From: an uncultured delta proteobacterium | Lineage (GTDB): Bacteria; Desulfobacterota; Binatia; DP-6 | Assembly: GCA_963815115.1 (NCBI GenBank) | Contig: CAWFFN010000008.1 | Span: forward strand, 576,001 to 640,000 | Direction: 5' to 3' | Length of the DNA stretch: 64,000 nucleotides | Shown: in pieces, positions 1-64,000 of the stretch | Layout of the letters: each line of letters begins with the position of its first letter | Numbering within the stretch: position 1 is the stretch's first letter | Translations under genes and position numbers: made by a program | Notes under the pieces: generated by a model | The model's database searches: none | What the model saw: the letters and a program-made list of their open reading frames with translations, nothing else | What the model was told of the DNA's origin: nothing

Positions 1-451
1 CGTCGTCGCCTACGGGTACATGATGGAGGCCTTCATGGCCTGGTACAGCGGGAACCCCTACGAGCAGTTCATGATGATCAACCGCTTCATGGGCCCGTAC
101 CGCTACATGTACTGGGCACTCCTCACGTGCAACGTGCTCGCGCCGCAGGCCCTCTGGTTCCAGCGGGTGCGCGCCAGCACGGTCGCGCTCATGGTGGTCT
201 GCATGTTCGTCAACGTCGGGATGTGGCTCGAGCGCTACATCATCATCGTCGTGAGCCTGTCGGCCGACTTCCTGCCGTCGTCGTGGGGCCTCTACACCGG
301 GAGCAAGTGGGACTGGGGCATGTTCCTCGGCACCATGGGCCTGTTCCTCACGCTCTTCTTCCTCTTCATCCGCTTCCTGCCGATGATCTCGATCTTCGAG
401 ATGCGCAGCATGCTGCCCGAGGCCAAGCTCGAGGAGGACTCGGCCGCATGA
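1..451 (+). CDS. actC: Alternative complex III subunit ActC (NrfD/PsrC family), C-terminal part; 5' truncated by window edge
   Basis: Hydrophobic C-terminus with NVGMWLERYIIIVVSL..DFLPSSW and FIRFLPMISIFE motifs typical of ActC; directly upstream of actD. Confidence 0.9.
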   Translation, partial: VVAYGYMMEAFMAWYSGNPYEQFMMINRFMGPYRYMYWALLTCNVLAPQALWFQRVRASTVALMVVCMFVNVGMWLERYIIIVVSLSADFLPSSWGLYTGSKWDWGMFLGTMGLFLTLFFLFIRFLPMISIFEMRSMLPEAKLEEDSAA

Positions 452-984
452 GGCGCCCGCCGATCCACGGCCTGATGGCCGAGTTCAGCGACCTCGAGGA
501 GCTCGTCCACGCCACGCGCACGGCGCACGAGTCGGGATACCGGCACATGGACGCCTACACGCCGGTCCCGGTGGAGGAGCTGGGGGAGCTCCTCGGCGGC
601 CATCGCAGCCGCCTCCCCTTCCTGGTCCTGATGGGGGGCATCGTCGGCGGCATCGGCGGCTTCGCGCTCTGCTACTGGACGTCGGTGATCGATTTCCCGA
701 TCAACGTCGGCGGCCGGCCGCTGAACAGCTGGCCCTCGTTCATCCCCATCACCTTCGAGTGCACCGTCCTCGGCGCCGCGCTGCTGGCGGTCTTCGGGAT
801 GCTCGCGCTGAACGGTCTCCCGATGCCCTACCATCCGGTGTTCAACGTGCCGCGCTTCGCGCTCTCGTCACGCGACCGGTTCTTCCTGTGCATCGAGGCC
901 GACGATCCGCTCTTCGATCGCGAGGAGACGCGGCGGTTCCTGGAGCGCCTGGTCCCTCGTCAGGTGTCCGAGGTCGACCACTGA
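448..984 (+). CDS. actD: ACIII subunit ActD (DUF3341)
   Basis: ATG at 448 overlaps the actC TGA; DAYTPVPVE, INVGGRPLNSWPSFIPITFE and DRFFLCIEADDP motifs. Confidence 0.9.
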   Translation: MRRPPIHGLMAEFSDLEELVHATRTAHESGYRHMDAYTPVPVEELGELLGGHRSRLPFLVLMGGIVGGIGGFALCYWTSVIDFPINVGGRPLNSWPSFIPITFECTVLGAALLAVFGMLALNGLPMPYHPVFNVPRFALSSRDRFFLCIEADDPLFDREETRRFLERLVPRQVSEVDH

Positions 985-1556
985 TGCGCCGCGCGCTCGC
1001 CATCGCGATCCTCGCCGCCGCCGTCGGCGCCGGGTGCCGGCAGGACATGCACGACCAGCCGAAGGTGAAGGCGCAGGCGGCCAACAAGTTCTTCCCCGAC
1101 GACCGCGGGGGCCGGCCGCTGATCGAGGGCACCGTGGCGCGCAGCGCGGTGCTGGGTGATCCGCCATACCTGACCGGCAAGCAGGGCGGCCAGCCCGTCC
1201 CGCGCGCACCGGTCCCCGTGACCGCCGAGACGCTCGCCCGCGGCCGCGAGCGCTACGACGTGTTCTGCTCGCCGTGCCACGACCGCGTCGGCACCGGCGG
1301 CGGCATGATCGTGCAGCGCGGCTACCGCCAGCCGCCGTCGTTTCACATCGACCGCCTGCGCCAGGAAGGCGACGGCTACTTCTTCGACACCATCACCAAC
1401 GGGTTCGGCGTGATGCCGAGCTACGCCCAGCAGATCCCGGTGGCGGACCGCTGGGCCATCACGCTCTACATCCGGGCCCTCCAGCTCAGCCAGCACGCCA
1501 CGATCGCCGACGTGCCCGAATCCGAGCGTGGGCCCTTCACGCCCACGGGTCGCTGA
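984..1556 (+). CDS. actE: ACIII monoheme cytochrome c lipoprotein ActE
   Basis: Lipobox AGC followed by RQDMHDQPK; CSPCH heme motif; GFGVMPSYA axial Met region. Confidence 0.9.
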   Translation: MRRALAIAILAAAVGAGCRQDMHDQPKVKAQAANKFFPDDRGGRPLIEGTVARSAVLGDPPYLTGKQGGQPVPRAPVPVTAETLARGRERYDVFCSPCHDRVGTGGGMIVQRGYRQPPSFHIDRLRQEGDGYFFDTITNGFGVMPSYAQQIPVADRWAITLYIRALQLSQHATIADVPESERGPFTPTGR

Positions 1557-1557
1557 C

Positions 1558-2736
1558 ATGAACGGGACCACCACGCCGCTGCTCCTCACCGAGGACCATC
1601 CGCTGCATCGCGTGCAGCGGATCGCCGTCGGCGTGGGCGCGGCGGCGTTGCTCGTGTGCGCCCTGGCGGGCTTCGGCAACCTCACCCAGCTCCTGCGCAG
1701 CTACCTCGTGGCCTACCTCTTCTGGATCGGTGCGGCGCTCGGCTGTCTCGCGCTGCTCATGATCCAGCACGTGACCGGCGGCGCGTGGGGCGTCGCCATC
1801 AGGCGCTTGCTCGAGTCGGGCGCGCGGACGCTGCCGGCCATGGCGATCCTGTTCATCCCCATCGCGCTCGGGCTCGGCCGGCTCTACGAGTGGGCGCGGC
1901 CAGAGGAGGTGGCACACGACCCGCTGCTGCAGCACAAGGCGCTCTACCTGAACGTCCCCTTCTTCCTCGGCCGCGCGGCCTTCTACTTCCTCGTCTGGAC
2001 GCTCGTGGTGCGCGCGCTCTCGCGCTGGTCGCTCGAGCAGGACGAGAGCTTCGACCCGAAGCCGGGCGAGCGCCTGGAGCTCATCTCGCGTGGCGGCCTG
2101 GTGCTGCTCGGTCTCACCATGACCTTCGCCTCGATCGACTGGGCCATGTCGCTCGAGCCGCACTGGTTCTCCACCATCTACGGCGTGATCTTCATGGGCG
2201 GGAATGCCGTCACGGCGTTTGCCGTGGTGATCCCGGTCGCCGCCCTGCTCTCGACCTGTCCCCCGATCGGCGATCTCATCTCGACCGACCAGCTGAGCGA
2301 CCTCGGCAAGCTGCTGCTCGCCTTCGTCATGCTCTGGGCCTACTTCAACCTGTCGCAGTTCATCATCACATGGTCGGGCAACCTCCCCGAGGAGATCACC
2401 TGGTACCTCGCCCGCACGCGCGGCGGCTGGCAGTGGGTCGCCCTCGCCATCGTGCTCTTCCACTTCGTCCTGCCGTTCGTCCTGCTGCTCTCGCACCGGC
2501 TCAAGCGCCGCGCTTCGAGCATCGCGATCGTGGCGCTCATCCTCGTCGTCATGCGGTTCGTCGACGTGTTCTGGCTGGTCACCCCGGCCTTCGATCCGAG
2601 CAGGCTCACCGTGCACCTGCTCGACATCGCGGCCGTGCTCATGCTGGGCGGGGTGTGGATCTGGCTCTTCGTCCGCCAGCTCGAGGGCCGGCCGCTGCTG
2701 CCGCTGCGCGACCCCGTCTACCCGGTGGTGCAGTGA
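1558..2736 (+). CDS. actF: ACIII membrane subunit ActF
   Basis: About 10 TM segments; DWAMSLEPHWFSTIYG and SQFIITWSGNLPEE motifs. Confidence 0.9.
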   Translation: MNGTTTPLLLTEDHPLHRVQRIAVGVGAAALLVCALAGFGNLTQLLRSYLVAYLFWIGAALGCLALLMIQHVTGGAWGVAIRRLLESGARTLPAMAILFIPIALGLGRLYEWARPEEVAHDPLLQHKALYLNVPFFLGRAAFYFLVWTLVVRALSRWSLEQDESFDPKPGERLELISRGGLVLLGLTMTFASIDWAMSLEPHWFSTIYGVIFMGGNAVTAFAVVIPVAALLSTCPPIGDLISTDQLSDLGKLLLAFVMLWAYFNLSQFIITWSGNLPEEITWYLARTRGGWQWVALAIVLFHFVLPFVLLLSHRLKRRASSIAIVALILVVMRFVDVFWLVTPAFDPSRLTVHLLDIAAVLMLGGVWIWLFVRQLEGRPLLPLRDPVYPVVQ

Positions 2737-3113
2737 GCGCGATCGACGATCTCCCCGTGGCGGGGCACGAGCGGCGCGACGTCCGTGCGAGCACGGTGGT
2801 GAAGTGGGGAGCCGGCGTCTTCGGACTCGTCGTGTTCACCGTGGCCGCCATGTGGCTCCTGCTGCTGCGTCTCCAGGCGCGCGAGGAGCGCGCGAGCGAG
2901 CCGGCGAGCCCGCTCGCCAGCTACGGTCCGCGCGAGCCGCCGCAGCCGCGCCTCCAGATCGACCCTCACGGGGACATCGCGAAGCTGCGGGAGAGCGAGC
3001 GGGCGCAGCTGGACGGCTACGGCTGGGTCGATCGCGACGCGGGCACGGTCCACATCCCGGTCGAGCGCGCCATGAGTCTGCTCGTGCAGCGCCGCGGGGA
3101 AGGCCGGCGATGA
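2733..3113 (+). CDS. Small single-TM ACIII-associated protein (ActG-like)
   Basis: GTG overlaps actF stop; HERRDV, one TM, PPQPRLQ and LDGYGWVDRDAGTVHIPVERAM; position between actF and sco. Confidence 0.7.
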   Translation: MSAIDDLPVAGHERRDVRASTVVKWGAGVFGLVVFTVAAMWLLLLRLQAREERASEPASPLASYGPREPPQPRLQIDPHGDIAKLRESERAQLDGYGWVDRDAGTVHIPVERAMSLLVQRRGEGRR

Positions 3114-3937
3114 GGACCCTGCTCGTCACGCTCGCGCTCCTCGTCTCCCTGGGTCCGGGCGGCCGCGCCGCTCGTGCCGATTCCGAACGACCCGCCGTCC
3201 TGCGCGACGTCGGATTCGACCAGCGTCTCGGCGCGCAGGTCCCCCTCGACCTCGCCTTCCGGGACGAGACCGGCCGCACCGTGACGCTGCGCGAGTACCT
3301 CGGCGACAAGCCGGTCATGCTGGTGCCGGCCTACTACGAGTGTCCCATGCTGTGCACGCTGGTGCTGAACGGCGTCGTGAGCGCGCTGCGCGCCCTGCCG
3401 TTCGACGTCGGGAAGGAGTTCCGCGTCGTCACCGTGAGCTTCAACCCGCACGAGACGAGCGCGCTGGCGGCGGCGAAGAAGGCCACCTACCTCGGGGAAT
3501 ACCGCCGGCCCGGCGCCGACGCGGGCTGGCACTTCCTCGTCGGCGACGAGGCGTCGATCGGCCCGCTCATGCAGGCCATCGGCTTCCGCTACGCCTGGGA
3601 CGCCGCGGCCTCGCAGTACGCCCACGCCGCCGGGCTCGTGGTGCTGACGCCGGGCGGGCGCGTCTCGCACTACTTCTACGGCGTCGAGTTCGCGCCGCGC
3701 GATCTCCGGCTCGCACTGGTGGAGGCGTCGGGCGAGCGCATCGGCTCGGTCGTCGATCAGCTGCTGCTCTTCTGCTTCCACTACGACCCGGCGACGGGAC
3801 GCTACAGTCGCGTGGCACTGAACGCGGTCCGCGCCGGCGGGGTACTCACCCTGGCCGCGCTCGGGCTCTTCGTCTGGATGGCGCTGCGTCGCGACCGTCG
3901 CATGGCCGGCGCCACCTCCGAAGGCAAGACCGCATGA
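3110..3937 (+). CDS. SCO1/SenC copper chaperone
   Basis: Signal peptide, CPMLC (CxxxC) motif, conserved His in YAHAAG, C-terminal TM. Confidence 0.9.
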
Positions 3938-4889
3938 TCGAGCGGTTCCGTCTCTTCCCGGAGCAGGCCTCGACGCTGGCCCCCCAGACCGATGCGCTGC
4001 TCTTCTTCCTGCTCGCGATCACGACCTTCTTCGTCGTCCTCATCGCCGGCTTGATCATCGTCTTCATGATCCGCTATCGCCGCCGCGCTCCCGACGAGAT
4101 CCCGGAGAGCGTGCACGGCTCGCTCGCGCTCGAGATCGCCTGGACGCTCCCGCCGTTCGTGATCGTCATGGTGATCTTCTTCTGGGGCGCCAGCCTCTTC
4201 GCCATCATCCGGCGGCCGCCGGACGACGCCATGAACATCGACGTCGTCGGCAAGCAATGGATGTGGAAGCTGCAGCACATGGAAGGCCGGCGCGAGATCG
4301 ACGAGCTGCACGTCCCCGTGGGCACGCCGGTGAAGCTCACCATGACGTCCGAGGACGTCATTCACAGCTTCTTCGTGCCCGCGTTCCGCATCAAGCAGGA
4401 CGCGGTGCCCGGCCGGTACACCACCACGTGGTTCGAGGCCACGAAGCCCGGCTCCTACCACCTCTTCTGCGCCGAGTACTGCGGCACGCTGCACTCCGGG
4501 ATGATCGGCCACGTCATCGCCATGGAGCCGGCCGAGTATCAGGCCTGGCTGCAGACCGGCGAAGCGGGCGGCGTGCCGGCCCTGTCGCCGGTGGCGGCGG
4601 GCCAGGCCCTCTTCGAGGCGCAAGGCTGCCCCTCGTGTCACGCGGCCGGTGCGGCCCAGCGCGGACCCATGCTCGCCGGCCTGTTCGGGAGCACGGTCAA
4701 CTTCGAGGGCGGGGGGACCGCGCTGGCGGACGAGGGCTACCTGCGCGAGTCCATCCTGAACCCGCAGGCGCACCTCGTCGCGGGCTACCAGGCCATCATG
4801 CCGACCTACCAGGGGCTGCTCAGCGAGGAGAACGTCATGCAGCTCATCGCCTACGTGAAGTCGCTCAAGGCGGAGGGGGGCGCGAAGCC

Positions 4890-4893
<4 letters not shown>
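3934..4893 (+). CDS. coxB: Cytochrome c oxidase subunit II with fused cytochrome c (caa3 type)
   Basis: DVIHSF and [12 protein letters not shown] CuA ligands; C-terminal CPSCH heme c motif. Confidence 0.95.
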
Positions 4894-6546
<1,653 letters not shown>

Positions 6547-6554
<8 letters not shown>

Positions 6555-7209
6555 CGCCGCCACCACACGCGTCGTGCACCAGCACGTCGCGCACCACTTC
6601 GACGACGCCGCCCAGCAGCGCGACGCCTCCACGCTCGGCATGTGGGTGTTCCTCGCCCAGGAGGTCATGTTCTTCGGTGGCCTCTTCACGTGCTACGTCG
6701 TGTACCGGGCGCTCCACGCGTCGGGGTTCGCGCACGCGAGCCACCAGCTCGACGTCGTGCTCGGCACGACCAACACGGCCGTGCTGATCACGAGCAGCCT
6801 CACGATGGCGCTGGCGGTCTGGGCCTCGCAGACGGGGAGCCGGCGGATGCTGCTCGTCTGCATCACGCTGACGGCGGCGCTCGGGTCCGTCTTCCTCGGC
6901 ATCAAGGGATACGAGTACTGGCACAAGTTCCACGAGCACCTCGTGCCCGGACCCTACTTCGTGTGGGACGGGCCGGACGGGCCCGAGGCCGAGATGTTCT
7001 TCTCGCTCTACTTCGCGCTGACGGGCCTGCACGCGCTTCACATGGTCATCGGCCTCGGCATCATGGCGTGGCTCTTCTGGATGGCGTGGTCGGGCCGCGT
7101 CGGGCCGGCCTACCACGCCCCGGTCGAGATCTCCGGGCTCTACTGGCACTTCGTCGACATCGTCTGGATATTCCTCTTCCCCCTCCTCTACCTGATCGGC
7201 CGGCACTGA
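6547..7209 (+). CDS. coxC: Cytochrome c oxidase subunit III (probable CTG start at 6547; alternative GTG at 6574)
   Basis: [24 protein letters not shown] and [11 protein letters not shown] motifs; AAGGAGG at 6534-6540 precedes an in-frame CTG. Confidence 0.93.
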
Positions 7210-7216
7210 GGATCGC

Positions 7217-7507
7217 ATGTCCGAGGAGCACGTCGTCCCCGTCCGCATCTACGTGATCATCTTCGTCACGCTCGTCGTCCTCACCGGCGTCACCACCGCC
7301 GTGGCCTTCGTCGACCTCGGGCCCATGAACGTCGTCGCGATGCTCCTCATCGCCTTCCTCAAGGCAACGCTCGTCGTCCTCTATTTCATGCACGTGCGCT
7401 TCACGGGGAGGCTCACCCAGATCGCCGCGGCCAGCGGCTTCGCGTGGCTGGTGATCCTGATCGGGCTCACCCTGAGCGACGTCCTGACGCGGAAAGTCGT
7501 CCCCTGA
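7217..7507 (+). CDS. coxD: Cytochrome c oxidase subunit IV (caa3 CtaF-like)
   Basis: Three TM segments, KATLVVLYFMHV motif, last gene of the cox operon. Confidence 0.9.
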   Translation: MSEEHVVPVRIYVIIFVTLVVLTGVTTAVAFVDLGPMNVVAMLLIAFLKATLVVLYFMHVRFTGRLTQIAAASGFAWLVILIGLTLSDVLTRKVVP

Positions 7508-7576
7508 GCGCCCGCGCACGTGCCTTGCCGGCTCTTTGCGCTTGCCCCCGGGCGCGGCCGGTGGGTATAGCCGAGG

Positions 7577-9655
7577 ATGGTCTTGGCTCCGCAGGAGCGT
7601 CTTCGCCGCCGAACCGCGCAGTGCTTCAGCGCGCTGGCGGGCGCGCTGCTCGTCATCGTCGTTTCGGGGCGTCCGGCGCTCGCCGCGACGGATCCGAACG
7701 GCGACCCCGATCACGACGGCGTGACCAACGCGGGCGAGGCGTTCTGGGGCACCGATCCCACGAACCCCGACACCGACGGCGACGGCCTCTCCGACGGCGA
7801 GGAGATCGGCACCCAGCTCGTCTGGGGGATCGGCTCCCCGACCGATCCGGACAGCGATCACGACGGCATCGACGACCTGCACGACGACTACGACGGCGAC
7901 GGGCTCAGCAACCTCGAGGAGCGCCAGCTCGGCCTCTACTACGTCCTCTTCGACTCCGACTTCGATGGCCTCTCCGACGGCTGGGAGGTCGCCCACGGCT
8001 CGAATCCGCTCGCCTGGGACAGCGACGGCGACGGCATCCGCGACGGTGACCAGGACGACGACGGCGACGGACTCGGGACCGCGCTCGAGGTGGAGCTCGG
8101 CACCGATCCCACGAATCCCGACACCGACGGCGACGGCGTCACGGACGGCGACGAGCGCCTGCTGTGCACCGATCCGCTGGTCGCCGATTCGAACGGCGAC
8201 GACCCGCCCGACGCCCTCTGCCTGTCCCGCGCCCCTGAGGGCGTGCCCGACTGGAAGCTCTTCCAGCGCGACGCCGCCAGCCGCAGCACGACGATCACGG
8301 TGCCGTTTCACTACCGGCTCGCTCACGCCGCGCGTGTCGAGGTGGCGCTGATCGCCCAGGCGACCGGCGCGGCGCTGTCCGGCTTCGGGTTCGCCGAGCA
8401 CGCCCTGACACTCGACGTCGACACGACGGACGGCGGGGGGAGCGGCTCGCTCGTGCTCGCCGGCGTCCCCCAGGGCGGGAACTACGACCTCGCCGCGCGC
8501 ATCGTGAACCCGACGAGCGGCGTCGTGCTGCTGACCGACACCACCCGCAACCTCGCGGTCGGCGACGTCTTCCTCGCCGCCGGCCAGTCGAACATGTCCG
8601 GCAACAACGGCCTCGCGGAAGCGCCAAGCCACTACGAGCAGCCCGATCCGCAGGTTCACCTCTTCGGCAACGACTATCGGTGGAAGCTCGCGACCGAGCC
8701 GATGGAGAACGCCGCCAACTCCCTGGACCCGGTGGGAATCGACTCACAGGCGCGCAGCTCGCCCATGCTGCGCTTCGCCAAGGAGGTGACCCAGCGGACC
8801 GGGATTCCGGTCGCCATCATGCCCGCTTCCTCCTCGGGCAGCAGCATCATGCCGGCCACCACCGGCGATCCGTTCGCCAACCACTGGACGCGGGACGCGC
8901 AGGATCCGCAGCGCCGCACGACGCTCTACGGCTCCGCCCTGTCGCGCGTCCTGGTGCAGGACTACGCGAGCCCGATCCGGGGCGTGATCTGGTATCAGGG
9001 AGAGAGCGACGCCGCGGTGCCGACCGCGGACTACCTGGCGACGCTGCGGCAGCTCGTGAGCGACCTGCGCACCGACCTGGCGAGCCCTGCCCTCTTCTTC
9101 GCCAGCTGTCAGCTTGCCTCGTACACGCTCGACGTGACGGAGGCGCCACAGGCCCTCTGGATGGGGCTGCGCGAGGCCCAGCGGCAGTACGCGGCTTCGG
9201 ATCCGCAATCGACGCTCGTGGCCACACTCGACCTCCCGGTGTACTTCGTACACCTCTTCGGATCCGGCTACCGGGAGACCGGCAGGCGGCTCGGCCTCGC
9301 GACGCTCGAGGCGTCGTACAACGTGCGCCGCCTCGGCACGACGCCGAAGCTGCGCAGCGTGCGCCTGTCGCGGGCCGGCGCGCGCGTCGTCCTCCGCTAC
9401 GACCGGCCCGTCGTCGGGGGCGATCCGGCGCTCTTCCGGGTCTCGAACGCATCGGGCGGCGTCGCGGTCCTGGCCGCGCAGGCGCGTGGAAGCCGGGTGT
9501 ACGTCGACCTGGCACAGCCCGTGACGGCCGCGGCGCACGTCAGCTACGGCTTCGGGAAGCCCGCGTCTCCAGGCGGCTGGCTCGTCGGGCGCCGCGGCGA
9601 GGGCTCCGTCCTCGCCTTCAAGGACCTCGGCGCAGTGACGAACCTCGCGCGCTAG
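7577..9655 (+). CDS. Secreted protein: Ca-binding TSP3-like DxDxDG repeats plus SGNH/SASA (sialate O-acetylesterase/CE6-like) domain
   Basis: Signal peptide; repeated DTDGDG/DSDGDG; AGQSNM (block I) and GVIWYQGESD (block III). Confidence 0.8.
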   Translation: MVLAPQERLRRRTAQCFSALAGALLVIVVSGRPALAATDPNGDPDHDGVTNAGEAFWGTDPTNPDTDGDGLSDGEEIGTQLVWGIGSPTDPDSDHDGIDDLHDDYDGDGLSNLEERQLGLYYVLFDSDFDGLSDGWEVAHGSNPLAWDSDGDGIRDGDQDDDGDGLGTALEVELGTDPTNPDTDGDGVTDGDERLLCTDPLVADSNGDDPPDALCLSRAPEGVPDWKLFQRDAASRSTTITVPFHYRLAHAARVEVALIAQATGAALSGFGFAEHALTLDVDTTDGGGSGSLVLAGVPQGGNYDLAARIVNPTSGVVLLTDTTRNLAVGDVFLAAGQSNMSGNNGLAEAPSHYEQPDPQVHLFGNDYRWKLATEPMENAANSLDPVGIDSQARSSPMLRFAKEVTQRTGIPVAIMPASSSGSSIMPATTGDPFANHWTRDAQDPQRRTTLYGSALSRVLVQDYASPIRGVIWYQGESDAAVPTADYLATLRQLVSDLRTDLASPALFFASCQLASYTLDVTEAPQALWMGLREAQRQYAASDPQSTLVATLDLPVYFVHLFGSGYRETGRRLGLATLEASYNVRRLGTTPKLRSVRLSRAGARVVLRYDRPVVGGDPALFRVSNASGGVAVLAAQARGSRVYVDLAQPVTAAAHVSYGFGKPASPGGWLVGRRGEGSVLAFKDLGAVTNLAR
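7748..8136 (+). repeat. Intragenic direct repeats encoding GTDPTNPDTDGDG units
   Basis: Near-identical ggcaccgatcccacgaa(c/t)cccgacaccgacggcgacggc at about 7748 and about 8099. Confidence 0.75.
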
Positions 9656-9670
9656 CAGTCCCGCGCCGCC

Positions 9671-10117
9671 TCACTGGCCGCCCGAGGGAGCGCCTCCCTG
9701 GTCGTGCATCGAGTCGCGCAGGCGACGGCCCGCATCCTCGAGGCCCTTGCCGATCTGCTCGCCGAGCCCACGCAGCATGTCGCCCGCCGTCGCGCCGAAG
9801 CGGGCGACGCGGGTGGCCACGTAGGTCTTCTGGAGCTCGGCGCGCCGCTCCGACAGGGCGGCGGCCTGCTGGAGGATCTCGGCTCGCTGGTCGGCGGGCC
9901 TCGCCGCGGCATCGGCGCGCAGCGCGGCGATGTCGGCGTCGAGACGGGCGAAGAGCGCGTCGATCTGCTGCTCGGTGACCCCCGGCTTCTGCTGCTGGTA
10001 GGCTTCGATCGCCACGCGCAGCTCGTCGGCCGTGCGCGGGGCGGCGGGCTTCGAGCAGCCGACCCCGAGCCAAACCAGCAGTACCCCGGCGCCGAGCGCG
10101 GCCACCCAGCTAGACAT
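9671..10117 (-). CDS. Hypothetical helical lipoprotein
   Basis: MSSWVAALGAGVLLVWLGVGC lipobox-like N-terminus; Ala/Gln/Arg-rich helical body. Confidence 0.65.
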   Translation of the reverse strand: MSSWVAALGAGVLLVWLGVGCSKPAAPRTADELRVAIEAYQQQKPGVTEQQIDALFARLDADIAALRADAAARPADQRAEILQQAAALSERRAELQKTYVATRVARFGATAGDMLRGLGEQIGKGLEDAGRRLRDSMHDQGGAPSGGQ

Positions 10118-10265
10118 GCCCCGAGGGCTACCACGATCGCGGGAGGGGCGCACTCCACGACGTCGCCGCGGGCTCTGCCCGATCGGATGGGCAGCCCTCG
10201 GGGGACGCTCGTGACCGACGCTGGCCTTTGCCCCTCGAAGTCAGTAGAGAGGCATCCCGCAGCCG

Positions 10266-11753
10266 ATGAGAATCGCGTTCCTGGTCGCCGTGCTCCCGGC
10301 GGTGCTTCTCGCGGGCTGCGCGGTGGGTCCCAACTACAAGCGTCCCGAGACCCCGGTCACGCCCGCCTATCGCGGCCAGGAGCCGCCCGAGCCGACCTCG
10401 ATCGCCGACCTGCCGTGGTGGGAGGTCTTCCACGACGAGGTGCTCCAGTTCCTCGTCACCGAGGCGCTGAGGAACAACTACGATCTCTTGACGGCGATCT
10501 CCCGAGTCGAGACGGCCCGCGGGCAGCTCATCTCCACCCGGTCCCAGATGTTCCCGCAGGCCACGTACGAGGGCGGCGCCTCGCGCGGGAGGCAGTTCCT
10601 CGGTGAGGAGCAGAAGGTGCCCGTCCTCACCCTGAAGAAGAACGGCCAGCTCGTCCAGCGGGAGGGGACCTTCGGCGGTAACTCGACCTTCGACACCTTC
10701 CTCGGCACGCTGAACGCCGCCTGGGAGATCGACCTGTGGGGGCGAATCCGCCGGGCCACCGAATCCGCCCGTGCCGACCTGCTCGCCTCCAACGACTTCC
10801 GCCAGGGTGTCGTCCTCTCGCTGGTGAGCCAGGTCGCGCAGACCTACCTCCAGCTCCTCGAGCTCGACGTCGAGCTCGAGATCGCGGAGCGCTCGACGAA
10901 GACGTTCGGCGAGACGCTCGATCTCTTCCAGCGCCAGTTCGAGGGCGGCATCGGTACCAAGCTGGCCGTGGCGCGCGGCGAGGCCGCGCTCGCGCAGGCC
11001 GCGGCCACCATCCCCAACACCGAGCGTGCCATCGTCTCGACCGAGAACGCGATCTGCATCCTGCTCGGCTGGCCGCCGACACCGATCCCGCGCGGCACGG
11101 CGCTGACCTCGCAGGAGCTGCCGCCCGAGCCCCCCGCCGGCCTGCCGGCGGAGATCCTCGAGCGCCGTCCCGACGTGCTGCAGGCGGAGCAGGTGCTGCG
11201 CTCGGCCAATGCCCAGGTCGGCGTCGCGATCGCCGACTTCTTCCCCCGCATCGGCCTGACCGCGCTCTACGGCGGGACGAGCGCGGAGCTGGAGGCCGTG
11301 GTGAAGGGGGCCGGCAACGTCTGGTCGATCGCGGCGTCGGTGACCGGGCCGATCTTCCAGGCCGGGAAGCTCTACGGCGGCTACAAGTCGGCGGTCGCCA
11401 ACTGGGAGGCCGCGAAGTCCCAGTACGAGGGCACCGTCCTGGGCGCCCTCCGCGACGTGTCGGACGCGCTGGTCGACGCGCAGAAGCTGAAGCTGGTGCG
11501 CGACGAGCTCGCCAAGGCGGTCGCGGCACTCAAGGAGGCCTCCGAGCTGGCCACCATCCGCTACACGGGCGGCCTCGCGACGTACTTCGAGGTGCTCGAG
11601 GCGCAGCAGCAGCTCTTCCCCGCCGAGGATCAGCTCGCGCAAACCGAGCGCGACGAGCTCCTAGCGGTCGTGCGCCTCTACGCCGCGCTCGGTGGCGGCT
11701 GGAGCGTCGAGGACCAGCCCGTCCCGCTCAACGCCTTCCCCGGCTGGCCGTGA
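10266..11753 (+). CDS. Efflux outer-membrane factor lipoprotein (NodT/OprM, TolC family)
   Basis: LAGCAVGPNYKRP lipobox; WEIDLWGRIR, LERRPDV and LYAALGGGW motifs. Confidence 0.93.
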   Translation: MRIAFLVAVLPAVLLAGCAVGPNYKRPETPVTPAYRGQEPPEPTSIADLPWWEVFHDEVLQFLVTEALRNNYDLLTAISRVETARGQLISTRSQMFPQATYEGGASRGRQFLGEEQKVPVLTLKKNGQLVQREGTFGGNSTFDTFLGTLNAAWEIDLWGRIRRATESARADLLASNDFRQGVVLSLVSQVAQTYLQLLELDVELEIAERSTKTFGETLDLFQRQFEGGIGTKLAVARGEAALAQAAATIPNTERAIVSTENAICILLGWPPTPIPRGTALTSQELPPEPPAGLPAEILERRPDVLQAEQVLRSANAQVGVAIADFFPRIGLTALYGGTSAELEAVVKGAGNVWSIAASVTGPIFQAGKLYGGYKSAVANWEAAKSQYEGTVLGALRDVSDALVDAQKLKLVRDELAKAVAALKEASELATIRYTGGLATYFEVLEAQQQLFPAEDQLAQTERDELLAVVRLYAALGGGWSVEDQPVPLNAFPGWP

Positions 11754-11768
11754 CCGCCACGCCCGCCG

Positions 11769-14222
11769 CTAGCGGCTGCCGAACGCCGTCATCGCCGCGA
11801 TGAAGAGATAGGCGTGCTCCCAGACGTGGGGCACGTCGTTCTCGGCGACGTAGTCGGGCGCGATGCCGTCGCCGTTCACGTCGAGCTGGTAGCGGCCGTA
11901 CTGCTCGCCCATGTGCAGCGTGCCCGGCGTGGTGAGCTCGCGCACGAAGAAGCGTACCTGGTCGCGCAGCTCCGCCAGCCCCGCGGCGTCGCCGGTGGCG
12001 CGGAAGCGCATGCCGCGCGCCACCAGGTTCTCGGCGTCATAGGCGCCGCTCGGCGCCGTACGGGTGAGGATCGGGTCGATCGAACGCTCGCGCAGCCACT
12101 GGGCGTGCGACAGGGCCAGCGGCTCGCCCGGGGCGAAGAGCTCGACCGGCCAGAGCAGCCAGCCCGGGCGATCGCCGCCCGCGCCGAGGTGCGCCGGCGG
12201 CCCGGGATCCAGGAAACGGGCGCGCAGGGCGGCCTCGAGCTCGCCGGCGCGGCTCTGCCAGGCGGCCGCCTCGGCCGGGTCGAAGCCGCAGTCGCCCGCA
12301 GCGGCGGTCGCGTTCTTCAGCGCGAGGAGGACGGTCTCGGCACCCTGCAGCCCCTGGGTGAGCGGGATGTTGTCGTCCTCGTTCGCCAAGCACTGGAGCC
12401 CGGTCTGCGGATCGCGGCAGGCTGCCAGGTTGGCGGCGCCGAGCCGGATGGCGGGGCAGACGTCGGCGAGATAGGCCGTCCGCTGGGCCGGGTCGGTCAG
12501 GTGCCGCGCGTGCTCCCACATGGTCCACACGCCGAGCCCCGCCTCGTCGATCTCGAAGGAGATCGGGTTGCCCGCCACGGCCTCGTCGGGATCGGCGTAG
12601 TAGTTGGTCTCGTACGTGCCCGCGGGGACGCACGCCGGATAGCTCGGGTGAGCCGGAGCGCACGTTCCGAAGTCGTAGAGGAGCGACCACGGCCCGGGCT
12701 CCTTGCGCTGCACCCGGGCGTAGAACCGGTTGTGCCGGCTCACCAGGTCGGTGTAGCCGGCCAGGTCGAGGGCGTAGTTGATGAAGGATCCGTCGCGCGG
12801 CCAGTCGGAGCCGTAGGGATTCTGCGTGTCGACGCTCGCGACGATGGCACCGCTCGCGTCGTCCGTCGCGGTGCGCGCGACCACCAGGCTCCGCCGCGCG
12901 AAGGCGGTGATGAGCGGGTCGTCGGTGTCGGGCAGGTGCGCCGGTGCGAGGAAATCCGCCCACCAGCGCTCGGTCGCCTCGCGCTGCGCCACCGGCGACT
13001 CGGCACGGGCGCTGCGCAGCAGCTCGTACGCCTGGTCGCGCGTTCCGGCGATGGCGATGTCGAAGGTCACGGTGGCGACGCCTTTCCGGAAGCGCAGCCG
13101 GCGCGCGAGGGCCGCGTTCGCCTGGCAGGCCGCGATCGGCGACCGGCCGAGCGCACCGTCCCGGGCGTCGTCGTACGCGCTGCGGGCCTCGTAGCGCCAG
13201 CCCTCCCGGGTGCGGCAGGCGCCCACCGGCCCGCCCGGATCGAGGACGGTCGCGGAGCACACGAACAGCCCGCGCGCGAAGGGCAGGAAGTCGGGCGGCA
13301 GGTTGAAGCTCGTGATGGCGCGCTCCGCCAGCTCGCTCTGGTGCGCACACATCGGCGCGTCGTCGAAGCCCACCTGGTAGCCGTCATCGCGCCGGCGCGC
13401 CCCGAAGGCGATGTACACGCCGGCCTCCGAGAGGCCGTCGAGAACCTGGCGCACCGTCCTCCGGAGCTTGTGCGCTCCCCGGGGCGGGTCGCGCAGCACG
13501 GGATTCACCGGTCCGTAGTCGTGCGGATAGCTCTGCGCGCTCGCGGGCAGGAACTGGAGCACCGCGCGCTGGCGCGTGTCGTACGCGGCGGCGTAGTCGT
13601 TCTGGAAGTCGAGCCCCCAGTCGGCGATGGGAAAGAACGGCAGGCGGGCCAGGGTCGGCGCGAAGTTGGTGTAGAACACCATCGTGCCGCCGCGAACCGG
13701 CGAGCCGCGCTCCCGCCGCACCTCGTAGTGGCTCACGAGCACGTCGCGGTCGGGCAGGACGAAGTGGCGGGCGGTCACGTGCAGCCCGAGCGCACGGTTC
13801 GACGCCTCGTCGACGAGCACGTCCGAGGTGTCGGCGGAATAGCGCTGATCGTGGGTCCAGTCGTCGTCGCGCAGCCACGTGAAGCCGCGGCCCTTCGCGG
13901 TCCGGTAGGCGATCCCCGGAAACGCGCCCTGGCTGTCGAGGGCGCCGAAGTGCGGCAGCGTGCGCGCCTCCGGCGCGTTGGACGACAGATAGTCGAGCTG
14001 ACCGTAGAAGCTCGGACCAGGCCACTTGAGCACCGTCAGCTCGCCGCAGCCCGAGAAGGCCGCCGTCAGCCGGCCGCTGCCCAGCGCGGCGTTCACGTTG
14101 GTGGCGCCGAGCTGGAGCTCGAACGGGTTGGGTGCATCGTGGGCCACCGGGAGCTGCGGACAGGCGAAGCTTTCCGTGGCCCATGCGAGGACTGCGAGGC
14201 AGGCGAGACGACGCAGGGACAT
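11769..14222 (-). CDS. Secreted glycoside hydrolase family 15-like (glucoamylase/glucodextranase-type) protein
   Basis: Signal peptide; SGAIVAS, WPRDGSF (WxRD), EIDE and terminal PHVWEHA resembling GH15 (alpha/alpha)6 motifs. Confidence 0.75.
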   Translation of the reverse strand: MSLRRLACLAVLAWATESFACPQLPVAHDAPNPFELQLGATNVNAALGSGRLTAAFSGCGELTVLKWPGPSFYGQLDYLSSNAPEARTLPHFGALDSQGAFPGIAYRTAKGRGFTWLRDDDWTHDQRYSADTSDVLVDEASNRALGLHVTARHFVLPDRDVLVSHYEVRRERGSPVRGGTMVFYTNFAPTLARLPFFPIADWGLDFQNDYAAAYDTRQRAVLQFLPASAQSYPHDYGPVNPVLRDPPRGAHKLRRTVRQVLDGLSEAGVYIAFGARRRDDGYQVGFDDAPMCAHQSELAERAITSFNLPPDFLPFARGLFVCSATVLDPGGPVGACRTREGWRYEARSAYDDARDGALGRSPIAACQANAALARRLRFRKGVATVTFDIAIAGTRDQAYELLRSARAESPVAQREATERWWADFLAPAHLPDTDDPLITAFARRSLVVARTATDDASGAIVASVDTQNPYGSDWPRDGSFINYALDLAGYTDLVSRHNRFYARVQRKEPGPWSLLYDFGTCAPAHPSYPACVPAGTYETNYYADPDEAVAGNPISFEIDEAGLGVWTMWEHARHLTDPAQRTAYLADVCPAIRLGAANLAACRDPQTGLQCLANEDDNIPLTQGLQGAETVLLALKNATAAAGDCGFDPAEAAAWQSRAGELEAALRARFLDPGPPAHLGAGGDRPGWLLWPVELFAPGEPLALSHAQWLRERSIDPILTRTAPSGAYDAENLVARGMRFRATGDAAGLAELRDQVRFFVRELTTPGTLHMGEQYGRYQLDVNGDGIAPDYVAENDVPHVWEHAYLFIAAMTAFGSR

Positions 14223-14345
14223 GCGCGCGCTCTACCATGCCGTCGCCGGGGCGGGCCAGGAATTCGCGGGTCGTGCGATGCGGCGCCGCGGCGGCGAGCA
14301 CCGGGCGTCGTTGCGGTCTGCGGGCTCATGCTACAAGTCCGCGCC

Positions 14346-15524
<1,179 letters not shown>

Positions 15525-15526
15525 AG

Positions 15527-15789
15527 CGACCCGAGACTGCGTCTCGGGTCGGGGCGGACGGCGAGCATGAGGCCCGATGGCAGTGCGGACGTCGTGCCGC
15601 GGCCGGCGGAGCCGGCGCGGCAGTCGTCCGGCACGCCGAACCCCCGCCACCTGTGTGAGGGCCGCAGGAGGCGTCGGCAAGAACACGTGTGCCGCGCTGG
15701 CGTTGCCAGCCGCGGCACGGCGTTCGCCTGATCCACCGAACGCCACACGCTCGCTTCCGCATTCGACCCGAGACGGAGTCTCGGGTCGA
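15527..15789. repeat. Composite REP/REPIN-like element: two degenerate inverted arms, each carrying two hairpins
   Basis: CGACCCGAGAC-N3-GTCTCGGGTCG at 15527-15551 and 15764-15788; second hairpin family at 15594-15622 and, inverted, 15689-15718; lies between convergent genes. Confidence 0.8.
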
Positions 15790-15795
15790 GCTGCT

Positions 15796-16665
15796 CTAGC
15801 TGCGCGGCGGGGGCGGGAAGGCGCTGTGCTCGTGCACCTGGCTGTGCGGGCGCACCACCACCGTGCTGCCGACGTAGGCGCCCTGGTAGTCGCCGTTCGG
15901 GCCGAGCAGAACCGTCCCCGTGGGGGCGAACACGGTGCCGGCCACGACGGCGTGCGGTCCGGTACGGAACGCCGCGCCGGTGATGCCGGCCGCGATGTCG
16001 ATCCGCACGCGCTCGGCCATGAGCCCCTTCACCGCACCGAGCTGCGCCCTGGGACCGAGGCGGACGTTCTCCGCCACGCCGATGCGGCAGTCGGCCACGC
16101 AGACCACACGCGCCGCCGGGGCGAGACGGATCGAGCGCACCTGGTACGTGCCGCCGTCGAGCTGCAGCAGGGAACCCCGTCCGACCCTGATCGCGCCGTA
16201 GGCGCCCTGGGCGAGCGGGGCCGCCGACGAGCGCGGGCCGATCACCACGTCGCTGGCGCCGGGCGTGACCGCGACGGGCGCGAGCAGCGTGGGATCGACC
16301 ACCGGCGTGGTCAGCTGGAGGCATCCCGGGATCGGGGAGCCGCCCACCGTCGGACCGCCGACCACCCCCGGACCGAAGCCGGCACCCGAGACGATCTGAC
16401 AGAAGAGCCTTCCCACGCGCGCGCGACGCGCGACGCGCACCGACCCGCCCACCACCGTTCCGGGGACCTGTGCCGCGGTCGCAAGGCGAACGCTGCCCGC
16501 CGTCGCGCCGACGGCGCCGGGCTGCACGCGGGCCCCGGGACCGACGCGAACCTCGTTCACGCCGAGGACGGCGTAGGCGCGCAGGACGGGCTGCGACTGG
16601 GCAATGGCTGCGCCGCGGAGACCGATCAGCAGCGCGGCGAGGAGAACGGCACGGATCATCACCAT
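15796..16665 (-). CDS. Secreted hypothetical beta-solenoid-like protein
   Basis: Signal peptide; Gly/Val-rich repeats; C-terminal GTVFAPTGTVLLG..YQGAYVG resembling beta-helical surface proteins. Confidence 0.6.
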   Translation of the reverse strand: MVMIRAVLLAALLIGLRGAAIAQSQPVLRAYAVLGVNEVRVGPGARVQPGAVGATAGSVRLATAAQVPGTVVGGSVRVARRARVGRLFCQIVSGAGFGPGVVGGPTVGGSPIPGCLQLTTPVVDPTLLAPVAVTPGASDVVIGPRSSAAPLAQGAYGAIRVGRGSLLQLDGGTYQVRSIRLAPAARVVCVADCRIGVAENVRLGPRAQLGAVKGLMAERVRIDIAAGITGAAFRTGPHAVVAGTVFAPTGTVLLGPNGDYQGAYVGSTVVVRPHSQVHEHSAFPPPPRS

Positions 16666-16716
16666 GCCATCCTGCCACAGCCGCGCCCGACCGTCAGCCC
16701 GGACTTTCGGGCCGCT

Positions 16717-19710
16717 TCATCGCAATTGCATCGGCTTGTACTCGTACATGCGGAAGAGCACGGCCTGATCGCCCATGTGCGCGTCGGCCAGCCCGCTGCC
16801 GTCGGGCAGGTGGTGGATGAAGCCCGACTGGCCGGACGGGATCACGTTCTCCCCCACGATCCGCCGGCGCCCGACCTCGAGCGCCTGCATGTACGTGCTG
16901 CGGTTCTCCTCGGGCGCGCGGCCGAAGCTCGTCGGCTGCGTGCCGAACGAGAGGAAGTTGTTGGCGAAGTTGTCGAGGCAGTCGAAGTCGAGACTGGGTG
17001 GCGGCTGCCAGCCCCAGGAGCGCGGATCCGGGTTCCCGAAGCCCGGTGTCTGGACACTTCCCCCCGTGCACAGGCCGTAGCCCATCTGCGGCAGCGGGCC
17101 GGTGCCGGCGAGCAGGGCGATCGCGTCGTTCAAGCTCTGGACGATGATCTCGTCACGGTGGCCGCCGAAGTAGTCGCCGGTGAAGTGCTGCGGCACGCCC
17201 GAGGTGCTCGGCTCGAGCACGTGGAGGAACATGTTGTAGGTGGTCTCGTCGAGATAGTCGTTGCCGTCGATGGTGCGATCGCTGAAGTCGACGGTCCCGA
17301 CGAACGCGCCCGCGGGACTGCCGCCGGTGCTTCCGCCCCACAGGTTCTGCTTCAGCGCGTACCACCACTGGAAGAAGATCGACATCCCGGGCTGGCCGCG
17401 CGACGGGCTGTAGGTCGGGCCGTAGTGCCCATCCGGGTAGATGAGCGAGGGATCGTTCAGGTAGGCCAGCCACTCGTCCAGGACCGTGACCGCCGTGGCG
17501 AGCGTCGGATGCGCCGTCGGGTCGACCAGCGGGCTTCCCGCGGCGACGAGGGCGTCGTACGCTTCGCGGATGGCGGGCACGAGCGCCGGCGCCGCCGCCC
17601 GCACCGTATCGGTGCTGCCGTCCATCGAGCCGACGTCGCGCTCGATCTCCTGCGCGTCCTTCAGCGTCATCTGCGGGTTGTGGGCGAGCAGGAAGGCGAT
17701 GCGGTCGGAGCGGTAGATCGGCCCCCAGTGCTCGTCGTGGCTGTTGCCCTCCTGGATGTAGGGCCGGTCGGCCGGCTTGGTGTTCCAGTTGGCGAGGTAG
17801 CCCTGGGTCGGATTCGTCGAGACCAGGGAGCGGCTGAACGGCAGGTAGCGCTGCCCGCCGGGGTGCAGTCCCCACTCCTGGCTGCCCGAGCCGTCGGCGG
17901 GCAACCGGTCGTCGAACCCGGCGGGGAACGCGGGCCGTGCCCCGGCGCTCCAGTAGGCGATGTTGCCGCGCCGGTCGGCGTAGAAGAAGTTGTGCAGTGA
18001 AACCACCTGGTCGACCGAGGCCGCGAACTCGTCGAAGTTGCGGGCCAGGCCCTGGCCGAGGAAGCCCTGGACGGTGGATTGCTCGTTCTTCCAGTATGCC
18101 GTCTTGTAGGTGAAGGCGCGCGGCGGGGAGGCGCCGAGATCGAACTCGAGCACGTAACCGTGGAAGTGCGCCGGGTCGCAATCGTTGACGCGGAAGATGT
18201 TGAAGAGCAGCGGGCCGTCACCGATCGACGGACCGCCTGGCGCGTAGGCAGCGGGCCTGGACGAGTCCTCGCCGGCGAAATGGAACAGCTCGGTGCGCCG
18301 GTCCATCGGGTGATACGCGCCGTCGAGCAGGAAGGCGTACGAGGCGCTGTCGCTCTGGGGCTGGGGGAATGCCGGCGCCTGCAGGGTCTCCACGTAGAGC
18401 GTCGAGTTGTCGATCTCGCCCGAGGTCGTGGTGAAGGCGAACCGGGTGGTCTGACCGATCAGCACGCCCGGGACTCCGGCGATGAACATGCCGCCGGCCT
18501 TCATGCGCGGTGAAAGGATGTATCCCTCCCAGTCGATGTTCGGGTTGTCGAAGCCCTCCTGCGGTCCGCCCCAGAGGAGCGCGTTGCCGGAGGCGCTGCG
18601 CTCGGGTGAGACCACCCAGGCATTGCTGCCCGAGGTGATGAAGACGCCGAAGCGGCGGTTGAGCTCGCGCGCGTGCCGCTCGAGCCGGTCGGCCGCGCTC
18701 AACCCGCGCAGGATCGTACCCGGTGCGAGCTCGCTCAAGAACGCGTGCTGGGCGCCGAGCGGGTCATCGCCCGACGCGGCGAGGACCGGCGAGGGCCCGA
18801 GCAGGAGCCGCAGGCCATCGGCCAGCCGGAACGGCAAACGGATGGGCGTCGCGTCGGCGAGCGGGATGGGCGTCCGCCCGCCCTTCACGGGCGTGATCGC
18901 CCCGTGCGCCGGGATGGTCGTCGGGCTGCTGGGATCGCGAATCCAGCGCACGTCCTCGAAGACGTCGCGGGCCGCAGCCGCCGCCGTCTTCCCGGCCGGC
19001 GCGCCGGTGCGGGCGAAGTACTCGGTGAGGTAGTCGAGAAGCGCCGCCTGGCGGAGCTGGCGCCCGCCGCCACTGCCGAAGCGGCCGGCGAGCAGGCCGC
19101 CGATGGCGGCGACGTCGGTGACCCGCCACGGGTCGGGCTTGAAGACCTCGCGGCCCCCGATGAACTCGATCGTGTAGCGCACCCCGCTCGGGATCTGACC
19201 GTTGCCGGCGCCGCGCACGATCGTCGGGAGGAGGAAGAACTCGTGCGGCACTTCGGCCAGCGTCGTGTCCGCGTAGATGGAGGCGACGTGCGCGTTCACG
19301 CCGTCGACGAAGCCCTGCACGAGCGACTGCGTGTCGCAGGGGAGCGTCGACACCAGGTACTGCCGCTCCTCCTCGGAGTAGAACTGCAGGCGCGTGTCCT
19401 CGTCGTCGCCGAGGAAGCTCTGCCCGCCGATCTCCGCCAGGTTTCCGGTGGCCGACTTGCGCACGAACTCCATCTGGAAGAGGCGGTCCTCGGCCTGGGC
19501 GATGCCGGTGGCGTAGCCCACCTCGTAGAGGCTGCGTGCCTTGATGTGGGGCACGCCGTACCCGTCGCGCGTGATCCGGTAGCGCGGGCGCGCGGGCGCC
19601 CGCGCCGGACACGCGTGCGGCGTTCCGCCGACGTTGGCGGTGCAGATCGCCAGCGCGTGACCCGTGAGCACGACCAGCAGACATCCGGCGACGACGGCGT
19701 GTCGAGTCAT
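16717..19710 (-). CDS. Penicillin acylase / AHL-acylase family Ntn hydrolase (S45)
   Basis: RDGYGVPHI, AQAEDRLFQME, GSNAW N-terminal nucleophile, NWNTKP, PSGQSG. Confidence 0.92.
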   Translation of the reverse strand: MTRHAVVAGCLLVVLTGHALAICTANVGGTPHACPARAPARPRYRITRDGYGVPHIKARSLYEVGYATGIAQAEDRLFQMEFVRKSATGNLAEIGGQSFLGDDEDTRLQFYSEEERQYLVSTLPCDTQSLVQGFVDGVNAHVASIYADTTLAEVPHEFFLLPTIVRGAGNGQIPSGVRYTIEFIGGREVFKPDPWRVTDVAAIGGLLAGRFGSGGGRQLRQAALLDYLTEYFARTGAPAGKTAAAAARDVFEDVRWIRDPSSPTTIPAHGAITPVKGGRTPIPLADATPIRLPFRLADGLRLLLGPSPVLAASGDDPLGAQHAFLSELAPGTILRGLSAADRLERHARELNRRFGVFITSGSNAWVVSPERSASGNALLWGGPQEGFDNPNIDWEGYILSPRMKAGGMFIAGVPGVLIGQTTRFAFTTTSGEIDNSTLYVETLQAPAFPQPQSDSASYAFLLDGAYHPMDRRTELFHFAGEDSSRPAAYAPGGPSIGDGPLLFNIFRVNDCDPAHFHGYVLEFDLGASPPRAFTYKTAYWKNEQSTVQGFLGQGLARNFDEFAASVDQVVSLHNFFYADRRGNIAYWSAGARPAFPAGFDDRLPADGSGSQEWGLHPGGQRYLPFSRSLVSTNPTQGYLANWNTKPADRPYIQEGNSHDEHWGPIYRSDRIAFLLAHNPQMTLKDAQEIERDVGSMDGSTDTVRAAAPALVPAIREAYDALVAAGSPLVDPTAHPTLATAVTVLDEWLAYLNDPSLIYPDGHYGPTYSPSRGQPGMSIFFQWWYALKQNLWGGSTGGSPAGAFVGTVDFSDRTIDGNDYLDETTYNMFLHVLEPSTSGVPQHFTGDYFGGHRDEIIVQSLNDAIALLAGTGPLPQMGYGLCTGGSVQTPGFGNPDPRSWGWQPPPSLDFDCLDNFANNFLSFGTQPTSFGRAPEENRSTYMQALEVGRRRIVGENVIPSGQSGFIHHLPDGSGLADAHMGDQAVLFRMYEYKPMQLR

Positions 19711-19781
19711 ACCGCCTCTTCGCGCCGCGCGTCCCCTCCGTCAAGGCACGGCGCGGCGCCGGGCCCACGCCCGGCCGCCGG

Positions 19782-20950
<1,169 letters not shown>

Positions 20951-20954
<4 letters not shown>

Positions 20955-21928
20955 GACCGCCGCCGCACGGCCCGCACGGCCGTGCCGCTGGCGAGCGCCT
21001 CCTCGAGCGCGACGGAGAGCCGCTCGAGCGCCTCGGTGCCGAACTCCTCGACGAAGAGGAACGGCAGCTCGATCATCGGGGCCGGGGCGGTCCCCGCACG
21101 CAGGCGCTCGAGGTTCGCCTGGTTGATGGCCGCCCACCCGCTCTCCTCCGCCGCGCGCTCGGCGACGCAGCCGAGCAGCCCGCGCGCGCCGGTCGCGTTG
21201 CGCGCGGCGGCCTCGAGGGCGGCGATCACCTCGGGCGCGAAGCGCCGGCGGTGAAGCCGGTTGACCACCACCCAGCCGAGCGGCATCTGCAGCGTCTCGC
21301 GGAGCTGGGTGGTGGTCTCGAGCGTCTCCGCCACCGGCATCTCCTCGGCCAGCGTCACGAGGTGAACGGCAGTGGTCTCGCCGTCCTGCAGCAACCCCAC
21401 GATCTTCGCCGCTTCACGCTGCACCAGGCCCGCGCCGAAGGTGTCGCGCGCCGCCTGCGGCATGCGGAGGTACTGCAGGCTGTGTCCGGTCGCGGGCGCG
21501 TCGACCACGATCGTGTCCCAGGCCGGTCCGGCACTGCCCTGCCGGGTCGCCTCGTACCAGATCTTGCCGACCGTCATCAGCTCCTTCAGGCCCGGCGCCG
21601 CCGCCACGAAGTACTGGTAGATGCGACTCGAGAAGACGGTCTGCAGCAAGCGCTTCACGGGGATGACCAGCCCGAGGTACTCCTCGAGTGCGGCCCGCCC
21701 ATCCACCGAGAGCACGTGCAGGCCGGGAGCGACGGGGCGCGCGACGGGCGCTGCTCCGTCGGAGCCGAGCAGCGCCGGAAGGCCACCCGTCGAGTCCATC
21801 TCCACCGCGAGCGTGCGCCGGCCGCTGCGCGCCAGGAGCAGCGCCAGCGCGGCCGCTACCGTGGTCTTGCCGACGCCGCCCTTGCCGACGACGAAGTGCA
21901 ACCGCCGCTCGAGCAGCGAGCCGGGCAT
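20951..21928 (-). CDS. ArsA/GET3-family ATPase (Rv3679/BagA-like)
   Basis: GKGGVGKTT deviant Walker A, APGLKEL, DAPATGH, VTLAEEMPV. Confidence 0.88.
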
Positions 21929-23193
21929 CAGTCGACCCGGCGTATGGCCAGGGAGACGTTCGTGCCCCCGAACCCGAAGGAGTTCGAGAGCGCGACCTCG
22001 ACCGTGGCCTTGCGCGCGGTATGCGCCACATAGTCGAGGTCGCACGCCGGATCGGGGTCGTCCAGGTTGATCGTGGGCGGGAGGATGCCACGTGCGACGG
22101 CCAGGACCGTGTAGATGGCCTCGACGGCGCCGGCGGCGCCGAGCGTATGGCCGGTCATCGACTTGGTGGAGCTCACCGCGAGGCGGGGCGCATACTCGCC
22201 GAACAGGCGCTTGATCGCCCGGGTCTCTGCCTCGTCGTTGTGCGGCGTACCCGTGCCGTGCGCGTTGATGTAGCCCACCGCGTCCGGCGTCACGCCGGCG
22301 TCGACCAGGGCCTGCGCCATGCACTCGGCCGCTCCTTCGCCACCGGGCGAGGGCTGCGTCATGTGATAGGCGTCGCAGTTGGCGCCGAAGCCCGCGACTT
22401 CCGCCAGGATGTGCGCGCCGCGCTTCCGGGCATGATCGAGCTCCTCCAGCACCAGCATGCCGGCACCCTCCGCGACCACGAAGCCCTCGCGGCCACGATC
22501 GAAGGGCCGGCTGGCCCGGACGGGATCGTCGTTGTAGCCGGTGGCGAGGGCGCGCATGGCAATGAACCCGCCGACGCCGAGCAGACAGACGGGCGCCTCG
22601 GCGCCGCCGGCGAGGATGATGTCCTGGCGGCCGTCGCGGATGTGCAGCACGGCGTCGCTGATGGCGTGCGCGCCCGACGCGCAGGCGCTCGTCGTCGCAT
22701 AGCTCGGACCGCGCGCGCCGTAGCGCATCGCGATGTGTCCGGAGGCCATGTTGGGGATCAGCTTGGGAATGAAGAAGGGCGACACCCGGCGCACGTCCTG
22801 GGTGGCGAAGTGGTGGTAGGCCGCCTCGAGACTCTCGAGACCGCCCATGCCAACGCCCACGATCACCCCGGCCCGCTCCGGGCGGTCGAACGGCGCCGGC
22901 AGACCGGACTCCTCCATCGCCATCTGGGCGGCGGCGACGGCATACTGGATGAAGACGTCCATCTTCTTCAGGTCCTTGCGCTCGATGAAGCGCTCGGACT
23001 CGAAGTCGGGCACCTCGCCCGCGATGCGAACCGCCAGGTTGGAGGCGTCGAAGCGCCTGATCTCACGCACCCCCGAGCGCCCGGCCACCAGCGCCTCCCA
23101 GTTGCGTTCCGTGCCCGTCCCGAGCGGCGTGACGAGACCGACCCCCGTCACCACCACCCGCCGTCGCGTGCCGTTCGCGTGCAGAATCGCCAT
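21928..23193 (-). CDS. fabF: 3-oxoacyl-ACP synthase II
   Basis: [15 protein letters not shown] (Cys), NAHGTGT and GHTLG (His pair), [10 protein letters not shown]. Confidence 0.95.
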
Positions 23194-23216
23194 GCTAGGA
23201 GCGCGCCGCGGGGGAG

Positions 23217-23975
23217 TCAAGGAAACGTTCCGAGACGGCCGAGCCCTCGTCGCCAGAGCGCAAGATAGAGCACCACGGTGCTCACCACCAGTGCGGCTGC
23301 GACCAGGTCGCCGATCCCGGGCGCCGGCCGTGGAAAGCGGGTGCGCGGCCGGCCCGAGTTGAAGCCCCGCAGCTCCAGCGACATCGCCATCCAGTCGGCC
23401 CGGCGGAGCGCCCCGATGAACACCGGCACGATCACCGGCCCGAAGTGCTTGAGGCGCGTGAGCGGTCCGCCGCGCCGCAGATCGAGCCCGCGACAGCGCT
23501 GGGCCTGCACGATGGTGACGGCCGACTCGAAGAACACCGGCACCAGCCGAAAGGCGAGCGTGAGCGTGAACCCCACGAGATAGGGCACGCCGAGGCGGCG
23601 CAGCCCGTAGGCCACCTCTTCCACGCGCGTGGTGGTGAGGAAGAGCAGCCCCGTGACCAGGAACGTGCACAGGCGGATCCCCATCGAGATGCCGTACTCC
23701 AGGCCCTGCTCGCGCGTGGCGGCTCCGTAGAAGAACGTCCAGATGATCACCGTGACCACGAACACGATGACCAGCGCCGGTGTGAAGCGCCTGAGGTTCG
23801 GCAGCCCGCCGGCAAGCAGGAGGAACACCGTCACCGGCAGCCCGAGGGCGGCCAGCAGCACGGGGCGGTCGACCACGAAGGCGGCCACGACCAGACCGAA
23901 CAGCGCCAGGAGCTTGGTCACGGGATGGAGGCGATGGACGAACGTCGCCGCCGGCACGTAGAGGGTGAGGGTCAT
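23217..23975 (-). CDS. ecfT: ECF transporter T component
   Basis: [14 protein letters not shown] and SLELRG X-R-X motifs; TM segments. Confidence 0.9.
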
Positions 23976-25639
23976 CGCGTCCCGTCCTCCTGCAGCCACG
24001 AGACCAGCTCGTCGACGGACAGCGGCGTGCAGCCGAGCGCCTGCCCGAGCAGGGTCACCTCGGGAGCGCGGAACGCGGCCTCGGCGACCCGCGCCGGGTC
24101 GGCGAAGAAGTCGCGCACGCTGCCGTCGAAGCGCAGCCGGCCCTGCGCCAGCAGCAGCACGCGCTCGGCATACTCCGCGATCACCCAGGGCGTGTGCGTG
24201 ATCACCAGCACCGTGCGGCCGGCCTGCCGGAGCGTGCGCAGCAGCTCGAGCATGCGGCGCTGCTCCTGCCAGTCGAGGCCGGTCGTCGGCTCGTCGAGCA
24301 CGAGGACCTCGGGTCGCAGCGCGAGCACGGACGCCACCGCCAGGCGCTGGCGCGCACCCTTGTCGAGCAGGAACGGATCCGCATCGCGTCCCGCGAGGCC
24401 GACGGCCGCGAGCGCTTCCTCCACCCGGAGCGCCACCTCGACGGCGGGAAGTCCCAGGTTCCGCGGGCCGAAGGCCACCTCGTCCTCGACGGTGGCTGCG
24501 AAGAGCTGGTGGTCGGGATCCTGGAACACGAATCCCACGCGCTGGGCGATCTCCTCCAGCGGACAGGCGGCGACGTCGCGTCCCTCGAGCCGCACCGCGC
24601 CGGTGGTGGCACGCAGGAGCCCGTTCAGGTGCTTGGCGAGCGTCGTCTTGCCGGAGCCGTTGCGGCCGATGAGCGCGACCAGCTCGCCGCGGCCGATCGT
24701 GAAGCTCACGTCGGTCAATGCCTCGCGCCCGTCGGCGAAGCGGTACCCGAGGCGCTCGACGACGAGCACGGAGGCGCCGCGCCGCGGCGCCGGAGGGAGG
24801 GTCGGAGCGCGGGCGATCCGCCCTGCCGCCCGCAGCCGCTCCGCCGCCTCGGCGACGTCGAGCGGCGGCGCCGACTCGTGGACGGCGTCGAAGACGCGGC
24901 ACACGTCGTGCGGCCGCACGCCCGCCGCGGCGCAGGACTGGACGTCGGCCAGCACCGACGCCGGCGGGCCGCTGGCCACCACGCGGCCGGCGGCGAGCAG
25001 CACGAGGTGGTCGGCAGCCGCCGCGGCGCCGACGTCGTGCTCGATCAAGAGCACCGCGACCCCCTCGCGGCGGAGACCGGCCAGCACCGCGAACACCTCG
25101 GCGCGCCCCACCGGGTCGAGGTCGGTGGTCGGCTCGTCGAGCACCAGGATGGGCGGGCGCAGCGCCAGGAGGCCGGCGATCGCGAGCCGCTGCTTCTCGC
25201 CTCCCGACAGCGTCCCGGGATCACGCCCCTCGAAGCCGGTGAGCCCGACGGCGGCGAGCGCGTCACGCACCCGGGGCGCCATCTCGCGCGGCGGGACGCC
25301 CGTCTGCTCGAGGGCGAAGACGACTTCCTGCGTGACGTCGGTGGAGAAGAGCTGCGCCTCGAAGTCCTGGAACACCATCCCGATCAGCCCGGCCAGCTCC
25401 GCGACGCGGCGGCCCGCGATCGACTCACCCTCGAGGCGGACGTCTCCGTGCACCTCGCCGGCCAGGAAGCACGGGACGATGTTGGTGAGGCAGCGCGCCA
25501 GCGTGGTCTTCCCCGCCCCGGTGGCGCCCATGACGACGGTGAGGGTCCCGGCAGGCACCGAGCAGTCGACGCCGGAGAGCGCCGGCCGCCCGGCGTCGGC
25601 GTAGGTGCAGCCGAGACCCTGGACCGCGATCCCGGACAT
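23972..25639 (-). CDS. ECF transporter fused A-A' ATPase
   Basis: Two NBDs: [22 protein letters not shown] and [22 protein letters not shown]. Confidence 0.93.
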
Positions 25640-26421
25640 CACAGCAGGACGAGACCGAGGACGGCGAGCCCGAGGAAGGGGAGCACGCCGAGCCCGAGCT
25701 CCCGCTGCCCCGTCGCCGTCGCCAGCCCGGCCCAGGCCGGCACCCAGCGGTGCGCGGCGATGAGCTGGCCGGCGGTGAACCCGCCCACCGTTCCGGCCAC
25801 GAGGAGCGCGAGCGCGACGGCACGGCGGCCCACGGACCGGCGCGGCCGGGGCCCGAGCAGGTTCCGGTAGAGGAGATGCGCGCTGTCGATGCGCGGGTAG
25901 AGCAGCCGGAGCAGCAGGGGTGCGAGTCCGATCCCGGCGATGAGGTTGTTCGCCAGCACCGACGAGCCGATGACGGTGAAGGGGTGGAAGCCGAGCACGC
26001 CGAGGCCGAACCCGACGACCGTCGCGCACAGCATGCCGGCGAGCCCGACCACTGCAACGAAGAGCATCCACCAGCCGAGGCGCGGCGCCGGCACCGGCCG
26101 GCTGCCGGTCACCGACTCCCAGACGGCGTAGGGCACGAGCCCGAAGGCGAGGTTGCCGACGAAGCCGAAGAGGTCGCCGGGACCGAGGCCACCGAAGAAA
26201 TCGCCGATCAGGTTGCCGAAGGCCGCGCCCCAGGCTCCGGCCGGTCCGAACAGGAACGAGCACACGATGGGCAGCGCGTTGGCCGGCCGCAGCTCGGTCA
26301 CGCCGGGGATGATCGGCGCCACCTTGAACGGGATCAGGATGCCGCCGTAGAGCGCGGCGCAGATGGCCGTCAGCACGACCATGCGCGTGTTGCGCCACAT
26401 ACCGAAGAGCTCGCCCGCCAC
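25639..26421 (-). CDS. ECF transporter S component (QueT-like family)
   Basis: ELFGMWRNTRMVVL, PGVTELRPANALP..LFGPAGAWGAAFGNLIGD motif; heads the ECF operon. Confidence 0.8.
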   Translation of the reverse strand: MAGELFGMWRNTRMVVLTAICAALYGGILIPFKVAPIIPGVTELRPANALPIVCSFLFGPAGAWGAAFGNLIGDFFGGLGPGDLFGFVGNLAFGLVPYAVWESVTGSRPVPAPRLGWWMLFVAVVGLAGMLCATVVGFGLGVLGFHPFTVIGSSVLANNLIAGIGLAPLLLRLLYPRIDSAHLLYRNLLGPRPRRSVGRRAVALALLVAGTVGGFTAGQLIAAHRWVPAWAGLATATGQRELGLGVLPFLGLAVLGLVLL

Positions 26422-26503
26422 CCCGCGCCGCACTTGCCAGGCCGGAGCGGGCGCTTCAACCCCGCCGCGTTGACTGGCGCCCGACCTTCCTCTAACGGGA
26501 GGC

Positions 26504-27373
26504 ATGCGTCGCGCATGCCTCGCGCTCTGCGTGGCCGCGATCTGCGCGGCCTGCTCCGGGAAGAAGCCCCTCGTGCCCGCCGATCAGCTGTGGGCACAGG
26601 GCAACGAGGCCATGCAGGACGAGGCGTACGACGTCGCCGTCCAGAACTACAAGCGGCTCCTCGACAGCTATCCCTTCGATCCCAACACCGAGGAAGCGGA
26701 GCTCAAGATCGCGGAGGCGTACTTCAACGCCCAGCGCTACCCGGAGGCCATCGCCTCGTTCGGCGACTTCGAGCGCATGCACCCGACGAGCGACAACCTG
26801 CCCCAGATCGAGTACCGCCGCGGCATGGCGTACCTCGCCCAGCACCGCTCGAGCGATCGCGACCAGCAGGCGATCAAGAACGCGCTCGAGTCGTTCCGCA
26901 ACATCGTCGAGCGCTACCCCGGCACACCGTGGGCGGCGCGCGCCGGGCTGCGGGTCCGCGAGTGTCGCGAGGATCTGGCCGAGCACGACGCCGACATCGC
27001 GGCGTTCTACCTGCACCGCGGCAGCCTGCGCGCCGCCGAGTCTCGCCTGCGCGGGATGCTGACGGACTACCCGGATACCGAGGCCACGGCCCGCGCCCTC
27101 GACACGTTCGCCAAGCTGTACGCCTCGCGCGACGAGCCGGAGGAGGCCAACCTCGCCCTCGCCACGCTCGCGCGCTATCACCCCGAGAGCCCGCTCGGCG
27201 TCGACGCCCGCCAGCAGCTCGGCGCGCTCGACCCGGCGCAGGGCCAGGACCCCCTGCCCGTGCTCGTCGCGCGGATCGACGAGATGCGTACGCAGGCGGA
27301 CCGCGAGAGGGTCCCGAAGACCGTGTCGGCGTACTCCGATCGCCCTGGCATGCCGGGCGGCGCCCGCTACTGA
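26504..27373 (+). CDS. bamD: Outer membrane protein assembly lipoprotein BamD
   Basis: Lipobox AAC; TPRs with YPF, FERMHP, DRDQ, YP-T-W and LAEHD..IA.FY pattern. Confidence 0.9.
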   Translation: MRRACLALCVAAICAACSGKKPLVPADQLWAQGNEAMQDEAYDVAVQNYKRLLDSYPFDPNTEEAELKIAEAYFNAQRYPEAIASFGDFERMHPTSDNLPQIEYRRGMAYLAQHRSSDRDQQAIKNALESFRNIVERYPGTPWAARAGLRVRECREDLAEHDADIAAFYLHRGSLRAAESRLRGMLTDYPDTEATARALDTFAKLYASRDEPEEANLALATLARYHPESPLGVDARQQLGALDPAQGQDPLPVLVARIDEMRTQADRERVPKTVSAYSDRPGMPGGARY

Positions 27374-27407
27374 GCGGGCCAGCGCCGCGTGGCCGGCGTG
27401 TCGCGGT

Positions 27408-27437
27408 TTGACACGCCTTCGCGATCCGAGATACCAC
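27408..27437 (+). promoter_or_regulatory. Possible sigma70 promoter for the riboswitch operon
   Basis: Perfect TTGACA at 27408-27413; the -10 box is weak. Confidence 0.35.
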
Positions 27438-27461
27438 CCTGCGTAGAGAAGAGACGACAAA

Positions 27462-27580
27462 CCCCATCCAGAGTGGCGGAGGGTCCGGCCCAGCGAAGCC
27501 ACAGCAACCGGCCCGTGCGGGGCGCGGTGCTAATTCCGACGCGAGGTTTGGCTGGTGAGAGCCGCCCGCGAAAGATGAGG
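27462..27580 (+). ncRNA. SAM-I (S-box) riboswitch aptamer
   Basis: CATCCAGAG..GGAGGG..GGCCC..GAAGCC.CAGCAACC..GGTGCTAATTCC..GAAAGATGAG consensus with pairable P1-P3; upstream of sulfur-metabolism genes. Confidence 0.92.
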
Positions 27581-27637
27581 ATCGCACGCTGGTGAGAGCC
27601 CTCCCCCTACCGTCGGTGGGGGAAGAGATCACCGAGC

Positions 27638-28384
27638 ATGCGCCCCAGCCGATCGACACGCCCTGACCTCGAGGATGCTCGCGTTCTGGTCGTCGGCGTC
27701 GGAGGACTGGGATCGCCGGCCGCGATGGCGCTCGCCGAGGCGGGCGTGGGTACCGTCGGCCTGGTCGACCCGGATCGGGTGGAGCCGTCGAATCTCCACC
27801 GCCAGCCGCTCTACACCGATGCCGACGTCGGGCTGCCCAAGGTGGACGCGGCCGCCGCCCGGCTCCGCGCCGGTCATCCGCGCCTCCGGGTCGAGACCGC
27901 GGCCGTGCGCTTCGGTGCCGGCTCGAGCTCCCTGCTCGCTGGCTTCGACGTCGTCCTCGACGGCACCGATTCCATCGGCGCCAAGTTCGACGTCAACGAC
28001 GCGGCGATTGCCGCGCGCGTTCCGCTCGTCCACGCCGGCGCCATCGGCTGGCAGGCGCAGCTGCTCACCGTCCTGCCGGGCCGCAGCGCCTGCTATCGCT
28101 GTCTCTTCGAGGAGCCCCCGCCAGCGGACGAGGTGCCGTCGTGTCAGGAGGCCGGCGTCCTCGGTCCCGCCGTGGTGTTCGCCGGCAGCGTGCAGGCCGC
28201 GGAGGCGATCCGCCTGCTCACGGGGGCGGCGCCGGCGTTCGCGGACCGGCTGCTCGCCATCGATACCCGCACCGGAAGCTGGCGGCGCATCGCGGTGACC
28301 CGCCGTCTCGACTGCCCCGCCTGTGGGACCGTGCATCAGGAGACCATCGCGCCCAGGAGCGCGCAAAGGAGTGTAGCGAGATGA
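27638..28384 (+). CDS. MoeB/ThiF E1-like adenylyltransferase (catalytic motifs intact, N-terminal RxxRQ helix absent)
   Basis: GVGGLG, SNLHRQ, PKV, DGTDS, CYRC, SCQEAGVLGP, CPAC. Confidence 0.92.
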   Translation: MRPSRSTRPDLEDARVLVVGVGGLGSPAAMALAEAGVGTVGLVDPDRVEPSNLHRQPLYTDADVGLPKVDAAAARLRAGHPRLRVETAAVRFGAGSSSLLAGFDVVLDGTDSIGAKFDVNDAAIAARVPLVHAGAIGWQAQLLTVLPGRSACYRCLFEEPPPADEVPSCQEAGVLGPAVVFAGSVQAAEAIRLLTGAAPAFADRLLAIDTRTGSWRRIAVTRRLDCPACGTVHQETIAPRSAQRSVAR

Positions 28385-29634
28385 GCCACGCAAAAGGGCT
28401 CAGATGCCGCGAGTGCGGCGCCGAAACCCCCATCGCCCCCCTGCACGTCTGCGAGACCTGCTTCGGCCCGCTCGAGGTGCAGTACGACTACGACGCGATC
28501 CGGCGCGTGCTCACGCGCGAAGCCATCGAGCGCCGGCCGCGCAACCTGTGGCGCTATCGCGAGCTGCTCCCGATCGAGGGCGAGCCGCAGATCGGGCTGC
28601 ACTCGGGCTTCACCCCGCTCGTCCGGGCCGAGCGCCTCGCCGCCGTGCTGGGCGTGAAGGAGCTCTGGGTCAAGGACGACTCGGTCAACCACCCCACCTT
28701 CTCGTACAAGGACCGGGTGGTCTCGGTCGCCATCTCGAAGGCCATCGAGTTCGGCTTCGACACGGTGTCCTGCGCCTCCACCGGCAATCTCGCCAACTCC
28801 GTCTCCGCGCACGCCGCGCGTGCGGGACTCAACTGCTTCATCTTCATCCCGGACGACCTCGAGCAGGGCAAGGTGATCGGCTCGACCATCTACGGCCCCC
28901 GCGCCATCGCGATCCGGGGCAACTACGACGACGTCAATCGGCTGTGCAGCGAGATCGCCGACAAGTACGGCTGGGCCTTCGTCAACATCAACGTGCGCCC
29001 GTACTACACGGAGGGCGCGAAGACCTACGGCTTCGAGGTCGCCGAGCAGCTCGGCTGGCGCCTGCCGCAGCACATCGTCGTGCCGGTCGCCGGGGGAACG
29101 ATCCTGCCCAAGGTGGCGAAGGCGTTCCGCGAGCTCCGCGACCTGGGCCTGGTCGACGGCGATTTCAAGATCTACGGCGCGCAGGCGGCGGGGTGCGCTC
29201 CGGTCGTCCAGGCGCTCCACAAGCACACCGACCTGATCAGTCCCGTCAAGCCGGCGACCATCGCCAAGTCGATCGCCATCGGCAACCCGGCCGACGGCTA
29301 CTACGTGCTGAAGGCGGTGCGCGAATCGGGAGGCTGGGGCGAGTCGGTCACCGACGCGGAGATCGTCGAGGCCATCCAGCTCCTGGCGCGGACCGAGGGC
29401 ATCTTCACGGAGCCGGCGGGCGGCACCACCGTGGCCGTCACCCGCAAGCTCATCGCGCAGGGCCGCATCCCGCGCGACGAGTCGATCGTGATCTGCGTGA
29501 CCGGCAACGGCTACAAGACGCTCGAGGCCGTGATCGACAGCGTCGAGCAGCCCTCGCGCATCCCGGCGCGGCTCGCCGATTTCGACGCCCTCTACGCCCA
29601 GCTCCGCGGCGGGCTCGAGGCGTCCGCGGGCTAG
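28381..29634 (+). CDS. thrC: Threonine synthase-like PLP enzyme (candidate MetM-type carrier-dependent homocysteine synthase)
   Basis: N-terminal CxxC..CxxC, PTFSYKDR (PLP Lys), ASTGN, EGAKT, TGNGYK; next to a MoaD-like carrier under a SAM riboswitch. Confidence 0.85.
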   Translation: MSHAKGLRCRECGAETPIAPLHVCETCFGPLEVQYDYDAIRRVLTREAIERRPRNLWRYRELLPIEGEPQIGLHSGFTPLVRAERLAAVLGVKELWVKDDSVNHPTFSYKDRVVSVAISKAIEFGFDTVSCASTGNLANSVSAHAARAGLNCFIFIPDDLEQGKVIGSTIYGPRAIAIRGNYDDVNRLCSEIADKYGWAFVNINVRPYYTEGAKTYGFEVAEQLGWRLPQHIVVPVAGGTILPKVAKAFRELRDLGLVDGDFKIYGAQAAGCAPVVQALHKHTDLISPVKPATIAKSIAIGNPADGYYVLKAVRESGGWGESVTDAEIVEAIQLLARTEGIFTEPAGGTTVAVTRKLIAQGRIPRDESIVICVTGNGYKTLEAVIDSVEQPSRIPARLADFDALYAQLRGGLEASAG

Positions 29635-29687
29635 CGCCGACGCCCCCCGCGCCGGTACAACCAGCAGTCGACAGGAGGAACGAACGC

Positions 29688-29963
29688 ATGACCCAGGTGA
29701 GAGTGCCCACGCCCCTGCGCAAGTTCACGGGCGGCTCCGAGGCCGTCGAGGCAGACGGCACGAACGTGACCTCGGTCCTTGCCGATCTCGATCGGCGCTA
29801 TCCCGGCATCCGGGAACGCATCTGCGACGAATCCGGCCAGGTGCGCCGCTTCGTCAACATCTTCGTCAACGGTGAGGACATCCGCTTCCTCCAGCACCTC
29901 GAGACCCCGGTGAAGGCAGGCGACGAGCTGTCGATCGTCCCGGCCATCGCGGGAGGCCGCTAG
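29688..29963 (+). CDS. Ubiquitin-like sulfur carrier protein (MoaD/CysO family) ending IAGG-R
   Basis: AGGAGG RBS; VRVPTPLR, RRFVNIFVNGEDIRFL and SIVPAIAGGR. Confidence 0.93.
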   Translation: MTQVRVPTPLRKFTGGSEAVEADGTNVTSVLADLDRRYPGIRERICDESGQVRRFVNIFVNGEDIRFLQHLETPVKAGDELSIVPAIAGGR

Positions 29964-29975
29964 AGCGGAGCGTGC

Positions 29976-30959
29976 ATGGCGTCGCGCGTCGCCCAGGCGG
30001 GTTGCTCCGCCGGTCCGACGGCGCCGGGGGAGGGACCGCTCGTCTCGCCCTCGGTGCTCGAGCTGATCGGCAACACGCCGCTGGTGGAGATCCAGCGGGT
30101 GCGCGAAGGAGTCCCGCCCGGCGTCCGCCTGTTCGGCAAGATCGAGGGCTTCAACCCTGGCGGCTCGGTGAAGGACCGGCCCGCGCTCAGGATGATCCAG
30201 GAAGGCATCCGCCAGGGCAGGCTCGTGCCGGGCAAGACCATCCTCGACTCGACGTCGGGCAACACCGGCATCGCGCTCGCCATGATCGGCGCCGCGCTCG
30301 GCTACCCGGTCGAGCTGGTGATGCCGGCCAACGTGAGCCGCGAGCGCAAGCAGATGGTGGCGGCGTTCGGCGCCCGGGTCGTGTTCAGCGATCCGCTCGA
30401 GGGCAGCGACGGCGCCATCCGCCTCTGCCGCGAGGTGCTCGCGGCCGATCCCGAGCGCTACTTCAAGCCCGACCAGTACAACAACGAAGCCAACCCGCTC
30501 GCCCACTACGAGACCACGGGACCGGAGATCTGGCGCCAGACCGACGGCCGGGTGACGCACTTCGTGGCCGGCATCGGCACGGGCGGCACGATCATGGGCA
30601 CGGGTCGCTTCCTGAAGGAGCAGAATCCGGCCGTCCAGGTGATCGCGGCGGAGCCGGAGGACGCGTTTCACGGCCTCGAGGGGCTCAAGCACATGGAGAC
30701 CTCGATCGTGCCGGGCATCTACCACGAAGCCGAGCTCGACCTGAAGCTCGGCGTCGGCACCGACGAGGCATACGACATGGTGTACCGCCTCGGGCGCGAG
30801 GAGGCGCTGCTCGTCGGCCAGTCGTGCGGCGCCGCCCACGTCGCCGCGTTGCGGGTGGCGCGCACGCTCGACGAGGGCACGATCGTCGTGCTCTTCGCCG
30901 ACTTCGGGGACCGCTACCTCTCGACCAACCTCTGGCTCGGCTGGCAGCGCCAGGGATGA
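29976..30959 (+). CDS. cysM: Cysteine synthase family PLP enzyme (CysM-like)
   Basis: IGNTPLV, NPGGSVKDR, TSGNTG, GIGTGGT, DRYLST. Confidence 0.9.
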   Translation: MASRVAQAGCSAGPTAPGEGPLVSPSVLELIGNTPLVEIQRVREGVPPGVRLFGKIEGFNPGGSVKDRPALRMIQEGIRQGRLVPGKTILDSTSGNTGIALAMIGAALGYPVELVMPANVSRERKQMVAAFGARVVFSDPLEGSDGAIRLCREVLAADPERYFKPDQYNNEANPLAHYETTGPEIWRQTDGRVTHFVAGIGTGGTIMGTGRFLKEQNPAVQVIAAEPEDAFHGLEGLKHMETSIVPGIYHEAELDLKLGVGTDEAYDMVYRLGREEALLVGQSCGAAHVAALRVARTLDEGTIVVLFADFGDRYLSTNLWLGWQRQG

Positions 30960-31240
30960 GCCGCGGCGGCAGCACATCGTCGCGCCGCAAGGCGGGCACC
31001 AAGGCGCGGGTGAAGCTCTACCTCACCTACCCGAGCCGTCTGGTGCGCGAGCCCCTCATCTACCACCTGAGCCGCAACTTCGACCTGATCTTCAACATCC
31101 GGCAGGCGAGCGTGAACGAGGACATCGGCATCATCGCCATCGAGCTCGACGGCGCCGACGAGGCGATCGAGCGCGGCATCGCATGGCTCCGCGAGCGCGG
31201 CGTCACCGTCGAGCCGATCGAGAAGAACGTCATCGAGTGA
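30956..31240 (+). CDS. Stand-alone NIL domain protein
   Basis: EPLIYHLSRNFDLIFNIRQASV..G..IEL.G..IERGIAWL...GV.VEPIE, the NIL/MetN-C2 pattern. Confidence 0.88.
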   Translation: MSRGGSTSSRRKAGTKARVKLYLTYPSRLVREPLIYHLSRNFDLIFNIRQASVNEDIGIIAIELDGADEAIERGIAWLRERGVTVEPIEKNVIE

Positions 31241-31800
31241 TGCTGAGCGACGCGGACATCGAGCGCTGGAGCCGCCAGATCATCCTCCCGGAGGTCGGCG
31301 GCCGAGGGCAGCGCAGGCTGATGACGGCACGCGTGTCGGTCGTGGGCGACGGGCCGGTCGCCGCCTGCGCGACCGATCTGCTCGCGCGCGCGGGGGTCAC
31401 CGCCGAGCGCTCCTCCGGGCAGCTCGACGACGCCGAGCTCGTGGTCGATCTCGGCCCGGGGAAGAGCGCCGGCACCGCCCTCGCCCGGCGCGCGCTCGAG
31501 CGCGGCGTGCCGCTGGTTCGCGGCCGATGCTGGAGCGCCGGCGGTACGGTGGACACGCTGGTCGGCCGGCCCTGCGGCCTCTGCCTGTCCGGGGCGGCGC
31601 TCCCGTCCGGCCCGACCGGCGAGGCCCTGGCGGCGCCGGCGGCACAGGCGGTGGCCGCGCTCGTCGCGACCGAGGTCCTGCGCGTGCTCCTGATCGGAGC
31701 GCCTGTCGGCCGGCGACAGCTGGTCGATCTCGACGGCGGCCGCTTCTCGTGCGAGGCGCTCGACTCGGCCGGCTGTGCCAGCTGCGGAGCGCGGGCGTGA
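31240..31800 (+). CDS. Degenerate ThiF/MoeB-like protein (inactive adenylation domain)
   Basis: ERWSRQIILPEVGGRGQRRL N-terminus and two CxxC motifs retained; nucleotide-binding Gly loop degenerate (GDGPVA); SNLxRQ segment and the conserved Cys absent. Confidence 0.8.
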   Translation: MLSDADIERWSRQIILPEVGGRGQRRLMTARVSVVGDGPVAACATDLLARAGVTAERSSGQLDDAELVVDLGPGKSAGTALARRALERGVPLVRGRCWSAGGTVDTLVGRPCGLCLSGAALPSGPTGEALAAPAAQAVAALVATEVLRVLLIGAPVGRRQLVDLDGGRFSCEALDSAGCASCGARA

Positions 31801-33002
31801 CCGGCGGCGAGCGGCTCGAGGCGAAGCTCGACATCGCGGCCCGTGGTGTGCGCATCGACGAAAGCGCGCGTGGGCTCGCCCCGGAATCGGAGCCGCTGCC
31901 GCAGGCCCTCGAGCTCGTCATCGACGACGAGGCGCACGTCAGCGCGCCGGTCGACGCGGCCGGCACGGCGCCCGCCGCCCTGCTGCTGATCGGAGACGCG
32001 GGCCGCTACTACCTGGTCGATCGGGAGGCGAACGGCGGTGCGCGGCTCGAGGTGGGTGTGCCGACGTTGCCGCGCTTCTACGGCCGCCGCACCGCCTCGG
32101 GCATGCCGATGCGGCGGGTCGCGAGCGTCGTCGGGAGCCACCTGCTCGTCCATCCCTCCGGGGCGTGCGGCTTCAGCGTGCAGGGCTCGCCGTGCCGCTT
32201 CTGTCTCGAAGGCGCACGGGCCGAGCGTGGCGCGGTGGCGACGGTCGCGGACGTGGTCGAGGTCACCCGCGTCGCCTTCGAGGAAGGCGTCGCCGAGTCC
32301 GTGTATCTGAACAGCGACGCCTTCGAGGCCGAAGACGGCGGCCTCGCCTTCGTGGCGCCGTACGTCGAGGGCATCCGGAGGCATTTCGACACGCTGGTGG
32401 CCGTGCAGGTACATCCCCCGCGCTCCGACCGCTGGATCGACTGGGCCTACGCGCTCGGCGTCGACGCCCTCAGCTTCAACCTCGAGATCTACGACCCCGA
32501 GCTGCTCGACCGCTGCTGCATCGGGCGCATGCGCTACATCGGCCGCCAGCGCTACCTCGATGCCCTGGCTCACGCGGCGCGCATCTTCCCCAGCGGCACG
32601 GTGTGGAGCGATCTGGTGCTCGGCCTCGAACCCCCCGGGTCGACCATGGAAGGCATCGACGCACTCGCCGCGCTCGGCGTCGTGCCCGTGGTGACGGCAC
32701 GCCGGGCCCTGTCGACGCCCGGGGAGCGTCTGGAAGGGCCCGTCGTGGGGCACGTGCTCGCCCATCTCTACGGTGCGGTGCACGACCGCGGCATCAACAT
32801 GGGCTGGATCCGCGACCTGGTCGGCGGCGTCGCGCCGCTCGAGGCGCGCGCGCACGGCGGCAAGGGCGCCGGACTCGCCACCGCCATGGAGAACATCACG
32901 CGCTCGCGGCTGGGGGCGCTCGCCGCCCGCGGGCTCGCCCGCTTCCGCCGCCGGCTCCGCGTGAAGAGCATCGGCGACTCGTTCGACGCCGCACACCTCT
33001 GA
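31797..33002 (+). CDS. Radical SAM protein with CX8CX2C motif (distant MSMEG_0568-like/BioB-like)
   Basis: PRFYGRRT.SG.P, CGFSVQGSPCRFC, SFNLEIYD, SDLVLGLE. Confidence 0.8.
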   Translation: MTGGERLEAKLDIAARGVRIDESARGLAPESEPLPQALELVIDDEAHVSAPVDAAGTAPAALLLIGDAGRYYLVDREANGGARLEVGVPTLPRFYGRRTASGMPMRRVASVVGSHLLVHPSGACGFSVQGSPCRFCLEGARAERGAVATVADVVEVTRVAFEEGVAESVYLNSDAFEAEDGGLAFVAPYVEGIRRHFDTLVAVQVHPPRSDRWIDWAYALGVDALSFNLEIYDPELLDRCCIGRMRYIGRQRYLDALAHAARIFPSGTVWSDLVLGLEPPGSTMEGIDALAALGVVPVVTARRALSTPGERLEGPVVGHVLAHLYGAVHDRGINMGWIRDLVGGVAPLEARAHGGKGAGLATAMENITRSRLGALAARGLARFRRRLRVKSIGDSFDAAHL

Positions 33003-33006
33003 GCCC

Positions 33007-34485
33007 GTGGGGGAGCCAGCTACCCGCCGCGTCCCCGGGGACGTCCTCGTCGACACGCGCCCGTTGTGGCGCATTCTCGCCGGACGCACCTTCCGCCCGC
33101 TGGTGCTGCTCACCGGCGCGGCGCTGTTCCTGCTGATCCGCGCCCTGCCGCCTTTGCCGGGACTCGAGCCGGGCGGGCAACGCGCGCTCGCCGTCTTCGT
33201 CATCTGCCTCGTCTACTGGGTGACGAACGTTCTGCCGCTCATGGTGACGAGCCTCCTCGCCATGGTGCTGCTGCCGCTCACCGGCGTGCTCCAGACGAAG
33301 GACACCTACGCGCTGTTCGGCAACGAGGCGGTATTCTTCATCCTGGGCGCGTTCCTGCTCGCCGCCTCCCTCATGCGCTGCGGGCTCTCCACCCGCATCG
33401 CGGTCGCCATCCTGCGTCGCTTCGGCCACACCCCGCGGACGCTCCTCCTGTCCTTCTTCCTCATGAACGCCTTCCTCGCCTTCTTCATGTCCGAGCACGC
33501 GGTCGCGGCCATGACCTTCCCGATCACGCTCGAGATCGCGTCCGTCCTCGGCTTGCAGCGCCAGCGCAGCAGCTACGGCCGTGCCCTCTTCATCTCGATG
33601 GCGTGGGGAACGCAGATCGGCGGCATCGCCACGCTGCTGGGCGGCGGACGGGCGCCGCTCGCCATCGGCATGCTGCGCGAGTCCACGGGGCAGGGCTACA
33701 CCTTTCTCCAGTGGACGCTGGCGGCGTGGCCGATCGTCGCGGTGCTGCTGGTCGCCGGCTGGTTCATCATCACGTGGTTCTTTCCCATCGACATCGAGTC
33801 GGTGAGACGGGCGGACGCGGTGATCGAGGAGAAGGCGCTCAAGATGGGCCGCCCGTCGGTGCGCGAGCGCTCCATCGGGCTGATCATGCTCGTCACGCTC
33901 ACTGCCTGGATCGTGGGTGGCGAGGAGTTCGGGCTGGCGACCATCGCGCTGGGCGCGGTCGTGGTCATCTTCGTCGCCGGGCTGCTCGAGTGGCGCGACC
34001 TCGAGCAGTACGTGAACTGGGGCGTGCTCCTCATGTACGGCGGCGCCATCGCGCTGGGCTCGGCGCTGCACAAGTCGGGTGCCTCGGTGTGGATCGCCTC
34101 CCTCACCGTGAGCCACTGGGCGCGGACGCCCGCGCAGGTCGTGGCCATCCTCTCGGGCATCGGCATCGTGCTCACGGAGGCCATGAGCCACTCGGCCGTG
34201 GTCGCTCTCCTGATGCCCGTCGCGCTCGGCATCGCGCAGCAGTACGGCATGGACCCGCGGCTGATGGCGCCCGTGATCGCCCTCCCCTCCGGGCTCGCCT
34301 TCACGCTCCCCGTCGGCACGCCGGGGAACGCCATCGCCTACTCCTCGGGCTACCTCCGGCTGCGCGACATGCTGCTGCCGGGCTCCCTGATGGTCGTCAT
34401 TGCCTGGGCCGTGTTCAACCTGGTGGTGCGCTACTACTGGCCCCTGATCGGGCTCTCGCTCGCCCCGGTGGCTGCAGCAGGTTGA
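33007..34485 (+). CDS. DASS/SLC13 anion permease (likely sulfate/thiosulfate uptake)
   Basis: Many TMs; [44 protein letters not shown]; upstream of sat. Confidence 0.88.
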
Positions 34486-34550
34486 GCCCAGGGCCGCTTT
34501 CCCCTAGGTTTCTCCGTTCTCACTTCCTCGACGCGAAAGGACCATCCGAC

Positions 34551-35807
34551 ATGCCCGATCTGATTCCTCCGCACGGCGGCCTCACCGAGCCCGTGAACTG
34601 CATGGTATCCGCAGCCGACGAGGCAGCGCTCGTCGCCGAGGCGGCGAAGCTGGTGCAGGTGCCCGTCTCCGACGCCGATCTCTCCAGCGTCTATCGCTTC
34701 GGCGATGGCGGCCTCTCGCCCCTCACCGGCCCGATGGACGAGGCCGCATACCACCGCGTCCTCGACGAGGCGGTCATCGAGCACCAGGGTCGGAAGTACG
34801 CCTGGACCATTCCGATCGCGTTTCCCGTCACGCGCGAGCTCGCGGGCCGCATCCGCCGCGGCGATTCGGTGGCGCTGGTGAACGGCGACACCGTCGTCGC
34901 CACGCTCGCGGTCGGCGACGTCTTCGCGTGGGACAAGCAGCGCTACATCCGGAGCGTCTACCAGACGGAGCGCACCGACCACCCCGGCGGCGACATGGTG
35001 CTCAAGGGCGACGCCGACAAGACGCACCTGCTCGGCGGCACGCTGCGGGTGCGCCCGCAGCCGAAGCACCCGAAGTTCGGCGCCTACGTCCGCTCGCCGC
35101 GCGAGGTGCGGGCCCTGCTGCGCGACAAGGGCTGGCAGCGCGTGGTCGCGTTCCAGACCCGCAACCCGTTGCACCGCGCCCACGAGTACGCCCTCGTCTA
35201 CGGCCTCGAGACGCTGCTGCGCCAGGGACACGACGCGGGCGCCTGCCTGAATCCGCTGATCGGCGAGACCAAGGGCGACGACGTCCACGCCGAGGTCCGC
35301 ATGGCCACCTACGAGGCGCTGATCCGCACGCGTGCCCTGGGCGACGGCGACAGCGACCAGGCGCTGTGGGGTCCGCGCGGGGAGTCCGTGCCCGATCGCG
35401 TGATCCTGCTCGGGCTCGACATCAAGATGTTCTACGGCGGTCCGAACGAGGCGGTGATGCACGCCATCTACCGGCAGAACTTCGGCTTCACGGACCTGAT
35501 CGTGGGGCGCAAGCACGCCGACGCCCCCTTTCACGACGGCAGCGCCATCTGGGGCGACTTCGACGCCCAGGAGCGGTTCTCGACGCTGCGAGGCGACCTC
35601 GAGATCCGCCCGCTGAAGGTCGGCTTCGCCGCCTACTACGAGTCCATCGGCCGCGTCGACCTGACCGACAATCATCCCGACGAGAAGCCGGTGTCGATCT
35701 CCGGCAAGGACGTCCGCAAGGCGCTGCTCGAGGGCCGCGAGGTCGACCCGCGCATCATGCGCCCGTCCACCTCGCACATCCTGGCGGCCGCGATGCGGGA
35801 GGCGTGA
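34551..35807 (+). CDS. sat: Sulfate adenylyltransferase (Sat type)
   Basis: [38 protein letters not shown]. Confidence 0.93.
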
Positions 35808-35832
35808 GGCCGCGCCTGCAGCGCCGGGTCCG

Positions 35833-36045
35833 ATGAAGGTCGACGTGTCGTGTCGCCAGTGCGGCGCCACGACCCGGCTCGACCTCGGCAGCCCGGCTCC
35901 GGGCGAGTCCGTCGAGGACTATCTCCACCTGGTCCGCGAGCGCCTCGCCCACCGGCCGAGCTTCACCTGCTTCGGCGGCCATACCGAGCTGCGGCCGCCC
36001 GTGCCCGGCTTCTGGGAGGTGCGCTGGGAGACGCTCGGGGAATAG
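35833..36045 (+). CDS. Small CxxC-containing hypothetical protein
   Basis: 70 aa ORF with CRQC and CFGGH; closes the operon before a strong hairpin. Confidence 0.6.
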   Translation: MKVDVSCRQCGATTRLDLGSPAPGESVEDYLHLVRERLAHRPSFTCFGGHTELRPPVPGFWEVRWETLGE

Positions 36046-36082
36046 GAATGCGACCCGAGACTCCGTCTCGGGTCGCATTCCT
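36044..36082. terminator. Perfect 18-bp-stem hairpin between convergent genes, built on the REP-like core
   Basis: AGGAATGCGACCCGAGAC-TCC-GTCTCGGGTCGCATTCCT. Confidence 0.75.
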
Positions 36083-36378
36083 CAGCCGGCCCCGAAGGGG
36101 TGGACCTCGATCGACAGGCCGAACACCTGCACGAGCAGGAGGTAGAGCGCGAGCAGCGCGAGGAGCAGGCCGCCGAGCGCCGTCAGCGCCAGGCCCGACA
36201 GCAGGATGACCGCCAGGAGCCCGCCGATGGCGATCGCCGGAGCGGCGAACCCTGGGCGGTTGAAGGGGGCGACCGGCTGCAGCAGGGGGAACACGCCCTG
36301 GGCCCGCACCTCGTCCCAGAGCGCATCGGCAACGCCGCGCAGCTGGCGGCCGACGCCGTCGAGCCAGCCCGTCGTCAC
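36082..36378 (-). CDS. Small membrane protein
   Basis: 98 aa with hydrophobic C-terminal hairpin; GTG start overlaps upstream stop. Confidence 0.65.
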   Translation of the reverse strand: MTTGWLDGVGRQLRGVADALWDEVRAQGVFPLLQPVAPFNRPGFAAPAIAIGGLLAVILLSGLALTALGGLLLALLALYLLLVQVFGLSIEVHPFGAG

Positions 36379-36875
36379 GGCGAGGAGTGCGGAACGTTCT
36401 GGGGAGCGTTCTCGGCCCGCAGGAGGATGAGGATCGCTCCGTCACCGCTGCGGGCGTCCCGGCCGACGCCGAAGACCATGGTGCCACCGTTCAGCAAGCG
36501 CACGTTCGTGTCGACCAGGCGCTTGCGCCCCTCGAGGAGGCGAACCTGCATCATCACCCGTTGGTCGACCATGCCCTTCGGAAGCAGGATCAGGGAGCGG
36601 CCGTCGCCGACGTCGAAAGCCTCCGTGTTGCGCCACGCCACGCGACGTTGCTGCTCGGCCACGAGCTGGTAGGCGTGGTAGCCGGCGATGTGCCGCAACC
36701 GGGGTCGCAGCGATTCGAGCTGGGGATCGCACGGGCCACTCTCGACGGCGCGGACGGTGGTGACCTGGATATCGAGCGGCTGGGCGACGGCATCAGGGGG
36801 GACGACACACGGACCGATGATCAGCATCGCACCCGCCAGCCCGGCGAGCGCGGCGCCGAACCCCTCGCGTGTCAC
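36375..36875 (-). CDS. Hypothetical exported protein in the sigma/anti-sigma operon
   Basis: GTG overlapping the anti-sigma stop; signal-like N-terminus; beta-rich body (TNVRLLNGGTMVFG). Confidence 0.65.
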   Translation of the reverse strand: MTREGFGAALAGLAGAMLIIGPCVVPPDAVAQPLDIQVTTVRAVESGPCDPQLESLRPRLRHIAGYHAYQLVAEQQRRVAWRNTEAFDVGDGRSLILLPKGMVDQRVMMQVRLLEGRKRLVDTNVRLLNGGTMVFGVGRDARSGDGAILILLRAENAPQNVPHSSP

Positions 36876-37405
36876 GGGTTGCCGTCCTCTATCGTGTGGT
36901 TCACCCAGATGACGGTGGTGCCGCTCTTGGGCTCGCGGCGAACCGCGATGCCCTTGCCGCTGAGCCGATCGATCTCGGCGTGGTTGGCCGACTGCCACGC
37001 CCGGCTCCGGCTCGCGTAACGGTCGCCTGCCGCAGCCGGGGTCGGCTTCGGGGTCGACGGCGGCTGCGCCGAGGTGCCGAGCCAGAGCAGCACGCTCGCC
37101 GCGAGCGCCATCACGGCCCCCCACACGGGGAGCTGCCGCGGCAGGACGGCGATGCCGGCGCTGCGTGGCCGGCGGCTCGCGGGGAGCGTCGCGGCCACCG
37201 CGGGCCACACCCCGGAGAGGTCGAGCTGCCGCGCTTCGCCTTCGATGAGACGCGTCACGGCACCGCGGAGGCCCGTCAGCTCGCGGATCGTCCCGTCGCA
37301 CGCCGTGCAGGTGGCCGCGTGACGGGCAACGTCGAGCAGCTCGGGAGGTGACAGCTCCGTGTCCACGAAGCCATCGAGAAGCTGCTCGACATCCTGACAA
37401 TTCAT
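36872..37405 (-). CDS. Zinc-binding anti-sigma factor (zf-HC2) with TM
   Basis: MNC..V..LL..FVD.EL, HAATCTAC (HxxxCxxC), one TM. Confidence 0.88.
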   Translation of the reverse strand: MNCQDVEQLLDGFVDTELSPPELLDVARHAATCTACDGTIRELTGLRGAVTRLIEGEARQLDLSGVWPAVAATLPASRRPRSAGIAVLPRQLPVWGAVMALAASVLLWLGTSAQPPSTPKPTPAAAGDRYASRSRAWQSANHAEIDRLSGKGIAVRREPKSGTTVIWVNHTIEDGNP

Positions 37406-37410
37406 GTGAC

Positions 37411-37988
37411 TCAGCGAAGCCCGCGGAGCCGCTGCTGAAGCTGGCGGCGCGCGTAGTGGAGGCGGCTCATCACGGTGCCTTTGGGACAATCGAGTACGCG
37501 ACTGATCTCCTCGTAGGAGAGCCCGTCCACTTCACGAAGGAGTATTACCGCTCGATGCTCGGGGGTCAACTCGGCGATGGCAGCCGAGAGCCCCCGCGCG
37601 ATCTCGGCATCACGAGTGCGCTGGAAGGGATCGCCCTCCTCCGCCCCGTCCGCCAGGAAGGTGACCGGATCCGCCCCCCGGTCTCCCCCTCGCGCGGCTC
37701 GAGGGTGGCGAGGGGCATCTTCGCCTCGCGGCGCTGGTGATCGATGCAGAGGTTCACCGCGATGCGGTAGGTCCACGTGTAGAAGCCGGCGTCGCCCTTG
37801 AAACGGTCCAAGCTCTGAAAAGCTTTCGTGAAAGTCTCCTGGACCACGTCGAGCGCGTCCTCCCGGTTTCGTAACATCCCGAGCGCGAGCGTGGCGATCT
37901 TGCGCTGATAGCGTTCGACCAGCTGCCGGAAGGCATCCCGGTCGCCCTTCCGGGCTCGCTCGACGAGCTCACCGTCGCTAGGCCCCAC
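37411..37988 (-). pseudogene. ECF sigma-70 factor (RpoE-like) split by a frameshift near 37674-37689
   Basis: Region 2 (DALDVVQETF, FYTWTYRIAVN) and region 4 (LREVDGLSYEEI..GTVMSRL) are in different frames; adding one G to the G6 or G5 run joins them. Confidence 0.85.
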
Positions 37989-38048
37989 GGCCCGCTCGCC
38001 TATCAGACGGGAATGGCAAAAGGGTATTCAGCTGCCGGCCACCGGCCA

Positions 38049-40658
38049 TCAGCCATGCACCTCGGCCCAATTCGACCCCGAGTGTGCCTCGACCCGGAGG
38101 GGCACCCGGAGCGGCCACACACCCTCCATGGCCTCGCGCACCTCCGACACGGTCCGCTCGACCTCGGCCTCGGGCGCTTCCAGCACGAGCTCGTCGTGCA
38201 CCTGGAGCAGCATCCGCGAGCGCAGCCCCGCGCCCCGGAGGCGCCGGGAGACCTCGAGCATCGCGAGCTTGATCAGGTCGGCGGCCGAGCCCTGGATCGG
38301 GGTGTTGGTCGCCGCCCGCTCGGCGAACTGGCGCACGGCAGGGTCCCGCGCGCCCAGCTCCGGCAGGTAGCGGCGCCGTCCGAGCACGGTCGCCACCCAG
38401 CCGCGCTCGCGGGCCTGGGCGATCGTGCCGTCGATGAAGCGCCGCACGCCGGGATAACGCGCGAAGTAGCCGGCGATGTACGCCTCGGCCTCGGCGATCG
38501 ACACGCCGAGTTCGCGGGCGGCGCGGCTCGGACCCATGCCGTAGACGATACCGTAGTTGATCACCTTCGCGAGCCGCCGCCCGCTGCTCGGTGACAGGCT
38601 GGCGAACACCTCCGCCGCGGTGCGCGCGTGGATGTCGTCGTCGCGAGTGAAGGCGTCGATGAGCGCCGGATCGTCCGCCAGATGCGCCAGGAGGCGCAGC
38701 TCGATCTGCGAATAGTCGGCGGAGATCAGGCGGCAGCCCGGCGCCGCCACGAAGGTGGCGCGGATGCGGCGTCCCTCCTCGCTGCGCACCGGGATGTTCT
38801 GCAGATTCGGGTCCGAGCTGGACAGCCGGCCGGTCGCAGCGACGGTCTGGTTGAAGGAGGTATGCACGCGGCCGGTGCGCGGGTCGACCAGCGCCGGAAG
38901 GGAGTCGATGTAGGTCGACTTGAGCTTGGAGAGCGCGCGGAACTCGAGGATCTTCGCCGGCAGCGGATGCTCGCGCGCGAGGCGCGTCAGCACGTCCACG
39001 TCGGTCGACAGCCCGGTCTTCCCGCGCCGCACGCCGCGGGTCGAGATCCCGAGTCGGTCGAAGAGGACCTCGCGCAGCTGCGGCGGCGAGTTGATGTTGA
39101 ACGGGCCACCGGCGGCCTCGTGGATCTCCGCCATCAGGCAGTCCATGGTGCCGCCGAACTCCGCCGAAAGCCCCGCCAGCGCGGCGACGTCGAGCGAGAT
39201 CCCCGCGAGCTCCATGTCGGCGAGCACCTCGGCGAGGGGCATCTCGAGGTCGCGGTAGAGACGGTCCATGTCGTGCGCGCGCAAGCGTGCCTCGAGCTCG
39301 CGGCGGAGCGTGAACGCCGCACGCGCCGAACGTGCGGCCGGCGCGGGGCCGGTGTCGGCCTCACGCGGCTGCCCGAGCAGCTCCTCGGCGAGGGCCCCGA
39401 TGCCGTGATCGGCACGCGAGGGGTTCAGGCAGTACGACGCCAGCGAGAGATCGAAGGCCGGACCCGCGAGGCGGAGGCCACGGCGCGCGAGGGCCACGCG
39501 CAGCGCCTTCAGGTCGGCGCCCACCTTCTCCACCGCGAGGTCGGCGAGCAGCGGCACCAACGCCGCCTGCACGTCGGCCGCCTCGGGCTCCGTGACCACG
39601 ATCACCGGATCGTGCTCCGCCGCCAGGGCGAGGCGGGTGAGACGCGCCACCGTGGCGCGCGGCGAGTCGACGTCGGCCACCACCGCAACGCTCCCCGCCG
39701 ACTTGAGCGAGGCGACCGCGGTCGCGACCGGACCCGCGGCGCCGACCTCCTCGAGAGCGACGGCCGGCGGCTCGCCGACGCCGCCGAGGTCGCGCAACAG
39801 CGAGCGCATCTCGAGCTCGCCGAGCAGGGCGCGGAGCTCCTCGCGGTCCGGGCCAGCCCAGCGCAGCGCCTCCATGTCGAGCGGCACCGCCACGTCGCGC
39901 CGGATGGTCGCGAGGGTCTTCGACAGCCGGGCCACCTCCGCCTCGCGGGCGAGCGTGTCGCGGACCTTCTTGGCGCCCCGCAGACCGCTCTGCTCGACGA
40001 GATCGAGTCGTTCGAGGACGGTCTCCAGCGCGCCGATGCGCTGCACCAGGGCCATGGCCGTCTTCTCCCCGATCCCCGGCACGCCGGGAATGTCGTCGAT
40101 CGCGTCCCCCATGAGCCCGAGGACGTCCGGGACCAGGGTGGGCTCGACGCCGAAGCGCGCCTGGACCTCGGCGACTCCCGCGCGCCGGTCCCGCATGGTG
40201 TCGTAGAGCGTGGTACGGGCGTCGACCAGCTGCATCATGTCCTTGTCGCCCGTGACGATCACGGTCTCGAGCCCCGCGAGGCTCGCCTGGGTCGCCAATG
40301 TGCCGATGACGTCGTCGGCCTCGACGCCCGCCTGCTCGATCACGGGGAGGCGGAGCGCGGTCACCAGCCGGCGGATGTACGGTATCTGCGGGCGGAGCTC
40401 CTCGGGCATCGGAGCCCGGGTCTCCTTGTAGGCGGCATAGAGCGCGTCGCGGAAGGTCTCGCCGGGGGCGTCGAAGACCACCGCGACGTGGTCGGGCCGC
40501 TCCTCCCGCAGCAGCTTGGACAGCATGTTGGCGAAGCCCAGAACGGCATTGGTGGGTAGGCCTCGCGAGGTGTTGAGGGCGGGCAGGGCATGGAATGCGC
40601 GATAGACGTACCCGCTGCCGTCGATCAGGTGGAGGCGCGGCGCGTGGACGTTCGCCAT
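38049..40658 (-). CDS. polA: DNA polymerase I
   Basis: LIDGSGYVYRAFHA, EADDVIGT, TGRLSSSDPNLQNIP, DYSQIELR, LQVHDEL. Confidence 0.97.
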   Translation of the reverse strand: MANVHAPRLHLIDGSGYVYRAFHALPALNTSRGLPTNAVLGFANMLSKLLREERPDHVAVVFDAPGETFRDALYAAYKETRAPMPEELRPQIPYIRRLVTALRLPVIEQAGVEADDVIGTLATQASLAGLETVIVTGDKDMMQLVDARTTLYDTMRDRRAGVAEVQARFGVEPTLVPDVLGLMGDAIDDIPGVPGIGEKTAMALVQRIGALETVLERLDLVEQSGLRGAKKVRDTLAREAEVARLSKTLATIRRDVAVPLDMEALRWAGPDREELRALLGELEMRSLLRDLGGVGEPPAVALEEVGAAGPVATAVASLKSAGSVAVVADVDSPRATVARLTRLALAAEHDPVIVVTEPEAADVQAALVPLLADLAVEKVGADLKALRVALARRGLRLAGPAFDLSLASYCLNPSRADHGIGALAEELLGQPREADTGPAPAARSARAAFTLRRELEARLRAHDMDRLYRDLEMPLAEVLADMELAGISLDVAALAGLSAEFGGTMDCLMAEIHEAAGGPFNINSPPQLREVLFDRLGISTRGVRRGKTGLSTDVDVLTRLAREHPLPAKILEFRALSKLKSTYIDSLPALVDPRTGRVHTSFNQTVAATGRLSSSDPNLQNIPVRSEEGRRIRATFVAAPGCRLISADYSQIELRLLAHLADDPALIDAFTRDDDIHARTAAEVFASLSPSSGRRLAKVINYGIVYGMGPSRAARELGVSIAEAEAYIAGYFARYPGVRRFIDGTIAQARERGWVATVLGRRRYLPELGARDPAVRQFAERAATNTPIQGSAADLIKLAMLEVSRRLRGAGLRSRMLLQVHDELVLEAPEAEVERTVSEVREAMEGVWPLRVPLRVEAHSGSNWAEVHG

Positions 40659-40760
40659 GGGCATCGGGTGCAGGCGCCGGCGCGATCCTTGACTTCGGGA
40701 GGGGGGATGGTAATAGCGCCCCCGAATTTTGTTTCGGGCACGAGCGTCTAACGCGTTTAC

Positions 40761-41504
40761 ATGATCGAAGTCGCGAACCTGAGCAAACGGTACGGCGACC
40801 TCGCGGCGGTCCAGGATCTCTCCTTCGCCGCCCATCCGGGAGAGATCCTCGGCTTCCTCGGGCCGAACGGCGCGGGCAAGACCACCACCCTCCGCGTCAT
40901 CACCGGGTTTCTTCCCGCCACCTCGGGCACCGTGCGGGTGTGCGGCTTCGACGTCTTCGAGCAGTCTGCCGAGGTCCGGCGCCGGATCGGCTATCTGCCG
41001 GAGAACCCGCCGCTCTACAACGACATGACCGTGGTCCCGTACCTCCGCTTCGCGGCCCGCATCCACGGCGTCGAGCGGGGCGCGGTGGCGGACGCCGTCG
41101 AGCGGGTCATCGACACCTGCGGGCTCGCCGACGTCACCCAGCGCCTGCTCGGGCACCTCTCGAAGGGGTTCCGCCAGCGGGTCGGTCTCGCGCAGGCCCT
41201 CATTCACGACCCCGAGGTGCTGATTCTCGACGAGCCCACCAACGGGCTCGATCCCGGCCAGATCCGCGACATGCTCGCGTTCATCCGGTCGATGGGCGCG
41301 AAGCGGACGATCGTCCTGTCCACGCACATCCTGTCGCAGGTGCTGAGCGCGTGTCAGAAGGTCGTCATCATCAACGACGGCCGGATCGCCCTCGAGGCGC
41401 CGCTCGGCGACCTGACGCGCGACCGCTCGCTGGAAGACGTCTACACGCAGGCGATCTCGGGCGGGGCGGCGAGTCTCCTCCCCGAAGGCGGAGCCTCGGC
41501 CTGA
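40761..41504 (+). CDS. ABC ATPase (GldA-like)
   Basis: GPNGAGKTT, LSKGFRQRVGLA, LDEPT. Confidence 0.93.
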   Translation: MIEVANLSKRYGDLAAVQDLSFAAHPGEILGFLGPNGAGKTTTLRVITGFLPATSGTVRVCGFDVFEQSAEVRRRIGYLPENPPLYNDMTVVPYLRFAARIHGVERGAVADAVERVIDTCGLADVTQRLLGHLSKGFRQRVGLAQALIHDPEVLILDEPTNGLDPGQIRDMLAFIRSMGAKRTIVLSTHILSQVLSACQKVVIINDGRIALEAPLGDLTRDRSLEDVYTQAISGGAASLLPEGGASA

Positions 41505-42277
41505 TGCGCAACGTCCTCACCATCGCCGGTCGCGAGATCCGCTCGTACTTCTCGTCGCCCGTGGCCTACGTCCTGCTGGCCGTCTTTCTCGCCCTCGCGG
41601 GCTACTTCTTCTGGGCCCTCCTCACCTCGTTCAATCAGATGCTCGCCATCTACAGCATGATGCGCAATCCCGAGATGCTGCAGCGCTTCAACCTGAACGA
41701 GATGGTGATCCGGCCCCTGCTCCAGAACATGGCGGTGCTCCTCATCTTCATCGTCCCGGCGATCACGATGCGCATGTTCCCCGAGGAGAAGCGCGCCGGC
41801 ACCTACGAGCTGCTGCTCACGTCGCCGGTGCGGGTGGGGGAGATCGTCGCCGGAAAGTTTCTCGGCGGCCTCGCCCTGCTGCTGGTGATGATCGCGCTCT
41901 CCAGCATCTTCGGCCTGCTGCTCTCCCTGTACGGCAACCCGGAGATCAGGATGATGCTCGCGGGCTACCTCGGGCTGCTGCTGATGGCGACGAGCTTCCT
42001 CGCCATCGGCACGCTGATCTCGTCGTTCACCGACAACGTCGTCATCGCATACGTGGGCACGCTCTTCACGCTCCTGGTGCTCTACACCATCGGCTGGCTG
42101 GGCGAGACCGTCCAGGGCTTCTGGTCGGGCGTGATCCGGTACGTCTCCATCACCGACCACTTCCAGGAGTTCACCAAGGGCATCATCGACACGAGGGACC
42201 TGGTCTACTTCGCGACCGTCCTCGTGGTGACCCTGTTCCTCACCCACCGATCGGTCGAGTCGGTCCGCTGGAGGTGA
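41504..42277 (+). CDS. ABC-2 permease (GldF-like)
   Basis: EIRSYFSSPVAY, EEKRAGTYELLLTSP, GIIDTRDLVYF. Confidence 0.9.
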   Translation: MRNVLTIAGREIRSYFSSPVAYVLLAVFLALAGYFFWALLTSFNQMLAIYSMMRNPEMLQRFNLNEMVIRPLLQNMAVLLIFIVPAITMRMFPEEKRAGTYELLLTSPVRVGEIVAGKFLGGLALLLVMIALSSIFGLLLSLYGNPEIRMMLAGYLGLLLMATSFLAIGTLISSFTDNVVIAYVGTLFTLLVLYTIGWLGETVQGFWSGVIRYVSITDHFQEFTKGIIDTRDLVYFATVLVVTLFLTHRSVESVRWR

Positions 42278-42280
42278 GTC

Positions 42281-43858
42281 GTGGGTCGGTCCGCCTCGCT
42301 CCTCGGCCTCCTCGGCCTCGTCCTGCTCGCGTTCGGCTTCGTCGCCGCGGCGATCGTCGAGTTCCCTGCCCGCGATCCGTTCGTCCTGGCGAACGTGATC
42401 CTGGGCGCCGGGCTGCTGCTCCTCACCCTCGTCTTCGGGTTCGACAACCTGCGCGGGCTGGTCGGGCAACGCTCGACGCGCTACGGCGCGAGCGCCGCCA
42501 TCTACTCGGCGCTCTTCGTCGCGCTGCTCGTCGGGCTGAGCTATCTCGGCATTCGCCACCACCATCGCTGGGACCTCACCGAGAGCGGCGCCTACACCCT
42601 CTCGCCGCAGTCGAAGAAGGTGGTCGAGGCGCTCAAGGACAAGCTGGTCGTCACGGCCTTCGCCGACGGCGGCGTCAGTCCGCAGCTCGAGACCCTGCTC
42701 GACGGCTATCGGTACCTCTCCCCCGATCAGGTCGAGACCCGCGTGGTCGACCCCGACAAGGAGCCCACGCTCGCCGAGCAGATGAAGATCACCACCGTCC
42801 CGAGCGTGCACCTGCAGTACGGCAAGGAGAGCTTCGTGGTGACGCAGCCGACGGAGGAGACGGTCACCAACGGGATCATCCGCGTCACGCGGAGCGGGAA
42901 GAAGGTCGTGTACTTCACGGAAGGGTTCGGCGAGCCGGACGTGAAGAACGCGGACGACCCGAAGGGATTCTCGGAGGTGAAGCTCGCCCTCGAGCAGGAG
43001 AACTACGAGGTCAAGTCCCTCCTGCTGCCGTCGGTCGAGCAGGTTCCCGACGACGCCAGCGCGGTGGTGCTGGCCGGGCCCACCCGGCCCCTCACCGAGG
43101 CAGCGATCGCGGCGCTCGACGGCTATCTCAAGCGCGGCGGCCACCTGCTCGCGCTCGTCGGCGCGGGTCCGAGCGGCGACAAGGGCAGCGAGAAGCTCAC
43201 GGCCTTCCTCGGCGGCTGGGGCGTCAAGGTGGGCAACGACATCGTGATCGATCGCGAGATGCGGCTCTTCGAAGGCCCTCGCCTGGGGGTCGTGCCGCTC
43301 TCCCGCACCTACGGCACCCATCCCGTCACGCAGGGCTTCAAGGACTACACGGTCTTCCCACAGACCCGCAGCGTCGAGCCCGCGGCCGAGGGCAAGAAGG
43401 GCCTCCAGGCCACGTGGCTGGTCAAGACGAGCGAGTCGAGCTGGGCCGAGACCGACGTCGACGGCGTCTTCGCCAAGGGCGTTGCGACCCTGGACCAGAC
43501 CGACCGCAAGGGTCCGGTGTCGATCGCGGTCGCGGTCACCGCGAACCTGAAGGAGCTCGGGGCGAATCCGCCCCAGGGCGTCACGGACGCGCGGCTCGTC
43601 GTGTTCGGCAGTGCCCTCTTCGCCGACAACCAGCAGATCGAGCAGTCCCGGCTGAACGGCGACCTGTTCCTGAACGCGGTCGGCTGGCTGGTCGGACAGG
43701 AGGACCTGATCTCCATCCGCAGCCAGAGCGTGCGCGCCTCGCGCGCCGACCTGACGCCGGCCCAGGCCCCCCAGGTCTTCTACCTCTCCGTGTTCATCAT
43801 CCCCGAGCTGCTGATCGCCCTCGGCATCTGGGTGTGGTGGCGGCGGAGAGCGGCGTGA
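42281..43858 (+). CDS. GldG-family ABC auxiliary protein
   Basis: RWDLTE..YTLS..S, VYFTEGFGE, LAGP, N.DLFLNAVGWL, C-terminal TM ending WWRRR. Confidence 0.88.
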   Translation: MGRSASLLGLLGLVLLAFGFVAAAIVEFPARDPFVLANVILGAGLLLLTLVFGFDNLRGLVGQRSTRYGASAAIYSALFVALLVGLSYLGIRHHHRWDLTESGAYTLSPQSKKVVEALKDKLVVTAFADGGVSPQLETLLDGYRYLSPDQVETRVVDPDKEPTLAEQMKITTVPSVHLQYGKESFVVTQPTEETVTNGIIRVTRSGKKVVYFTEGFGEPDVKNADDPKGFSEVKLALEQENYEVKSLLLPSVEQVPDDASAVVLAGPTRPLTEAAIAALDGYLKRGGHLLALVGAGPSGDKGSEKLTAFLGGWGVKVGNDIVIDREMRLFEGPRLGVVPLSRTYGTHPVTQGFKDYTVFPQTRSVEPAAEGKKGLQATWLVKTSESSWAETDVDGVFAKGVATLDQTDRKGPVSIAVAVTANLKELGANPPQGVTDARLVVFGSALFADNQQIEQSRLNGDLFLNAVGWLVGQEDLISIRSQSVRASRADLTPAQAPQVFYLSVFIIPELLIALGIWVWWRRRAA

Positions 43859-45246
43859 AGCTCGGCCGGATAGCAATTCTCTTCCTGCTGGTGGCGGCTC
43901 TCGGCGCCTACCTCTACTGGGTGGAGGTTCCGAAGTCCCGCGAGGAGTCCACCAAGGCCAAACTGGTCGACACGACCGCCGACGCCATCACGAGCGTCGA
44001 CCTGGTGTTCCCGGACCGCGAGATCGCGCTCGCCAAGCACGACGGCGCCTGGCGTCTCACCAAGCCGCTGGAAGCACCCGCCGACGAGGGAGCGGTGAAG
44101 GCGCTGATCGGGGCGATCACCGGCGCCGAGGTGCAGAAGACGCTGGACGAGGCCCCGAGCGATCTCGCCAGCTTCGGGCTCGACGCCCCCGATCCCACGG
44201 TGCGACTGGCGACGGCCTCCGGCGACCTGCCGCCGATCGCCGTCGGCAAGAACGCCGCCATCGGCGGCAAGGCGTACGTGCGGGTCGGCGAGGGCAAGAT
44301 CGTCCTGACCCCCGCGACGCTCAGGGTCGCGCTCAACAAGCAGCCGAAGGACCTGCGCGACAAGCAGCTGCTCACCTTCAAGGACGATGACGTCACCCGG
44401 GTCGACGTCAAGCCGGCGGACGGCAAGCCGGTGAGCATCGTCAAGAAGGACAAGGACGCCTGGACCATCGAGCCCGGCGACCAGGTGGCCGATTTGACGG
44501 AGGTGCGCTCGTACCTCTCGGCGCTGCGCTCGACGCGCGCGGTGGACTTTCCTGAGACCGATCTCGCCGCCGCCGGTCTCGACAAGCCGCGGCTCACGGT
44601 GACGGTGGCCTTCGACAAGGGCGCGACGCCCCAGACGCTGCTCGTCGGCAACGACACCACGCAGGGCACCCAGAAGCAGGTCTTCGCGAAGCGCGGCGAT
44701 CAGCCCACGATCGTCACGCTCGGCGACTGGTCGTTCCGCACCCTCGGCAAGGACGCCTGGCAGTTCCGTGACAAGACGGTGCTCGGCTTCAGCGCCGACC
44801 GCGTCGGTCGCATCGTGGTCGAGCGCAAGGAGGGCACCGGCGCCACGCTCGTGCACGGCGAGCCGGGAGGGTGGAAGGTCGACGGCCAGGAGCAATCGAA
44901 GGCCGGCGCCCTCCAGCGCTTCGTCGACGACCTCCGCGACCTGCGCGGTTCGGGCATCGCGGCCGAGCCGCCGAAGGACCTGAAGACCTTCGGCCTCGAG
45001 GCCCCCGATCTCCGGGTGACGCTGAGCGATCGCGACGGCAAGCCGCTCGGCGTGGTTCTGCTCGCCAAGCACGGCGGCAAGTACTACGGCATGCGCGAGG
45101 GCGGTCCGACGGTGTTCGAGATCCGCGACTACATGTACACCCGCCTCGACAAGCAGCAGCGGGACTTCGTCGGACCGGAAGAGCCGCCGGCGACGGCGCC
45201 GGTGCCGGGCGGGCAGCCAGAGCCTGACGAGGACGAGCCGGAGTGA
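43855..45246 (+). CDS. DUF4340 domain protein
   Basis: N-terminal TM; three repeats ending FGLDAP/AGLDKP/FGLEAP; LRDK motif; follows gldG. Confidence 0.82.
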   Translation: MKLGRIAILFLLVAALGAYLYWVEVPKSREESTKAKLVDTTADAITSVDLVFPDREIALAKHDGAWRLTKPLEAPADEGAVKALIGAITGAEVQKTLDEAPSDLASFGLDAPDPTVRLATASGDLPPIAVGKNAAIGGKAYVRVGEGKIVLTPATLRVALNKQPKDLRDKQLLTFKDDDVTRVDVKPADGKPVSIVKKDKDAWTIEPGDQVADLTEVRSYLSALRSTRAVDFPETDLAAAGLDKPRLTVTVAFDKGATPQTLLVGNDTTQGTQKQVFAKRGDQPTIVTLGDWSFRTLGKDAWQFRDKTVLGFSADRVGRIVVERKEGTGATLVHGEPGGWKVDGQEQSKAGALQRFVDDLRDLRGSGIAAEPPKDLKTFGLEAPDLRVTLSDRDGKPLGVVLLAKHGGKYYGMREGGPTVFEIRDYMYTRLDKQQRDFVGPEEPPATAPVPGGQPEPDEDEPE

Positions 45247-45260
45247 GGGGCGCGGTTGCC

Positions 45261-45382
45261 GGGGCGGGTACTCTGCTCGCTCGCGGTCCTCGGTGCACGC
45301 GCGCGGCGTAGGTCGGGGCGTCCCCCCGTTGGCCGCAGGCGCGCGCGGCACCTGCGGGCTCGCTCGGCAGCGCACCCGCCCC
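45261..45382. repeat. Long imperfect intergenic hairpin between convergent genes
   Basis: GGGGCGGGTACTCTGC pairs with GCAGCGCACCCGCCCC; inner GTGC..GCGCGC arms and a CGGGG-CGTC-CCCCG apex. Confidence 0.55.
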
Positions 45383-45396
45383 GCCGACGCGGCTGC

Positions 45397-46461
45397 TCAG
45401 CCTCGTGCGAGATCGCGAAGGTGGGCGAGCAGAACGTCGATCTCCTCGTCGCTGCCGACGGTGATGCGAAGCGCGTCCCGTAGCCTCGGGGTGGGGAAGT
45501 GGCGGACTAGCACTCCGCGGTCGGCGAGGGTGGCGGCGAGCGGGGCCTGGTCGATGCCGGGGCGGCGAGCGAGGAGGAAGTTGGCCGATGATTCCGGGAC
45601 CTCGTAGCCGAGGTGCTCGAGCTCGGCGGTGAGGCGGGCGCGGGTCGCCCGGATGCGGGCGACGTTGGCGCGCATGTGCGGCAGATCGGCGAGCGCCGCC
45701 TCGGCGGCGAGCTGGGTCAGGCGGTTGACGTTGTACGAGTCCCTCACCGTGCGCACGCCGGCGAGCAGCTCGGGGTGCCCGAAGGCGAGGCCCGCGCGCA
45801 GGCCGGCGAGGGAGAACGCCTTGGACAGGGTGCGCAGCACGACGACGTTCGGCAGACGCCCCACCAGCGCCATGGCGTCGTCGTCGGCGAAGTCGACGTA
45901 GGCCTCGTCCACCACGAGCACCCCCGCCACCGCTCGGGCCAGCGCCTCCACGTCGCGCCGGGGCACCGCCGTCCCGGACGGCGAGTTCGGATTGCAGAGG
46001 AACGTCAGGCGCGCCGCTGCCGACGCGAGCGCCGGCGGAACGCCCCAGTCCTCCGCATAGTCGACGCAGACCACCTCGCCACCCTGCACCGCCACCAGGG
46101 TCTGGTAGAGGCTGTAGGTCGGCACGGCGAAGGCCACGCGGTCGCCGGGATCGACGGTGGCCCGGAGCAGCAGCGCGAGCAGCTCGTCGGATCCATTGCC
46201 GGCGAGGATGTGATCTGCCGGCACGCCGTAGACCGCCGACGCGCGCGCGCGCAGCGACTGCGCCTCGGGATCGGGGTAGAGGCGGATCGTTCCGTCGGCC
46301 GCGCTGCGCAGGACGTCGAGCACGGCCGGCGACGGCGGGTACGGGTTTTCGTTGGTGTTGAGCTTGATGACGCGGCGGCCAGCAGCAGGCTGCTCGCCGG
46401 GAACGTAGGCGGCCACACCGCGCACGGCGGGACGGAGCCATTCGGCAGGACGCAACGTCAC
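45397..46461 (-). CDS. hisC: Histidinol-phosphate aminotransferase
   Basis: KLNTNENPY, GNGSDE, CNPNSPSG, VDEAY, RTLSKAFSLAGLR. Confidence 0.93.
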   Translation of the reverse strand: MTLRPAEWLRPAVRGVAAYVPGEQPAAGRRVIKLNTNENPYPPSPAVLDVLRSAADGTIRLYPDPEAQSLRARASAVYGVPADHILAGNGSDELLALLLRATVDPGDRVAFAVPTYSLYQTLVAVQGGEVVCVDYAEDWGVPPALASAAARLTFLCNPNSPSGTAVPRRDVEALARAVAGVLVVDEAYVDFADDDAMALVGRLPNVVVLRTLSKAFSLAGLRAGLAFGHPELLAGVRTVRDSYNVNRLTQLAAEAALADLPHMRANVARIRATRARLTAELEHLGYEVPESSANFLLARRPGIDQAPLAATLADRGVLVRHFPTPRLRDALRITVGSDEEIDVLLAHLRDLARG

Positions 46462-46517
46462 GGCGGCGACGGTAGTGGCGCCTCCGGTGGTTTGCAAGGC
46501 ACGGGCCATCGCGTGCA

Positions 46518-48296
46518 TTGACAGCGCGGCGGCGCCTGACGCATTGGCTCTCGGTGCTGCGCGCCGCGACACGGCTCGTCGGGCCGTTGCTGCTCTACGG
46601 CGCGGTGGTGTGCTGGCTCACCTGGCCGCTGGCGGCGCGGCTCGGAACGCACCTGCCGGCGACCGCCATCGCCTGCAACTTCGACACCCTCTACACGGGG
46701 TGGGCGCTCGCCTGGCAGACCCATGCGATCGGCGCCGCCGGCACGGCGTTGCTGGGCGCCAACATCTACCACCCGGCTCCAAACGCGCTTCTCTACGGGC
46801 CGCCCGCCTTCGGGGCCGTGCCGTACTTCGGCGCCGTGTTCGTCCCGACCGGCAACCCGACCCTCGCGCTCAACGTGCTCTTCCTCGGCGCGGTCGCGGT
46901 CGCGGCCGCGCTGGTGCACGCGGTGGTACGGAGCTGGACCGGCACGGCCGCCGCGGGCTTCGTCGCGGGCAGCGCCTTTCTCGCCAGCCGCTGGCTCTTC
47001 TGGGACTTCGTTCCCACGGCGCCGCAGTTCGCGGTGGTGTTCTACATCCCGCTCATCGTGCAGATCGCGAGCGCGCCGCGCCTCACGTGGCGCGCGGCGC
47101 TCCTGCTCTTCCTGCTCGTCTTCCTCCAGGGGCTCAGCGAGATCGTCTACCTGGCCCCGGCCGTCATGCTGCCGCTGGGCGTGATCGCCGTCGCGCGGCT
47201 GGCCCGCCCTCGCACACGCCGCGATGGCCTCGCCTTGCTCGCCGTGGTCGGGAGCGCATCGCTCCTCCTGATCGGACTGCACTGGCCGTACTTCGCCCTC
47301 GTGCGCCGGACCCCCGATCTCTCGAGCCAGTCGTTCTGGCCCACCTTCGAGCCGCGCCCGCTGGAGCTGCCGTGGGATCTGCTGGGTACCTACTCGCCCA
47401 TCGCCGTCCCCGGCGTCGCCCTGCTTCTCATCGCCGCAGGCGGCATGAAGGTGATCGTGCGGCGCCTGCGCCGCGGACCGGACGCCACGGATCGTCTGTG
47501 GAAGCACGCCGCGCTCTGGGTGGTCGTCGGGACGGCCATGTCGCTGCGCGAGCGCGTCGCCTGGCGAGGCATGGTGGTCACGCTGCCCCACCTCGCCCTG
47601 GCGCGGTCGTGGTTTCCCGCCGTCTCCGTCATCCGCGAGCCCCGGCGCCTCGCGGTGGTCGCTCTCGTCGGACTGGCCTTCCTCGCCGGTCTGGCGCTCG
47701 CCGAGCTGCTTCCGTCCGGTACGAGGCGCCCTCGAATCCGCTTCGCGCACGGCGCCGTCGCGGTCGGACTGGCGGCGCTGATGTACCTGCAGTACGCGCG
47801 CGCCATCTGGGAGCCGGAGGGGTACGGACAGCCCCTGCCGGCCGCCTATCCGCTGCAGGAGGCGATCCGCGGAGACTCGGCGGTGCTGCGCGCATTGCGA
47901 GAGGCGGCAGGACCGACGATCGAGCTGCCGCTCTGGCCCCCGCAGCCGACGATCCCGCCCTATCACGCCGTGCCCATGTACCGATCGATCTTTCACTGGC
48001 AGCCGCTCCTGAACGGCTACTCCTCGTACTGGCCTCGGGAGTTTCCCGAGCTCATGACGCTCGCGGCACGGCTGCCTGATCCGCAGGCGGTGCAGGACCT
48101 CCGCCGCCGCACCGCATTGCGCTTCGTGCTCGTCCGGCTGACCGCGCGCCTGTGGAACGAGGAGCGACTCGAGCCGCTCCGTCAGCTGTGGCGGGACATC
48201 GCCGCGCGGCACGACCGCCCCGATCTCGAGCTGGTGGCAGCGGACGACGAGCTGATGCTCTTTCGCGTGACCGAGGGCCCGGTCACGTCCCCCTGA
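46518..48296 (+). CDS. Polytopic membrane protein, GT-C/YfhO-like
   Basis: LTWPLA..D...W.LAW, ANIYHP, many TMs, periplasmic tail IELP..SIFHWQPLLNGYSS. Confidence 0.65.
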   Translation: MTARRRLTHWLSVLRAATRLVGPLLLYGAVVCWLTWPLAARLGTHLPATAIACNFDTLYTGWALAWQTHAIGAAGTALLGANIYHPAPNALLYGPPAFGAVPYFGAVFVPTGNPTLALNVLFLGAVAVAAALVHAVVRSWTGTAAAGFVAGSAFLASRWLFWDFVPTAPQFAVVFYIPLIVQIASAPRLTWRAALLLFLLVFLQGLSEIVYLAPAVMLPLGVIAVARLARPRTRRDGLALLAVVGSASLLLIGLHWPYFALVRRTPDLSSQSFWPTFEPRPLELPWDLLGTYSPIAVPGVALLLIAAGGMKVIVRRLRRGPDATDRLWKHAALWVVVGTAMSLRERVAWRGMVVTLPHLALARSWFPAVSVIREPRRLAVVALVGLAFLAGLALAELLPSGTRRPRIRFAHGAVAVGLAALMYLQYARAIWEPEGYGQPLPAAYPLQEAIRGDSAVLRALREAAGPTIELPLWPPQPTIPPYHAVPMYRSIFHWQPLLNGYSSYWPREFPELMTLAARLPDPQAVQDLRRRTALRFVLVRLTARLWNEERLEPLRQLWRDIAARHDRPDLELVAADDELMLFRVTEGPVTSP

Positions 48297-48299
48297 CGT

Positions 48300-48689
48300 T
48301 CAGAGCAGGAAGTTGCCGGTTCCGGCAGCGACCGGGCGTGCCGGGTCGTCCTGCCAGGCGAGCACGCGAACGTTGGCGATGCGTCTCCCGTGCTTCACGA
48401 TCTCGGCGCGGCCGCGCGTGTCGCGCGGGCCGGCCGAGCGCAGGTAGTCGACGCTGAAGTTGATCGGCTTCGGCACGCGCTCGCTATCCGCGAGCTCGAT
48501 CGCCTGCACGAGCGCCGTCAGCTCGAGGAATGCGCCGACGACGCCGCCGTGCAGCGCCGGCAGCGCGACGTTCCCGACCAGATCGTCACGGAAGGGGAGC
48601 ACGCAGACGATGCCCTGGGCGTCGTCCTCGATGCGGACACCGAGAAACCCGGCGTAGGGAATCACCGCCAGCGCCTGCCGCCCCCTCAC
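48300..48689 (-). CDS. PaaI-family hotdog thioesterase
   Basis: IPYAGFLG, GN..LPALHGG, VDYLRS. Confidence 0.88.
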   Translation of the reverse strand: MRGRQALAVIPYAGFLGVRIEDDAQGIVCVLPFRDDLVGNVALPALHGGVVGAFLELTALVQAIELADSERVPKPINFSVDYLRSAGPRDTRGRAEIVKHGRRIANVRVLAWQDDPARPVAAGTGNFLL

Positions 48690-49189
48690 TTGGCCTCCTC
48701 CAGCCGCTTCCGTACGGCGCGCGCCACGGGGCTCACGCTCTGGTTGGCCCCGATCATGAACGTACCGAGGGCGCTCGCGAAGGGATCGTCTGGCCCGTGC
48801 TCCCAGGCGGTCGCGCGCACGAAGGCGACGTGGGTGGTGAGCTTGTAGCAGTGCGCCTGTCCGACCAGGTCGCGCCCGGGCTCCGCCGCGCGCAGGTAGT
48901 CGATGCGGAGATCGAGCGTGGCGATCGCCTTCAGCTCCGTGAGGCTGCAGAACACGGCGAGACCGGAGGCGTGGTCGATGAGTGTCGTGATCACTCCACC
49001 GAAGACGACCCGCCGGACCGGGTCGCCCACCAGCTCGTCACGGTAGGGCAGTCGCACCGTCGCGGTCTGCGGACCGACCTCCACCACCTCCATCCCGAGC
49101 CGACGGCAGTGCGGGATGTGATCGATCAGCTCGCGCCGGGCCGAGCCGAACAGCTCGGCGAGCGCGTACCGCCCCGGTGCATCCGACAC
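48686..49189 (-). CDS. PaaI-family hotdog thioesterase
   Basis: LVGDP..VVFGGVITTLID, IATLDLRIDYLR; start uncertain. Confidence 0.88.
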   Translation of the reverse strand: MSDAPGRYALAELFGSARRELIDHIPHCRRLGMEVVEVGPQTATVRLPYRDELVGDPVRRVVFGGVITTLIDHASGLAVFCSLTELKAIATLDLRIDYLRAAEPGRDLVGQAHCYKLTTHVAFVRATAWEHGPDDPFASALGTFMIGANQSVSPVARAVRKRLEEAK

Positions 49190-49278
49190 GCCGCATGCGA
49201 GTAACGCGAAGGTGGCCACACCGCAACCGGTCGATCCGAGGGTGCATCGGGCCGGGGCTCCTGCTAGACGGATCCACG

Positions 49279-50040
49279 ATGCCCAGCGAGGTCTGGAATC
49301 CGGATCAGTACGATCGCTTCCGGCGCGAGCGGCAGCAACCGTTCTTCGATCTGCTCGCACTGCTGCGTCCCGCGAAGGAGCCGCGCGTGGTCGACCTGGG
49401 CTGCGGCACCGGGGAGCTGACTCGCGAGCTCCATCACCGGCTCGGCGCCCGTGAGACCATCGGCGTGGACAGCTCGGCGGCCATGCTGGAACGCGCCGCC
49501 GCGCACGACGGCGGCGGCCTGCGATTCGAGCGCGGCGACATCGCCGACTTCTGCGCCGACGACGCCTTCGACCTGATCTTCTCGAACGCGGCGCTGCACT
49601 GGCTCCCCGATCACGAAGCGCTCATCGGTCGCCTCTCGCGCGCGCTCCGGCCGGGCGGCCAGCTCGCGGTGCAGGTGCCCGCGAACCACGACCACGCCTC
49701 GCACGTCACGGCGGCGGAGGTCGCGACGGAGATGGGCCTCTCGCCGCACATCCCGCAGGTGCTGCTGCCCGAGTCGTACGCCTCCATCCTGGGCCGTGCC
49801 GGCTACGCGGAGCAGCACGTTCGCCTGCAGGTCTACCTCCACCGCCTCGACTCCCGCGAGGCGGTCGTGGAATGGGTGAAGGGCACGCTCCTCACCGACT
49901 ATGCGCGCCGCCTGTCGGAGGACGCCTACGCCGACTTCCTCGCCCGCTACCGTGCGCGTCTGCTCCCCAAGCTCGAGGATGCCCGGCCCTACCTGTTCAC
50001 CTTCAAGCGCATTCACCTCTGGGCTCAGAGGTCACCATGA
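49279..50040 (+). CDS. tam: Trans-aconitate 2-methyltransferase-like SAM methyltransferase
   Basis: WNPDQY, VDLGCGTG, SNAALHW, LAVQVP, EWVKGT.L. Confidence 0.88.
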   Translation: MPSEVWNPDQYDRFRRERQQPFFDLLALLRPAKEPRVVDLGCGTGELTRELHHRLGARETIGVDSSAAMLERAAAHDGGGLRFERGDIADFCADDAFDLIFSNAALHWLPDHEALIGRLSRALRPGGQLAVQVPANHDHASHVTAAEVATEMGLSPHIPQVLLPESYASILGRAGYAEQHVRLQVYLHRLDSREAVVEWVKGTLLTDYARRLSEDAYADFLARYRARLLPKLEDARPYLFTFKRIHLWAQRSP

Positions 50041-50120
50041 GGAGGCCCGTCCACATTCTGCTCCAGACCACCATGCCAGCGGCGCGCCGCTCTGGGACGT
50101 CGCCATCGTCCGCAATCGGC

Positions 50121-50155
50121 TTGACGGGCCATGTTGACAAGGCTAGTCTAGCCAG
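50121..50155 (+). promoter_or_regulatory. Leaderless sigma70 promoter with palindromic operator for the TA operon
   Basis: TTGACG(50121)-17 nt-TAGTCT(50144)-6 nt-ATG; GGCTAG-T-CTAGCC palindrome at 50141-50153 covers the -10 box. Confidence 0.7.
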
Positions 50156-50434
50156 ATGAAGACGGCTCCGGTGACCGACCTGAAGAACCGGCTCAGTCAC
50201 TACCTGCGACTGGTCGCTCGGGGAGAGAGCGTGACCATCCTCGACCGGGGGCGTCCGGTCGCCCGCTTGAGCCGTGTCGAAGCGGCTGACGCCGAGCTGG
50301 ATGCACTGGTGGCATCGGGGCTGGCACGGCCCCCCGTCGCGGCGTTGCCGAAGGATTTCCTGGTCCGTCGGCTGCCACGGCCGAAGGTCTCCGTACGGCG
50401 TGCCCTGATCGAGGACCGCGAAGATCGCTTCTGA
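50156..50434 (+). CDS. Phd/YefM family antitoxin
   Basis: VTDLKNRLSHYLRLVARGESVTILDRGRPVARL. Confidence 0.92.
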   Translation: MKTAPVTDLKNRLSHYLRLVARGESVTILDRGRPVARLSRVEAADAELDALVASGLARPPVAALPKDFLVRRLPRPKVSVRRALIEDREDRF

Positions 50435-50437
50435 GCC

Positions 50438-50860
50438 GTGCAGTACTGGGACGCATCCGCCCTCGTCTCGTTGTGCGTCGACGAGGGTGACGTCGGCAGG
50501 TTGCGAAAGCTCGCTGGCGCTGGCCTCGTCACCTGGAGCGTGTCGGCCGTGGAAATCGCCTCGGCGATCGAACGCCGGACGCGTGAAGGGAAGCTGACGC
50601 ACGCCGAGCACACCGCGGCACACGCCGCGCTGAGTGACCTCGCCGCGGCCTGGACCGAGATCTCTGCGCTCGGCCCGGTACGCGATCGCGCGATGCGCCT
50701 CGTCGCCACGCACGCCCTGCGGGCGGCGGATGCGATGCAGCTCGGCGCTGCTCTGGTCGCCGTCGGTGATCGCCCCCGCGGGCATGCGTTCGTGTGCGCG
50801 GATCGGCGGCTGCGCGACGCCGCGCTCCGCGAAGGCTTCGACGTCCTCCCCGAAGGCTAG
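50438..50860 (+). CDS. vapC: VapC PIN-domain toxin
   Basis: YWDASAL, VEIASA, LRAADAMQL, CADRRL acidic PIN residues. Confidence 0.92.
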   Translation: MQYWDASALVSLCVDEGDVGRLRKLAGAGLVTWSVSAVEIASAIERRTREGKLTHAEHTAAHAALSDLAAAWTEISALGPVRDRAMRLVATHALRAADAMQLGAALVAVGDRPRGHAFVCADRRLRDAALREGFDVLPEG

Positions 50861-50909
50861 AGGGTCTCGAGCTCGGCCCGCCCGCTCCGCGGGCCAAAGC
50901 CCGAGCCCT

Positions 50910-51305
50910 TCAGGCGTCGTCCTCCGGTGTCTCCGACGGGAGACGCGGCAAGACGCGCAGGCTGGTCCATCGCCTGAGCTGCACCTTGCCGGGGGCGTAG
51001 CCGCGTGGCTTGCGCACGTCCGCCACGCGGCAGACGTGCACCTCGACCTTGCCGGCGCCGCGGCCCTTCGAGTGCCACGCCGCGAGCTCGGCGGCGCGCT
51101 GGAGGACCGGGCGCGGCAGCGACGCCAGCCCGTCGGGGTTGCGCACGATCACGTGGCTCCCGGAGTGTCCGGCGACGTGCAGCCACCAGTCTCGAGGATC
51201 GGCCACGCCGAACGTCAGCCGGTCGTTCTCGGCGTCGCCCTTGCCGACGAGCACCTCGAACCCCTCGACCTCGAGCCGCCGGTAGCCGCGGCCCTTGCTC
51301 GCCAC
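50910..51305 (-). CDS. Stand-alone NFACT-R (DUF814) RNA-binding protein
   Basis: VLVGKG..ENDRLTF, DWWLHV..SGSHV, AAELAAWHSK, VRKP.G..PG.V. Confidence 0.88.
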   Translation of the reverse strand: MASKGRGYRRLEVEGFEVLVGKGDAENDRLTFGVADPRDWWLHVAGHSGSHVIVRNPDGLASLPRPVLQRAAELAAWHSKGRGAGKVEVHVCRVADVRKPRGYAPGKVQLRRWTSLRVLPRLPSETPEDDA

Positions 51306-51309
51306 GGCC

Positions 51310-52725
51310 TCAGGGACCCGGAGCGAGGCCGCGGCGCCGCGGCTGCGCGCGCTCACGCTCGCGCGCGCGCACGAGGGGCTGCAGCTCCTCGAGCGCGGCG
51401 TCGACCTCCTCGCGTTGCGGGCTGCCCTCGGCGAGCAGCGGCTTGGCGCGATCGAAGAGGCTGTAGGCCTGCTCCAGGTCGCCGCGCAGCCTCGCGGCCA
51501 CCGCGAGCTGGTAGAACCCCTGCCCCTGATCGCCCTGCCGCCCGAGCGCCATCCCGAGCAGGCGGTGGGCCTCGTCGAGATTGCCGTCGAGGCGCGCGGC
51601 GCGCTGGTACTCGCCCAGCGCCTGGTCGGCCTTGCCCTCGTCCGCGAACGCCTTGCCCAGCTGCAGGTGCGCCCAGGCGTCGCTCGGATGCGCCGCCAGG
51701 TAGCGCTGCAGGATCGCCGCGCCCTGCTCGGGCTGCTTGAGCGCCACGTAGACGGCGCCCAGCGGGCGGTCGACCTGGTTACCGAATCCGAGGTCGCGGG
51801 CCCGCTCGAGCGCGGTCTTCGCGGCGTCGGGCTTGCCGATGGTCTGGTATACCCGGCCGAGCAGGAACTGGCGCTCGGCGTCGTCGGGCTTCTCCTCGGC
51901 GAGCTTGCGGTACTCTGCGACCACCACCTCGGGCGGCCCGTCGAGCGCGTTCGCCACCGCTCTCGCTTCCTGGAACGCGGGAGTCGCCCTGGGATGGCCG
52001 GCCGGCGTCTTCAGCCCGCGCGCCTTGATGATGCTCTCGGTGTGCGCCACCCGCTCCTCGGTGACCGGGTGCGACAGCATGTAGGCGGGCACGCCGGCGG
52101 GATTCACCCGCTGCTCGACCAGGAGCTGCTTGAAGAACGCGGGGAGCGCGTTGGGATCGTATCCCGCCTGCGAGGTCGTCGTGAGGCCGAGGTAGTCCGC
52201 TTCCTGCTCGAAGTCGCGCGAGTACTTGAGCTGCGCGGTCTGGGCCGCGGCGAGCGCGCCGGCGGCGAGCACCGGATTGATGGCGGCGAGGAACACGCCG
52301 AGCAGCGACGCGACGTTCCACGCCATCCCCTGCGTCTGCATGCGGACGACGTGGTGCGCGTGCGCGTGGCCGATCTCGTGGCCGAGGACGCCGGCGAGCT
52401 CGTCGTCGGTGCCGGCCCGCGCGAGCAGGCCGGTGAACACGAAGACGTACCCTCCCGGCACCGCGAAGGCGTTCAGGATGGGGCTCTCGACGACGTAGAA
52501 GTGATAGTCGAACGGCTGCGGGCCGAGCGCGCCGACCAGCCGGTTCCCCAGCGACTGCACGTACTCGTTGACGGCGGGATCTTCGGCCAGCGGCAGCTGC
52601 GAGCGCGCCTCGAGGAGGAAGTGCGCACCCATCTCGCGCTCGCCGCCCTCGCCGGTGGCGAGCACCCCCTCCGCGGCGAGCAGGACCGCGAGGAACGACG
52701 CCAGGAGCGGGCGGCGGCGTCTCAT
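51310..52725 (-). CDS. bepA: M48 metalloprotease with TPRs (BepA/YfgC-like)
   Basis: NAFAVPGG, HEIGH, YSRDFEQEAD, LSHP, C-terminal TPRs. Confidence 0.88.
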   Translation of the reverse strand: MRRRRPLLASFLAVLLAAEGVLATGEGGEREMGAHFLLEARSQLPLAEDPAVNEYVQSLGNRLVGALGPQPFDYHFYVVESPILNAFAVPGGYVFVFTGLLARAGTDDELAGVLGHEIGHAHAHHVVRMQTQGMAWNVASLLGVFLAAINPVLAAGALAAAQTAQLKYSRDFEQEADYLGLTTTSQAGYDPNALPAFFKQLLVEQRVNPAGVPAYMLSHPVTEERVAHTESIIKARGLKTPAGHPRATPAFQEARAVANALDGPPEVVVAEYRKLAEEKPDDAERQFLLGRVYQTIGKPDAAKTALERARDLGFGNQVDRPLGAVYVALKQPEQGAAILQRYLAAHPSDAWAHLQLGKAFADEGKADQALGEYQRAARLDGNLDEAHRLLGMALGRQGDQGQGFYQLAVAARLRGDLEQAYSLFDRAKPLLAEGSPQREEVDAALEELQPLVRARERERAQPRRRGLAPGP

Positions 52726-53696
52726 GGGCGCCGCCGCGCGACGTCACGCGCGAAGTACGTGATCACGATGTCCGCGCCGGCGCGCCGGATCGCGAGCAGG
52801 CTCTCGTCGACCACGCGCTCCTCGTCGATCCAACCGCGCGCGGCGGCCGCCTTGATCATCGAGTACTCTCCGCTGACGTGGTAGGCGGCGACGGGATGGC
52901 CGAAGCGCTCCTTCACCCGCCACACCAGGTCGAGGTAGGGAAGCGCGGGCTTGACCATCACGATGTCGGCCCCCTCCTCGATGTCGAGGGCCACCTCGCG
53001 CAGCGCCTCCTCCGCGTTGGCCGGGTCCATCTGGTAGCCGCGGCGATCGCCGAACTGCGGCGTCGACTCCGCCGCCTCGCGGAACGGCCCGTAGAGGGCC
53101 GACGCGAACTTGGCGGCGTACGACATGATCGGCACCTGCGTGAAGCTCGCCTCGTCGAGCACCCGCCGGACGGCACCGACCCGGCCATCCATCATGTCCG
53201 AGGGCGCGATCACGTCCGCGCCCGCCCTGGCATGAGCGAGCGCCTCCGCGGCCAGCACCGGAAGAGTCGCGTCGTTGTCGACCTCGCCATCGCGGATGAT
53301 GCCGCAGTGCCCGTGGTCGGTGTACTCGCACAGGCACACGTCGGTGATCAGCAGCAGCCCGGGCGCGGCGGCCCGGATGGCCTCGAGCGCGCGGGGGATG
53401 ATGCCCGAGGGATCGACTGCGCCGCTGCCGCGCGCGTCCTTGCGCTCGGGAATCCCGAAGAGCAGGACGGCGGGAACGCCGAGGTCGGCGAGCCGGCGGC
53501 CCTCCTCGGCGGCGCGGTCGGCAGAGAGCTGCGAGATGCCTGGCATGGCGTCGATGGGCTGCTCGACGCTTCTCCCCGGGACGACGAAGAGCGGCTGCAC
53601 GAGCTGCTCCAGGGTCACCCGCGTCTCGCGCACCAGGCGGCGGAGGGCGTCGCTGCGCCGCAGCCGCCGCGGACGGTAGGCGGGGTAGCGGCTCAT
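52722..53696 (-). CDS. hemB: Porphobilinogen synthase (Zn type)
   Basis: RPRRLR, DVCLCEYTDHGHCG, PSDMMDG, MVKPA. Confidence 0.97.
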   Translation of the reverse strand: MSRYPAYRPRRLRRSDALRRLVRETRVTLEQLVQPLFVVPGRSVEQPIDAMPGISQLSADRAAEEGRRLADLGVPAVLLFGIPERKDARGSGAVDPSGIIPRALEAIRAAAPGLLLITDVCLCEYTDHGHCGIIRDGEVDNDATLPVLAAEALAHARAGADVIAPSDMMDGRVGAVRRVLDEASFTQVPIMSYAAKFASALYGPFREAAESTPQFGDRRGYQMDPANAEEALREVALDIEEGADIVMVKPALPYLDLVWRVKERFGHPVAAYHVSGEYSMIKAAAARGWIDEERVVDESLLAIRRAGADIVITYFARDVARRRP

Positions 53697-55270
53697 CGCA
53701 CGCCTCCGCTTAGTCGATCCCCCGCTCGATTGCAAAAATGATCGATGAGGGCAGCCGCCAGACCCTGCGCCGTGTAGTCCTCGGGGCACACGTGCACGGT
53801 GAGGCCGGCTTCTCGCGCCGTCTCCGCCGTGACGGGGCCGATGCAGGCAACGACCGGGCCCGGGGAGCGTCCGAGCCGGGCAGTCTCCTCCCGCCCGAGC
53901 AGCTCGGCGAAGTTCCGCACCGTCGAGCTGCTGGTGAAGGTGAGGGCGTCGATCGCACCCGCGGCGAGTGCCGCGCGGAGGCCCTCGACGTCGGCGTCGG
54001 GCGGCCGCACCGCCTGGTACGCGATGACCTCGTCGACGTGCGCGCCGCGCGCGGCGAGGGTCTCGGGGAGCACGCGACGTGCGCCGGCGGCCCGCGGCAG
54101 CAGGATGCGCCTCCCGCGCACGTCCTCGCGATCGAGGGCCTCGAGCAACCCCTCGGCCCGGTACTCCCGCGGCACGACCGCGGGCCGCAGCAGGCGGCGC
54201 TCCAGCTCCGCCGCCGTCTCCGGGCCGATGACGCCGATTCGCACCCCGGCCAGCTCCCGGACGTCTCCACCCCGCGCGGCGAAGCGCGCGAAGAAGGCGC
54301 GGACGCCGTTGGCGCTGGTGAAGAGCAGCCAGTCGTAGCCGGCGGCGGTCGCCGCCGCGTGCTCGAGCGCGGCGGGGTCCGGCGGCGGAGCGATGGCGAT
54401 GGTCGGGAAGAGGATCACCTCGGCCCCCGCGTCTTCCAGGACGCGCGCCAGCTCCCCGGCCTGCTCGCGCGGACGCGTCACCACGACGCGGCGGCCGAGC
54501 AGCGGGCGATCCTCGAACCAGCGCACGTGCTCGCGCAGGGAAACGACGCCGCCGATGACGAGCACGGCGGGGGCCGGAACGCCGGCAGCTTGCACGCGCT
54601 CGGCGAGCGTCGCGGCGGTGCCTTCGACCGTGCGCTGGCTTCCCAGCGTCCCGCGGTGCACGAGCGCGGCCGGTGTCGCCGGGTCGAGGCCCGCACCGAT
54701 CAGTGCGGCCAGCACCTTCGCCAGCTGCCGCACCGCCATCAGGAACACCAGCGTGCCGCCCTGGCGGGCCAGGGCCGCCCAGGGCAGGTCGGGAGGACCC
54801 GGCTCGGCCGCTCCTGGCGGGCAGGCCTGGTGGCCGGTGGCGATGGTGACGAGCGAGGCGTGGTCGCGATGGGTGACCGGGATGCCGGCGTAGGCGAGCG
54901 CGGCGATGGCGGAGGTGACGCCGGGAACCACCTCGAAGGCGATGCCGGCAGCGCGCAGCGCCTGCGCCTCCTCGGCGCCGCGCCCGAAGACGAACGGATC
55001 GCCGTTCTTGAGCCGGACGACGAGCCGCCCGACACGCGCGCGGTCGATCAGCAGCTTCTCGATCTCGGCCTGCGAGAGGCGATCGCCCTCCCCGTGGGGA
55101 CGGCCCACGGCCACCACCTCGGCATCGGGACGCACCGACTCGAGGAGCCGGCGGTGCACGAGGTCGTCGTGCACCACGACGTCGGCGGCCGCGAGCCAGC
55201 GCTGCCCGCGCACCGTGAGCAGCCCGGGATCGCCGGGGCCGGCGCCGACGAGCACGACGCGCCCGCTCAT
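53693..55270 (-). CDS. cobA: Uroporphyrinogen-III C-methyltransferase / uroporphyrinogen-III synthase fusion (CobA-HemD)
   Basis: LVGAGPGDP, RLKNGDPFVFGRG, then VVTRP, FTSANGV, FTSSSTV, CIGPVTA. Confidence 0.95.
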   Translation of the reverse strand: MSGRVVLVGAGPGDPGLLTVRGQRWLAAADVVVHDDLVHRRLLESVRPDAEVVAVGRPHGEGDRLSQAEIEKLLIDRARVGRLVVRLKNGDPFVFGRGAEEAQALRAAGIAFEVVPGVTSAIAALAYAGIPVTHRDHASLVTIATGHQACPPGAAEPGPPDLPWAALARQGGTLVFLMAVRQLAKVLAALIGAGLDPATPAALVHRGTLGSQRTVEGTAATLAERVQAAGVPAPAVLVIGGVVSLREHVRWFEDRPLLGRRVVVTRPREQAGELARVLEDAGAEVILFPTIAIAPPPDPAALEHAAATAAGYDWLLFTSANGVRAFFARFAARGGDVRELAGVRIGVIGPETAAELERRLLRPAVVPREYRAEGLLEALDREDVRGRRILLPRAAGARRVLPETLAARGAHVDEVIAYQAVRPPDADVEGLRAALAAGAIDALTFTSSSTVRNFAELLGREETARLGRSPGPVVACIGPVTAETAREAGLTVHVCPEDYTAQGLAAALIDHFCNRAGDRLSGGVR

Positions 55271-56184
55271 CGCCCGAGCACCCGGCCCGCACCGCGGCCG
55301 AGCAGGCGCTGCGCGAGGTCGCACCCGAGCGCCTCGGCGTCGGCGCGCGGCGCCTCTCCCTCGCCGTCGAACCACTCCCGTCCCTCGAGATCGCTGACCT
55401 GCGCGCGCAGTGCGACCCGGCCGTCGTCGATCCGCGCGTGGGCGGCCATCGGGGTATTGCAGTCCCCACCGATGGCGATCAGGAACGCGCGCTCGGCGGC
55501 CACCGCGACCGTGGAGTCCGGATCGGCGAAGGCAGCGAGCAGCGCGCGCGTTGCCGTGTCGTCGACGCGGCACTCGATGGCGAGCGCCCCCTGCCCCACC
55601 GCGGGAAGCAGCTCGTCGGTCTCCAGCGGCGTGGCCGCGGGCTCGCTGACGCCGAGTCGCACCAGGCCCGCCGAGGCGAGGACGAGCGCGTCCACCTCCC
55701 CGGCCCGCCACTTCGCGAGGCGTGTGTCGACGTTGCCGCGCAGGAACACCACGCCGAGATCGCGGCGACGGGCGAGGAGCTGGGCGCGCCGGCGCACGCT
55801 GGCCGTCCCGATGCGCGCGCCGGGCGGAAGCCCCGCGAGCCCGCCGCCTCCGCCCCCCACGAGGACGTCGCGCGCGTCGGCGCGGGCGGGGATCGCGCCG
55901 ATCGCGAGTCCCGGCGCGAGCGCCGCCGGAACGTCCTTCATGGAATGCACGGCGCAGTCGATCCGCCGGTCGGCCAGCGCCTCCTCCAGCTCCTTCACGA
56001 ACAGGCCCTTGCCGCCGACCGGCGCCAGGGACCCCTGCGACAGGCGGTCACCGCTGGTCCGGATCAGCACCATCTCGACCTCGAGCCCGGGGTGGAGCCG
56101 CTCGAGGGCGACACCGACCTGCCCGCTCTGGGCGCGCGCAAGCGCGCTCGCGCGCGTGCCCACGCGAAGGGTGCGAGCGGGCAC
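55267..56184 (-). CDS. hemC: Hydroxymethylbilane synthase
   Basis: GTRASALA, GKGLFVKE, VHSMKD, RGNVDTRL, GGDCNTP. Confidence 0.97.
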   Translation of the reverse strand: MPARTLRVGTRASALARAQSGQVGVALERLHPGLEVEMVLIRTSGDRLSQGSLAPVGGKGLFVKELEEALADRRIDCAVHSMKDVPAALAPGLAIGAIPARADARDVLVGGGGGGLAGLPPGARIGTASVRRRAQLLARRRDLGVVFLRGNVDTRLAKWRAGEVDALVLASAGLVRLGVSEPAATPLETDELLPAVGQGALAIECRVDDTATRALLAAFADPDSTVAVAAERAFLIAIGGDCNTPMAAHARIDDGRVALRAQVSDLEGREWFDGEGEAPRADAEALGCDLAQRLLGRGAGRVLGR

Positions 56185-56188
56185 GGCG

Positions 56189-57485
56189 TCAGCTCTCCTC
56201 GTCGTCCGGCGGCTCGTCCCTGCCGAGACGGAAGAGGGACCGCGCCGCCTCGATGTAGAACGACTCGCCGCGCACCGCCTGGTGGCGGCGGAGCGCCGTC
56301 ACCGGATGATGCAGGATCTTGTTCACGATGGCGCGGGTCAGGCGCTCGACCGCCTCGCGATGGCGGAGATCGGCCGAGCCCAGGGACGCGAGATGGCGCT
56401 CCACCTCGGCTTGCCGGATGGCTTCCACCTTGTCGCGCAGGGCGACGATCGTGGGCACGACGTCGAGCCCCTGGAGCCAGGTCCAGAAGGACTCGACCTC
56501 GGCCTCCACGATGGCCTCGGCCCGGACCGCCTCGCCGGCACGCGCTCCCCGGTTCTCGGCGACGATCCCGTCGAGGTCGTCGACGTCGAACAGATACACG
56601 CCGTCCAGCGCGTTGACGGCGGGGTCGATCGAGCGCGGCACCGCGAGGTCGATGAGGAGCATCGGGCGGCCCCGGCGCTCGCGCATGGCCTCCTCCATCG
56701 GTCCGGGGCGGACCAGGAGATCGCCACCCGCGGCGCTGATCACGAGGTCGGCGTGCGGCAGCATCCGGGCCGCGCGCTCGAGCGGGACGGCGAGGCCGCC
56801 CAGCTCGCGCGCGACGTCGGCGGCACGCTCGAAGGTACGGTTCGCCACCATGAGCGTTCCGACGCCCCGTGCCAGGAGCGCGCGCGCCGTGAGCTCGCCC
56901 ATCGTCCCCGCACCGAGCAGGAGCACCGTCTTGTCGGCGAAGTGATCGAAGATTTCGCCGGCGAGCTCGACCGCCGCGGAGCCCACCGACACGGCCCTCT
57001 CGGCAATCCCGGTCTCGCTGCGGATGCGCTTGGCCACCGAGAACGACTTGTGGAAGCAGCGATGCAGCACCCGGCCAGAGGCTCCGGCCGCCGCCGCCGC
57101 GGCGTACTGCTCCTTCAGCTGGCCGAGGGATCTGCGGCTCGCCCACCACCATCGAGTCGAGACTCGCCGCGACCCGGAAGAGATGCCGGATCGCCTCGCG
57201 ATCGCGGTGGGTGTAGAGGCTCCCGGCCAGCTCGTCGGCGCCGAGCCGGTGCGCGTCGGCGAGGAAGGCCGGTAGCTCGGCCGCGACCGCGTCCGGATCA
57301 CGCCCGCACGCCACCACCTCGACGCGGTTGCAGGTGGAGACGATCACGGCCTCGTTCACGTTGGGTAGCGCGACGAGGCCGCGCAGTGCGAGGTCGAGGC
57401 GCCCATTGGTGAACGCCACGCGCTCGCGCACCTCCACCGGGGCGGTGTGGTGGCTCAACCCGACGAGGACGATGCGCTGGCTCAC
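56189..57485 (-). pseudogene. hemA: Glutamyl-tRNA reductase with a one-base insertion at about 57127-57129 (probable sequencing error)
   Basis: STCNRVE and SLDSMVVGEPQI in one frame; LGQLK and GAGTMG in another; ATC-C-CTC-GGC has one extra C. Confidence 0.92.
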
Positions 57486-57486
57486 G

Positions 57487-58308
57487 CTAGAATGCCCGGC
57501 CGTGAATCCCGAGTCCGAGAAGGTTGACGCCGACGAGCGAGACGACGATCACCGCGAAGCCGGCGATGGTGAGCTGAGCGGCCCAGCGGCCGCGCCAGCC
57601 GGCCGTCATGCGGCCCTGGAGCAGCACCATGTAGAGCGCCCATACGAGCAGCGTGGTGAGCAGCTTGGGATCGCTCAACCAGAAGCCGCGTCCCCAGGCC
57701 TCGTGGGCCCACACGATGCCGGTGACGATGCCGAGCGTCAGCAGGATCAGCCCCCACTTGAGGCAGGTGTGGCTCACCTGGTCGAGGCGCTCGAGGGACG
57801 GCAGATGGCGCAGCACGCCGCGCCCGCGGTGGGTCTTCAGGCGCCGCTCCTGGATCAGGTAGAGCACGCTCGCGCTGCAGGCGATGGCGAACACCGCGTC
57901 GCCCAGGAAGGCCAGCAGCACGTGCACCGGCAGCCAGACGCTGTGCAGGATGGCGGGCAGGGGCTGGGCGCCCCCCTTGAGCACGCTCGCGAACGAGGTG
58001 AGCCCGAACACGATCGGCATCACGACCGCGCCGAGCGCCAGGAGAGGCCCGCGAAGCTGGACGGCGAGGAACAGGACGACCAGCAGCACCGCGAGCAGCG
58101 ACAGGCCCTCGCCGAAGTTGGCGACCGGAAGGTCGCCGACGAGGACGGTGCGGATGACGATGGAGATCACGTGCAGGACCAGGCCCGCTCCCACCAGCCA
58201 GAGAAAGAGACGGCTCGGGAAATCGCGGCGGACCGCGATGCCGGTGAGCGCCGCCACGGTGGCGGCGAGATAGAGCCCGGCGGCTCCGCGTAGCAGCACG
58301 ATCTCCAT
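57487..58308 (-). CDS. ccsA: CcsA/HemX-like cytochrome c assembly family membrane protein
   Basis: About 8 TMs; WLPVH, YLIQERRLK, LPSLERLD, WLSDPK, GWRGR. Confidence 0.85.
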   Translation of the reverse strand: MEIVLLRGAAGLYLAATVAALTGIAVRRDFPSRLFLWLVGAGLVLHVISIVIRTVLVGDLPVANFGEGLSLLAVLLVVLFLAVQLRGPLLALGAVVMPIVFGLTSFASVLKGGAQPLPAILHSVWLPVHVLLAFLGDAVFAIACSASVLYLIQERRLKTHRGRGVLRHLPSLERLDQVSHTCLKWGLILLTLGIVTGIVWAHEAWGRGFWLSDPKLLTTLLVWALYMVLLQGRMTAGWRGRWAAQLTIAGFAVIVVSLVGVNLLGLGIHGRAF

Positions 58309-58961
58309 CAGGCCGATCCTTCCACGCCGAGCTGCTCGAGCGTACAGCCGTCGCCGACGATCCCGGCCAGCAGGCGATCGACGGATCCCCGATCCCCCCG
58401 CCGCAGTAGATCGAGCAGCGGAGAGTCGAGCAGCGCCGCCAGCACCGCCGCCCGGTCGCCGCCGCGGCACGCCCGCCGCACGGCCCCCAGGATGGCGACG
58501 AACGCCCCGTACTCGGGTCCGACGGTCTGGGCGAGCTCGTCACGCAGGCGCACGGCCAGCCCGGGGCTGGCTCCCCCGGTCCCGATCGCGACCAGCAGGT
58601 CGCCCCGCGCCAGCACCGCGGGAGAGAGGAAGTCGCACGCCTCCGGCACGTCGATCACGTTGAGCAGGACGCCCTCGCGCCCTGCCTCCGCCCGGAGAGC
58701 CCGGATGCGCTCGGGGTCGCGCGTCGAGGCATAGGCGAGCAGCGCGCCGTGCAGGTCGCCCGGCCGGTAGTCCCGCTCCAGCCACGCGATCGTGCGCGAG
58801 CTGGCCAGCTCGCGCAACGCGGGCGTGAGCTCGGCTGCGATCACGGTCAGCTCGGCTCCCGCCCGGTGGCAGGACCGCACCTTGTCCTCGATCACCGGGT
58901 CCCCGCCGACCGCGACGCAGCGGCGGCCTTCGAGGCACAGGAACACCGGATGGGTGCGCAT
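58308..58961 (-). CDS. Precorrin-2 dehydrogenase / sirohydrochlorin ferrochelatase (SirC/Met8p, CysG N-terminal type)
   Basis: PVFLCLEGRRCVAVGG, NVIDVPEACDF, AIGTGGASP. Confidence 0.9.
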   Translation of the reverse strand: MRTHPVFLCLEGRRCVAVGGDPVIEDKVRSCHRAGAELTVIAAELTPALRELASSRTIAWLERDYRPGDLHGALLAYASTRDPERIRALRAEAGREGVLLNVIDVPEACDFLSPAVLARGDLLVAIGTGGASPGLAVRLRDELAQTVGPEYGAFVAILGAVRRACRGGDRAAVLAALLDSPLLDLLRRGDRGSVDRLLAGIVGDGCTLEQLGVEGSA

Positions 58962-59022
58962 GCGCCTCGGGATGCTACCAGAACGCTCCCGGCCCCGGAA
59001 CTCGCAGGGCCGGGGCCGGACA

Positions 59023-60399
59023 TCACGTGTCGCCGGGGATCCTGAGCACCTGTCCGGGCCGCACCTGGCTGCGAGCGCCGAGCCGGTTGGCCGTGCAGAG
59101 CGCCTCGAGGCTGACGCCGTAGTGGTCCGCGATCCCGGCCAGCGTCTGACCCGGCTTCACGCGGTGCGTGGCCATGGGGCTCTCGGCGCGGTGGTCCTGA
59201 TCGTCGCGTGGATCGGGCGTCGCGCGCGCGACGCGCTCCTCGGGGGCGGCCTGCGCGAGCCGCGACGAGAAGGCGTCGGCCCCTTCGGCGGGAACGCGGA
59301 GCCCGTAGCCGGCGGGGATGGGAGTGCGTCCCGAGACGACCGGGTCCATGAGGGCGGGGTTCAGGTCGGCGAGACCGACACGATCGATGCGGGCGACCTG
59401 CGCGGCGGTCATGATGTCGACCGGCCGGTCGAGCATGATGGTGCGGGTCGGTGGCAGGGGCTCGCGGGGAAGGCGGCCGAAATACGAGTCGGCATTCTTG
59501 TCGACGTCGAGCGCGGCCAGGAACTCTGCGTAGAAGTTCCGCGACGAGAAGCCCCATCCCGGGCCGTCGTAGTAGCGGATGAGCGCCGCGATGTCGGTGC
59601 TGCCGGTCGCCTCGACGCCCCGCGCGACACCGGCGGGGCCGTGATTGTACGCCGTGATGGCCAGCGGCCAGTTGCCCAGCCGATCGTAGCTGCCGGTCAG
59701 GAAGCGCGCCGCCGCACGCGTCGACGCGATCGGGTCGCGCCGCTCGTCGACGGTGCCGTTGACCGTCATGTAGAGGCGGCCCGTTCCCGGCATGAACTGC
59801 CACACACCGGTCGCCCCGACCTTCGAGTAGGCGTCGAGGTTGAAGCAGGATTCGATGAGCGGCAGGCGCGTCAGCTCGGGCGGCAGGCCTTCCTCGGTGA
59901 AGATGCGCTCCATCTCCGGGAAGTATCGTCGTGCGGTGCGGTAGCCCGCGCTGAAGCGCTCGCGGATGCCGTGCTGCCAGCGCAGCCGCCTATCGTCGGC
60001 CGCCCGCGTGAACTTGTAGGGATCGGGATCGTTCTTGAAGAGATCGTAGATGCGCTGCTCGTCGGGCTGAAGGGACGAGCGCGGTGCTCCGTCCTGCAGG
60101 CGTTGGAAGAGCGCCTTCAGGCGCGCCTCTTCCGCCTCGGCAGCGTCCTTCTTGTACGGCTCGATCTCGGGCTGGGTCATCCCCGCCTGGGTGTAGGAGC
60201 GGAAGTCGAGGACGCTGTAGATCCGGTCGAGATCGGCCGTGTCATGCACCACGATCTGGTCCTGCGAGTAGACCGTGAAGATGCTCCGCCAGAAGCGGAT
60301 CTGGTGCTCCATCTCCGCGGGACGCGGCCACGAGGCTGCCCCCGGACGCTGGGGGAAGCTCAGGAGGATCGTGAGTGCCAGGAGGATTGCTGAACGCAT
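59023..60399 (-). CDS. mltD: Lytic transglycosylase with LysM (MltD-like)
   Basis: LPLIES, GATGVWQFMPGTG, AYNHG, C-terminal LysM HRVKPGQTL. Confidence 0.9.
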   Translation of the reverse strand: MRSAILLALTILLSFPQRPGAASWPRPAEMEHQIRFWRSIFTVYSQDQIVVHDTADLDRIYSVLDFRSYTQAGMTQPEIEPYKKDAAEAEEARLKALFQRLQDGAPRSSLQPDEQRIYDLFKNDPDPYKFTRAADDRRLRWQHGIRERFSAGYRTARRYFPEMERIFTEEGLPPELTRLPLIESCFNLDAYSKVGATGVWQFMPGTGRLYMTVNGTVDERRDPIASTRAAARFLTGSYDRLGNWPLAITAYNHGPAGVARGVEATGSTDIAALIRYYDGPGWGFSSRNFYAEFLAALDVDKNADSYFGRLPREPLPPTRTIMLDRPVDIMTAAQVARIDRVGLADLNPALMDPVVSGRTPIPAGYGLRVPAEGADAFSSRLAQAAPEERVARATPDPRDDQDHRAESPMATHRVKPGQTLAGIADHYGVSLEALCTANRLGARSQVRPGQVLRIPGDT

Positions 60400-60533
60400 A
60401 GAGAGCTCCCACCGCCGCGCAGCCGGTCGCCGTTGGCGCCGTAAGGTACCAAACGGCTCCCCGGATAGTCAATCAGTTGTCCAGTAATCTCCGGGGCTTG
60501 GCGATGGCTTCCGGAAGGATCGCGGGCCCGAGG

Positions 60534-61349
60534 TCAGCGCTGGCAGCGCGCGCAGTAGAAGGTCGAGCGTCCGGTGACGACGCAGGCCCGGACCAGCCCG
60601 CCACAGCGCCGGCAGGGCTCGCCGGCCCGGTCGTAGACCTGGTGCCGCCGCTGGTAGGAGCCGGACCGCTCGAAGCCGTCGCGGTAGTCCGAGATCGACG
60701 ATCCGCCGCGTCGGATGGCCGCCGCCAGGATCGATCGTGTGGCGGCCGCCAGGCGCGCGCATTCCGCTCGCGTGAGCCGACCGGCGCGCCGGCGCGGCCG
60801 GACCCCGGCCCGGAAGAGTATCTCGTTCACGTAGATGTTGCCCAGGCCCGCGATCTCGCGCTGGTCCATGAGCAGGGACTTCACCGTGGTGCGGCCATGG
60901 CGGCGCGAGCGCTCGTGCAGGAACTCGGCGGTGAGAGCGGGCGACAGCGCGTCGACCCCGGCGGCGGTCTCCGCTTCCATCGCGTCGGCCGCGATCACCG
61001 CCAGCCGGCCGAAGCGGCGCGGGTCGTTGTAGGTGAGCAACCGGCCGTCGTCGAGGCGCACCACGACGTGGTCGTGCGGGCGCTCGGGCCGGTCCCGCGC
61101 TCCGAGCGTCAGGCGTCCGGTCATGCCGAGATGCACCAGCCAGAGCCTGCCGTCGTCGAGAGCGAGCAGCATGAACTTGCCGTGGCGGCTCATGCCGGCG
61201 ATGCGGCGGCCCGTCAGCCGGACCCCGAAGTCGGGCGCGATGGGCGTCCGCAGGCGAGGCTCGCGGACCTCGACGGCGGCGATGCGGCGCGCGCACAGCA
61301 CGGGCTCCAGACCGCGCACGATGGTCTCGACCTCGGGCAGCTCCGGCAC
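60534..61349 (-). CDS. mutM: Formamidopyrimidine-DNA glycosylase
   Basis: PELPEVET, HLGMTG, GLGNIY, C-terminal zinc finger. Confidence 0.97.
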   Translation of the reverse strand: MPELPEVETIVRGLEPVLCARRIAAVEVREPRLRTPIAPDFGVRLTGRRIAGMSRHGKFMLLALDDGRLWLVHLGMTGRLTLGARDRPERPHDHVVVRLDDGRLLTYNDPRRFGRLAVIAADAMEAETAAGVDALSPALTAEFLHERSRRHGRTTVKSLLMDQREIAGLGNIYVNEILFRAGVRPRRRAGRLTRAECARLAAATRSILAAAIRRGGSSISDYRDGFERSGSYQRRHQVYDRAGEPCRRCGGLVRACVVTGRSTFYCARCQR

Positions 61350-61352
61350 GCG

Positions 61353-62195
61353 TCACCCCTCGAGCGCGCCGGCGAGGCGCGCGAAGTCCGCCAGAGCGAG
61401 CGTCTCCGCGCGCGCCCGCGGGTCGACGTCGGCGCGCGCGAACCACGCCGTCTGCGCCGCGGCCGACAGCCCGCGCGCCGCCGCCAGCGCCGCGAGCGCG
61501 TTGCGCAGCATCTTGCGGCGCTGGCCGAAGGCTGCACGCACGACCGCCTCGTACGTCGCGGGATCGTCGAGCGGGACGCGCGGGGCGGGCGTGAAACGCA
61601 GGACGGCGACCGCGGAATCGACGCGGGGCGGCGGCAGGAAGCTCCGCCGCGAGACGCCGAACGCCACCCGCACCTCGGCGTGGGTCTGCACCATCACCGA
61701 CAGCGCGCCGCGCGCGTCGGCCCCGGGCGGCGCCGCGAGCCGGGCGGCCACCTCGCGCTGCAGCATCACGACGGCGCGCGGGATGCGGGCGCGCAGCGCG
61801 AGCAGGCGGAAGAGCACCGGGGTCGAGATGTTGTACGGCAGGTTCGCCACCACGGTGATCTGGTCGTCCTCGAGCAAGGTCTCGAGCGGCAGCCTGAGCA
61901 CGTCGCCGACGAGGACGCGCACGTGCGCTCTCCCGGCGTGGCGCTCGGTCAGCCGCGCCGCCAGACCGCGGTCGATCTCGACCAGGTAGAGCCGCGCCGC
62001 GCGCGCCGCGAGCTCGTCGGTGAGGGCACCCAGCCCGGGACCGATCTCGAGCACCGCGGCGCCGGGCTGCAGGTCCGCCGCGCCGACGATGCGGCGAGCC
62101 ACGGCGGGGTCGCACAGGAAGTGCTGGCCCCAGCGTTTCTGCGGCCGGAGCCCGGCGGCGGCGAGCGCGGCCCGCGCCTCCCGCCGTGCCCCCAT
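61353..62195 (-). CDS. rsmA: 16S rRNA dimethyladenosine transferase
   Basis: GQHFL, EIGPGLG, ANLPYNI, PPPRVDSAV, QRRKMLRN. Confidence 0.96.
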   Translation of the reverse strand: MGARREARAALAAAGLRPQKRWGQHFLCDPAVARRIVGAADLQPGAAVLEIGPGLGALTDELAARAARLYLVEIDRGLAARLTERHAGRAHVRVLVGDVLRLPLETLLEDDQITVVANLPYNISTPVLFRLLALRARIPRAVVMLQREVAARLAAPPGADARGALSVMVQTHAEVRVAFGVSRRSFLPPPRVDSAVAVLRFTPAPRVPLDDPATYEAVVRAAFGQRRKMLRNALAALAAARGLSAAAQTAWFARADVDPRARAETLALADFARLAGALEG

Positions 62196-63214
62196 CAGCC
62201 GGACCAGGGCACGCCGAACGGCAGCGCCGCGTCCGCCTCGACGGCGAGGTCGTCGCGGTCACCCGCGGCGAGGCGAGCCCATCCCGCCAGCGCCACCATG
62301 GCGGCGTTGTCCGTGCACAGCGCGGGCCGCGGGACGACGACCTCGACCCCGCGTTCCTCGCCCAGCGCCGCCATGCGCTCGCGCAGCCGCCGGTTCGCCG
62401 ACACGCCACCGGCGACGACCAGCCGCTCGGCGCCGGTGGCATCGAGGCCCTCCGTGGTGGTGGCGACCAGCATGTCGACCAGCGCCTCCTGGACGCTGGC
62501 GGCGATGTCCGGCAGCTCGTCGCGGGTCGGCGGGTGGTCGCGCACGTGCTGCCACACGGCCGTCTTGAAGCCGCTGAAGCTCAGGTCGAAGCGGCCCCGC
62601 TTGAGGCGCGCCCGCGGGAAGCGGAACGCCGTCGGGTTGCCCTCGCGCGCCAGGCGATCGATCGCCGGGCCGCCCGGATACCCGAGCCCGAGCGCCTTGG
62701 CGACCTTGTCGAATGCCTCCCCGACGGCGTCGTCACGGGTCTTGCCGAGGCACGCGTAGTCGCCCGGGCCGCGCGCCAGGTAGAGACCCGAGTGCCCACC
62801 CGAGACGACGAGACCGAGGAACGGGAAGCGCACCGGATCGTCGGCTCCGCGGTCCAGGTTGGCGGCGAGCAGATGACCCTCCAGGTGGTTCACGCCCACC
62901 AACGGGATGTCGCGCCGGAGCGCGATGCCCTTCGCGACGGAGAGGCCGACCAGGAGCGACCCGATCAGGCCAGGCCCCCGCGTCACCGCGATCCCGCCGA
63001 CCTGCTCCAGCCCGACGTCCGCCCGCCGCAGCGCCGCGTCCACCACCGCGAGCATGTTGCGCACGTGGTGGCGAGAGGCCAGCTCCGGGACGACGCCGCC
63101 GTAGGGCCCGTGCACCGCGTCCTGCGACGACACGATCGACGACACGAGGCGGCCGTCCCGCAGGACGGCCGCCGCCGAGTCGTCGCAGGAGCTCTCGAGC
63201 CCGAGGACGAGCAC
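62195..63214 (-). CDS. tsaD: tRNA t6A synthase subunit TsaD
   Basis: LESSCDD, GGVVPELASR, HLEGH, SGGHS, DDAVGEAFDK, TDNAAM. Confidence 0.97.
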   Translation of the reverse strand: MLVLGLESSCDDSAAAVLRDGRLVSSIVSSQDAVHGPYGGVVPELASRHHVRNMLAVVDAALRRADVGLEQVGGIAVTRGPGLIGSLLVGLSVAKGIALRRDIPLVGVNHLEGHLLAANLDRGADDPVRFPFLGLVVSGGHSGLYLARGPGDYACLGKTRDDAVGEAFDKVAKALGLGYPGGPAIDRLAREGNPTAFRFPRARLKRGRFDLSFSGFKTAVWQHVRDHPPTRDELPDIAASVQEALVDMLVATTTEGLDATGAERLVVAGGVSANRRLRERMAALGEERGVEVVVPRPALCTDNAAMVALAGWARLAAGDRDDLAVEADAALPFGVPWSG

Positions 63215-63229
63215 TCCGCTCGCCTCGCC

Positions 63230-64000
63230 TCAGCTCGACGGCTTGACCGCGAGGAAGATCGTGTTGTCGCCCCGCCGCACGAGGAACAGCACGCTCTTGC
63301 CCTTGCCCGCCCCGCGCATGATCTTGTTGTAGGCGCCGACGTCCTTCACCGGCGTGCGGTTCACCTCGACGATGACGTCGCCGCGCCGCATGCCCGCATC
63401 ACCCGCCGGGCCCGATGGATCGACCTGCGTCACCACGACCCCCTTCAGCCCGCGCTCGAGGCCGAGATTCTCCGCCAGCTCGGGGGTGAGGCTCTGCACC
63501 GTGATGCCGAGGTCCTCGCCACCGCCGCCTCCCGCCTGTGCGAGCTCCTCCTCGTCCTTCAGCTCGGCGATGGTGACCGTGAAGGTCTCCCGCTTCTTGT
63601 CGCGGATCACGGTGAGCTTCGCCGTCTTGCCGACCGTCGTGCGCGCCACGAGCAGCGGAAGCTCCGCCGAGTCGTTCACGGGCTTGCCGTCGAACTCGAC
63701 GATGACGTCGCCCTGCTTCAGGCCGGCGGCCTCCGCCGGGCCGTCCTTCACGACGTCCGCGACCAGTGCGCCCTTGGACTCGTCGAGTCCGAGCGACTCG
63801 GCGATGTCGGGCGTCACCTTCTGGATCATCACGCCGAGCCAGCCGCGGGTGACCTTTCCCTTGTCCTTCAGCTGCGGGACGATCTCCTTGGCCAGGTCGA
63901 TCGGGATCGCGAAGCCGATGCCGATGTTGCCGCCGCTGCGGCTGAAGATCGCCGTGTTGATGCCCACGACCTCGCCCTTGGTGTTGAGGAGCGGACCGCC
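63230..64000 (-). CDS. DegP/DegQ (Do) serine protease, C-terminal part with two PDZ domains; truncated by window edge
   Basis: GGPLLN..GEVVGINTAI..GIGFAIP, VTRGWLGV, two PDZ domains. Confidence 0.93.
   Translation of the reverse strand, partial: GGPLLNTKGEVVGINTAIFSRSGGNIGIGFAIPIDLAKEIVPQLKDKGKVTRGWLGVMIQKVTPDIAESLGLDESKGALVADVVKDGPAEAAGLKQGDVIVEFDGKPVNDSAELPLLVARTTVGKTAKLTVIRDKKRETFTVTIAELKDEEELAQAGGGGGEDLGITVQSLTPELAENLGLERGLKGVVVTQVDPSGPAGDAGMRRGDVIVEVNRTPVKDVGAYNKIMRGAGKGKSVLFLVRRGDNTIFLAVKPSS

Follow-up and report, generated by a model that had tools for sequence, protein, structure and literature searches.

A SAM-riboswitch operon of Binatia with a candidate shared sulfur-carrier pathway to homocysteine and cysteine and a predicted asymmetric E1 pair

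In an uncultured Binatia bacterium from soil, a riboswitch and ten genes occupy positions 27461–36045 (+ strand) of the 64,000-nt stretch of DNA analysed here (hereafter the window). A single gene for a sulfur-carrier protein lies there between genes for two PLP enzymes, one resembling threonine synthase and the other cysteine synthase, which raises the question of whether one carrier could supply sulfur for both homocysteine and cysteine, and how it would be activated. An earlier sequence-only reading had described a SAM-I aptamer followed by ten co-oriented genes with assigned domains, and Rfam, ORF analysis and domain calls with Pfam and NCBIfam confirm that description:

27461–27581, +: SAM-I riboswitch aptamer (RF00162, 74.3 bits)
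27582–27637, +: probable expression platform (sequence and MFE fold)
27638–28384, +: g1, ThiF/MoeB adenylyltransferase, 248 aa (Pfam ThiF)
28381–29634, +: g2, MetM-like PLP enzyme of threonine-synthase fold, 417 aa (PALP / threonine synthase PRK08197)
29688–29963, +: g3, ThiS/MoaD-type sulfur-carrier protein, 91 aa (ThiS / MoaD)
29976–30959, +: g4, CysM-like cysteine synthase, 327 aa (PALP / cysKM)
30956–31240, +: g5, stand-alone NIL domain protein, 94 aa (NIL)
31240–31800, +: g6, degenerate E1 paralogue, 186 aa (ThiF in the first 54 residues only)
31797–33002, +: g7, variant radical SAM protein, 401 aa
33007–34485, +: g8, DASS-family anion symporter, 492 aa (DASS / Na_sulph_symp)
34551–35807, +: g9, variant ATP sulfurylase, 418 aa (ATP-sulfurylase and PUA_2)
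35833–36045, +: g10, conserved Cys/His protein, 70 aa (no family)

A conserved operon behind a SAM-I riboswitch

The ten co-oriented genes (27638–36045) are all intact, with no internal stops and GC3 values of 0.86–0.96, and from g1 to g10 successive pairs are spaced by -4, 53, 12, -4, -1, -4, 4, 65 and 25 nt. The genes beyond (36082–37400) are on the opposite strand, so g10 is the last of the run. I compared the locus with 80 related loci, all from Binatia-type MAGs. Where enough flank was available, the series E1, ThrC-like enzyme, carrier, CysM and NIL protein keeps its order and strand in 53 of 63 loci, and the arrangement is therefore not due to chance.

RF00162 is the sole Rfam family in the entire window, and the match covers the full model (1–108; 74.3 bits against a gathering score of 44.4, E 1.5e-15). 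Single-sequence nhmmer places an aptamer directly 5' of the E1 gene in 57 of the 80 loci; when checked against Rfam, all seven nhmmer-positive loci tested have the riboswitch, and none of seven tested loci lacking an nhmmer match does. In the MFE fold, a leader hairpin (CUCCCCC...GGGGGAAG) masks a purine-rich, Shine-Dalgarno-like stretch about 10 nt 5' of the g1 ATG. No T-run lies behind this hairpin, and a pattern scan of 27582–27637 gave no terminator-like site. I infer that control is translational, low SAM permitting translation of the operon.

A second link to methionine is suggested by g5, whose first 4 nt are shared with the end of g4. It matches NIL (Pfam, 60.6 bits), a domain described as methionine-binding and regulatory (PMC12068725), and in the PDB it is related solely to the C-terminal domains of MetN (best match 3dhx, E 0.0023). 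The same domain is part of MetN and of the NIL/ferredoxin subunit of aspartate-semialdehyde sulfurtransferase, where it is associated with transport of methionine or synthesis of homocysteine, but g5 is a stand-alone protein of 94 aa, without ferredoxin or ATPase part; its family is devoid of Cys and ends in an invariant VEPIEKNVIE. Judging by its family, g5 is probably a methionine-binding regulator, most likely sensing methionine for feedback.

Two PLP enzymes and one carrier

The assignment of g2 is not trivial, as it could also be a genuine, perhaps bifunctional threonine synthase, the operon then combining a CysO/CysM-type cysteine pathway with a thrC gene. It matches PALP (238.5 bits) and scores above cut-off for both NF006050 (315.6 bits against 303) and TIGR00260 (threonine synthase), and its PLP lysine and CASTGN motif align with those of solved ThrC structures; moreover, a cyanobacterial MetM homologue is reported to have threonine synthase and deaminase activity (PMC12172450). 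These structures, however, match g2 only from residue 52–57 to 403 (E 1.8e-62 to 4e-51), and lack its N-terminal CxxC...CxxC zinc ribbon. Regulation is by SAM rather than threonine, five loci combine a g2-type enzyme and a carrier in the absence of CysM, and MetM is, according to the GapMind 2026 preprint, frequently misannotated as threonine synthase.

Context and phylogeny point the same way. A tblastn search of PLSDB with g2 matched 104 records, the top one from Nonomuraea at 52.9% identity and the second at 39.6%. The Nonomuraea homologue has a SAM riboswitch on its 5' side (68.7 bits) and a 91-aa carrier ending in GG on its 3' side, which is the layout reported for metM-metO of Streptomyces albulus (PMC12172450; GapMind 2026 preprint). 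In a tree of 65 rows, where this syntenic stand-in takes the place of the characterised S. albulus MetM, g2 and the Nonomuraea protein fall in one 35-row clade (SH-aLRT 100). Outside it are a true ThrC of Brevibacillus, encoded in a hom-thrC-thrB operon, and three paralogues of differing gene context. The motif S[FY]KDRVV after the PLP lysine is found in 16 of 25 motif-bearing rows within the clade and in 0 of 26 outside. The sequence-only reading had considered g2 MetM-like and suggested placing it against MetM and true ThrC; on that placement, and on the synteny, the grouping of g2 with MetM-type enzymes rather than with true ThrC is supported, and a threonine synthase is improbable. With the carrier thiocarboxylate and O-phosphohomoserine, g2 would thus be expected to form homocysteine, as its clade and synteny suggest.

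The carrier g3 (ThiS, Pfam, 70 bits) ends in ...VPAIAGG-R, and VPAIAGG is conserved among the carriers of related loci. Its best PDB match is M. tuberculosis CysO (3dwg_C, 1.1e-21), followed by 4n6e_B, and it is 53.4% identical to the MetO-like and 46.6% identical to the CysO-like protein of Nonomuraea, in keeping with the earlier comparison to CysO and MetO. One carrier gene is present in 75 of the 80 loci, none in 5, and two in no locus.

For g4, matches to PALP (236.5 bits) and TIGR01136 (353.6 bits against a cut-off of 344) indicate a cysteine synthase-type enzyme. It could be an ordinary O-acetylserine sulfhydrylase B using sulfide or thiosulfate, housed in a shared operon where the carrier serves the MetM-like enzyme alone and the DASS permease would bring sulfate or thiosulfate. 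Its best solved relatives are indeed the E. coli/Salmonella CysM proteins (1.4e-72), with M. tuberculosis CysM ranking lower (3e-62), and its TIGR01138 (cysM) score of 377.2 bits, although below the cut-off, comes near it (394.2). In addition, CysM is missing from five loci that retain E1, MetM and carrier, and the carrier therefore does not require CysM. Against this, g4 starts only 12 nt past g3, and no serine acetyltransferase gene was found in the window. The Binatia g4 proteins are also separate from CysK and from the cysE/cysA-linked CysM clade of enterobacterial type (100/99), and group (100/98) with an Aliarcobacter CysM adjoining genes for an M67/JAMM peptidase, a MoaD-type protein and an E1, a grouping that involves a long, compositionally odd branch. 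I consider a carrier reserved for the MetM-like enzyme rather unlikely. The CysM-like call made earlier is upheld by the carrier-linked clade, and its clade and synteny suggest that g4 would form cysteine from O-phospho- or O-acetylserine, again with g3 as carrier.

One carrier for both enzymes is a candidate reading with in silico support, in that carrier genes never exceed one per locus; it is qualified by the five loci where MetM and carrier occur in the absence of CysM. In Nonomuraea, by contrast, the metO-like carrier gene and the cysO-like one lie apart, each at a locus of its own. The S. albulus MetM/MetO system (Hasebe et al., 2024), as described in PMC12172450 and the GapMind 2026 preprint, shares the order of SAM riboswitch, ThrC-like PLP enzyme and ThiS/MoaD carrier. 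Compared with that description, the Binatia operon adds a dedicated E1 without rhodanese domain, a CysM-like enzyme and a NIL protein, and has its single carrier between two PLP enzymes. The helper enzymes that GapMind gives for MetO are MoeZ and Mec, neither type of which is found near the Binatia operon.

Sulfur supply and accessory genes

The ten genes had been read as one pathway, but the DASS permease, radical SAM, Sat and small-protein genes are accessory, the full set being confined to the closest relatives; g7–g10 would represent a lineage-specific block appended to the core. The permease g8 (Na_sulph_symp, 212.1 bits; TIGR00785, 275.6 bits) is directly 3' of g7 wherever tblastn detects both. 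The ATP sulfurylase g9 (ATP-sulfurylase, 196 bits; PUA_2, 105.1 bits; best PDB match 8a8d, 2.7e-41) is below both NCBIfam cut-offs; ten motif residues are retained, with GRKHAD in place of GRDHAG and a five-residue insert. I infer that g8 imports sulfate, which g9 would activate. The link to sulfate activation proposed earlier extends to many relatives, which have one or another kind of activation gene behind the core: a variant Sat in 9 loci, a canonical Sat or CysC-Sat fusion in 13, and CysD-type ORFs in 9, with CysNC confirmed by Pfam in one of these relatives (L040). The last gene, g10 (GC3 0.93), has no Pfam or NCBIfam match, but C7, C10, C46 and H50 are conserved in its orthologues at five loci (L002, L003, L004, L006 and L010).

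The radical SAM protein g7 scores 142.1 bits for NF045502 (cut-off 125) and 23.3 bits for Pfam Radical_SAM, under the cut-off of 29.5; its CX8CX2C motif is invariant in the family, as are C124, C133, C136 and C241 in 65 sequences, and its profile finds no PDB relative at E<=1. Such a protein might be the key tailoring enzyme of a system making a sulfur-containing cofactor or natural product. With this would fit that g7 has no assigned function, and that 4n6e, a 'ThiS/MoaD family protein' ranking second among the carrier's PDB relatives, is presumably part of a thiosugar pathway. The radical SAM gene is nevertheless absent in 41 of 61 scored core loci, and what is conserved alongside the carrier is a pair of amino-acid-forming PLP enzymes and a methionine-type NIL protein, under a SAM riboswitch. 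Carrier thiocarboxylates do serve siderophore pathways, among the operon types described by Iyer et al. (2006; PMC1779556), but a cofactor or natural product is here extremely improbable.

The operon was noted earlier to lack APS/PAPS reductase and sulfite reductase genes, and jackhmmer searches from single distant seeds extend this to 10 kb around all 80 loci: no sulfite reductase turned up there or in the window, and for APS/PAPS reductase the CysH seed matched CysD-type ORFs only. In the proposed pathway, reduction of APS/PAPS to sulfide must then be encoded elsewhere. No rhodanese gene is present within 10 kb in any locus.

A second gap concerns the carrier terminus. Residues beyond GG are present in 44 of 73 complete carriers, g3 among them, and although g3 ends in GG-R, jackhmmer with single distant seeds detected no JAMM/Mec peptidase in the window or within 10 kb of the 80 loci. 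A peptidase to trim the GG-R end and free the amino-acid adduct would likewise have to be encoded elsewhere.

These gaps distinguish the operon from its closest known counterparts. As in the CysO/CysM/Mec/MoeZ pathway of M. tuberculosis, a carrier nearest to CysO is directly followed by a CysM-type enzyme, but here no JAMM (Mec) gene lies within 10 kb, the E1 has no rhodanese domain, one residue follows the GG of g3, and a SAM riboswitch replaces cysteine-type control. The HcyS/HcyF/HcyD/MetY cluster of Wolinella succinogenes, described as operon type 4e (Iyer, Burroughs & Aravind, 2006; PMC1779556), shares the carrier, the rhodanese-less E1 and, in the service of methionine synthesis, an association with sulfate transport and ATP sulfurylase. 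Compared with that description, homocysteine would come from a MetM-type enzyme instead of O-acetylhomoserine sulfhydrylase, and JAB peptidase, SirA, PAPS reductase and sulfite reductase are absent from the Binatia cluster.

A predicted asymmetric E1 pair

The activating enzyme g1 matches Pfam ThiF (230.9 bits) at profile positions 17–237 only, and has no rhodanese domain in Pfam. Alignment with E. coli ThiF reveals that the N-terminal arginine-finger helix is missing, and its ATG is just 14 codons from an in-frame stop upstream. Invariant residues in alignment A1 are G20, G22, G25, D44, S51, N52, R55, Q56, K68, D108, C152, C155, C169 and C226.

The sequence-only reading had listed g6 as a second, E1-like member. 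By profile matches, hhalign, co-occurrence and tree, g6 is no second activating enzyme but a degenerate paralogue that probably completes the truncated g1. Pfam ThiF covers residues 11–53 only, and GxGxxG and the DxD..SNLxRQ segment are lost, yet the g6 profile has ThiF as its top PDB match (3e-39) and aligns with the g1 family over almost its full length (hhalign probability 99.7%, E 6e-27). What g6 retains are CxxC pairs and the N-terminal helix, IERWSRQ...GGRGQ, which aligns with ThiF Arg11; in 52 family members only R12, Q13, Q24 and G52 are invariant.

The two genes also co-occur. Among 69 loci passing completeness filters, 52 have a truncated E1 and the short gene, 14 a full-length E1 and no short gene, and one has both a full-length E1 and the short gene. 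Two loci (L005 and L073) combine a truncated E1 with no short gene; in L005 the gene is present but was missed by the completeness filter, and in L073 the rest of the operon is absent. The short genes form one clade with long branches (SH-aLRT 96). Full-length E1s are nested among the truncated ones, mainly as one clade of 19 plus that of L045, and few independent events are therefore involved.

Alternatively, g6 could be a duplicate in decay, or could serve the NIL protein or the radical SAM protein as an adaptor, with g1 acting as a homodimer devoid of arginine finger. The finger is reported to be dispensable in both ThiF and MoeB, and to be missing from E. coli TcdA (PMC13139853). Furthermore, g6 varies widely (column identity averages 23%, and some members lack Zn-site cysteines), and its stop overlaps the start of g7. 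On the other hand, its ORF is intact (GC3 0.92) and monophyletic, and occurs in most filtered loci, including some without a radical SAM gene (e.g., L012 and L040); it conserves exactly the helix that g1 is without, R12 and Q13 being invariant, and is absent from loci with a full-length E1. An unpaired g6 is unlikely, if worth keeping in mind.

I therefore propose that g6 is an inactive partner of g1. ThiF Arg11 and MoeB Arg14 are described as acting in trans, from the adjacent subunit (PMC13139853). Because the helix is lost in g1 and kept in g6, and the two genes co-occur, g1 and g6 are predicted to form an asymmetric E1 heterodimer, in which the catalytically dead g6 would give g1 its lost helix in trans. 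Asymmetric E1s such as SAE1/SAE2, NAE1/UBA3, yeast Tcd1/Tcd2 and bacterial BilD likewise pair a unit that has an N-terminal arginine but no ATP binding (Arg59 from Tcd1; Arg9 from the inactive domain of BilD) with one that has the active site. By comparison, g1 and g6 are two small, separate genes of a metabolic sulfur-carrier operon, without catalytic cysteine domain, E2 or ubiquitin-fold domain, and g1, the putative active subunit, physically lacks the helix.

Taken together, the operon probably encodes a methionine-regulated protein-thiocarboxylate pathway to homocysteine and cysteine via one carrier, with g1 probably paired with g6. The E1 would adenylate the C-terminal glycine of the sole carrier, g3, and sulfide, or a persulfide on C169 in the g1 crossover loop, would turn the adenylate into a thiocarboxylate, by analogy with ThiF/ThiS and HcyF/HcyS. 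What is new here, at the level of sequence, is an E1 without arginine-finger helix alongside a degenerate paralogue that keeps almost only that helix: in these bacteria, as in eukaryotes, the activating enzyme appears to have split in two, one subunit doing the work and the other a degenerate helper.

Operon structure, predicted riboswitch control and conservation

The sequence-only reading had described a SAM riboswitch followed by ten co-oriented genes, and Rfam, Pfam and NCBIfam confirmed this description, including the domains named in it. The aptamer scores 74.3 bits against a gathering score of 44.4 (RF00162, model positions 1–108, the full model), and is the sole Rfam family across the 64-kb window. 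The genes that follow it are hereafter labeled g1 to g10, and the features discussed below are:

27461–27581, + strand: SAM-I riboswitch
27638–36045, + strand: the ten genes g1–g10, without internal stops
29688–29963, + strand: g3, carrier of the ThiS/MoaD type, ending in AGG-R
30956–31240, + strand: g5, stand-alone NIL protein
31797–33002, + strand: g7, radical SAM-like protein with an invariant CX8CX2C instead of CX3CX2C
34551–35807, + strand: g9, variant ATP sulfurylase (Sat) with GRKHAD and a 5-residue insert instead of GRDHAG
35833–36045, + strand: g10, 70 aa protein of no family, with conserved C7, C10, C46 and H50

The Pfam and NCBIfam domains are ThiF (g1), PALP/threonine synthase (g2), ThiS/MoaD (g3), PALP/cysteine synthase (g4), NIL (g5), a ThiF match in the first 54 residues only (g6), variant radical SAM (g7), DASS (g8), and ATP sulfurylase with PUA_2 (g9), with none in g10. 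Overlaps of 1–4 nt are found at four junctions (g1/g2, g4/g5, g5/g6 and g6/g7), the remaining gaps are 4–65 nt, and the genes beyond g10 are on the opposite strand. GC3 is 0.86–0.96 across the ten genes, in DNA of ∼71% GC. A hairpin is predicted between the aptamer and the g1 ATG, over a purine-rich Shine-Dalgarno-like stretch and with no T-run after it, which makes riboswitch control of translation likelier than control of transcription. Pattern scans, which are uninformative at 71% GC, gave no promoter-like site, and a single terminator-like site inside g8, fewer than in shuffled sequences. The flanks are unrelated to the operon, and include an alternative complex III ActD gene with a cytochrome c oxidase cluster and a hemB/hemC/hemA cluster (448–7507 and 52725–57343); the window also encodes the Gram-negative markers BamD/YfiO and OEP.

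One genome per species was scanned with the ThrC-like protein g2. This matched 567 stretches, 437 of which encode a relative, and the best 80 were kept (L001–L080). These best 80 of 437 are all metagenome-assembled contigs titled Binatia, Binatota or "deltaproteobacteria", or evidently mislabelled bins, with 73–91% identity. The mislabelled bins carry a Binatia-type operon under titles such as "uncultured Enterobacteriaceae" or "Klebsiella pneumoniae" (L012, L014, L025, L026, L029, L037).

Among the 63 loci that extend at least 800 nt upstream and 3200 nt downstream of the ThrC-like gene, the E1, ThrC-like, carrier, CysM-like and NIL genes (hereafter the core) are kept in order and strand in 53. 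CysM is absent from five of the 10 exceptions (L040, where CysM alone is missing, and L053, L056, L058 and L069, with the NIL match also missing); the others show no NIL match (L042, L077, L078), no carrier match (L024), or an aberrant contig (L073). Radical SAM, DASS, Sat and small-protein genes are found all together only in the closest relatives. An insertion of 2.5–4 kb sets the ThrC-like gene and the carrier apart in L035, with similar spacing in L041 and L043; in L035 it is an opposite-strand S8 subtilase/He_PIG protein (11290–13842). In L021, group II intron domains (RF02001, 132.8 bits; RF01998, 55.3 bits) are found at 140–448, ∼9 kb upstream of the operon.

An aptamer upstream of the E1 gene was detected in 57 of the 80 loci by single-sequence nhmmer. 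Rfam confirmed the riboswitch in all seven nhmmer-positive loci tested (68–91 bits), and in none of seven tested loci without an nhmmer match, indicating that at least one large subclade has lost the SAM riboswitch.

The probable MetM-type enzyme, the CysM-like enzyme and the carrier

The protein g2 exceeds the cut-offs of the NCBIfam threonine-synthase models. Solved true threonine synthases align only to its residues 52–403 (E-values of 1.8e-62 to 4e-51), and are missing its N-terminal CxxC...CxxC segment, an extra zinc ribbon. According to the GapMind 2026 preprint, MetM is "often misannotated" as threonine synthase, and its pathway consists of MetO, Mec, MoeZ and MetM. A tblastn search of PLSDB with g2 matched 104 records, the top one from Nonomuraea gerenzanensis (52.9% identity), followed by a runner-up at 39.6%. 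The Nonomuraea record (NZ_LT559118.1, L081/L086), labeled "plasmid I", is chromosome-sized at 11.85 Mb, and carries both a metM-like–metO-like locus and a separate cysO-like–cysM locus. Its g2 homologue is directly preceded by a SAM riboswitch (68.7 bits) and followed by a 91-aa ThiS-like ORF ending in GG. This is the layout cited for metM-metO of Streptomyces albulus, where a SAM riboswitch is reported upstream of metM (PMC12172450).

I then generated a maximum-likelihood tree of 65 rows, comprising the window protein, five Binatia proteins, 54 full-length representatives, the Nonomuraea homologue, a Brevibacillus ThrC encoded in a hom-thrC-thrB operon, and three paralogues from unrelated contexts. 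The representatives were picked from the 150 best matches of a search over 1.84 billion cluster representatives, with fragments and fusions excluded, and the Nonomuraea protein stands in for the characterised S. albulus MetM. The clusters of ten representatives yielded a single named organism, a Micromonosporaceae MAG. A single clade of 35 rows (SH-aLRT 100) holds g2 and this MetO-linked, riboswitch-controlled homologue, with the true ThrC and the paralogues outside. The motif S[FY]KDRVV, after the PLP lysine, was found in 16 of the 25 in-clade rows where the lysine motif could be located, compared to none of 26 such rows outside. The placement in a phylogeny against MetM and true ThrC, proposed in the sequence-only reading, therefore came out on the side of MetM, albeit through a stand-in, and supports g2 being a MetM-type enzyme by proxy. 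Its context is that of MetM, with a carrier possessing a C-terminal GG encoded 53 nt downstream. A canonical ThrC is an unlikely identity for g2, as it lies outside the Brevibacillus ThrC branch, possesses the extra zinc ribbon, and has neither hom nor thrB in the window (Pfam scan). A cyanobacterial MetM homologue is reported to keep threonine synthase and deaminase activity (PMC12172450). The three paralogues, from Haloarcula (L083), Azospirillum (L084) and Chlorohelix (L085), have an N-terminal extension and are annotated as threonine synthases, and their contexts are carrier-free, with amidohydrolases, ABC transporters and dehydrogenases.

Among solved structures, the carrier g3 best matches M. 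tuberculosis CysO (1.1e-21) and entry 4n6e, a ThiS/MoaD protein. Its identity is 53.4% with the MetO-like protein of Nonomuraea, and 46.6% with the other carrier of that organism, encoded at the separate locus immediately upstream of the CysM gene; this actinomycete thus has two carriers where the Binatia have one. Among the 80 loci, one carrier is found in 75, none in 5, and never two. The carriers of L001–L080 share an invariant VPAIAGG, beyond which the C-termini vary: of 73 complete carriers, 29 stop at GG and 44 have 1–21 further, unconserved residues, with a GGR terminus in 13, including that of the window. A trimming peptidase is therefore needed, with one residue to remove in g3.

As in M. 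tuberculosis, the CysO-like carrier adjoins a CysM-type PLP enzyme, g4. Sequence comparison puts Salmonella/E. coli CysM nearest to g4 (1.4e-72), with M. tuberculosis CysM at 3e-62. An 18-row tree instead unites the Binatia g4-type proteins (100/98) with a CysM from an Aliarcobacter plasmid, whose gene has an E1, a MoaD-type gene and an M67/JAMM peptidase as neighbours; this Aliarcobacter protein sits on a long branch of odd composition. CysK, and a clade of CysM linked to cysE or cysA (100/99), are separate from this group. The tree does not resolve the position of the cysO-linked Nonomuraea CysM, which is on a long branch. Use of the carrier by g4 is therefore plausible, but less secure than for g2.

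The remaining steps of such a pathway were searched for with three jackhmmer seeds, CysH and CysI of E. coli and the M67 peptidase of Aliarcobacter, over every six-frame ORF of 40 aa or longer in the window and the 80 loci. As single distant seeds, these have moderate sensitivity. CysI and M67 gave no match, and the 10 kb around the carriers thus yielded no JAMM peptidase. The CysH seed matched only nine ORFs, which were rejected as APS/PAPS reductases since they are of the CysD type (two were put through Pfam, and that of L040 is followed by CysN/C). Similarly, a Pfam scan of the 46 further ORFs of the window identified no hom, thrB, metX/Y/B, cysE, cysH or sir. The JAMM/Mec hydrolase and rhodanese-fused E1 (MoeZ) of the M. 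tuberculosis-type cluster were likewise not found. It follows that the reductive steps, the donor of sulfur to the thiocarboxylate, and a hydrolase acting on GG-X or the adduct must be encoded elsewhere, or provided by something as yet unrecognised. The proposal of the sequence-only reading, that one carrier supplies sulfur to both a ThrC/MetM-like and a CysM-like enzyme, was thus strengthened for g2 by its proxy identification as MetM-type and is plausible for g4, and these searches gave no reductase for the step from APS to the thiocarboxylate, which it had left unexplained.

Related operons have been catalogued in 2006 (PMC1779556), with type 4c combining a ThiS/MoaD carrier, an E1, a JAB peptidase and a cysteine synthase, and type 4e adding sulfate-assimilation genes and an O-acetylhomoserine sulfhydrylase; in Wolinella succinogenes, MetY is reported to use a carrier thiocarboxylate (PMC8191291). 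In contrast to these types, the Binatia operon has a MetM-type enzyme instead of MetY, with this enzyme and the CysM-like one flanking a single carrier, is under a SAM riboswitch, lacks a JAB peptidase or SirA, includes a NIL protein in its core, and has an E1 that appears to be split. This arrangement was not found described in the parts of the literature consulted on Binatia sulfur and methionine metabolism, on thiocarboxylates, ThrC and riboswitches, or on NIL proteins with carriers.

The proposed E1 pair g1 and g6

All the catalytic features of an E1 are present in g1: alignment to E. coli ThiF and invariant columns among g1-type proteins identify the GxGxxG motif, the DxD..SNLxRQ segment, the Lys and Asp, the four zinc cysteines and the crossover-loop cysteine. 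The protein is 248 aa long, consists of a ThiF domain only, and has no fused rhodanese. It starts right at VLVVGVGGLG and matches the ThiF profile from position 17 only, so that ThiF residues 1–25, which include the RYSRQ (RxxRQ) helix, have no counterpart. The g1 ATG comes just 14 codons after an in-frame stop, with the riboswitch immediately before, leaving no room for this helix. In ThiF and MoeB, the helix carries an arginine finger (Arg11 and Arg14 respectively) that reaches into the ATP site of the neighbouring subunit, and is reported as not essential (PMC13139853).

The short gene g6 shows the reverse pattern. It is homologous to the g1 family along nearly all of its sequence (hhalign probability 99.7%, E-value 6e-27), and its profile best matches ThiF (3e-39) and MoeB (3e-33), with SAE1 also detected (2e-4). 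Mean column identity is 23%, compared to 46% for g1, and in 52 sequences the only invariant residues are R12, Q13, Q24 and G52. The glycine motif is degenerate, and the DxD..SNLxRQ segment is deleted in the window protein. It is thus a second chain of the adenylation fold without ATP motifs, yet with an arginine finger. A second functional E1 was ruled out by the lack of ATP motifs, and a persulfide relay by g6 or the NIL protein was also rejected, since the former has no invariant cysteine and the latter no cysteine at all.

Co-occurrence was counted over the 69 loci passing completeness filters. An N-truncated E1 is found with the short gene in 52, and a full-length E1 without it in 14. A truncated E1 without the short gene was scored in two, one being a filter error (L005, where the short gene is present) and the other lacking the rest of the operon (L073). 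The last, L045, has a full-length E1 with a second, fully canonical one, at 7403–8173 and 11249–11890, the positions of g1 and g6. This pattern fits the mirror-image reading of g1 and g6. The full-length state belongs mainly to one clade of 19, where L044 was scored as truncated only through a contig cut, and the number of independent events is therefore few.

A quick tree of 42 rows, covering all E1 forms, recovers the short genes as one clade (SH-aLRT 96) of long branches and nests the full-length E1s among the truncated ones (SH-aLRT 94), so that truncation needs at least two changes on the starred branches. L045 is likely an intermediate stage of the E1 split, and the second E1 copy of L018 has a near-intact GxGxxG. 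Taken together, these forms suggest duplication of an E1 followed by reciprocal degeneration.

From their co-occurrence, I infer that g1 and g6 may form a heterodimer with one active site. This putative pairing would resemble the one-active-site architecture of SAE1/SAE2, NAE1/UBA3, yeast Tcd1/Tcd2 and the single-chain bacterial BilD. According to a 2023 structural study, known bacterial E1-like proteins are all homodimers, BilD excepted (PMC10557695), and in the literature consulted I found no example of a bacterial heterodimeric E1 of the ThiF/MoeB type. I therefore put forward, tentatively and with slightly more doubt than confidence, that g1 and g6 constitute a two-gene asymmetric E1, in which the active subunit lacks the arginine-finger helix and a degenerate paralogue is kept mainly to donate it; prokaryotes would then have independently re-invented the eukaryotic active/inactive architecture, with the pair loading a single carrier for both the MetM-type and CysM-type synthases.

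Accessory genes and implications

Among solved structures, the NIL protein g5 matches only the C-terminal domains of MetN. Its extreme C-terminus, VEPIEKNVIE, is invariant in 66 sequences, which suggests a docking tail. The NIL domain of L-ASST is reported to be methionine-binding and regulatory (PMC12068725), and NIL domains have been tied to homocysteine synthesis (PMC5764234). The protein g5 probably acts as a feedback sensor.

In g7, CX3CX2C is missing and the PF04055 score (23.3 bits) is under the gathering score of 29.5, so that the usual signature of Radical SAM proteins is not present; the protein does pass the NCBIfam model "variant_rSAM" (NF045502; 142.1 against a cut-off of 125). 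The family is small: of 8000 scored candidates, 390 reach E ≤ 1e-5, and these carry the names "hypothetical" or "radical SAM". For the homologue P0123, a protein Atlas search gave no clusters other than "radical SAM / hypothetical". When 65 members were scanned leniently with Pfam and NCBIfam, the only matches were Radical_SAM, NF045502 and TIGR04043, and the family profile had no match at E ≤ 1 among PDB sequences. The presence of this gene requires at least seven gains or losses on the ThrC-like tree, and the DASS permease gene is directly downstream wherever tblastn finds both.

The ATP sulfurylase g9 keeps the first Sat motif (of the QxRNPxHRAH type), and passes the Pfam cut-offs while missing both NCBIfam Sat cut-offs. 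The GRKHAD variant was verified in five orthologues (L001, L002, L004, L010, L072), the motif pattern gave no match in three more distant ones, and the canonical loop FIVGRDHAGVG is found in 13 other loci. Orthologues of g10 are found only directly after the variant Sat (L002, L003, L004, L006, L010). Elsewhere, the core is followed by a canonical Sat, a CysC-Sat fusion, CysD with CysNC, or an APS kinase; sulfate activation has therefore been repeatedly linked to the core, by different genes.

The concrete gaps are thus the peptidase, the reductases, and the roles of the CX8CX2C radical SAM protein, the variant Sat and the small Cys/His protein. The main value of these observations lies in a putative asymmetric E1, and a putative merged methionine and cysteine carrier pathway, in an uncultured phylum. 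The description of the MetM/MetO route, in Streptomyces, dates only from 2024. If the proposed pathway is correct, it would extend this route to a phylum widespread in soil and sediment, and merge it with the CysO/CysM route around one carrier, which would aid the reconstruction of methionine and cysteine prototrophy in metagenome-assembled genomes where the enzyme is annotated as threonine synthase. Likewise, if the E1 of this housekeeping sulfur pathway is indeed split, it would offer a tractable model of the origin of asymmetric E1s, with a natural series from two intact copies (L045) to a near-intact second copy (L018) to the degenerate helper of the window.

Follow-up and report, generated by a model that had tools for sequence, protein, structure and literature searches.

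In the eukaryotic E1 enzymes SAE1/SAE2 (for SUMO) and NAE1 (APPBP1)/UBA3 (for NEDD8), the one ATP site receives an N-terminal arginine from the inactive subunit. MoeB and ThiF, known from the E. coli pairs MoeB–MoaD and ThiF–ThiS (PDB 1JW9/1JWA/1JWB and 1ZUD/1ZFN) and of the same fold and sequence family as the two proteins described here, form symmetric homodimers; every chain combines the N-terminal helices with a core, and there are two active sites. The BilD preprint states that every bacterial E1-like protein known, MoeB and Cap2 among them, is homodimeric, and it likens the arginine arrangement of BilD itself to that of eukaryotic E1s (bioRxiv 10.1101/2023.09.26.559546). Saccharomyces cerevisiae Tcd1–Tcd2 is a ThiF-family heterodimer, a tRNA ct6A dehydratase. 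Its inactive member, Tcd1, lacks an ATP-coordinating arginine but provides Tcd2, the active member, with the arginine finger (Arg59) and receives none in return; in species with a single gene, symmetric homodimers are formed (PMC13139853). Protein-thiocarboxylate routes to cysteine and methionine listed in PMC13759103 are CysO–CysM–Mec–MoeZ in Mycobacterium and MetO–MetM–Mec–MoeZ in Streptomyces.

Here we describe two genes, A and B, from an uncultured soil bacterium, which lie in an operon for sulfur assimilation within an analysed stretch of 64,000 nucleotides (the window). We propose, with a probability of roughly 0.55, that their products assemble into an asymmetric A:B E1 and that this enzyme adenylates the MoaD-like carrier of the operon for use by CysM and a ThrC/MetM-like enzyme. 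The features of the operon are as follows.

26504–27373, + strand: BamD/YfiO-like outer-membrane lipoprotein gene (Pfam YfiO, E = 4.6e-42)
27593–27595, + strand: in-frame TGA stop, 14 codons before the start of gene A (sequence, orthologous loci)
27618–27627, + strand: purine-rich Shine-Dalgarno-like stretch, GGGGGAAGAG (read from the sequence)
27638–28384, + strand: gene A ('MoeBs'), ThiF/MoeB-type adenylation subunit of 248 aa, complete except for its truncated N terminus (Pfam/NCBIfam profiles, alignments)
28381–29634, + strand: ThrC-family PLP enzyme (NCBIfam NF006050 threonine synthase, 315.6 bits, cut-off 303; Pfam PALP)
29688–29963, + strand: ThiS/MoaD-fold sulfur carrier, SAMP1/MoaD-like (Pfam ThiS, 70 bits; NCBIfam SAMP1, 66.3, cut-off 60)
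29976–30959, + strand: CysM/CysK-family cysteine synthase (TIGR01136 cysKM, 353.6 bits, cut-off 344.15)
30956–31240, + strand: stand-alone NIL-domain protein (Pfam NIL, 60.6 bits)
31240–31800, + strand: gene B ('ThiFdeg'), degenerate ThiF/MoeB paralogue, 186 aa (Pfam, family profile, structure model)
31797–33002, + strand: variant radical-SAM-like (rSAM) protein, C-x8-C-x2-C (NCBIfam NF045502 variant_rSAM, 142.1 bits, cut-off 125)
33007–34485, + strand: DASS-family anion (sulfate-type) symporter (TIGR00785, 275.6 bits; Pfam Na_sulph_symp)
34551–35807, + strand: ATP sulfurylase, or sulfate adenylyltransferase (Pfam ATP-sulfurylase and PUA_2)

The anatomy and homologies of both genes are observed directly. 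Gene A matches the Pfam ThiF profile with 230.9 bits, its residues 10–227 covering profile positions 17–237 of 238, so that just the first ~16 positions are missing; MoeB residue 28 and ThiF residue 25 of E. coli are the counterparts of its residue 10, and the protein is alignable to MoeB 28–248 (E = 6.5e-40 against MoeB and 1e-45 against ThiF). The BamD/YfiO-like gene, a conserved upstream neighbour in most related loci, fixes the 5′ boundary of A. Between the TGA and the ATG at 27638 there is no ATG, GTG or TTG in the gene A frame, and GGGGGAAGAG, lying ~10 nt 5′ of this ATG, is its putative ribosome-binding site. An upstream stop falls no more than 47 codons before GxGGxG in 12/12 orthologous loci, and RxxRQ is absent between stop and core in all 12. 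In several of these loci, a T run preceded by GC-rich inverted repeats stands immediately 5′ of the start. GxGGxG is present in 117 of the 120 nearest homologues, where a median of 19 residues precedes it, and none of the 120 has a correctly placed RxxRQ. The adenylation motifs are complete (GVGGLG, SNLHRQ, K68, DGTD, SCQEAG and two CxxC) and invariant in an alignment of 44 sequences, the fixed residues being G20, G22, L24, G25, S51, N52, L53, R55, Q56, K68, D108, D111, C152, C155, C169, C226 and C229. A Cys-domain insertion, a ubiquitin-fold domain and a rhodanese domain are absent from A.

Gene B has the mirror-image defect. From its N terminus, MLSDADIERWSRQIILPEVGGRGQ, it retains the RxxRQ helices, β1, the dimer helix and two CxxC motifs with the zinc cysteines (PCGLC and GCASCG), and it lacks any ATP-binding motif and the catalytic Cys. 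Its match to Pfam ThiF is confined to residues 11–53 (profile positions 2–44). A profile of the gene B family can be aligned over its full length to MoeB 4–249 and to ThiF (~1e-16 against both), interrupted by a single deletion of ~60 core residues that takes out the DxD/SNLxRQ/Lys segment. There are substitutions at the DxxD and catalytic-Cys positions as well, and Arg12 aligns to MoeB Arg14. The structure model of B has a mean pLDDT of 90.9, and its nearest folds are ThiF, MoeB and Uba4 (TMq 0.77 to ThiF and MoeB). A preliminary description of this DNA had credited A with every adenylation motif and, behind the in-frame TGA, with no RxxRQ helix, and B with the mirror image, in which both CxxC motifs are kept but the Gly-rich loop, the SNLxRQ segment and the Cys are lost; these complementary defects are confirmed.

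Conservation, also observed directly, shows the RxxRQ of B orthologues to be kept. Across 44 diverse sequences, down to 23% identity, the only invariant residues are R12, Q13, G20, Q24 and G52, and RxxRQ is found in 118 of 120 homologues, the remaining two being N-terminal fragments. Residues 1–27, which correspond to the segment missing from A, form the best-conserved block, with a mean top-residue frequency of 0.82 compared with 0.61 for residues 28–55 and 0.37–0.51 for the blocks past residue 55, a pattern that points to purifying selection on the N terminus. The length of B ranges from 151 to 257 aa among relatives, and the deletions differ among 29 loci (163–257 aa), five of which have lost both CxxC motifs; RxxRQ is kept in 28/29, SRQ in 29/29 and the open reading frame in 29/29. 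B is retained even where the A proteins of relatives are ~35% identical to that of the window. Judged by these comparisons, neither A nor B is decaying.

The two forms also co-occur, as seen directly among the relatives compared (genomes whose records name them Binatia). Truncated A accompanies degenerate B in the window and in 38 other loci or genomes, comprising 33 linked loci, 3 genomes judged from coordinates only and 2 pairs from genomes in which A and B are unlinked; among the loci and genomes surveyed, no truncated A was found without an accompanying B. Three genomes have no B and carry one full-length MoeB at the A position (3/3), two have a full-length A with a near-intact B, and two have neither gene. 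Recurrence of the same A truncation and the same B degeneration in dozens of independent assemblies excludes chance or assembly error, and the ~39 cases are not independent of one another because few evolutionary events lie behind them. In the tree, A and B stand on opposite sides of one branch (support 100/97) with congruent sub-clades, the end branches of B are about twice as long as those of A, and A has the single-copy genes as its sister group (support 98); from these relationships the pair derives from an independent duplication inside a bacterial class.

The constant partners of B are A, the carrier and CysM, present in every linked locus with sufficient flank; the NIL, ThrC and rSAM genes are not constant. 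The start of the ThrC-family gene overlaps the stop of A (ATGA), and its product, which has a Cys4 zinc-ribbon-like segment at the N terminus, is a candidate MetM-like homocysteine synthase by analogy with the MetM route (PMC13759103). The carrier of the window ends in ...AIAGG-R; in related loci the tail is GG+R in 13/30, stops at GG in 10/30 and takes other forms in 7/30. The cysteine synthase scores 377.2 bits against TIGR01138 cysM, whose cut-off is 394.2. Within the window, translational coupling links B to the NIL gene, whose stop overlaps the start of B (TGATG), and to the rSAM gene, whose GTG start overlaps the stop of B (GTGA), and not to A; the rSAM gene lies 3′ of B in many related loci and is absent from many other B-containing loci. 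Pfam annotation finds no E2 in the operon. The genome encodes a JAMM protease, and its rhodanese-MoeB sits on a different contig from A and B.

Modelling of the A:B complex gave an ipSAE of 0.91 in three runs versus 0.41 for the best of three controls, which were unrelated proteins rather than paralogues. That mark was attained by 58/80 solved complexes and 2/110 mismatched pairs, calibration counts that are only rough for A:B because custom alignments were used and ATP was included. The runs have at least 95% of contacts in common, with a partner pLDDT of at least 83, and predict an interface of 128–132 confident contacts, mostly helix–helix, that takes in B residues 8–13 and A residues 50–57 and sets the B RxxRQ helix against the A SNLHRQ loop. 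The score may reflect the model's memory of solved MoeB/ThiF homodimers. Interface residues of B are more conserved than the rest (0.60 versus 0.49, Mann–Whitney p = 0.003), and those of A are not (0.66 versus 0.62, p = 0.23). The heterodimer that the preliminary description had proposed is supported, in that conservation among B orthologues, co-occurrence and the complex model, which passed its controls, all favour it; these are three of the checks which that description itself had suggested.

It is unlikely, in our estimate, that A acts as a homodimer without an arginine finger while B does a separate, non-catalytic job, for instance as a holder of the carrier or as a partner of the NIL or variant radical-SAM protein. 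The overlaps of B with the NIL and rSAM genes would fit such a job, as would the restriction of the rSAM gene, among the loci examined, to those containing B, and partner-binding inactive E1-like domains are known in heterocyclases, with TruD among the fold matches of B. The E1-like domain of TruD has a role in binding only. A 2026 paper citing Lake 2001 gives the arginine fingers of MoeB (Arg14) and ThiF (Arg11) as non-essential, so that A could work without the arginine of B (PMC13139853). However, at least 7 loci have B but no NIL gene, at least 14 have B but no rSAM gene, NIL is present without B in one locus, and a separate job explains neither why B retains precisely the segment that A has lost nor why B-less lineages keep a full-length A-type gene (3/3).

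We also think it distinctly improbable that A and B heterodimerize with B in a structural or regulatory role (solubility, stability or dose), its N terminus being a packing element with no catalytic arginine. The size and helical character of the predicted interface would suit such a role, and PMC13139853 describes the fingers of MoeB, ThiF and yeast Tcd1 as catalytically non-essential and Tcd1 as needed for the solubility of Tcd2. Packing would not, however, require exactly Arg12 and Gln13. Of the positions invariant in 44/44 B sequences, these two alone have side chains with chemistry, and the model places them at the phosphate-binding loop of A. That B is a functionless, decaying duplicate and the truncated start of A an annotation or assembly artefact is hardly credible, for although B lacks every catalytic motif and varies in length (151–257 aa), and among the relatives there are many MAGs in which adjacent genes have frame breaks, the conservation data already contradict it: B has an open frame in 29/29 loci, persists where A falls to ~35% identity, has invariant residues and a confident model (pLDDT 90.9), and A has its upstream stop in 12/12 loci, several with the inverted repeats and T run.

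For the asymmetric A:B enzyme, we infer a physical heterodimer, a role in trans for B Arg12 and the chemistry of the pathway. A and B would be two unlike subunits, with A bearing the sole working adenylation site (Gly loop, Arg55 of SNLHRQ, Lys68, Asp108/Asp111, Cys169 and the Cys4 zinc site) and having lost the two N-terminal helices that the chains of MoeB/ThiF homodimers lend to the partner's ATP pocket. B would be a dead copy that yet folds and shows a MoeB-type dimer surface, selection keeping mainly the two N-terminal helices, which carry Gln13 and Arg12, the counterpart of MoeB Arg14 and ThiF Arg11. In the dimer, these helices would close the ATP site of A in trans; the reciprocal site in B would be defunct, with nothing supplied by A. 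The obligate pairing suggested by the preliminary description, and a need for the arginine of B, are putative. Counting against the A:B reading are the reported dispensability of the MoeB and ThiF fingers, the coupling of B to the NIL and rSAM genes instead of A, the two genomes with unlinked A and B, the small number of evolutionary events behind the co-occurrence, and the unremarkable conservation of the A interface. The enzyme would adenylate the C-terminal glycine of the carrier, the extra residue of GG-R carriers being trimmed first, probably by the JAMM protease. The carrier thiocarboxylate would then serve CysM (cysteine) and the ThrC/MetM-like enzyme (homocysteine), the sulfur coming from sulfate taken up and activated by the downstream-encoded DASS transporter and Sat.

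Set against known systems, the A:B pair shares with MoeB–MoaD and ThiF–ThiS the type of substrate, a ThiS/MoaD-fold carrier ending in GG, and putatively the trans arginine, B Arg12 corresponding to MoeB Arg14 and ThiF Arg11. It differs in that helices and core lie on separate chains, so that only one active site can form. Its neighbourhood resembles the CysO and MetO routes in that a MoaD-like carrier, CysM and a ThrC-family enzyme adjoin an E1-like activator, with a JAMM protease in the genome; in those routes the activator is a single MoeZ chain with a rhodanese domain, whereas here it is split into A and B and A has no such domain. BilD of the BilABCD defence system, like the proposed A:B enzyme, combines inactive and active adenylation domains, one ATP site and a Cys4 zinc site, the key Arg9 coming from the inactive domain (bioRxiv 10.1101/2023.09.26.559546). 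Unlike A:B, it fuses IAD and AAD in one chain, has an E2 and a Cys domain that is mobile, and acts in phage defence by conjugating a Ubl, whereas A and B are two genes placed in sulfur metabolism. Tcd1–Tcd2, likewise of the ThiF family, matches the proposed A:B enzyme in having an inactive paralogue that lends an arginine to an active one. It is, by contrast, eukaryotic, membrane-anchored and active on tRNA; the core of Tcd1 is near-complete whereas B lacks ~60 core residues, and Tcd2, although without the arginine, is not reported there to be N-terminally truncated, as A is.

The preliminary description had also likened the pair to SAE1/SAE2 and APPBP1/UBA3, and this stands as functional analogy, with inactive and active adenylation subunits from separate genes, and not as family membership, the model of B being nearest ThiF, MoeB and Uba4 rather than SAE1 or NAE1. 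A:B lacks the catalytic-Cys domain insertion, the ubiquitin-fold domain and an E2 in the operon; A, unlike an active subunit of the SAE2/UBA3 type, has lost its own N terminus; the putative product is a thiocarboxylate for metabolism rather than a conjugate; and the origin lies in a separate duplication within a bacterial class. On balance, we lean towards regarding A:B as a functional counterpart of SAE1/SAE2, NAE1/UBA3, yeast Tcd1–Tcd2 and bacterial BilD that arose independently from MoeB.

Two members of the ThiF/MoeB/HesA family with complementary defects lie in one tight gene row on the + strand of the window (26504–35807; window sequence, Pfam and NCBIfam), the G+C content of which is ~71%:

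26504–27373, + strand, BamD
27638–28384, + strand, gene A, an N-terminally truncated ThiF/MoeB-type adenylation subunit (248 aa)
28381–29634, + strand, ThrC-family enzyme
29688–29963, + strand, ThiS/MoaD-fold carrier (Pfam ThiS, 70 bits)
29976–30959, + strand, CysM
30956–31240, + strand, NIL-domain protein
31240–31800, + strand, gene B, a degenerate ThiF/MoeB paralogue (186 aa)
31797–33002, + strand, variant radical-SAM-like protein (NCBIfam NF045502)
33007–34485, + strand, DASS anion symporter
34551–35807, + strand, ATP sulfurylase

Four stop/start overlaps join these genes: ATGA at A/ThrC and CysM/NIL, TGATG at NIL/B and GTGA at B/radical-SAM. The radical-SAM-like protein has C-x8-C-x2-C (CGFSVQGSPCRFC) in place of CxxxCxxC and its GTG start overlaps the stop codon of gene B; in related loci its gene is seen only where a B gene lies upstream of it, mostly along with the DASS transporter gene, and is absent from many that bear B. 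No RNA run covering 27400–33000 was found: all 20 runs listed are DNA contigs, with at most 0.21 of sampled words.

Gene A matches the whole Pfam ThiF/MoeB/HesA domain (PF00899, 230.9 bits against a cut-off of 28.1; profile positions 17–237 of 238). It starts at an ATG at 27638, with purine-rich GGGGGAAGAG ~10 nt 5′ of it and an in-frame TGA at 27593, no start codon lying in between. In alignments to solved structures, residue 10 corresponds to residue 28 of E. coli MoeB and residue 25 of ThiF, and the ATP-binding Gly loop, the arginine of SNLxRQ, the Lys, both DxxD aspartates and the zinc cysteines of the two CxxC pairs line up with their MoeB and ThiF counterparts; these and every catalytic residue are invariant in 44 of 44 aligned sequences. 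The preliminary description had credited gene A with all of the adenylation motifs and denied it the RxxRQ helix, and both statements stand: every motif named is found, and the N-terminal helices bearing the trans arginine (MoeB Arg14, ThiF Arg11) are missing, the alignment beginning at MoeB residue 28 and the TGA barring a longer N terminus. Against the NCBIfam equivalogues for MoeB, ThiF, UbaA and MoeZ, gene A falls below every curated cut-off, scoring 216.3 bits with NF006444 (cut-off 449, the best), 189.9 with TIGR02356 ThiF (275.25) and 152.2 with TIGR02355 MoeB (376.55). Among its nearest 120 homologues listed (at least 62% identity, 215–279 aa), GxGGxG is present in 117, preceded by a median of 19 residues, and the string RxxRQ occurs in only one, at residues 2–6 and out of register. 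Upstream of A in four related loci (L009, L010, L043 and L080) stand inverted repeats of high G+C content with a T run behind them (for example, GGGAAGGGGTTTTTTGTTGCC-ATG), which end only a few bases before the A start; the bamD terminator there seems to abut the start codon, which would leave no space for a longer A.

Gene B matches the same Pfam domain only over residues 11–53 (38.0 bits against 28.1; profile positions 2–44), and its Gly loop, SNLxRQ, Lys, DxxD and catalytic Cys are all absent by sequence and by MoeB-aligned profile, bearing out the loss of the Gly-rich loop, SNLxRQ and Cys reported from the first reading. The B family profile aligns end to end with MoeB 4–249 (E = 1.1e-16) and with ThiF; in that alignment the segment with DxD, SNLxRQ and Lys is lost in one ~60-residue deletion, other residues occupy the positions of DxxD and the catalytic Cys, and Arg12 is the counterpart of MoeB Arg14. 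Judged by its sequence, gene B is a degenerate member of the ThiF/MoeB/HesA family and not an enzyme of it. Motif counts were made on the best 120 of 174 homologues at E ≤ 0.001: RxxRQ occurs within the first 40 residues in 118, the remaining two being N-terminal fragments, and the GxGGxG loop in none. Only R12, Q13, G20, Q24 and G52 are invariant in a 44-sequence B alignment reaching down to 23% identity; the decay of RxxRQ among orthologues that the preliminary description had considered is not what we see, the motif being conserved. Conservation drops along the chain, from 0.82 over residues 1–27 through 0.61 over 28–55 to 0.37–0.51 in the blocks beyond 55, and the best-kept block (MoeB ~3–29) is the block absent from A, which begins at MoeB 28. 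Over 29 loci, B varies from 163 to 257 aa with deletions that differ in position and size; both CxxC pairs are lost in 5/29, RxxRQ is kept in 28/29 and SRQ in 29/29, and the sole GxGGxG regular-expression match (L080) is a GGRGQ segment, not a nucleotide loop. A and B are conserved families, not accidents. Fusions of B to A, NIL or radical SAM were absent among 3 matches of the B profile to proteins of 448–2000 aa; a search for longer B relatives surfaced a 674-aa metagenome protein (P0241) with ThiF and RuBisCO large-chain (PF00016) domains.

A first locus set comprised 32 of 80 returned loci. Near-full-length B matches occur in 14 of the 32, 12 of these with adequate upstream flank, and all 12 have A, carrier and CysM, with A lacking RxxRQ and cut by an upstream stop in every case; one, L061, contains frame breaks. 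The 18 further loci include three with the A and B pair likewise (L012, L026 and L028), two with B on a contig that is too short or shows no A close by (L039 and L017) and 13 with a single full-length MoeB, all from other phyla. A second set, 20 regions taken from as many genomes within the same class (about a dozen families), has both genes in the same order in 18, one contig being too short; in the genome G746, B stands alone at the locus and a truncated A-type gene lies ~930 kb off. Loci L154 and L015 belong to one genome. Later additions were five genomes from previously unsampled families and G495. Among five genomes without a match at the strict tally threshold, three have the pair (by coordinates and profile coverage only) and two (99% and 83% complete) have neither A nor B. 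Together these loci fall into three states.

States of the A/B locus
State 1: one full-length MoeB (IERYSRQ) at the position of A, no B genome-wide; genomes G418, G291 and G434 (3/3, three families)
State 2: full-length A (RYERQ or RYARQ) with near-intact B (SNLHRQ kept); genomes G076 (locus L152) and G495 (locus L170), one family
State 3: truncated A with degenerate B bearing RxxRQ; the window, 33 linked loci, three genomes by coordinates and two unlinked pairs

The B gene of L152 additionally retains DSSD and a Cys, and G463 (locus L153), from the same family as the state-2 genomes, is already in state 3. The co-occurrence of truncated A with RxxRQ-keeping B anticipated in the preliminary description holds in all state-3 cases: among the loci and genomes examined, neither a truncated A lacking B nor a degenerate B whose genome lacks a truncated A was found. 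These counts are not independent trials, since the genomes are related and very few events may underlie the pattern. In two state-1 loci (L165 of G418 and L166 of G291; 18–20 kb fetched), a MoeB–ThrC–carrier–CysM row runs without B, radical SAM or DASS; the NIL gene is kept in the B-less L166 and thus does not depend on B.

Wider searches delimit these counts. A class tally with the B profile gave matches in 361 of 401 genomes at E ≤ 1e-12, a mixture of B and full-length MoeB N termini and so not a count of B; seven genomes flagged as unpublished figure only in this tally and in no analysed locus. A phylum-wide search with the profile was dominated by ordinary MoeB N termini, with matches only to profile positions 1–115, and no counts are drawn from it. 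Locus L012, from a metagenome-assembled genome (MAG) labelled Limnocylindria, carries the whole operon including BamD at 61–87% identity to the window; we read this as probable mis-binning and rejected it as evidence for another phylum. In a MAG labelled Nitrospirota, truncated A and B are present and unlinked. ThrC, CysM, MoaD or A is split over two or three frames in the MAG contigs of L010, L061, L150 and L151; assembly indel errors are the most likely cause, truly broken genes a possible one.

One branch (100/97) separates A from B in a carefully built 44-sequence tree, with sub-clades congruent between them and B end branches ~2× those of A; here the truncated A genes all group together, with the full-length A of L152 as their sister (97/92). 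A quicker 51-sequence tree makes the single-copy state-1 genes sister to A (98), and thus its orthologues; unlike the 44-sequence tree, it does not place the full-length A genes within A. Read without a root, the two trees are compatible with a single loss of the N terminus or with several. The A and B of L152 are 50% identical, and each is 43–45% identical to the rhodanese-fused MoeB of the window's genome.

The model of B (mean pLDDT 90.9, pTM 0.87) combines two N-terminal helices (4–12 and 20–29) and one long helix (128–152) with a reduced Rossmann-like sheet and a C-terminal hairpin; in fold it comes nearest to ThiF (TMq 0.77), Uba4 and MoeB, then to UBA5, MccB, TruD and PaaA, with SAE1 and NAE1 not among the matches listed. 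Modelled with ATP, A and B form a complex scoring an ipSAE of 0.91 in 3/3 runs (controls 0.00, 0.00 and 0.41), at least 95% of contacts being common to the runs and partner pLDDT at least 83. The ipSAE mark is reached by 58/80 solved complexes and 2/110 mismatched pairs, calibration counts that hold only roughly here because our own alignments were used and a ligand was included. The predicted interface is of the MoeB type: B 129–171 faces A 169–217, and B 5–19 (including R9, R12 and Q13) lies against A 27–36 and A 50–57, the SNLHRQ phosphate loop. It is at the contact of B 8–13 with A 50–57 that an arginine of the inactive chain might complete the ATP site, as in the eukaryotic heterodimeric E1s. 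The score may reflect memory of solved MoeB and ThiF homodimers; as these are solved, the model result speaks for likeness to them and not for A:B binding or for a preference over self-pairing. Residues of B at the interface are somewhat better conserved than its others (0.60 versus 0.49, p = 0.003), and those of A no more so than the rest of A.

The simplest account is that A and B form a heterodimer in which B lends A its lost N-terminal helices, a reading to which we assign a probability of roughly 0.55. An unlikely, if still serious, alternative is that A acts alone and B has a separate role: the arginine finger is reported to be dispensable and B is coupled to the NIL and radical-SAM genes, yet the exact complementarity of A and B is left unexplained, as is the full-length gene retained in B-less lineages. 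Somewhat less probable again is that B is needed for assembly with its arginine not catalytic; the trans arginine, although called dispensable in the literature, is invariant in the B family. Decay, set beside the conserved RxxRQ, is scarcely credible. If A and B do form a heterodimer, reconstituting or annotating Cys/Met biosynthesis in widespread uncultured soil bacteria would take both genes, one of which current annotation pipelines call 'MoeB' and the other 'hypothetical' or 'ThiF family'.

Tentatively, we propose that the Binatia relatives preserve every step from a symmetric MoeB-type homodimer to an obligate asymmetric E1: a single full-length gene, next a pair of intact paralogues and finally losses that complement each other, whereby the active copy would have shed its arginine-finger helices and the other copy its ATP site. 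The inactive subunit, shrunk in some lineages to ~150–165 residues without the zinc site, would then be a minimal arginine-finger donor. Such a series would be an independent bacterial re-run of the event behind the inactive/active architecture of eukaryotic E1s, and would make accessible to study a neutral ratchet that locks in a heterodimer. An asymmetric E1 encoded by two genes in everyday sulfur metabolism would mean that asymmetry can arise repeatedly through duplication and complementary loss, and would offer natural intermediates for probing the roles of the trans arginine and N-terminal helices.

The carrier ends AIAGG-R, and GG is conserved in 28/30 related loci; their tails are GG+R in 13, end at GG in 10 and differ in 7. 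A residue beyond GG implies trimming before activation. The single Prok-JAB match in the genome, a candidate JAMM/Mec hydrolase (65.7 bits), lies on another contig (G000:C9:265589–265975). CysM-type and ThrC/MetM-type PLP enzymes adjoin the carrier, and by its sequence the latter may make either homocysteine or threonine; for Streptomyces, GapMind 2026 (PMC13759103), which cites Hasebe 2024, catalogues the MetO carrier, MetM homocysteine synthase, Mec and MoeZ. Going by homology and gene order, the enzyme would activate the carrier for CysM and the MetM-like enzyme, with sulfur coming from the sulfate that the DASS transporter and Sat handle. The genome's other full-length MoeB (L001, G000:C7:193174–193878, a different contig) has an N-terminal rhodanese domain and RYSRH in place of RYSRQ, and is likely a Moco or general sulfur-transfer E1. 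In four loci from other phyla (L037, L083, L040 and L045), a 370–375-aa stop-to-stop frame holds a MoaD-like carrier and then a full-length MoeB with no stop between; the carrier part ends ...AIAGG where the printed stretch extends that far, and these look like carrier–E1 fusions, in which cleavage would be needed to free the GG end.

The E1-like enzymes that serve bacterial sulfur carriers (MoeB, ThiF and MoeZ) are treated as symmetric homodimers, and an unequal pair of inactive and active adenylation units counts as a hallmark of eukaryotic E1s and, since more recently, of BilD, a fused defence enzyme. Completion of an active subunit by an inactive one has precedents in eukaryotic E1s, Tcd1–Tcd2 and BilD; what would be new is such a pair as two genes in bacterial sulfur-carrier metabolism, together with a loss that is reciprocal, the active subunit giving up its own N terminus, the extreme reduction of the inactive subunit and the survival of intermediate states in related genomes. 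The literature searched yielded no account of a bacterial sulfur-carrier E1 made from two genes, and a term search of Iyer et al. 2006 (PMC1779556) returned neither 'heterodimer' nor 'threonine synthase'. Passages of a review (PMC12355090) give Gly41, Arg73, Lys86 and Asp130 as the conserved adenylation residues of MoeB and describe MoeB and ThiF as homodimers, and excerpts of a preprint (10.1101/2023.09.26.559546) state that known bacterial E1-like proteins are all homodimers except BilD, the Arg9 of which comes from its fused inactive domain. For yeast Tcd, sections of a 2026 paper (PMC13139853) describe a ThiF-family heterodimer in which inactive Tcd1 gives its arginine finger, Arg59, to active Tcd2, one-gene species forming homodimers; Arg59 is equated there with ThiF Arg11 and MoeB Arg14, the MoeB and ThiF fingers are called non-essential and Tcd1 R59A is of little effect. 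With the eukaryotic heterodimeric E1s (SAE1/SAE2 and NAE1/UBA3), the pair shares two unlike chains with one inactive and one active adenylation domain. It differs in that the 248-aa gene A product is colinear with MoeB 28–248 without insertion and has no catalytic-Cys domain or C-terminal ubiquitin-fold domain; a Pfam scan of BamD and nine operon gene products, ten proteins in all, likewise gives no E2/UBC domain. Common descent of B with SAE1 or NAE1 is not indicated, its top folds being ThiF, Uba4, MoeB, UBA5 and MccB, and B forms a separate paralogue group in the tree of its relatives' own MoeB paralogues.

Follow-up and report, generated by a model that had tools for sequence, protein, structure and literature searches.

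The window, by which we mean the whole stretch of 64 kb of DNA analysed here, carries a riboswitch-headed operon in which genes of sulfur-carrier biochemistry are combined with genes for anion uptake and sulfate activation. A variant radical-SAM-fold protein, referred to below as rSAM, is encoded in its middle. The features are the following:

27461..27581, plus strand: SAM-I (S-box) riboswitch aptamer at the operon head (Rfam RF00162)
27638..28384, plus strand: ThiF/MoeB-type E1 adenylyltransferase, predicted active, 248 aa (Pfam ThiF, 230.9 bits)
28381..29634, plus strand: threonine-synthase-like (ThrC-like) PLP enzyme with an N-terminal Cys-rich ribbon (Pfam PALP, 237.8 bits)
29688..29963, plus strand: ThiS/MoaD-type sulfur-carrier protein, 91 aa, ending in AIAGG-R (Pfam ThiS, 70 bits)
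29976..30959, plus strand: CysM/CysK-family PLP sulfhydrylase (Pfam PALP, 236.5 bits)
30956..31240, plus strand: stand-alone NIL-domain protein, 94 aa, its start overlapping the CysM stop (Pfam NIL, 60.6 bits)
31237..31800, plus strand: degenerate E1-like protein (pseudo-E1), 187 aa (ThiF profile positions 2-44 only)
31797..33002, plus strand: variant radical-SAM-fold protein (rSAM), 401 aa (NF045502, 142.1 bits; AF2 model; Foldseek)
32166..32204, plus strand: CX8CX2C motif, predicted [4Fe-4S] ligands (C124...C133..C136; CGFSVQGSPCRFC) (translation, alignment, homologues)
32907..32999, plus strand: basic C-terminal helix (residues 371-388, RGLARFRRRLRV) and acidic/Ser tail (SIGDSFDAAHL) (DSSP of the model)
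33007..34485, plus strand: DASS/SLC13 sodium:anion (sulfate-type) symporter (Pfam Na_sulph_symp, 212 bits)
34551..35807, plus strand: ATP sulfurylase (sulfate adenylyltransferase, Sat) (Pfam ATP-sulfurylase, 195.8 bits; PUA_2, 105 bits; ATG read from the translation)
35833..36045, plus strand: conserved small ORF of 70 aa with a CxxC...C..H pattern, after Sat (conservation in four loci)

The riboswitch matches RF00162 over the full model (positions 1-108) with 74.3 bits (gathering score 44.4, E = 2.6e-16), and a CCUCCCCC/GGGGGAAG hairpin separates the aptamer from the ATG at 27638. A SAM-I riboswitch is located just upstream of the E1 gene in all 14 related loci that extend that far (15/15 with the window). 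Residues 10-227 of the E1 correspond to positions 17-237 of the ThiF profile, its NCBIfam matches are MoeB/ThiF/UbaA-like and begin at profile positions 19-29, and its orthologues have 241-252 aa in 14/14 loci. According to Pfam and NCBIfam, the E1 has neither a rhodanese domain nor the N-terminal RxxRQ helix. The ThrC-like enzyme passes the NCBIfam threonine synthase model NF006050 (315.6 versus the cutoff of 303), and its orthologues are 87-91% identical in loci L001-L012 and 73-74% identical in L016-L018. Based on its context and on the part of GapMind 2026 that sets out the MetM/MetO/Mec/MoeZ steps of the Streptomyces homocysteine pathway, it is a candidate MetM-type carrier-dependent homocysteine synthase. 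The carrier scores above the NCBIfam SAMP1 and MoaD_arch cutoffs, and its C-terminus is AIAGG plus one residue in 17/17 sequences (R in 13, A in two, H and N in one each). The CysM-like enzyme reaches 353.6 for TIGR01136 (cysKM; cutoff 344) and 377 for TIGR01138 (cysM; cutoff 394).

The NIL protein has 31 invariant columns among 19 orthologues, the C-terminal EPIEKNVIE included, and its nearest solved relatives are MetN C-terminal domains (3dhx, 3dhw; E = 3e-7). As a profile, the pseudo-E1 can be aligned with E. coli ThiF and MoeB from one end to the other, apart from a gap of about 45 residues where the central nucleotide-binding/catalytic segment has been deleted; it retains the CxxC...CxxC pairs, and its residues R10, R13, Q14, I15, P18, G21, G24 and Q25 do not vary. 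The label "inactive E1", given to this protein in a preliminary description of the DNA, is thus supported, and Pfam and NCBIfam likewise bear out the assignment of the neighbours (E1, ThrC-like, ThiS/MoaD, CysM-like, NIL and truncated ThiF-like proteins) to a sulfur-carrier operon. Downstream of rSAM, the transporter passes TIGR00785 (dass; 275.6 versus 198.6). The 70-aa ORF, which is 67-76% identical in L003, L005, L007 and L015 and has no Pfam or NCBIfam match, is possibly the last gene of the operon. The window also contains sirohaem-type biosynthesis genes at 52722-58961.

The rSAM gene itself is real. The frame 31797-33002 (+) is coding by third-position GC and translates without stops into 401 aa, including LPRFYGRRTASGMPM, ACGFSVQGSPCRFCLEG and the C-terminal RGLARFRRRLRVKSIGDSFDAAHL, and homologues of 395-403 aa align over 98-100% of the query. 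Bases 31797-31800 read GTGA, so that the GTG with which rSAM starts shares bases with the TGA that ends the ThiF-like gene upstream, as had been proposed; the same 4-nt overlap is found in 12 of the 15 related loci L001-L015 with the start calls made here. The cysteines C124, C133 and C136 form a CX8CX2C motif, with F135 ahead of the last of them (ACGFSVQGSPCRFCLEG), rather than one with the canonical CX3CX2C spacing. This motif, recognised already in the preliminary description, is present in 118/118 close homologues (the query plus the homologue list, at least 330 aa), and among wider relatives the first spacing is 8, 9, 10, 11, 13 or 14. In a 16-sequence alignment with identities down to 53%, the three cysteines are invariant, as are many arginines and barrel-loop residues. 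The only other conserved cysteine there is C241, also invariant; in a wider alignment, 44 of 63 sequences retain it. The stretches EDGG, SFNLE and LVLGLEP, invariant or nearly so, resemble the usual SAM-contact motifs and lie in register with NHNLD of BioB and RDGG/NHNLE/VGLGE of LipA, in hhalign matches of low probability (E = 0.02-0.03).

At the family level, rSAM passes NCBIfam NF045502, variant_rSAM (142.1 bits versus the cutoff of 125, E = 2.1e-41), as do most of the relatives scanned, whereas Pfam Radical_SAM (PF04055) gives 23.3 bits (E = 8.1e-5), under the gathering score of 29.5. The precomputed PF04055 label is attached to about half of the close homologues. The AF2 model (pLDDT 89.8, pTM 0.90) has six core strands. 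Foldseek returned 98 PDB matches at E <= 1e-3, of which ranks 1-47 are radical SAM enzymes and rank 48 is dihydropteroate synthase; the best match is lipoyl synthase 5exi (E = 2.5e-7), followed by human LIAS, ThiH, BioB, HydE and PFL-AE. There is no sequence-level PDB match. Judging from the sequence and the model, the product is a genuine predicted [4Fe-4S]-binding, AdoMet-type radical-SAM-fold protein, and we infer that it would bind SAM and cleave it reductively, engage partners and transfer sulfur or electrons. We found no publication describing it.

The earlier likeness drawn to MSMEG_0568 holds at the level of NF045502 but does not extend to membership in that family, since rSAM scores 72.5 bits for TIGR04043 (cutoff 303.7) and the MSMEG_0568-like rows form a separate starred clade of 30 rows. 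Both have a beta domain at the N-terminus, the barrel and a first Cys spacing that is longer than usual, and for MSMEG_0568 genes carried on plasmids the identity is 26-31%, with about 60-67% of the rSAM query covered. However, members of the MSMEG_0568 clade lack the basic C-terminal tail, and many of them end in a CxxC-type motif. Their context also differs, consisting of nitrilase/GNAT/AIR-synthase genes (Nit1C) as opposed to sulfur-carrier genes; Nit1C-type neighbours (nitrilase, GNAT, AIR-synthase-like, flavoprotein) are absent from the operon and the flanking ORFs scanned. The MSMEG_0568 family is likewise functionally uncharacterised and lies within NF045502 / COG2516 "biotin synthase-related"; the composition of the Nit1C cluster is taken from the relevant part of Podar et al. 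2005, which also describes the clade as biotin-synthase-related.

The C-terminus sets rSAM apart within this group. In a DSSP reading of the AF2 model, residues 371-388 form a helix, and the last ~12 residues have low pLDDT. R382, R384-386, R388 and H400 are invariant in the 16-sequence alignment. The basic motif, which the preliminary description had picked out as a C-terminal helix, is found in 117 of the 118 close homologues. We defined a tail-bearing clade by a C-terminal [RK][RK]x[LIM][RK]V helix that leads into an acidic/Ser tail; it comprises 57 rows (SH-aLRT 94), and rSAM, which carries RFRRRLRVKSIGDSFDAAHL, falls inside it. By sequence, then, rSAM is a member of the variant-rSAM (NF045502 / COG2516-like) group and, within it, of a tail-bearing clade that is uncharacterised; the rSAM clade amounts to 1066 representative clusters at E <= 1e-3. 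The cysteine motif is missing in 16 of the 57 tail-bearing rows, distributed over at least three starred clades (P0208/P0210; P0213/P0218/P0229; P0197/P0211/P0248/P0271), and some of these relatives have also lost the NLE/GLE motifs while retaining the tail. The common function of the clade may therefore not need Fe-S/SAM chemistry, and the Cys-less, tail-retaining relatives keep a sensor or scaffold role open.

The neighbourhood of rSAM is strongly conserved. NIL, pseudo-E1 and rSAM follow one another in this order in 18/18 genome loci, with E1, ThrC-like, ThiS and CysM genes upstream wherever the contig reaches. A predominance of homologues outside sulfur-carrier neighbourhoods, which would have spoken against the earlier proposal that rSAM may load the carrier, cleave an organosulfur compound or fill a missing reductive step, was not observed: all 18 loci lie inside such neighbourhoods, including L016-L018, which belong to another phylum and, at only 37-38% identity, keep the NIL/pseudo-E1/rSAM linkage. 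The DASS gene is directly downstream of rSAM in 12 of the 18 loci, while in five rSAM is kept without an adjacent one. ATP sulfurylase is nearby in 13 of 18, with two non-orthologous types occupying the same slot (~34% versus 78-88% identity to the Sat of the window); in L016 and L018 its place is taken by APS kinase, and where APS kinase is present a HAD phosphatase adjoins. The operon is widespread among uncultured lineages assigned to Binatia, "delta", Acidobacteriota and Proteobacteria. Since L001-L015 are related to one another, much of the synteny count reflects shared ancestry, and independent support for the linkage comes mainly from L016-L018 and from fusion proteins.

Two kinds of fusion were detected. 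An rSAM-DASS fusion of 881 aa, in which the basic C-terminal helix runs into the transporter, is robust: it is represented by a cluster of four sequences from five contigs and, besides these, by a partial sequence from Zetaproteobacteria. The AF2 model of this fusion (pTM 0.62, linker pLDDT <50) does not resolve the domain contacts. A Prok-JAB-rSAM (JAMM) fusion of 575 aa is encoded on a single 3-kb contig; no JAMM domain was found in the window genes scanned. Searches by tblastn with E. coli queries (E <= 0.01) yielded no homologues of CysH, CysI or CysJ in the 64-kb window or the 18 loci. The riboswitch, the fusions and the missing CysH/CysI/CysJ strengthen the link between rSAM and sulfur assimilation. 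Taken together, these observations make rSAM a dedicated, co-translated part of an operon that is repressed by a SAM riboswitch and serves sulfate uptake and activation as well as the formation of cysteine and homocysteine via a ThiS-type protein thiocarboxylate.

Comparison with known systems helps to delimit what rSAM might do. LipA and BioB insert sulfur and use for this an auxiliary Fe-S cluster with its own conserved cysteine set. LipA/LIAS and BioB structures are the best structural matches of rSAM (5exi, 5exj, 9c19, 8vcw and 1r30; probability 1.00, TM 0.52-0.60 on the target), share local motif parallels with it (RDGG/EDGG, NHNLE/SFNLE, VGLGE/LGLEP; weak in hhalign) and, like its operon, belong to sulfur metabolism. 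However, their identity to rSAM is only 13-20%, their motif is CX3CX2C instead of CX8CX2C, and rSAM has an extra N-terminal domain and the C-terminal tail. An auxiliary-cluster motif of the LipA or BioB kind is absent from the rSAM alignment, which leaves no obvious ligands for sulfur donation from a sacrificial cluster. In the ThiF-ThiS-ThiG-ThiH thiazole module, a radical SAM enzyme, ThiH, is encoded in an E1/ThiS operon. The combination of E1, ThiS-type carrier and radical SAM enzyme is thus common to both systems, and ThiH (7pd2) is among the top fold matches (E = 5.5e-6), but the rSAM operon lacks ThiG, the clients of its carrier are CysM-like and ThrC-like PLP enzymes, and it is headed by a SAM riboswitch.

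Besides the Streptomyces route, protein-thiocarboxylate pathways include CysO-CysM-Mec-MoeZ of M. tuberculosis and HcyS-HcyF-HcyD-MetY of Wolinella. The thiocarboxylate pathways to cysteine and homocysteine share with the rSAM operon a ThiS-type carrier, an E1, and CysM-type and ThrC-type (MetM-like) PLP enzymes. They depend on MoeZ with its rhodanese domain and on a JAMM hydrolase, and include neither a radical SAM enzyme nor NIL or a pseudo-E1, whereas in the rSAM operon the E1 is devoid of rhodanese, JAMM is missing and the NIL/pseudo-E1/rSAM trio is always present. A further parallel is offered by NIL-ferredoxin (MA1822 / DvMF_0262), which, according to Price et al. 2018 (PMC5764234), genetic data show to be needed for the reductive transfer of sulfur to homocysteine. 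In both cases NIL is paired with an Fe-S protein in sulfur incorporation for the methionine pathway. In the DUF39 system, NIL forms one polypeptide with a 2x[4Fe-4S] ferredoxin and cooperates with DUF39 in acting on aspartate semialdehyde; in the rSAM operon, NIL stands alone, the Fe-S protein has a radical SAM fold and the acceptor is a carrier protein.

The best explanation of these observations, to which we assign a probability of roughly one in three (0.35), is that rSAM, by Fe-S/SAM-dependent chemistry, provides the E1-carrier complex with reduced sulfur or electrons. The E1 without rhodanese, the lack of CysH/CysI/CysJ nearby and the lack of JAMM among the window genes scanned leave a gap that rSAM could fill. 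In this scenario, pseudo-E1 would supply, as a heterodimer, the N-terminal Arg-finger helix missing from E1, and NIL and rSAM would dock on the E1/pseudo-E1 complex. With SAM sitting at its unique iron, the rSAM cluster would deliver reduced sulfur and/or reducing equivalents for the conversion of the adenylated carrier to ThiS-COSH. This step would stand in for the MoeZ rhodanese domain of the mycobacterial and Streptomyces pathways and parallel the NIL-ferredoxin partner of the DUF39 homocysteine pathway, while the basic C-terminal helix and tail might anchor rSAM to a partner located at the DASS transporter or close to it. On the other hand, one would hardly expect an operon that is turned on when SAM is short to encode an enzyme that consumes SAM. 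A conventional sirohaem sulfite reductase could also provide free sulfide able to load the carrier adenylate unaided, and sirohaem-type biosynthesis genes are present in the window. We also consider, as a rather improbable extension, that the trio is a sulfur-mobilising machine, through which sulfur, whether derived from activated sulfate or from an anion that DASS imports, would be placed reductively and directly on the ThiS carrier, bypassing free sulfide and the rhodanese/CysH-type steps.

Alternatively, rSAM may be a sensor or gating subunit, which binds SAM or reports Fe-S/redox status and regulates DASS and/or the E1 complex via its C-terminal helix and tail. C-terminal domains of MetN mediate trans-inhibition by methionine, and the NIL protein next to rSAM, whose nearest solved relatives are these very regulatory domains, would be the methionine sensor. 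We regard this as doubtful though worth serious attention. It would account for the joining of rSAM to DASS through the basic helix and for the tail being the most persistent feature of the clade, outlasting the cluster cysteines and, in some members, the NLE/GLE motifs; the predicted disorder of the tail is also usual for docking peptides. Yet the strict conservation of three cysteines in the close homologues, together with invariant arginines and barrel-loop residues, is as expected for an active site, SAM already controls the operon at the RNA level, the gene persists in five loci without adjacent DASS, and the model of the fused protein gave no resolved domain contact. It is distinctly unlikely, in our view, that rSAM is instead a new reductive enzyme replacing a CysH-type reductase, either by binding and reducing APS or PAPS in its barrel or by binding DASS-delivered sulfite or thiosulfate at its cluster. 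The operon provides genes for uptake, activation (Sat or CysC) and incorporation, with no reductase in 19/19 cases, rSAM is fused or adjacent to an anion transporter, its many invariant arginines would suit an anionic substrate, and the HAD phosphatase accompanies APS kinase. However, rSAM shows no similarity to CysH or CysI, including in Pfam and NCBIfam searches, we know of no precedent for APS chemistry on the radical SAM fold, the SAM-contact-like stretches are of the ordinary kind, and the sirohaem genes of the window suggest that a conventional reductase for sulfite or nitrite is encoded elsewhere.

The JAB-rSAM fusion, the partial barrel with its six-strand core, as in the protein-acting LipA and PFL-AE, the constant AIAGG-plus-one-residue carrier terminus and the lack of JAMM among the window genes scanned could point to an enzyme that modifies the carrier C-terminus (GG plus one residue) or a partner enzyme and, with a JAMM peptidase, serves carrier maturation or recycling. 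Pairwise-distance correlation controlled for CysM is highest with ThiS (0.70), a weak signal dominated by two groups of loci. Radical chemistry is needless for trimming one C-terminal residue or hydrolysing a carrier-Cys adduct, the fusion is known from one contig, and JAMM being present in it means that rSAM is not its replacement; we consider such a role quite improbable. Least of all do we expect rSAM to be an unrelated LipA/BioB-like enzyme of the cofactor type that merely shares the operon in one lineage. The best structural matches being LipA and BioB, and the phylogenetic closeness of L001-L015, with synteny that could be inherited, would fit. Against this speak the linkage kept in another phylum, the start/stop codon overlap, the DASS and JAMM fusions, the lack of the LipA/BioB auxiliary-cluster cysteines and the riboswitch covering the unit.

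To our knowledge, only few organisms are known to make cysteine and homocysteine by thiocarboxylate routes, which, as described, need an E1-rhodanese and a JAMM hydrolase. In place of these, the operon analysed here has an E1 in split form, together with a NIL protein and a variant rSAM, under one SAM riboswitch, and the presence of rSAM in a carrier operon suggests an undescribed step of sulfur uptake in some uncultured bacteria. If the trio is indeed a sulfur-mobilising machine, rSAM would be the first radical-SAM-fold enzyme in primary sulfur assimilation. More generally, should rSAM supply sulfur or electrons, primary sulfur assimilation would gain a new step, and a large rSAM clade that lacks annotation would gain a new class of reaction; a sensor role would mean that the rSAM fold has been recruited as a transport regulator. 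Either way, it provides a concrete candidate for pathway-gap tools such as GapMind and a compact nine-gene system for biochemists.

The variant radical-SAM-fold protein studied here (rSAM) belongs to a carrier-protein sulfur-assimilation operon controlled by a SAM riboswitch. The gene order of this operon, based on Pfam and NCBIfam scans, is listed below.

Riboswitch and genes of the rSAM operon (window coordinates)
27461-27581 (+): SAM-I (S-box) riboswitch, RF00162, 74.3 bits, E 2.6e-16; directly upstream of E1
27638-28384 (+): ThiF/MoeB E1, no rhodanese domain
28381-29634 (+): threonine-synthase-like (ThrC-like) PLP enzyme
29688-29963 (+): ThiS/MoaD carrier
29976-30959 (+): CysM-like enzyme
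30956-31240 (+): NIL protein
31237-31800 (+): pseudo-E1, a degenerate ThiF-like E1
31797-33002 (+): rSAM, 401 residues, stop-free translation
33007-34485 (+): DASS/SLC13 symporter (DASS)
about 34551-35807 (+): ATP sulfurylase (Sat)

Start-on-stop overlaps link CysM with NIL, NIL with pseudo-E1 and pseudo-E1 with rSAM. At the last junction bases 31797-31800 read GTGA, so that the GTG start of rSAM shares bases with the TGA stop of the ThiF-like gene before it, as the preliminary description had proposed. The riboswitch precedes E1 in all 14 related loci whose contigs extend far enough upstream (L001-L007, L010-L012 and L015-L018), and with this element at its head the whole unit has the appearance of a methionine/cysteine sulfur-assimilation operon repressed by SAM. 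Downstream of the aptamer, a CCUCCCCC/GGGGGAAG hairpin adjoins the start codon and may sequester the ribosome-binding site. A scan for promoters and terminators was uninformative: it yielded no promoter-like site and a single terminator-like one, where chance predicts 1.9. The ThrC-like enzyme probably belongs to the MetM type (O-phosphohomoserine thiocarboxylate route); excerpts from GapMind 2026 give the steps of this route as MetO, Mec, MoeZ and MetM, and mention no radical SAM enzyme. Just after the ATP sulfurylase lies a conserved 70-aa ORF (35833-36045, +) with a CxxC...C..H pattern and without a family match, which may mark the end of the operon; its counterparts are found in L003 (17967-18179), L005 (12535-12747), L007 (12555-12767) and L015 (14549-14761).

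rSAM itself is a real and strongly conserved protein. The G+C content of the window is about 71%, which makes raw ORF lists noisy; third-position GC marks the rSAM frame as coding, and its start is fixed by homologues of 395-403 aa that span 98-100% of the query. The sequence features that had drawn attention to the gene were all recovered in the translation: the CX8CX2C cluster motif (C124-X8-C133-X2-C136, CGFSVQGSPCRFC, with Phe preceding the last Cys), the string PRFYGRRTASG and the basic C-terminus (RGLARFRRRLRVKSIGDSFDAAHL). The 118 close homologues with a length of 330 aa or more all have the cluster motif, and 117 of them have the C-terminal motif too. In an alignment of 16 sequences, with identity down to 53%, C124, C133, C136 and C241 are invariant, as are many Arg residues and the segments EDGG, SFNLE and LVLGLEP, which resemble the usual SAM-contact motifs. 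Beyond the cluster motif C241 is the only conserved cysteine, and the rSAM alignments contain no second conserved set for an auxiliary cluster.

At the family level, rSAM passed the NCBIfam model NF045502 'variant_rSAM' (142.1 bits, cutoff 125), stayed below the threshold of Pfam Radical_SAM (23.3 against 29.5 bits) and fell far under the cutoff of the MSMEG_0568 model TIGR04043 (72.5 against 303.7 bits). Sequence searches collected 1066 representative clusters at E ≤ 1e-3, 71 of them at E ≤ 1e-30. In the ESM Atlas, relatives occur solely in 'hypothetical / radical SAM' clusters, mostly of Acidobacteriota, and a plasmid collection yielded no orthologue and contained distant MSMEG_0568-family genes only (26-31% identity). 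A PDB sequence search with the family profile returned no matches at E ≤ 1. The AlphaFold2 model, built from 63 relatives (pLDDT 89.8, pTM 0.90), consists of an N-terminal β-rich domain (approximately residues 1-112), a core of six strands and C-terminal helices, the last of them a long helix (371-388); the last dozen residues are modelled with low confidence. Foldseek matched this model to 98 PDB entries at E ≤ 1e-3, with lipoyl synthase of M. tuberculosis (5exi, E 2.5e-7) and human LIAS at the top, and ThiH, biotin synthase, HydE, PFL-activase, NifB, PylB and MqnE among further matches. In weak hhalign alignments (~2% probability) with single E. coli BioB and LipA sequences, the cluster loop is in register, and so are the pairs EDGG/RDGG, SFNLE/NHNLE and GLE/GLGE.

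To assess the conservation of the neighbourhood, genes of 18 loci from a genome scan, all of them MAGs, were scored by tblastn with the window proteins. L001-L015 share 52-74% identity with rSAM and carry the labels Binatia, 'delta proteobacterium' or Thermodesulfobacteriota; for L016-L018 the identity is 37-38% and the label Proteobacteria. NIL and pseudo-E1 lie directly upstream of rSAM in all 18 loci, and CysM is likewise present throughout, cut or broken in L009, L015 and L006. ThiS and the ThrC-like gene were each detected in 16 loci and E1 in 14, and in every missing case the contig stops short of the gene in question. DASS follows rSAM directly in 12 of the 18; in five loci beyond these Sat comes immediately after rSAM, and L012 has a distant DASS fragment only. 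Close homologues of rSAM thus do not sit mostly outside sulfur-carrier neighbourhoods, an outcome that would have spoken against the preliminary description: NIL, pseudo-E1 and rSAM stay together in 18/18 loci, CysM accompanies them in 18/18, and the riboswitch is there in 14/14. Since L001-L015 are related to each other, independent support for this context comes mainly from L016-L018 and from gene fusions.

ATP sulfurylase is present within the stretch in 13 of the 18 loci, and two non-orthologous types can fill the position behind rSAM and DASS. The first shares about 34% identity with the Sat of the window (34551-35807) and is found in L006 (12758-13888), L008 (5355-6485) and L010 (11216-12391); the second, in most other loci, is 78-88% identical to the window Sat. 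A family scan of the distant loci L016 and L018 revealed a PpaX/Gph-like HAD hydrolase between pseudo-E1 and rSAM (9088-9888 and 9170-9886, respectively) and, after DASS, an APS kinase in place of ATP sulfurylase (12733-13269 and 12664-13278).

In some lineages rSAM is physically linked to the DASS transporter. The 881-aa relative P0251 is an rSAM-DASS fusion, in which the basic helix runs into the membrane domain; its 90% cluster has four members of equal length from five contigs. Both domains of the predicted P0251 fold are confident (pLDDT 86.7), but with a pTM of 0.62 and linker 404-423 below 50 the model does not define how the two domains dock. A partial protein of Zetaproteobacteria, P0267, has the same architecture. 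In addition, P0145 (575 aa, from one 3-kb contig) joins a Prok-JAB (JAMM) peptidase domain to rSAM, and P0263, from the part of the family without the C-terminal tail, combines a methyltransferase with rSAM. The top match in a search for longer pseudo-E1 relatives was P0275 (505 aa, ThiF + Radical_SAM), an apparent pseudo-E1-rSAM fusion. Its junction and C-terminus look as if translated out of frame; this protein probably results from an assembly error or frameshift where two genes overlap and was therefore excluded from the fusion evidence. P0276, a pseudo-E1-HAD fusion, reads coherently. A separate search for longer rSAM relatives gave none at E ≤ 1e-3, which is weak evidence.

Judged by their sequences, the two E1 genes seem to encode subunits that complement each other in a heterodimeric E1. 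The E1 match begins at position 17 of the ThiF profile, the N-terminal RxxRQ...GxxGQ helix being absent; the ORF cannot be extended upstream, and orthologues measure 241-252 aa in 14/14 loci. Pseudo-E1 retains this helix (R10, R13, Q14, I15, P18, G21, G24 and Q25 are invariant), has zinc-type CxxC pairs and lacks the nucleotide-binding middle. Such an inactive subunit would supply the trans arginine, the arrangement of eukaryotic NAE1-UBA3 or SAE1-UBA2. The presumed 'inactive E1' is thus probably a partner of E1 in the first place, and only possibly one of rSAM. The carrier of the window and those of 16 loci end in AIAGG plus one residue (R in 13, A in 2, H in 1 and N in 1 of 17), so C-terminal trimming is needed; no JAMM/Mec-type peptidase was detected among the window genes scanned.

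Elsewhere in the window, a tetrapyrrole/sirohaem cluster (52722-58961, -) encodes HemB, a fused uroporphyrinogen methyltransferase-HemD, HemC, HemA, a cytochrome c assembly protein and a precorrin-2 dehydrogenase/sirohaem-synthase-like protein, which suggests that a sirohaem-dependent reductase is encoded in another part of the genome. The window also contains genes for an Alternative Complex III subunit (ActD) and for an aa3-type cytochrome c oxidase (COX2, COX1, COX3 and COX4; 439-7507, +), which identify the host as an aerobe or facultative aerobe, and a BamD/YfiO lipoprotein (26504-27373) shows that the envelope is Gram-negative. Given the sirohaem genes and the aerobic respiratory chain, a conventional sulfite reductase elsewhere is plausible; it would supply free sulfide, which counts against the delivery role discussed below.

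As to how rSAM acts, we infer, with a probability of about 0.35, that it would bind SAM and pass sulfur or electrons on to the complex of E1 and carrier. Described carrier pathways need an E1 sulfur-transfer domain, the rhodanese of MoeZ, as well as a JAMM hydrolase. In this operon E1 is devoid of a rhodanese domain, no JAMM turned up among the scanned genes of the window, and three uncharacterised proteins, NIL, pseudo-E1 and rSAM, are always there instead, which counts for a delivery role. So does the linkage of genes for uptake, activation and incorporation, with those for reduction unlinked: neither the 64-kb window nor the related loci (~310 kb) yielded a CysH, CysI or CysJ homologue. That rSAM itself is a new reductase for activated sulfur seems unlikely. 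The nearest solved relatives of the NIL protein are MetN C-terminal domains. Excerpts from Price et al. 2018 (PMC5764234) describe NIL-ferredoxin and DUF39 as required for reductive sulfur transfer to homocysteine; NIL-ferredoxin is a precedent for a NIL domain paired with an Fe-S protein. Mirror-tree comparison of rSAM with each operon protein gave raw r of 0.84-0.95 throughout, owing to shared phylogeny; the partial correlations peak for ThiS and CysM, depend on two groups of loci and are unreliable. A literature search of titles and abstract beginnings returned no description of rSAM or the operon, nothing for 'MSMEG_0568' and, for COG2516, Podar 2005 alone. A role as a protein-modifying enzyme is quite improbable, and that rSAM is a mere hitch-hiker is very improbable.

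A sensor or gating subunit is a possible, if doubtful, alternative to such delivery, and the phylogeny bears on it directly. In a quick IQ-TREE tree of 101 family members, rSAM falls into a clade of 57 rows defined by the C-terminal tail, a basic helix followed by an acidic/Ser end (SH-aLRT 94), distinct from the MSMEG_0568-like clade (30 rows, support 99) and from a third one (13 rows, 99). The cysteine motif is absent from 16 of the 57 tail-clade rows, including at least three starred Cys-less clades (P0208/P0210, P0213/P0218/P0229 and P0197/P0211/P0248/P0271). The tail is kept and the cluster cysteines are gone in each of these relatives and in P0139, P0141, P0157, P0162, P0166 and P0180. 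Several Cys-less rows of the tail clade are also without NLE/GLE and still have ...LRRxLRVxxxSDSYESAGL. Sequencing errors may account for some of the single Cys-less rows; by sequence, the Cys-less tail-bearing relatives look like pseudo-rSAM proteins. This repeated loss of the cysteines with retention of the tail keeps a sensor or scaffold function of rSAM in play, and suggests that docking via the tail is the common denominator of the clade.
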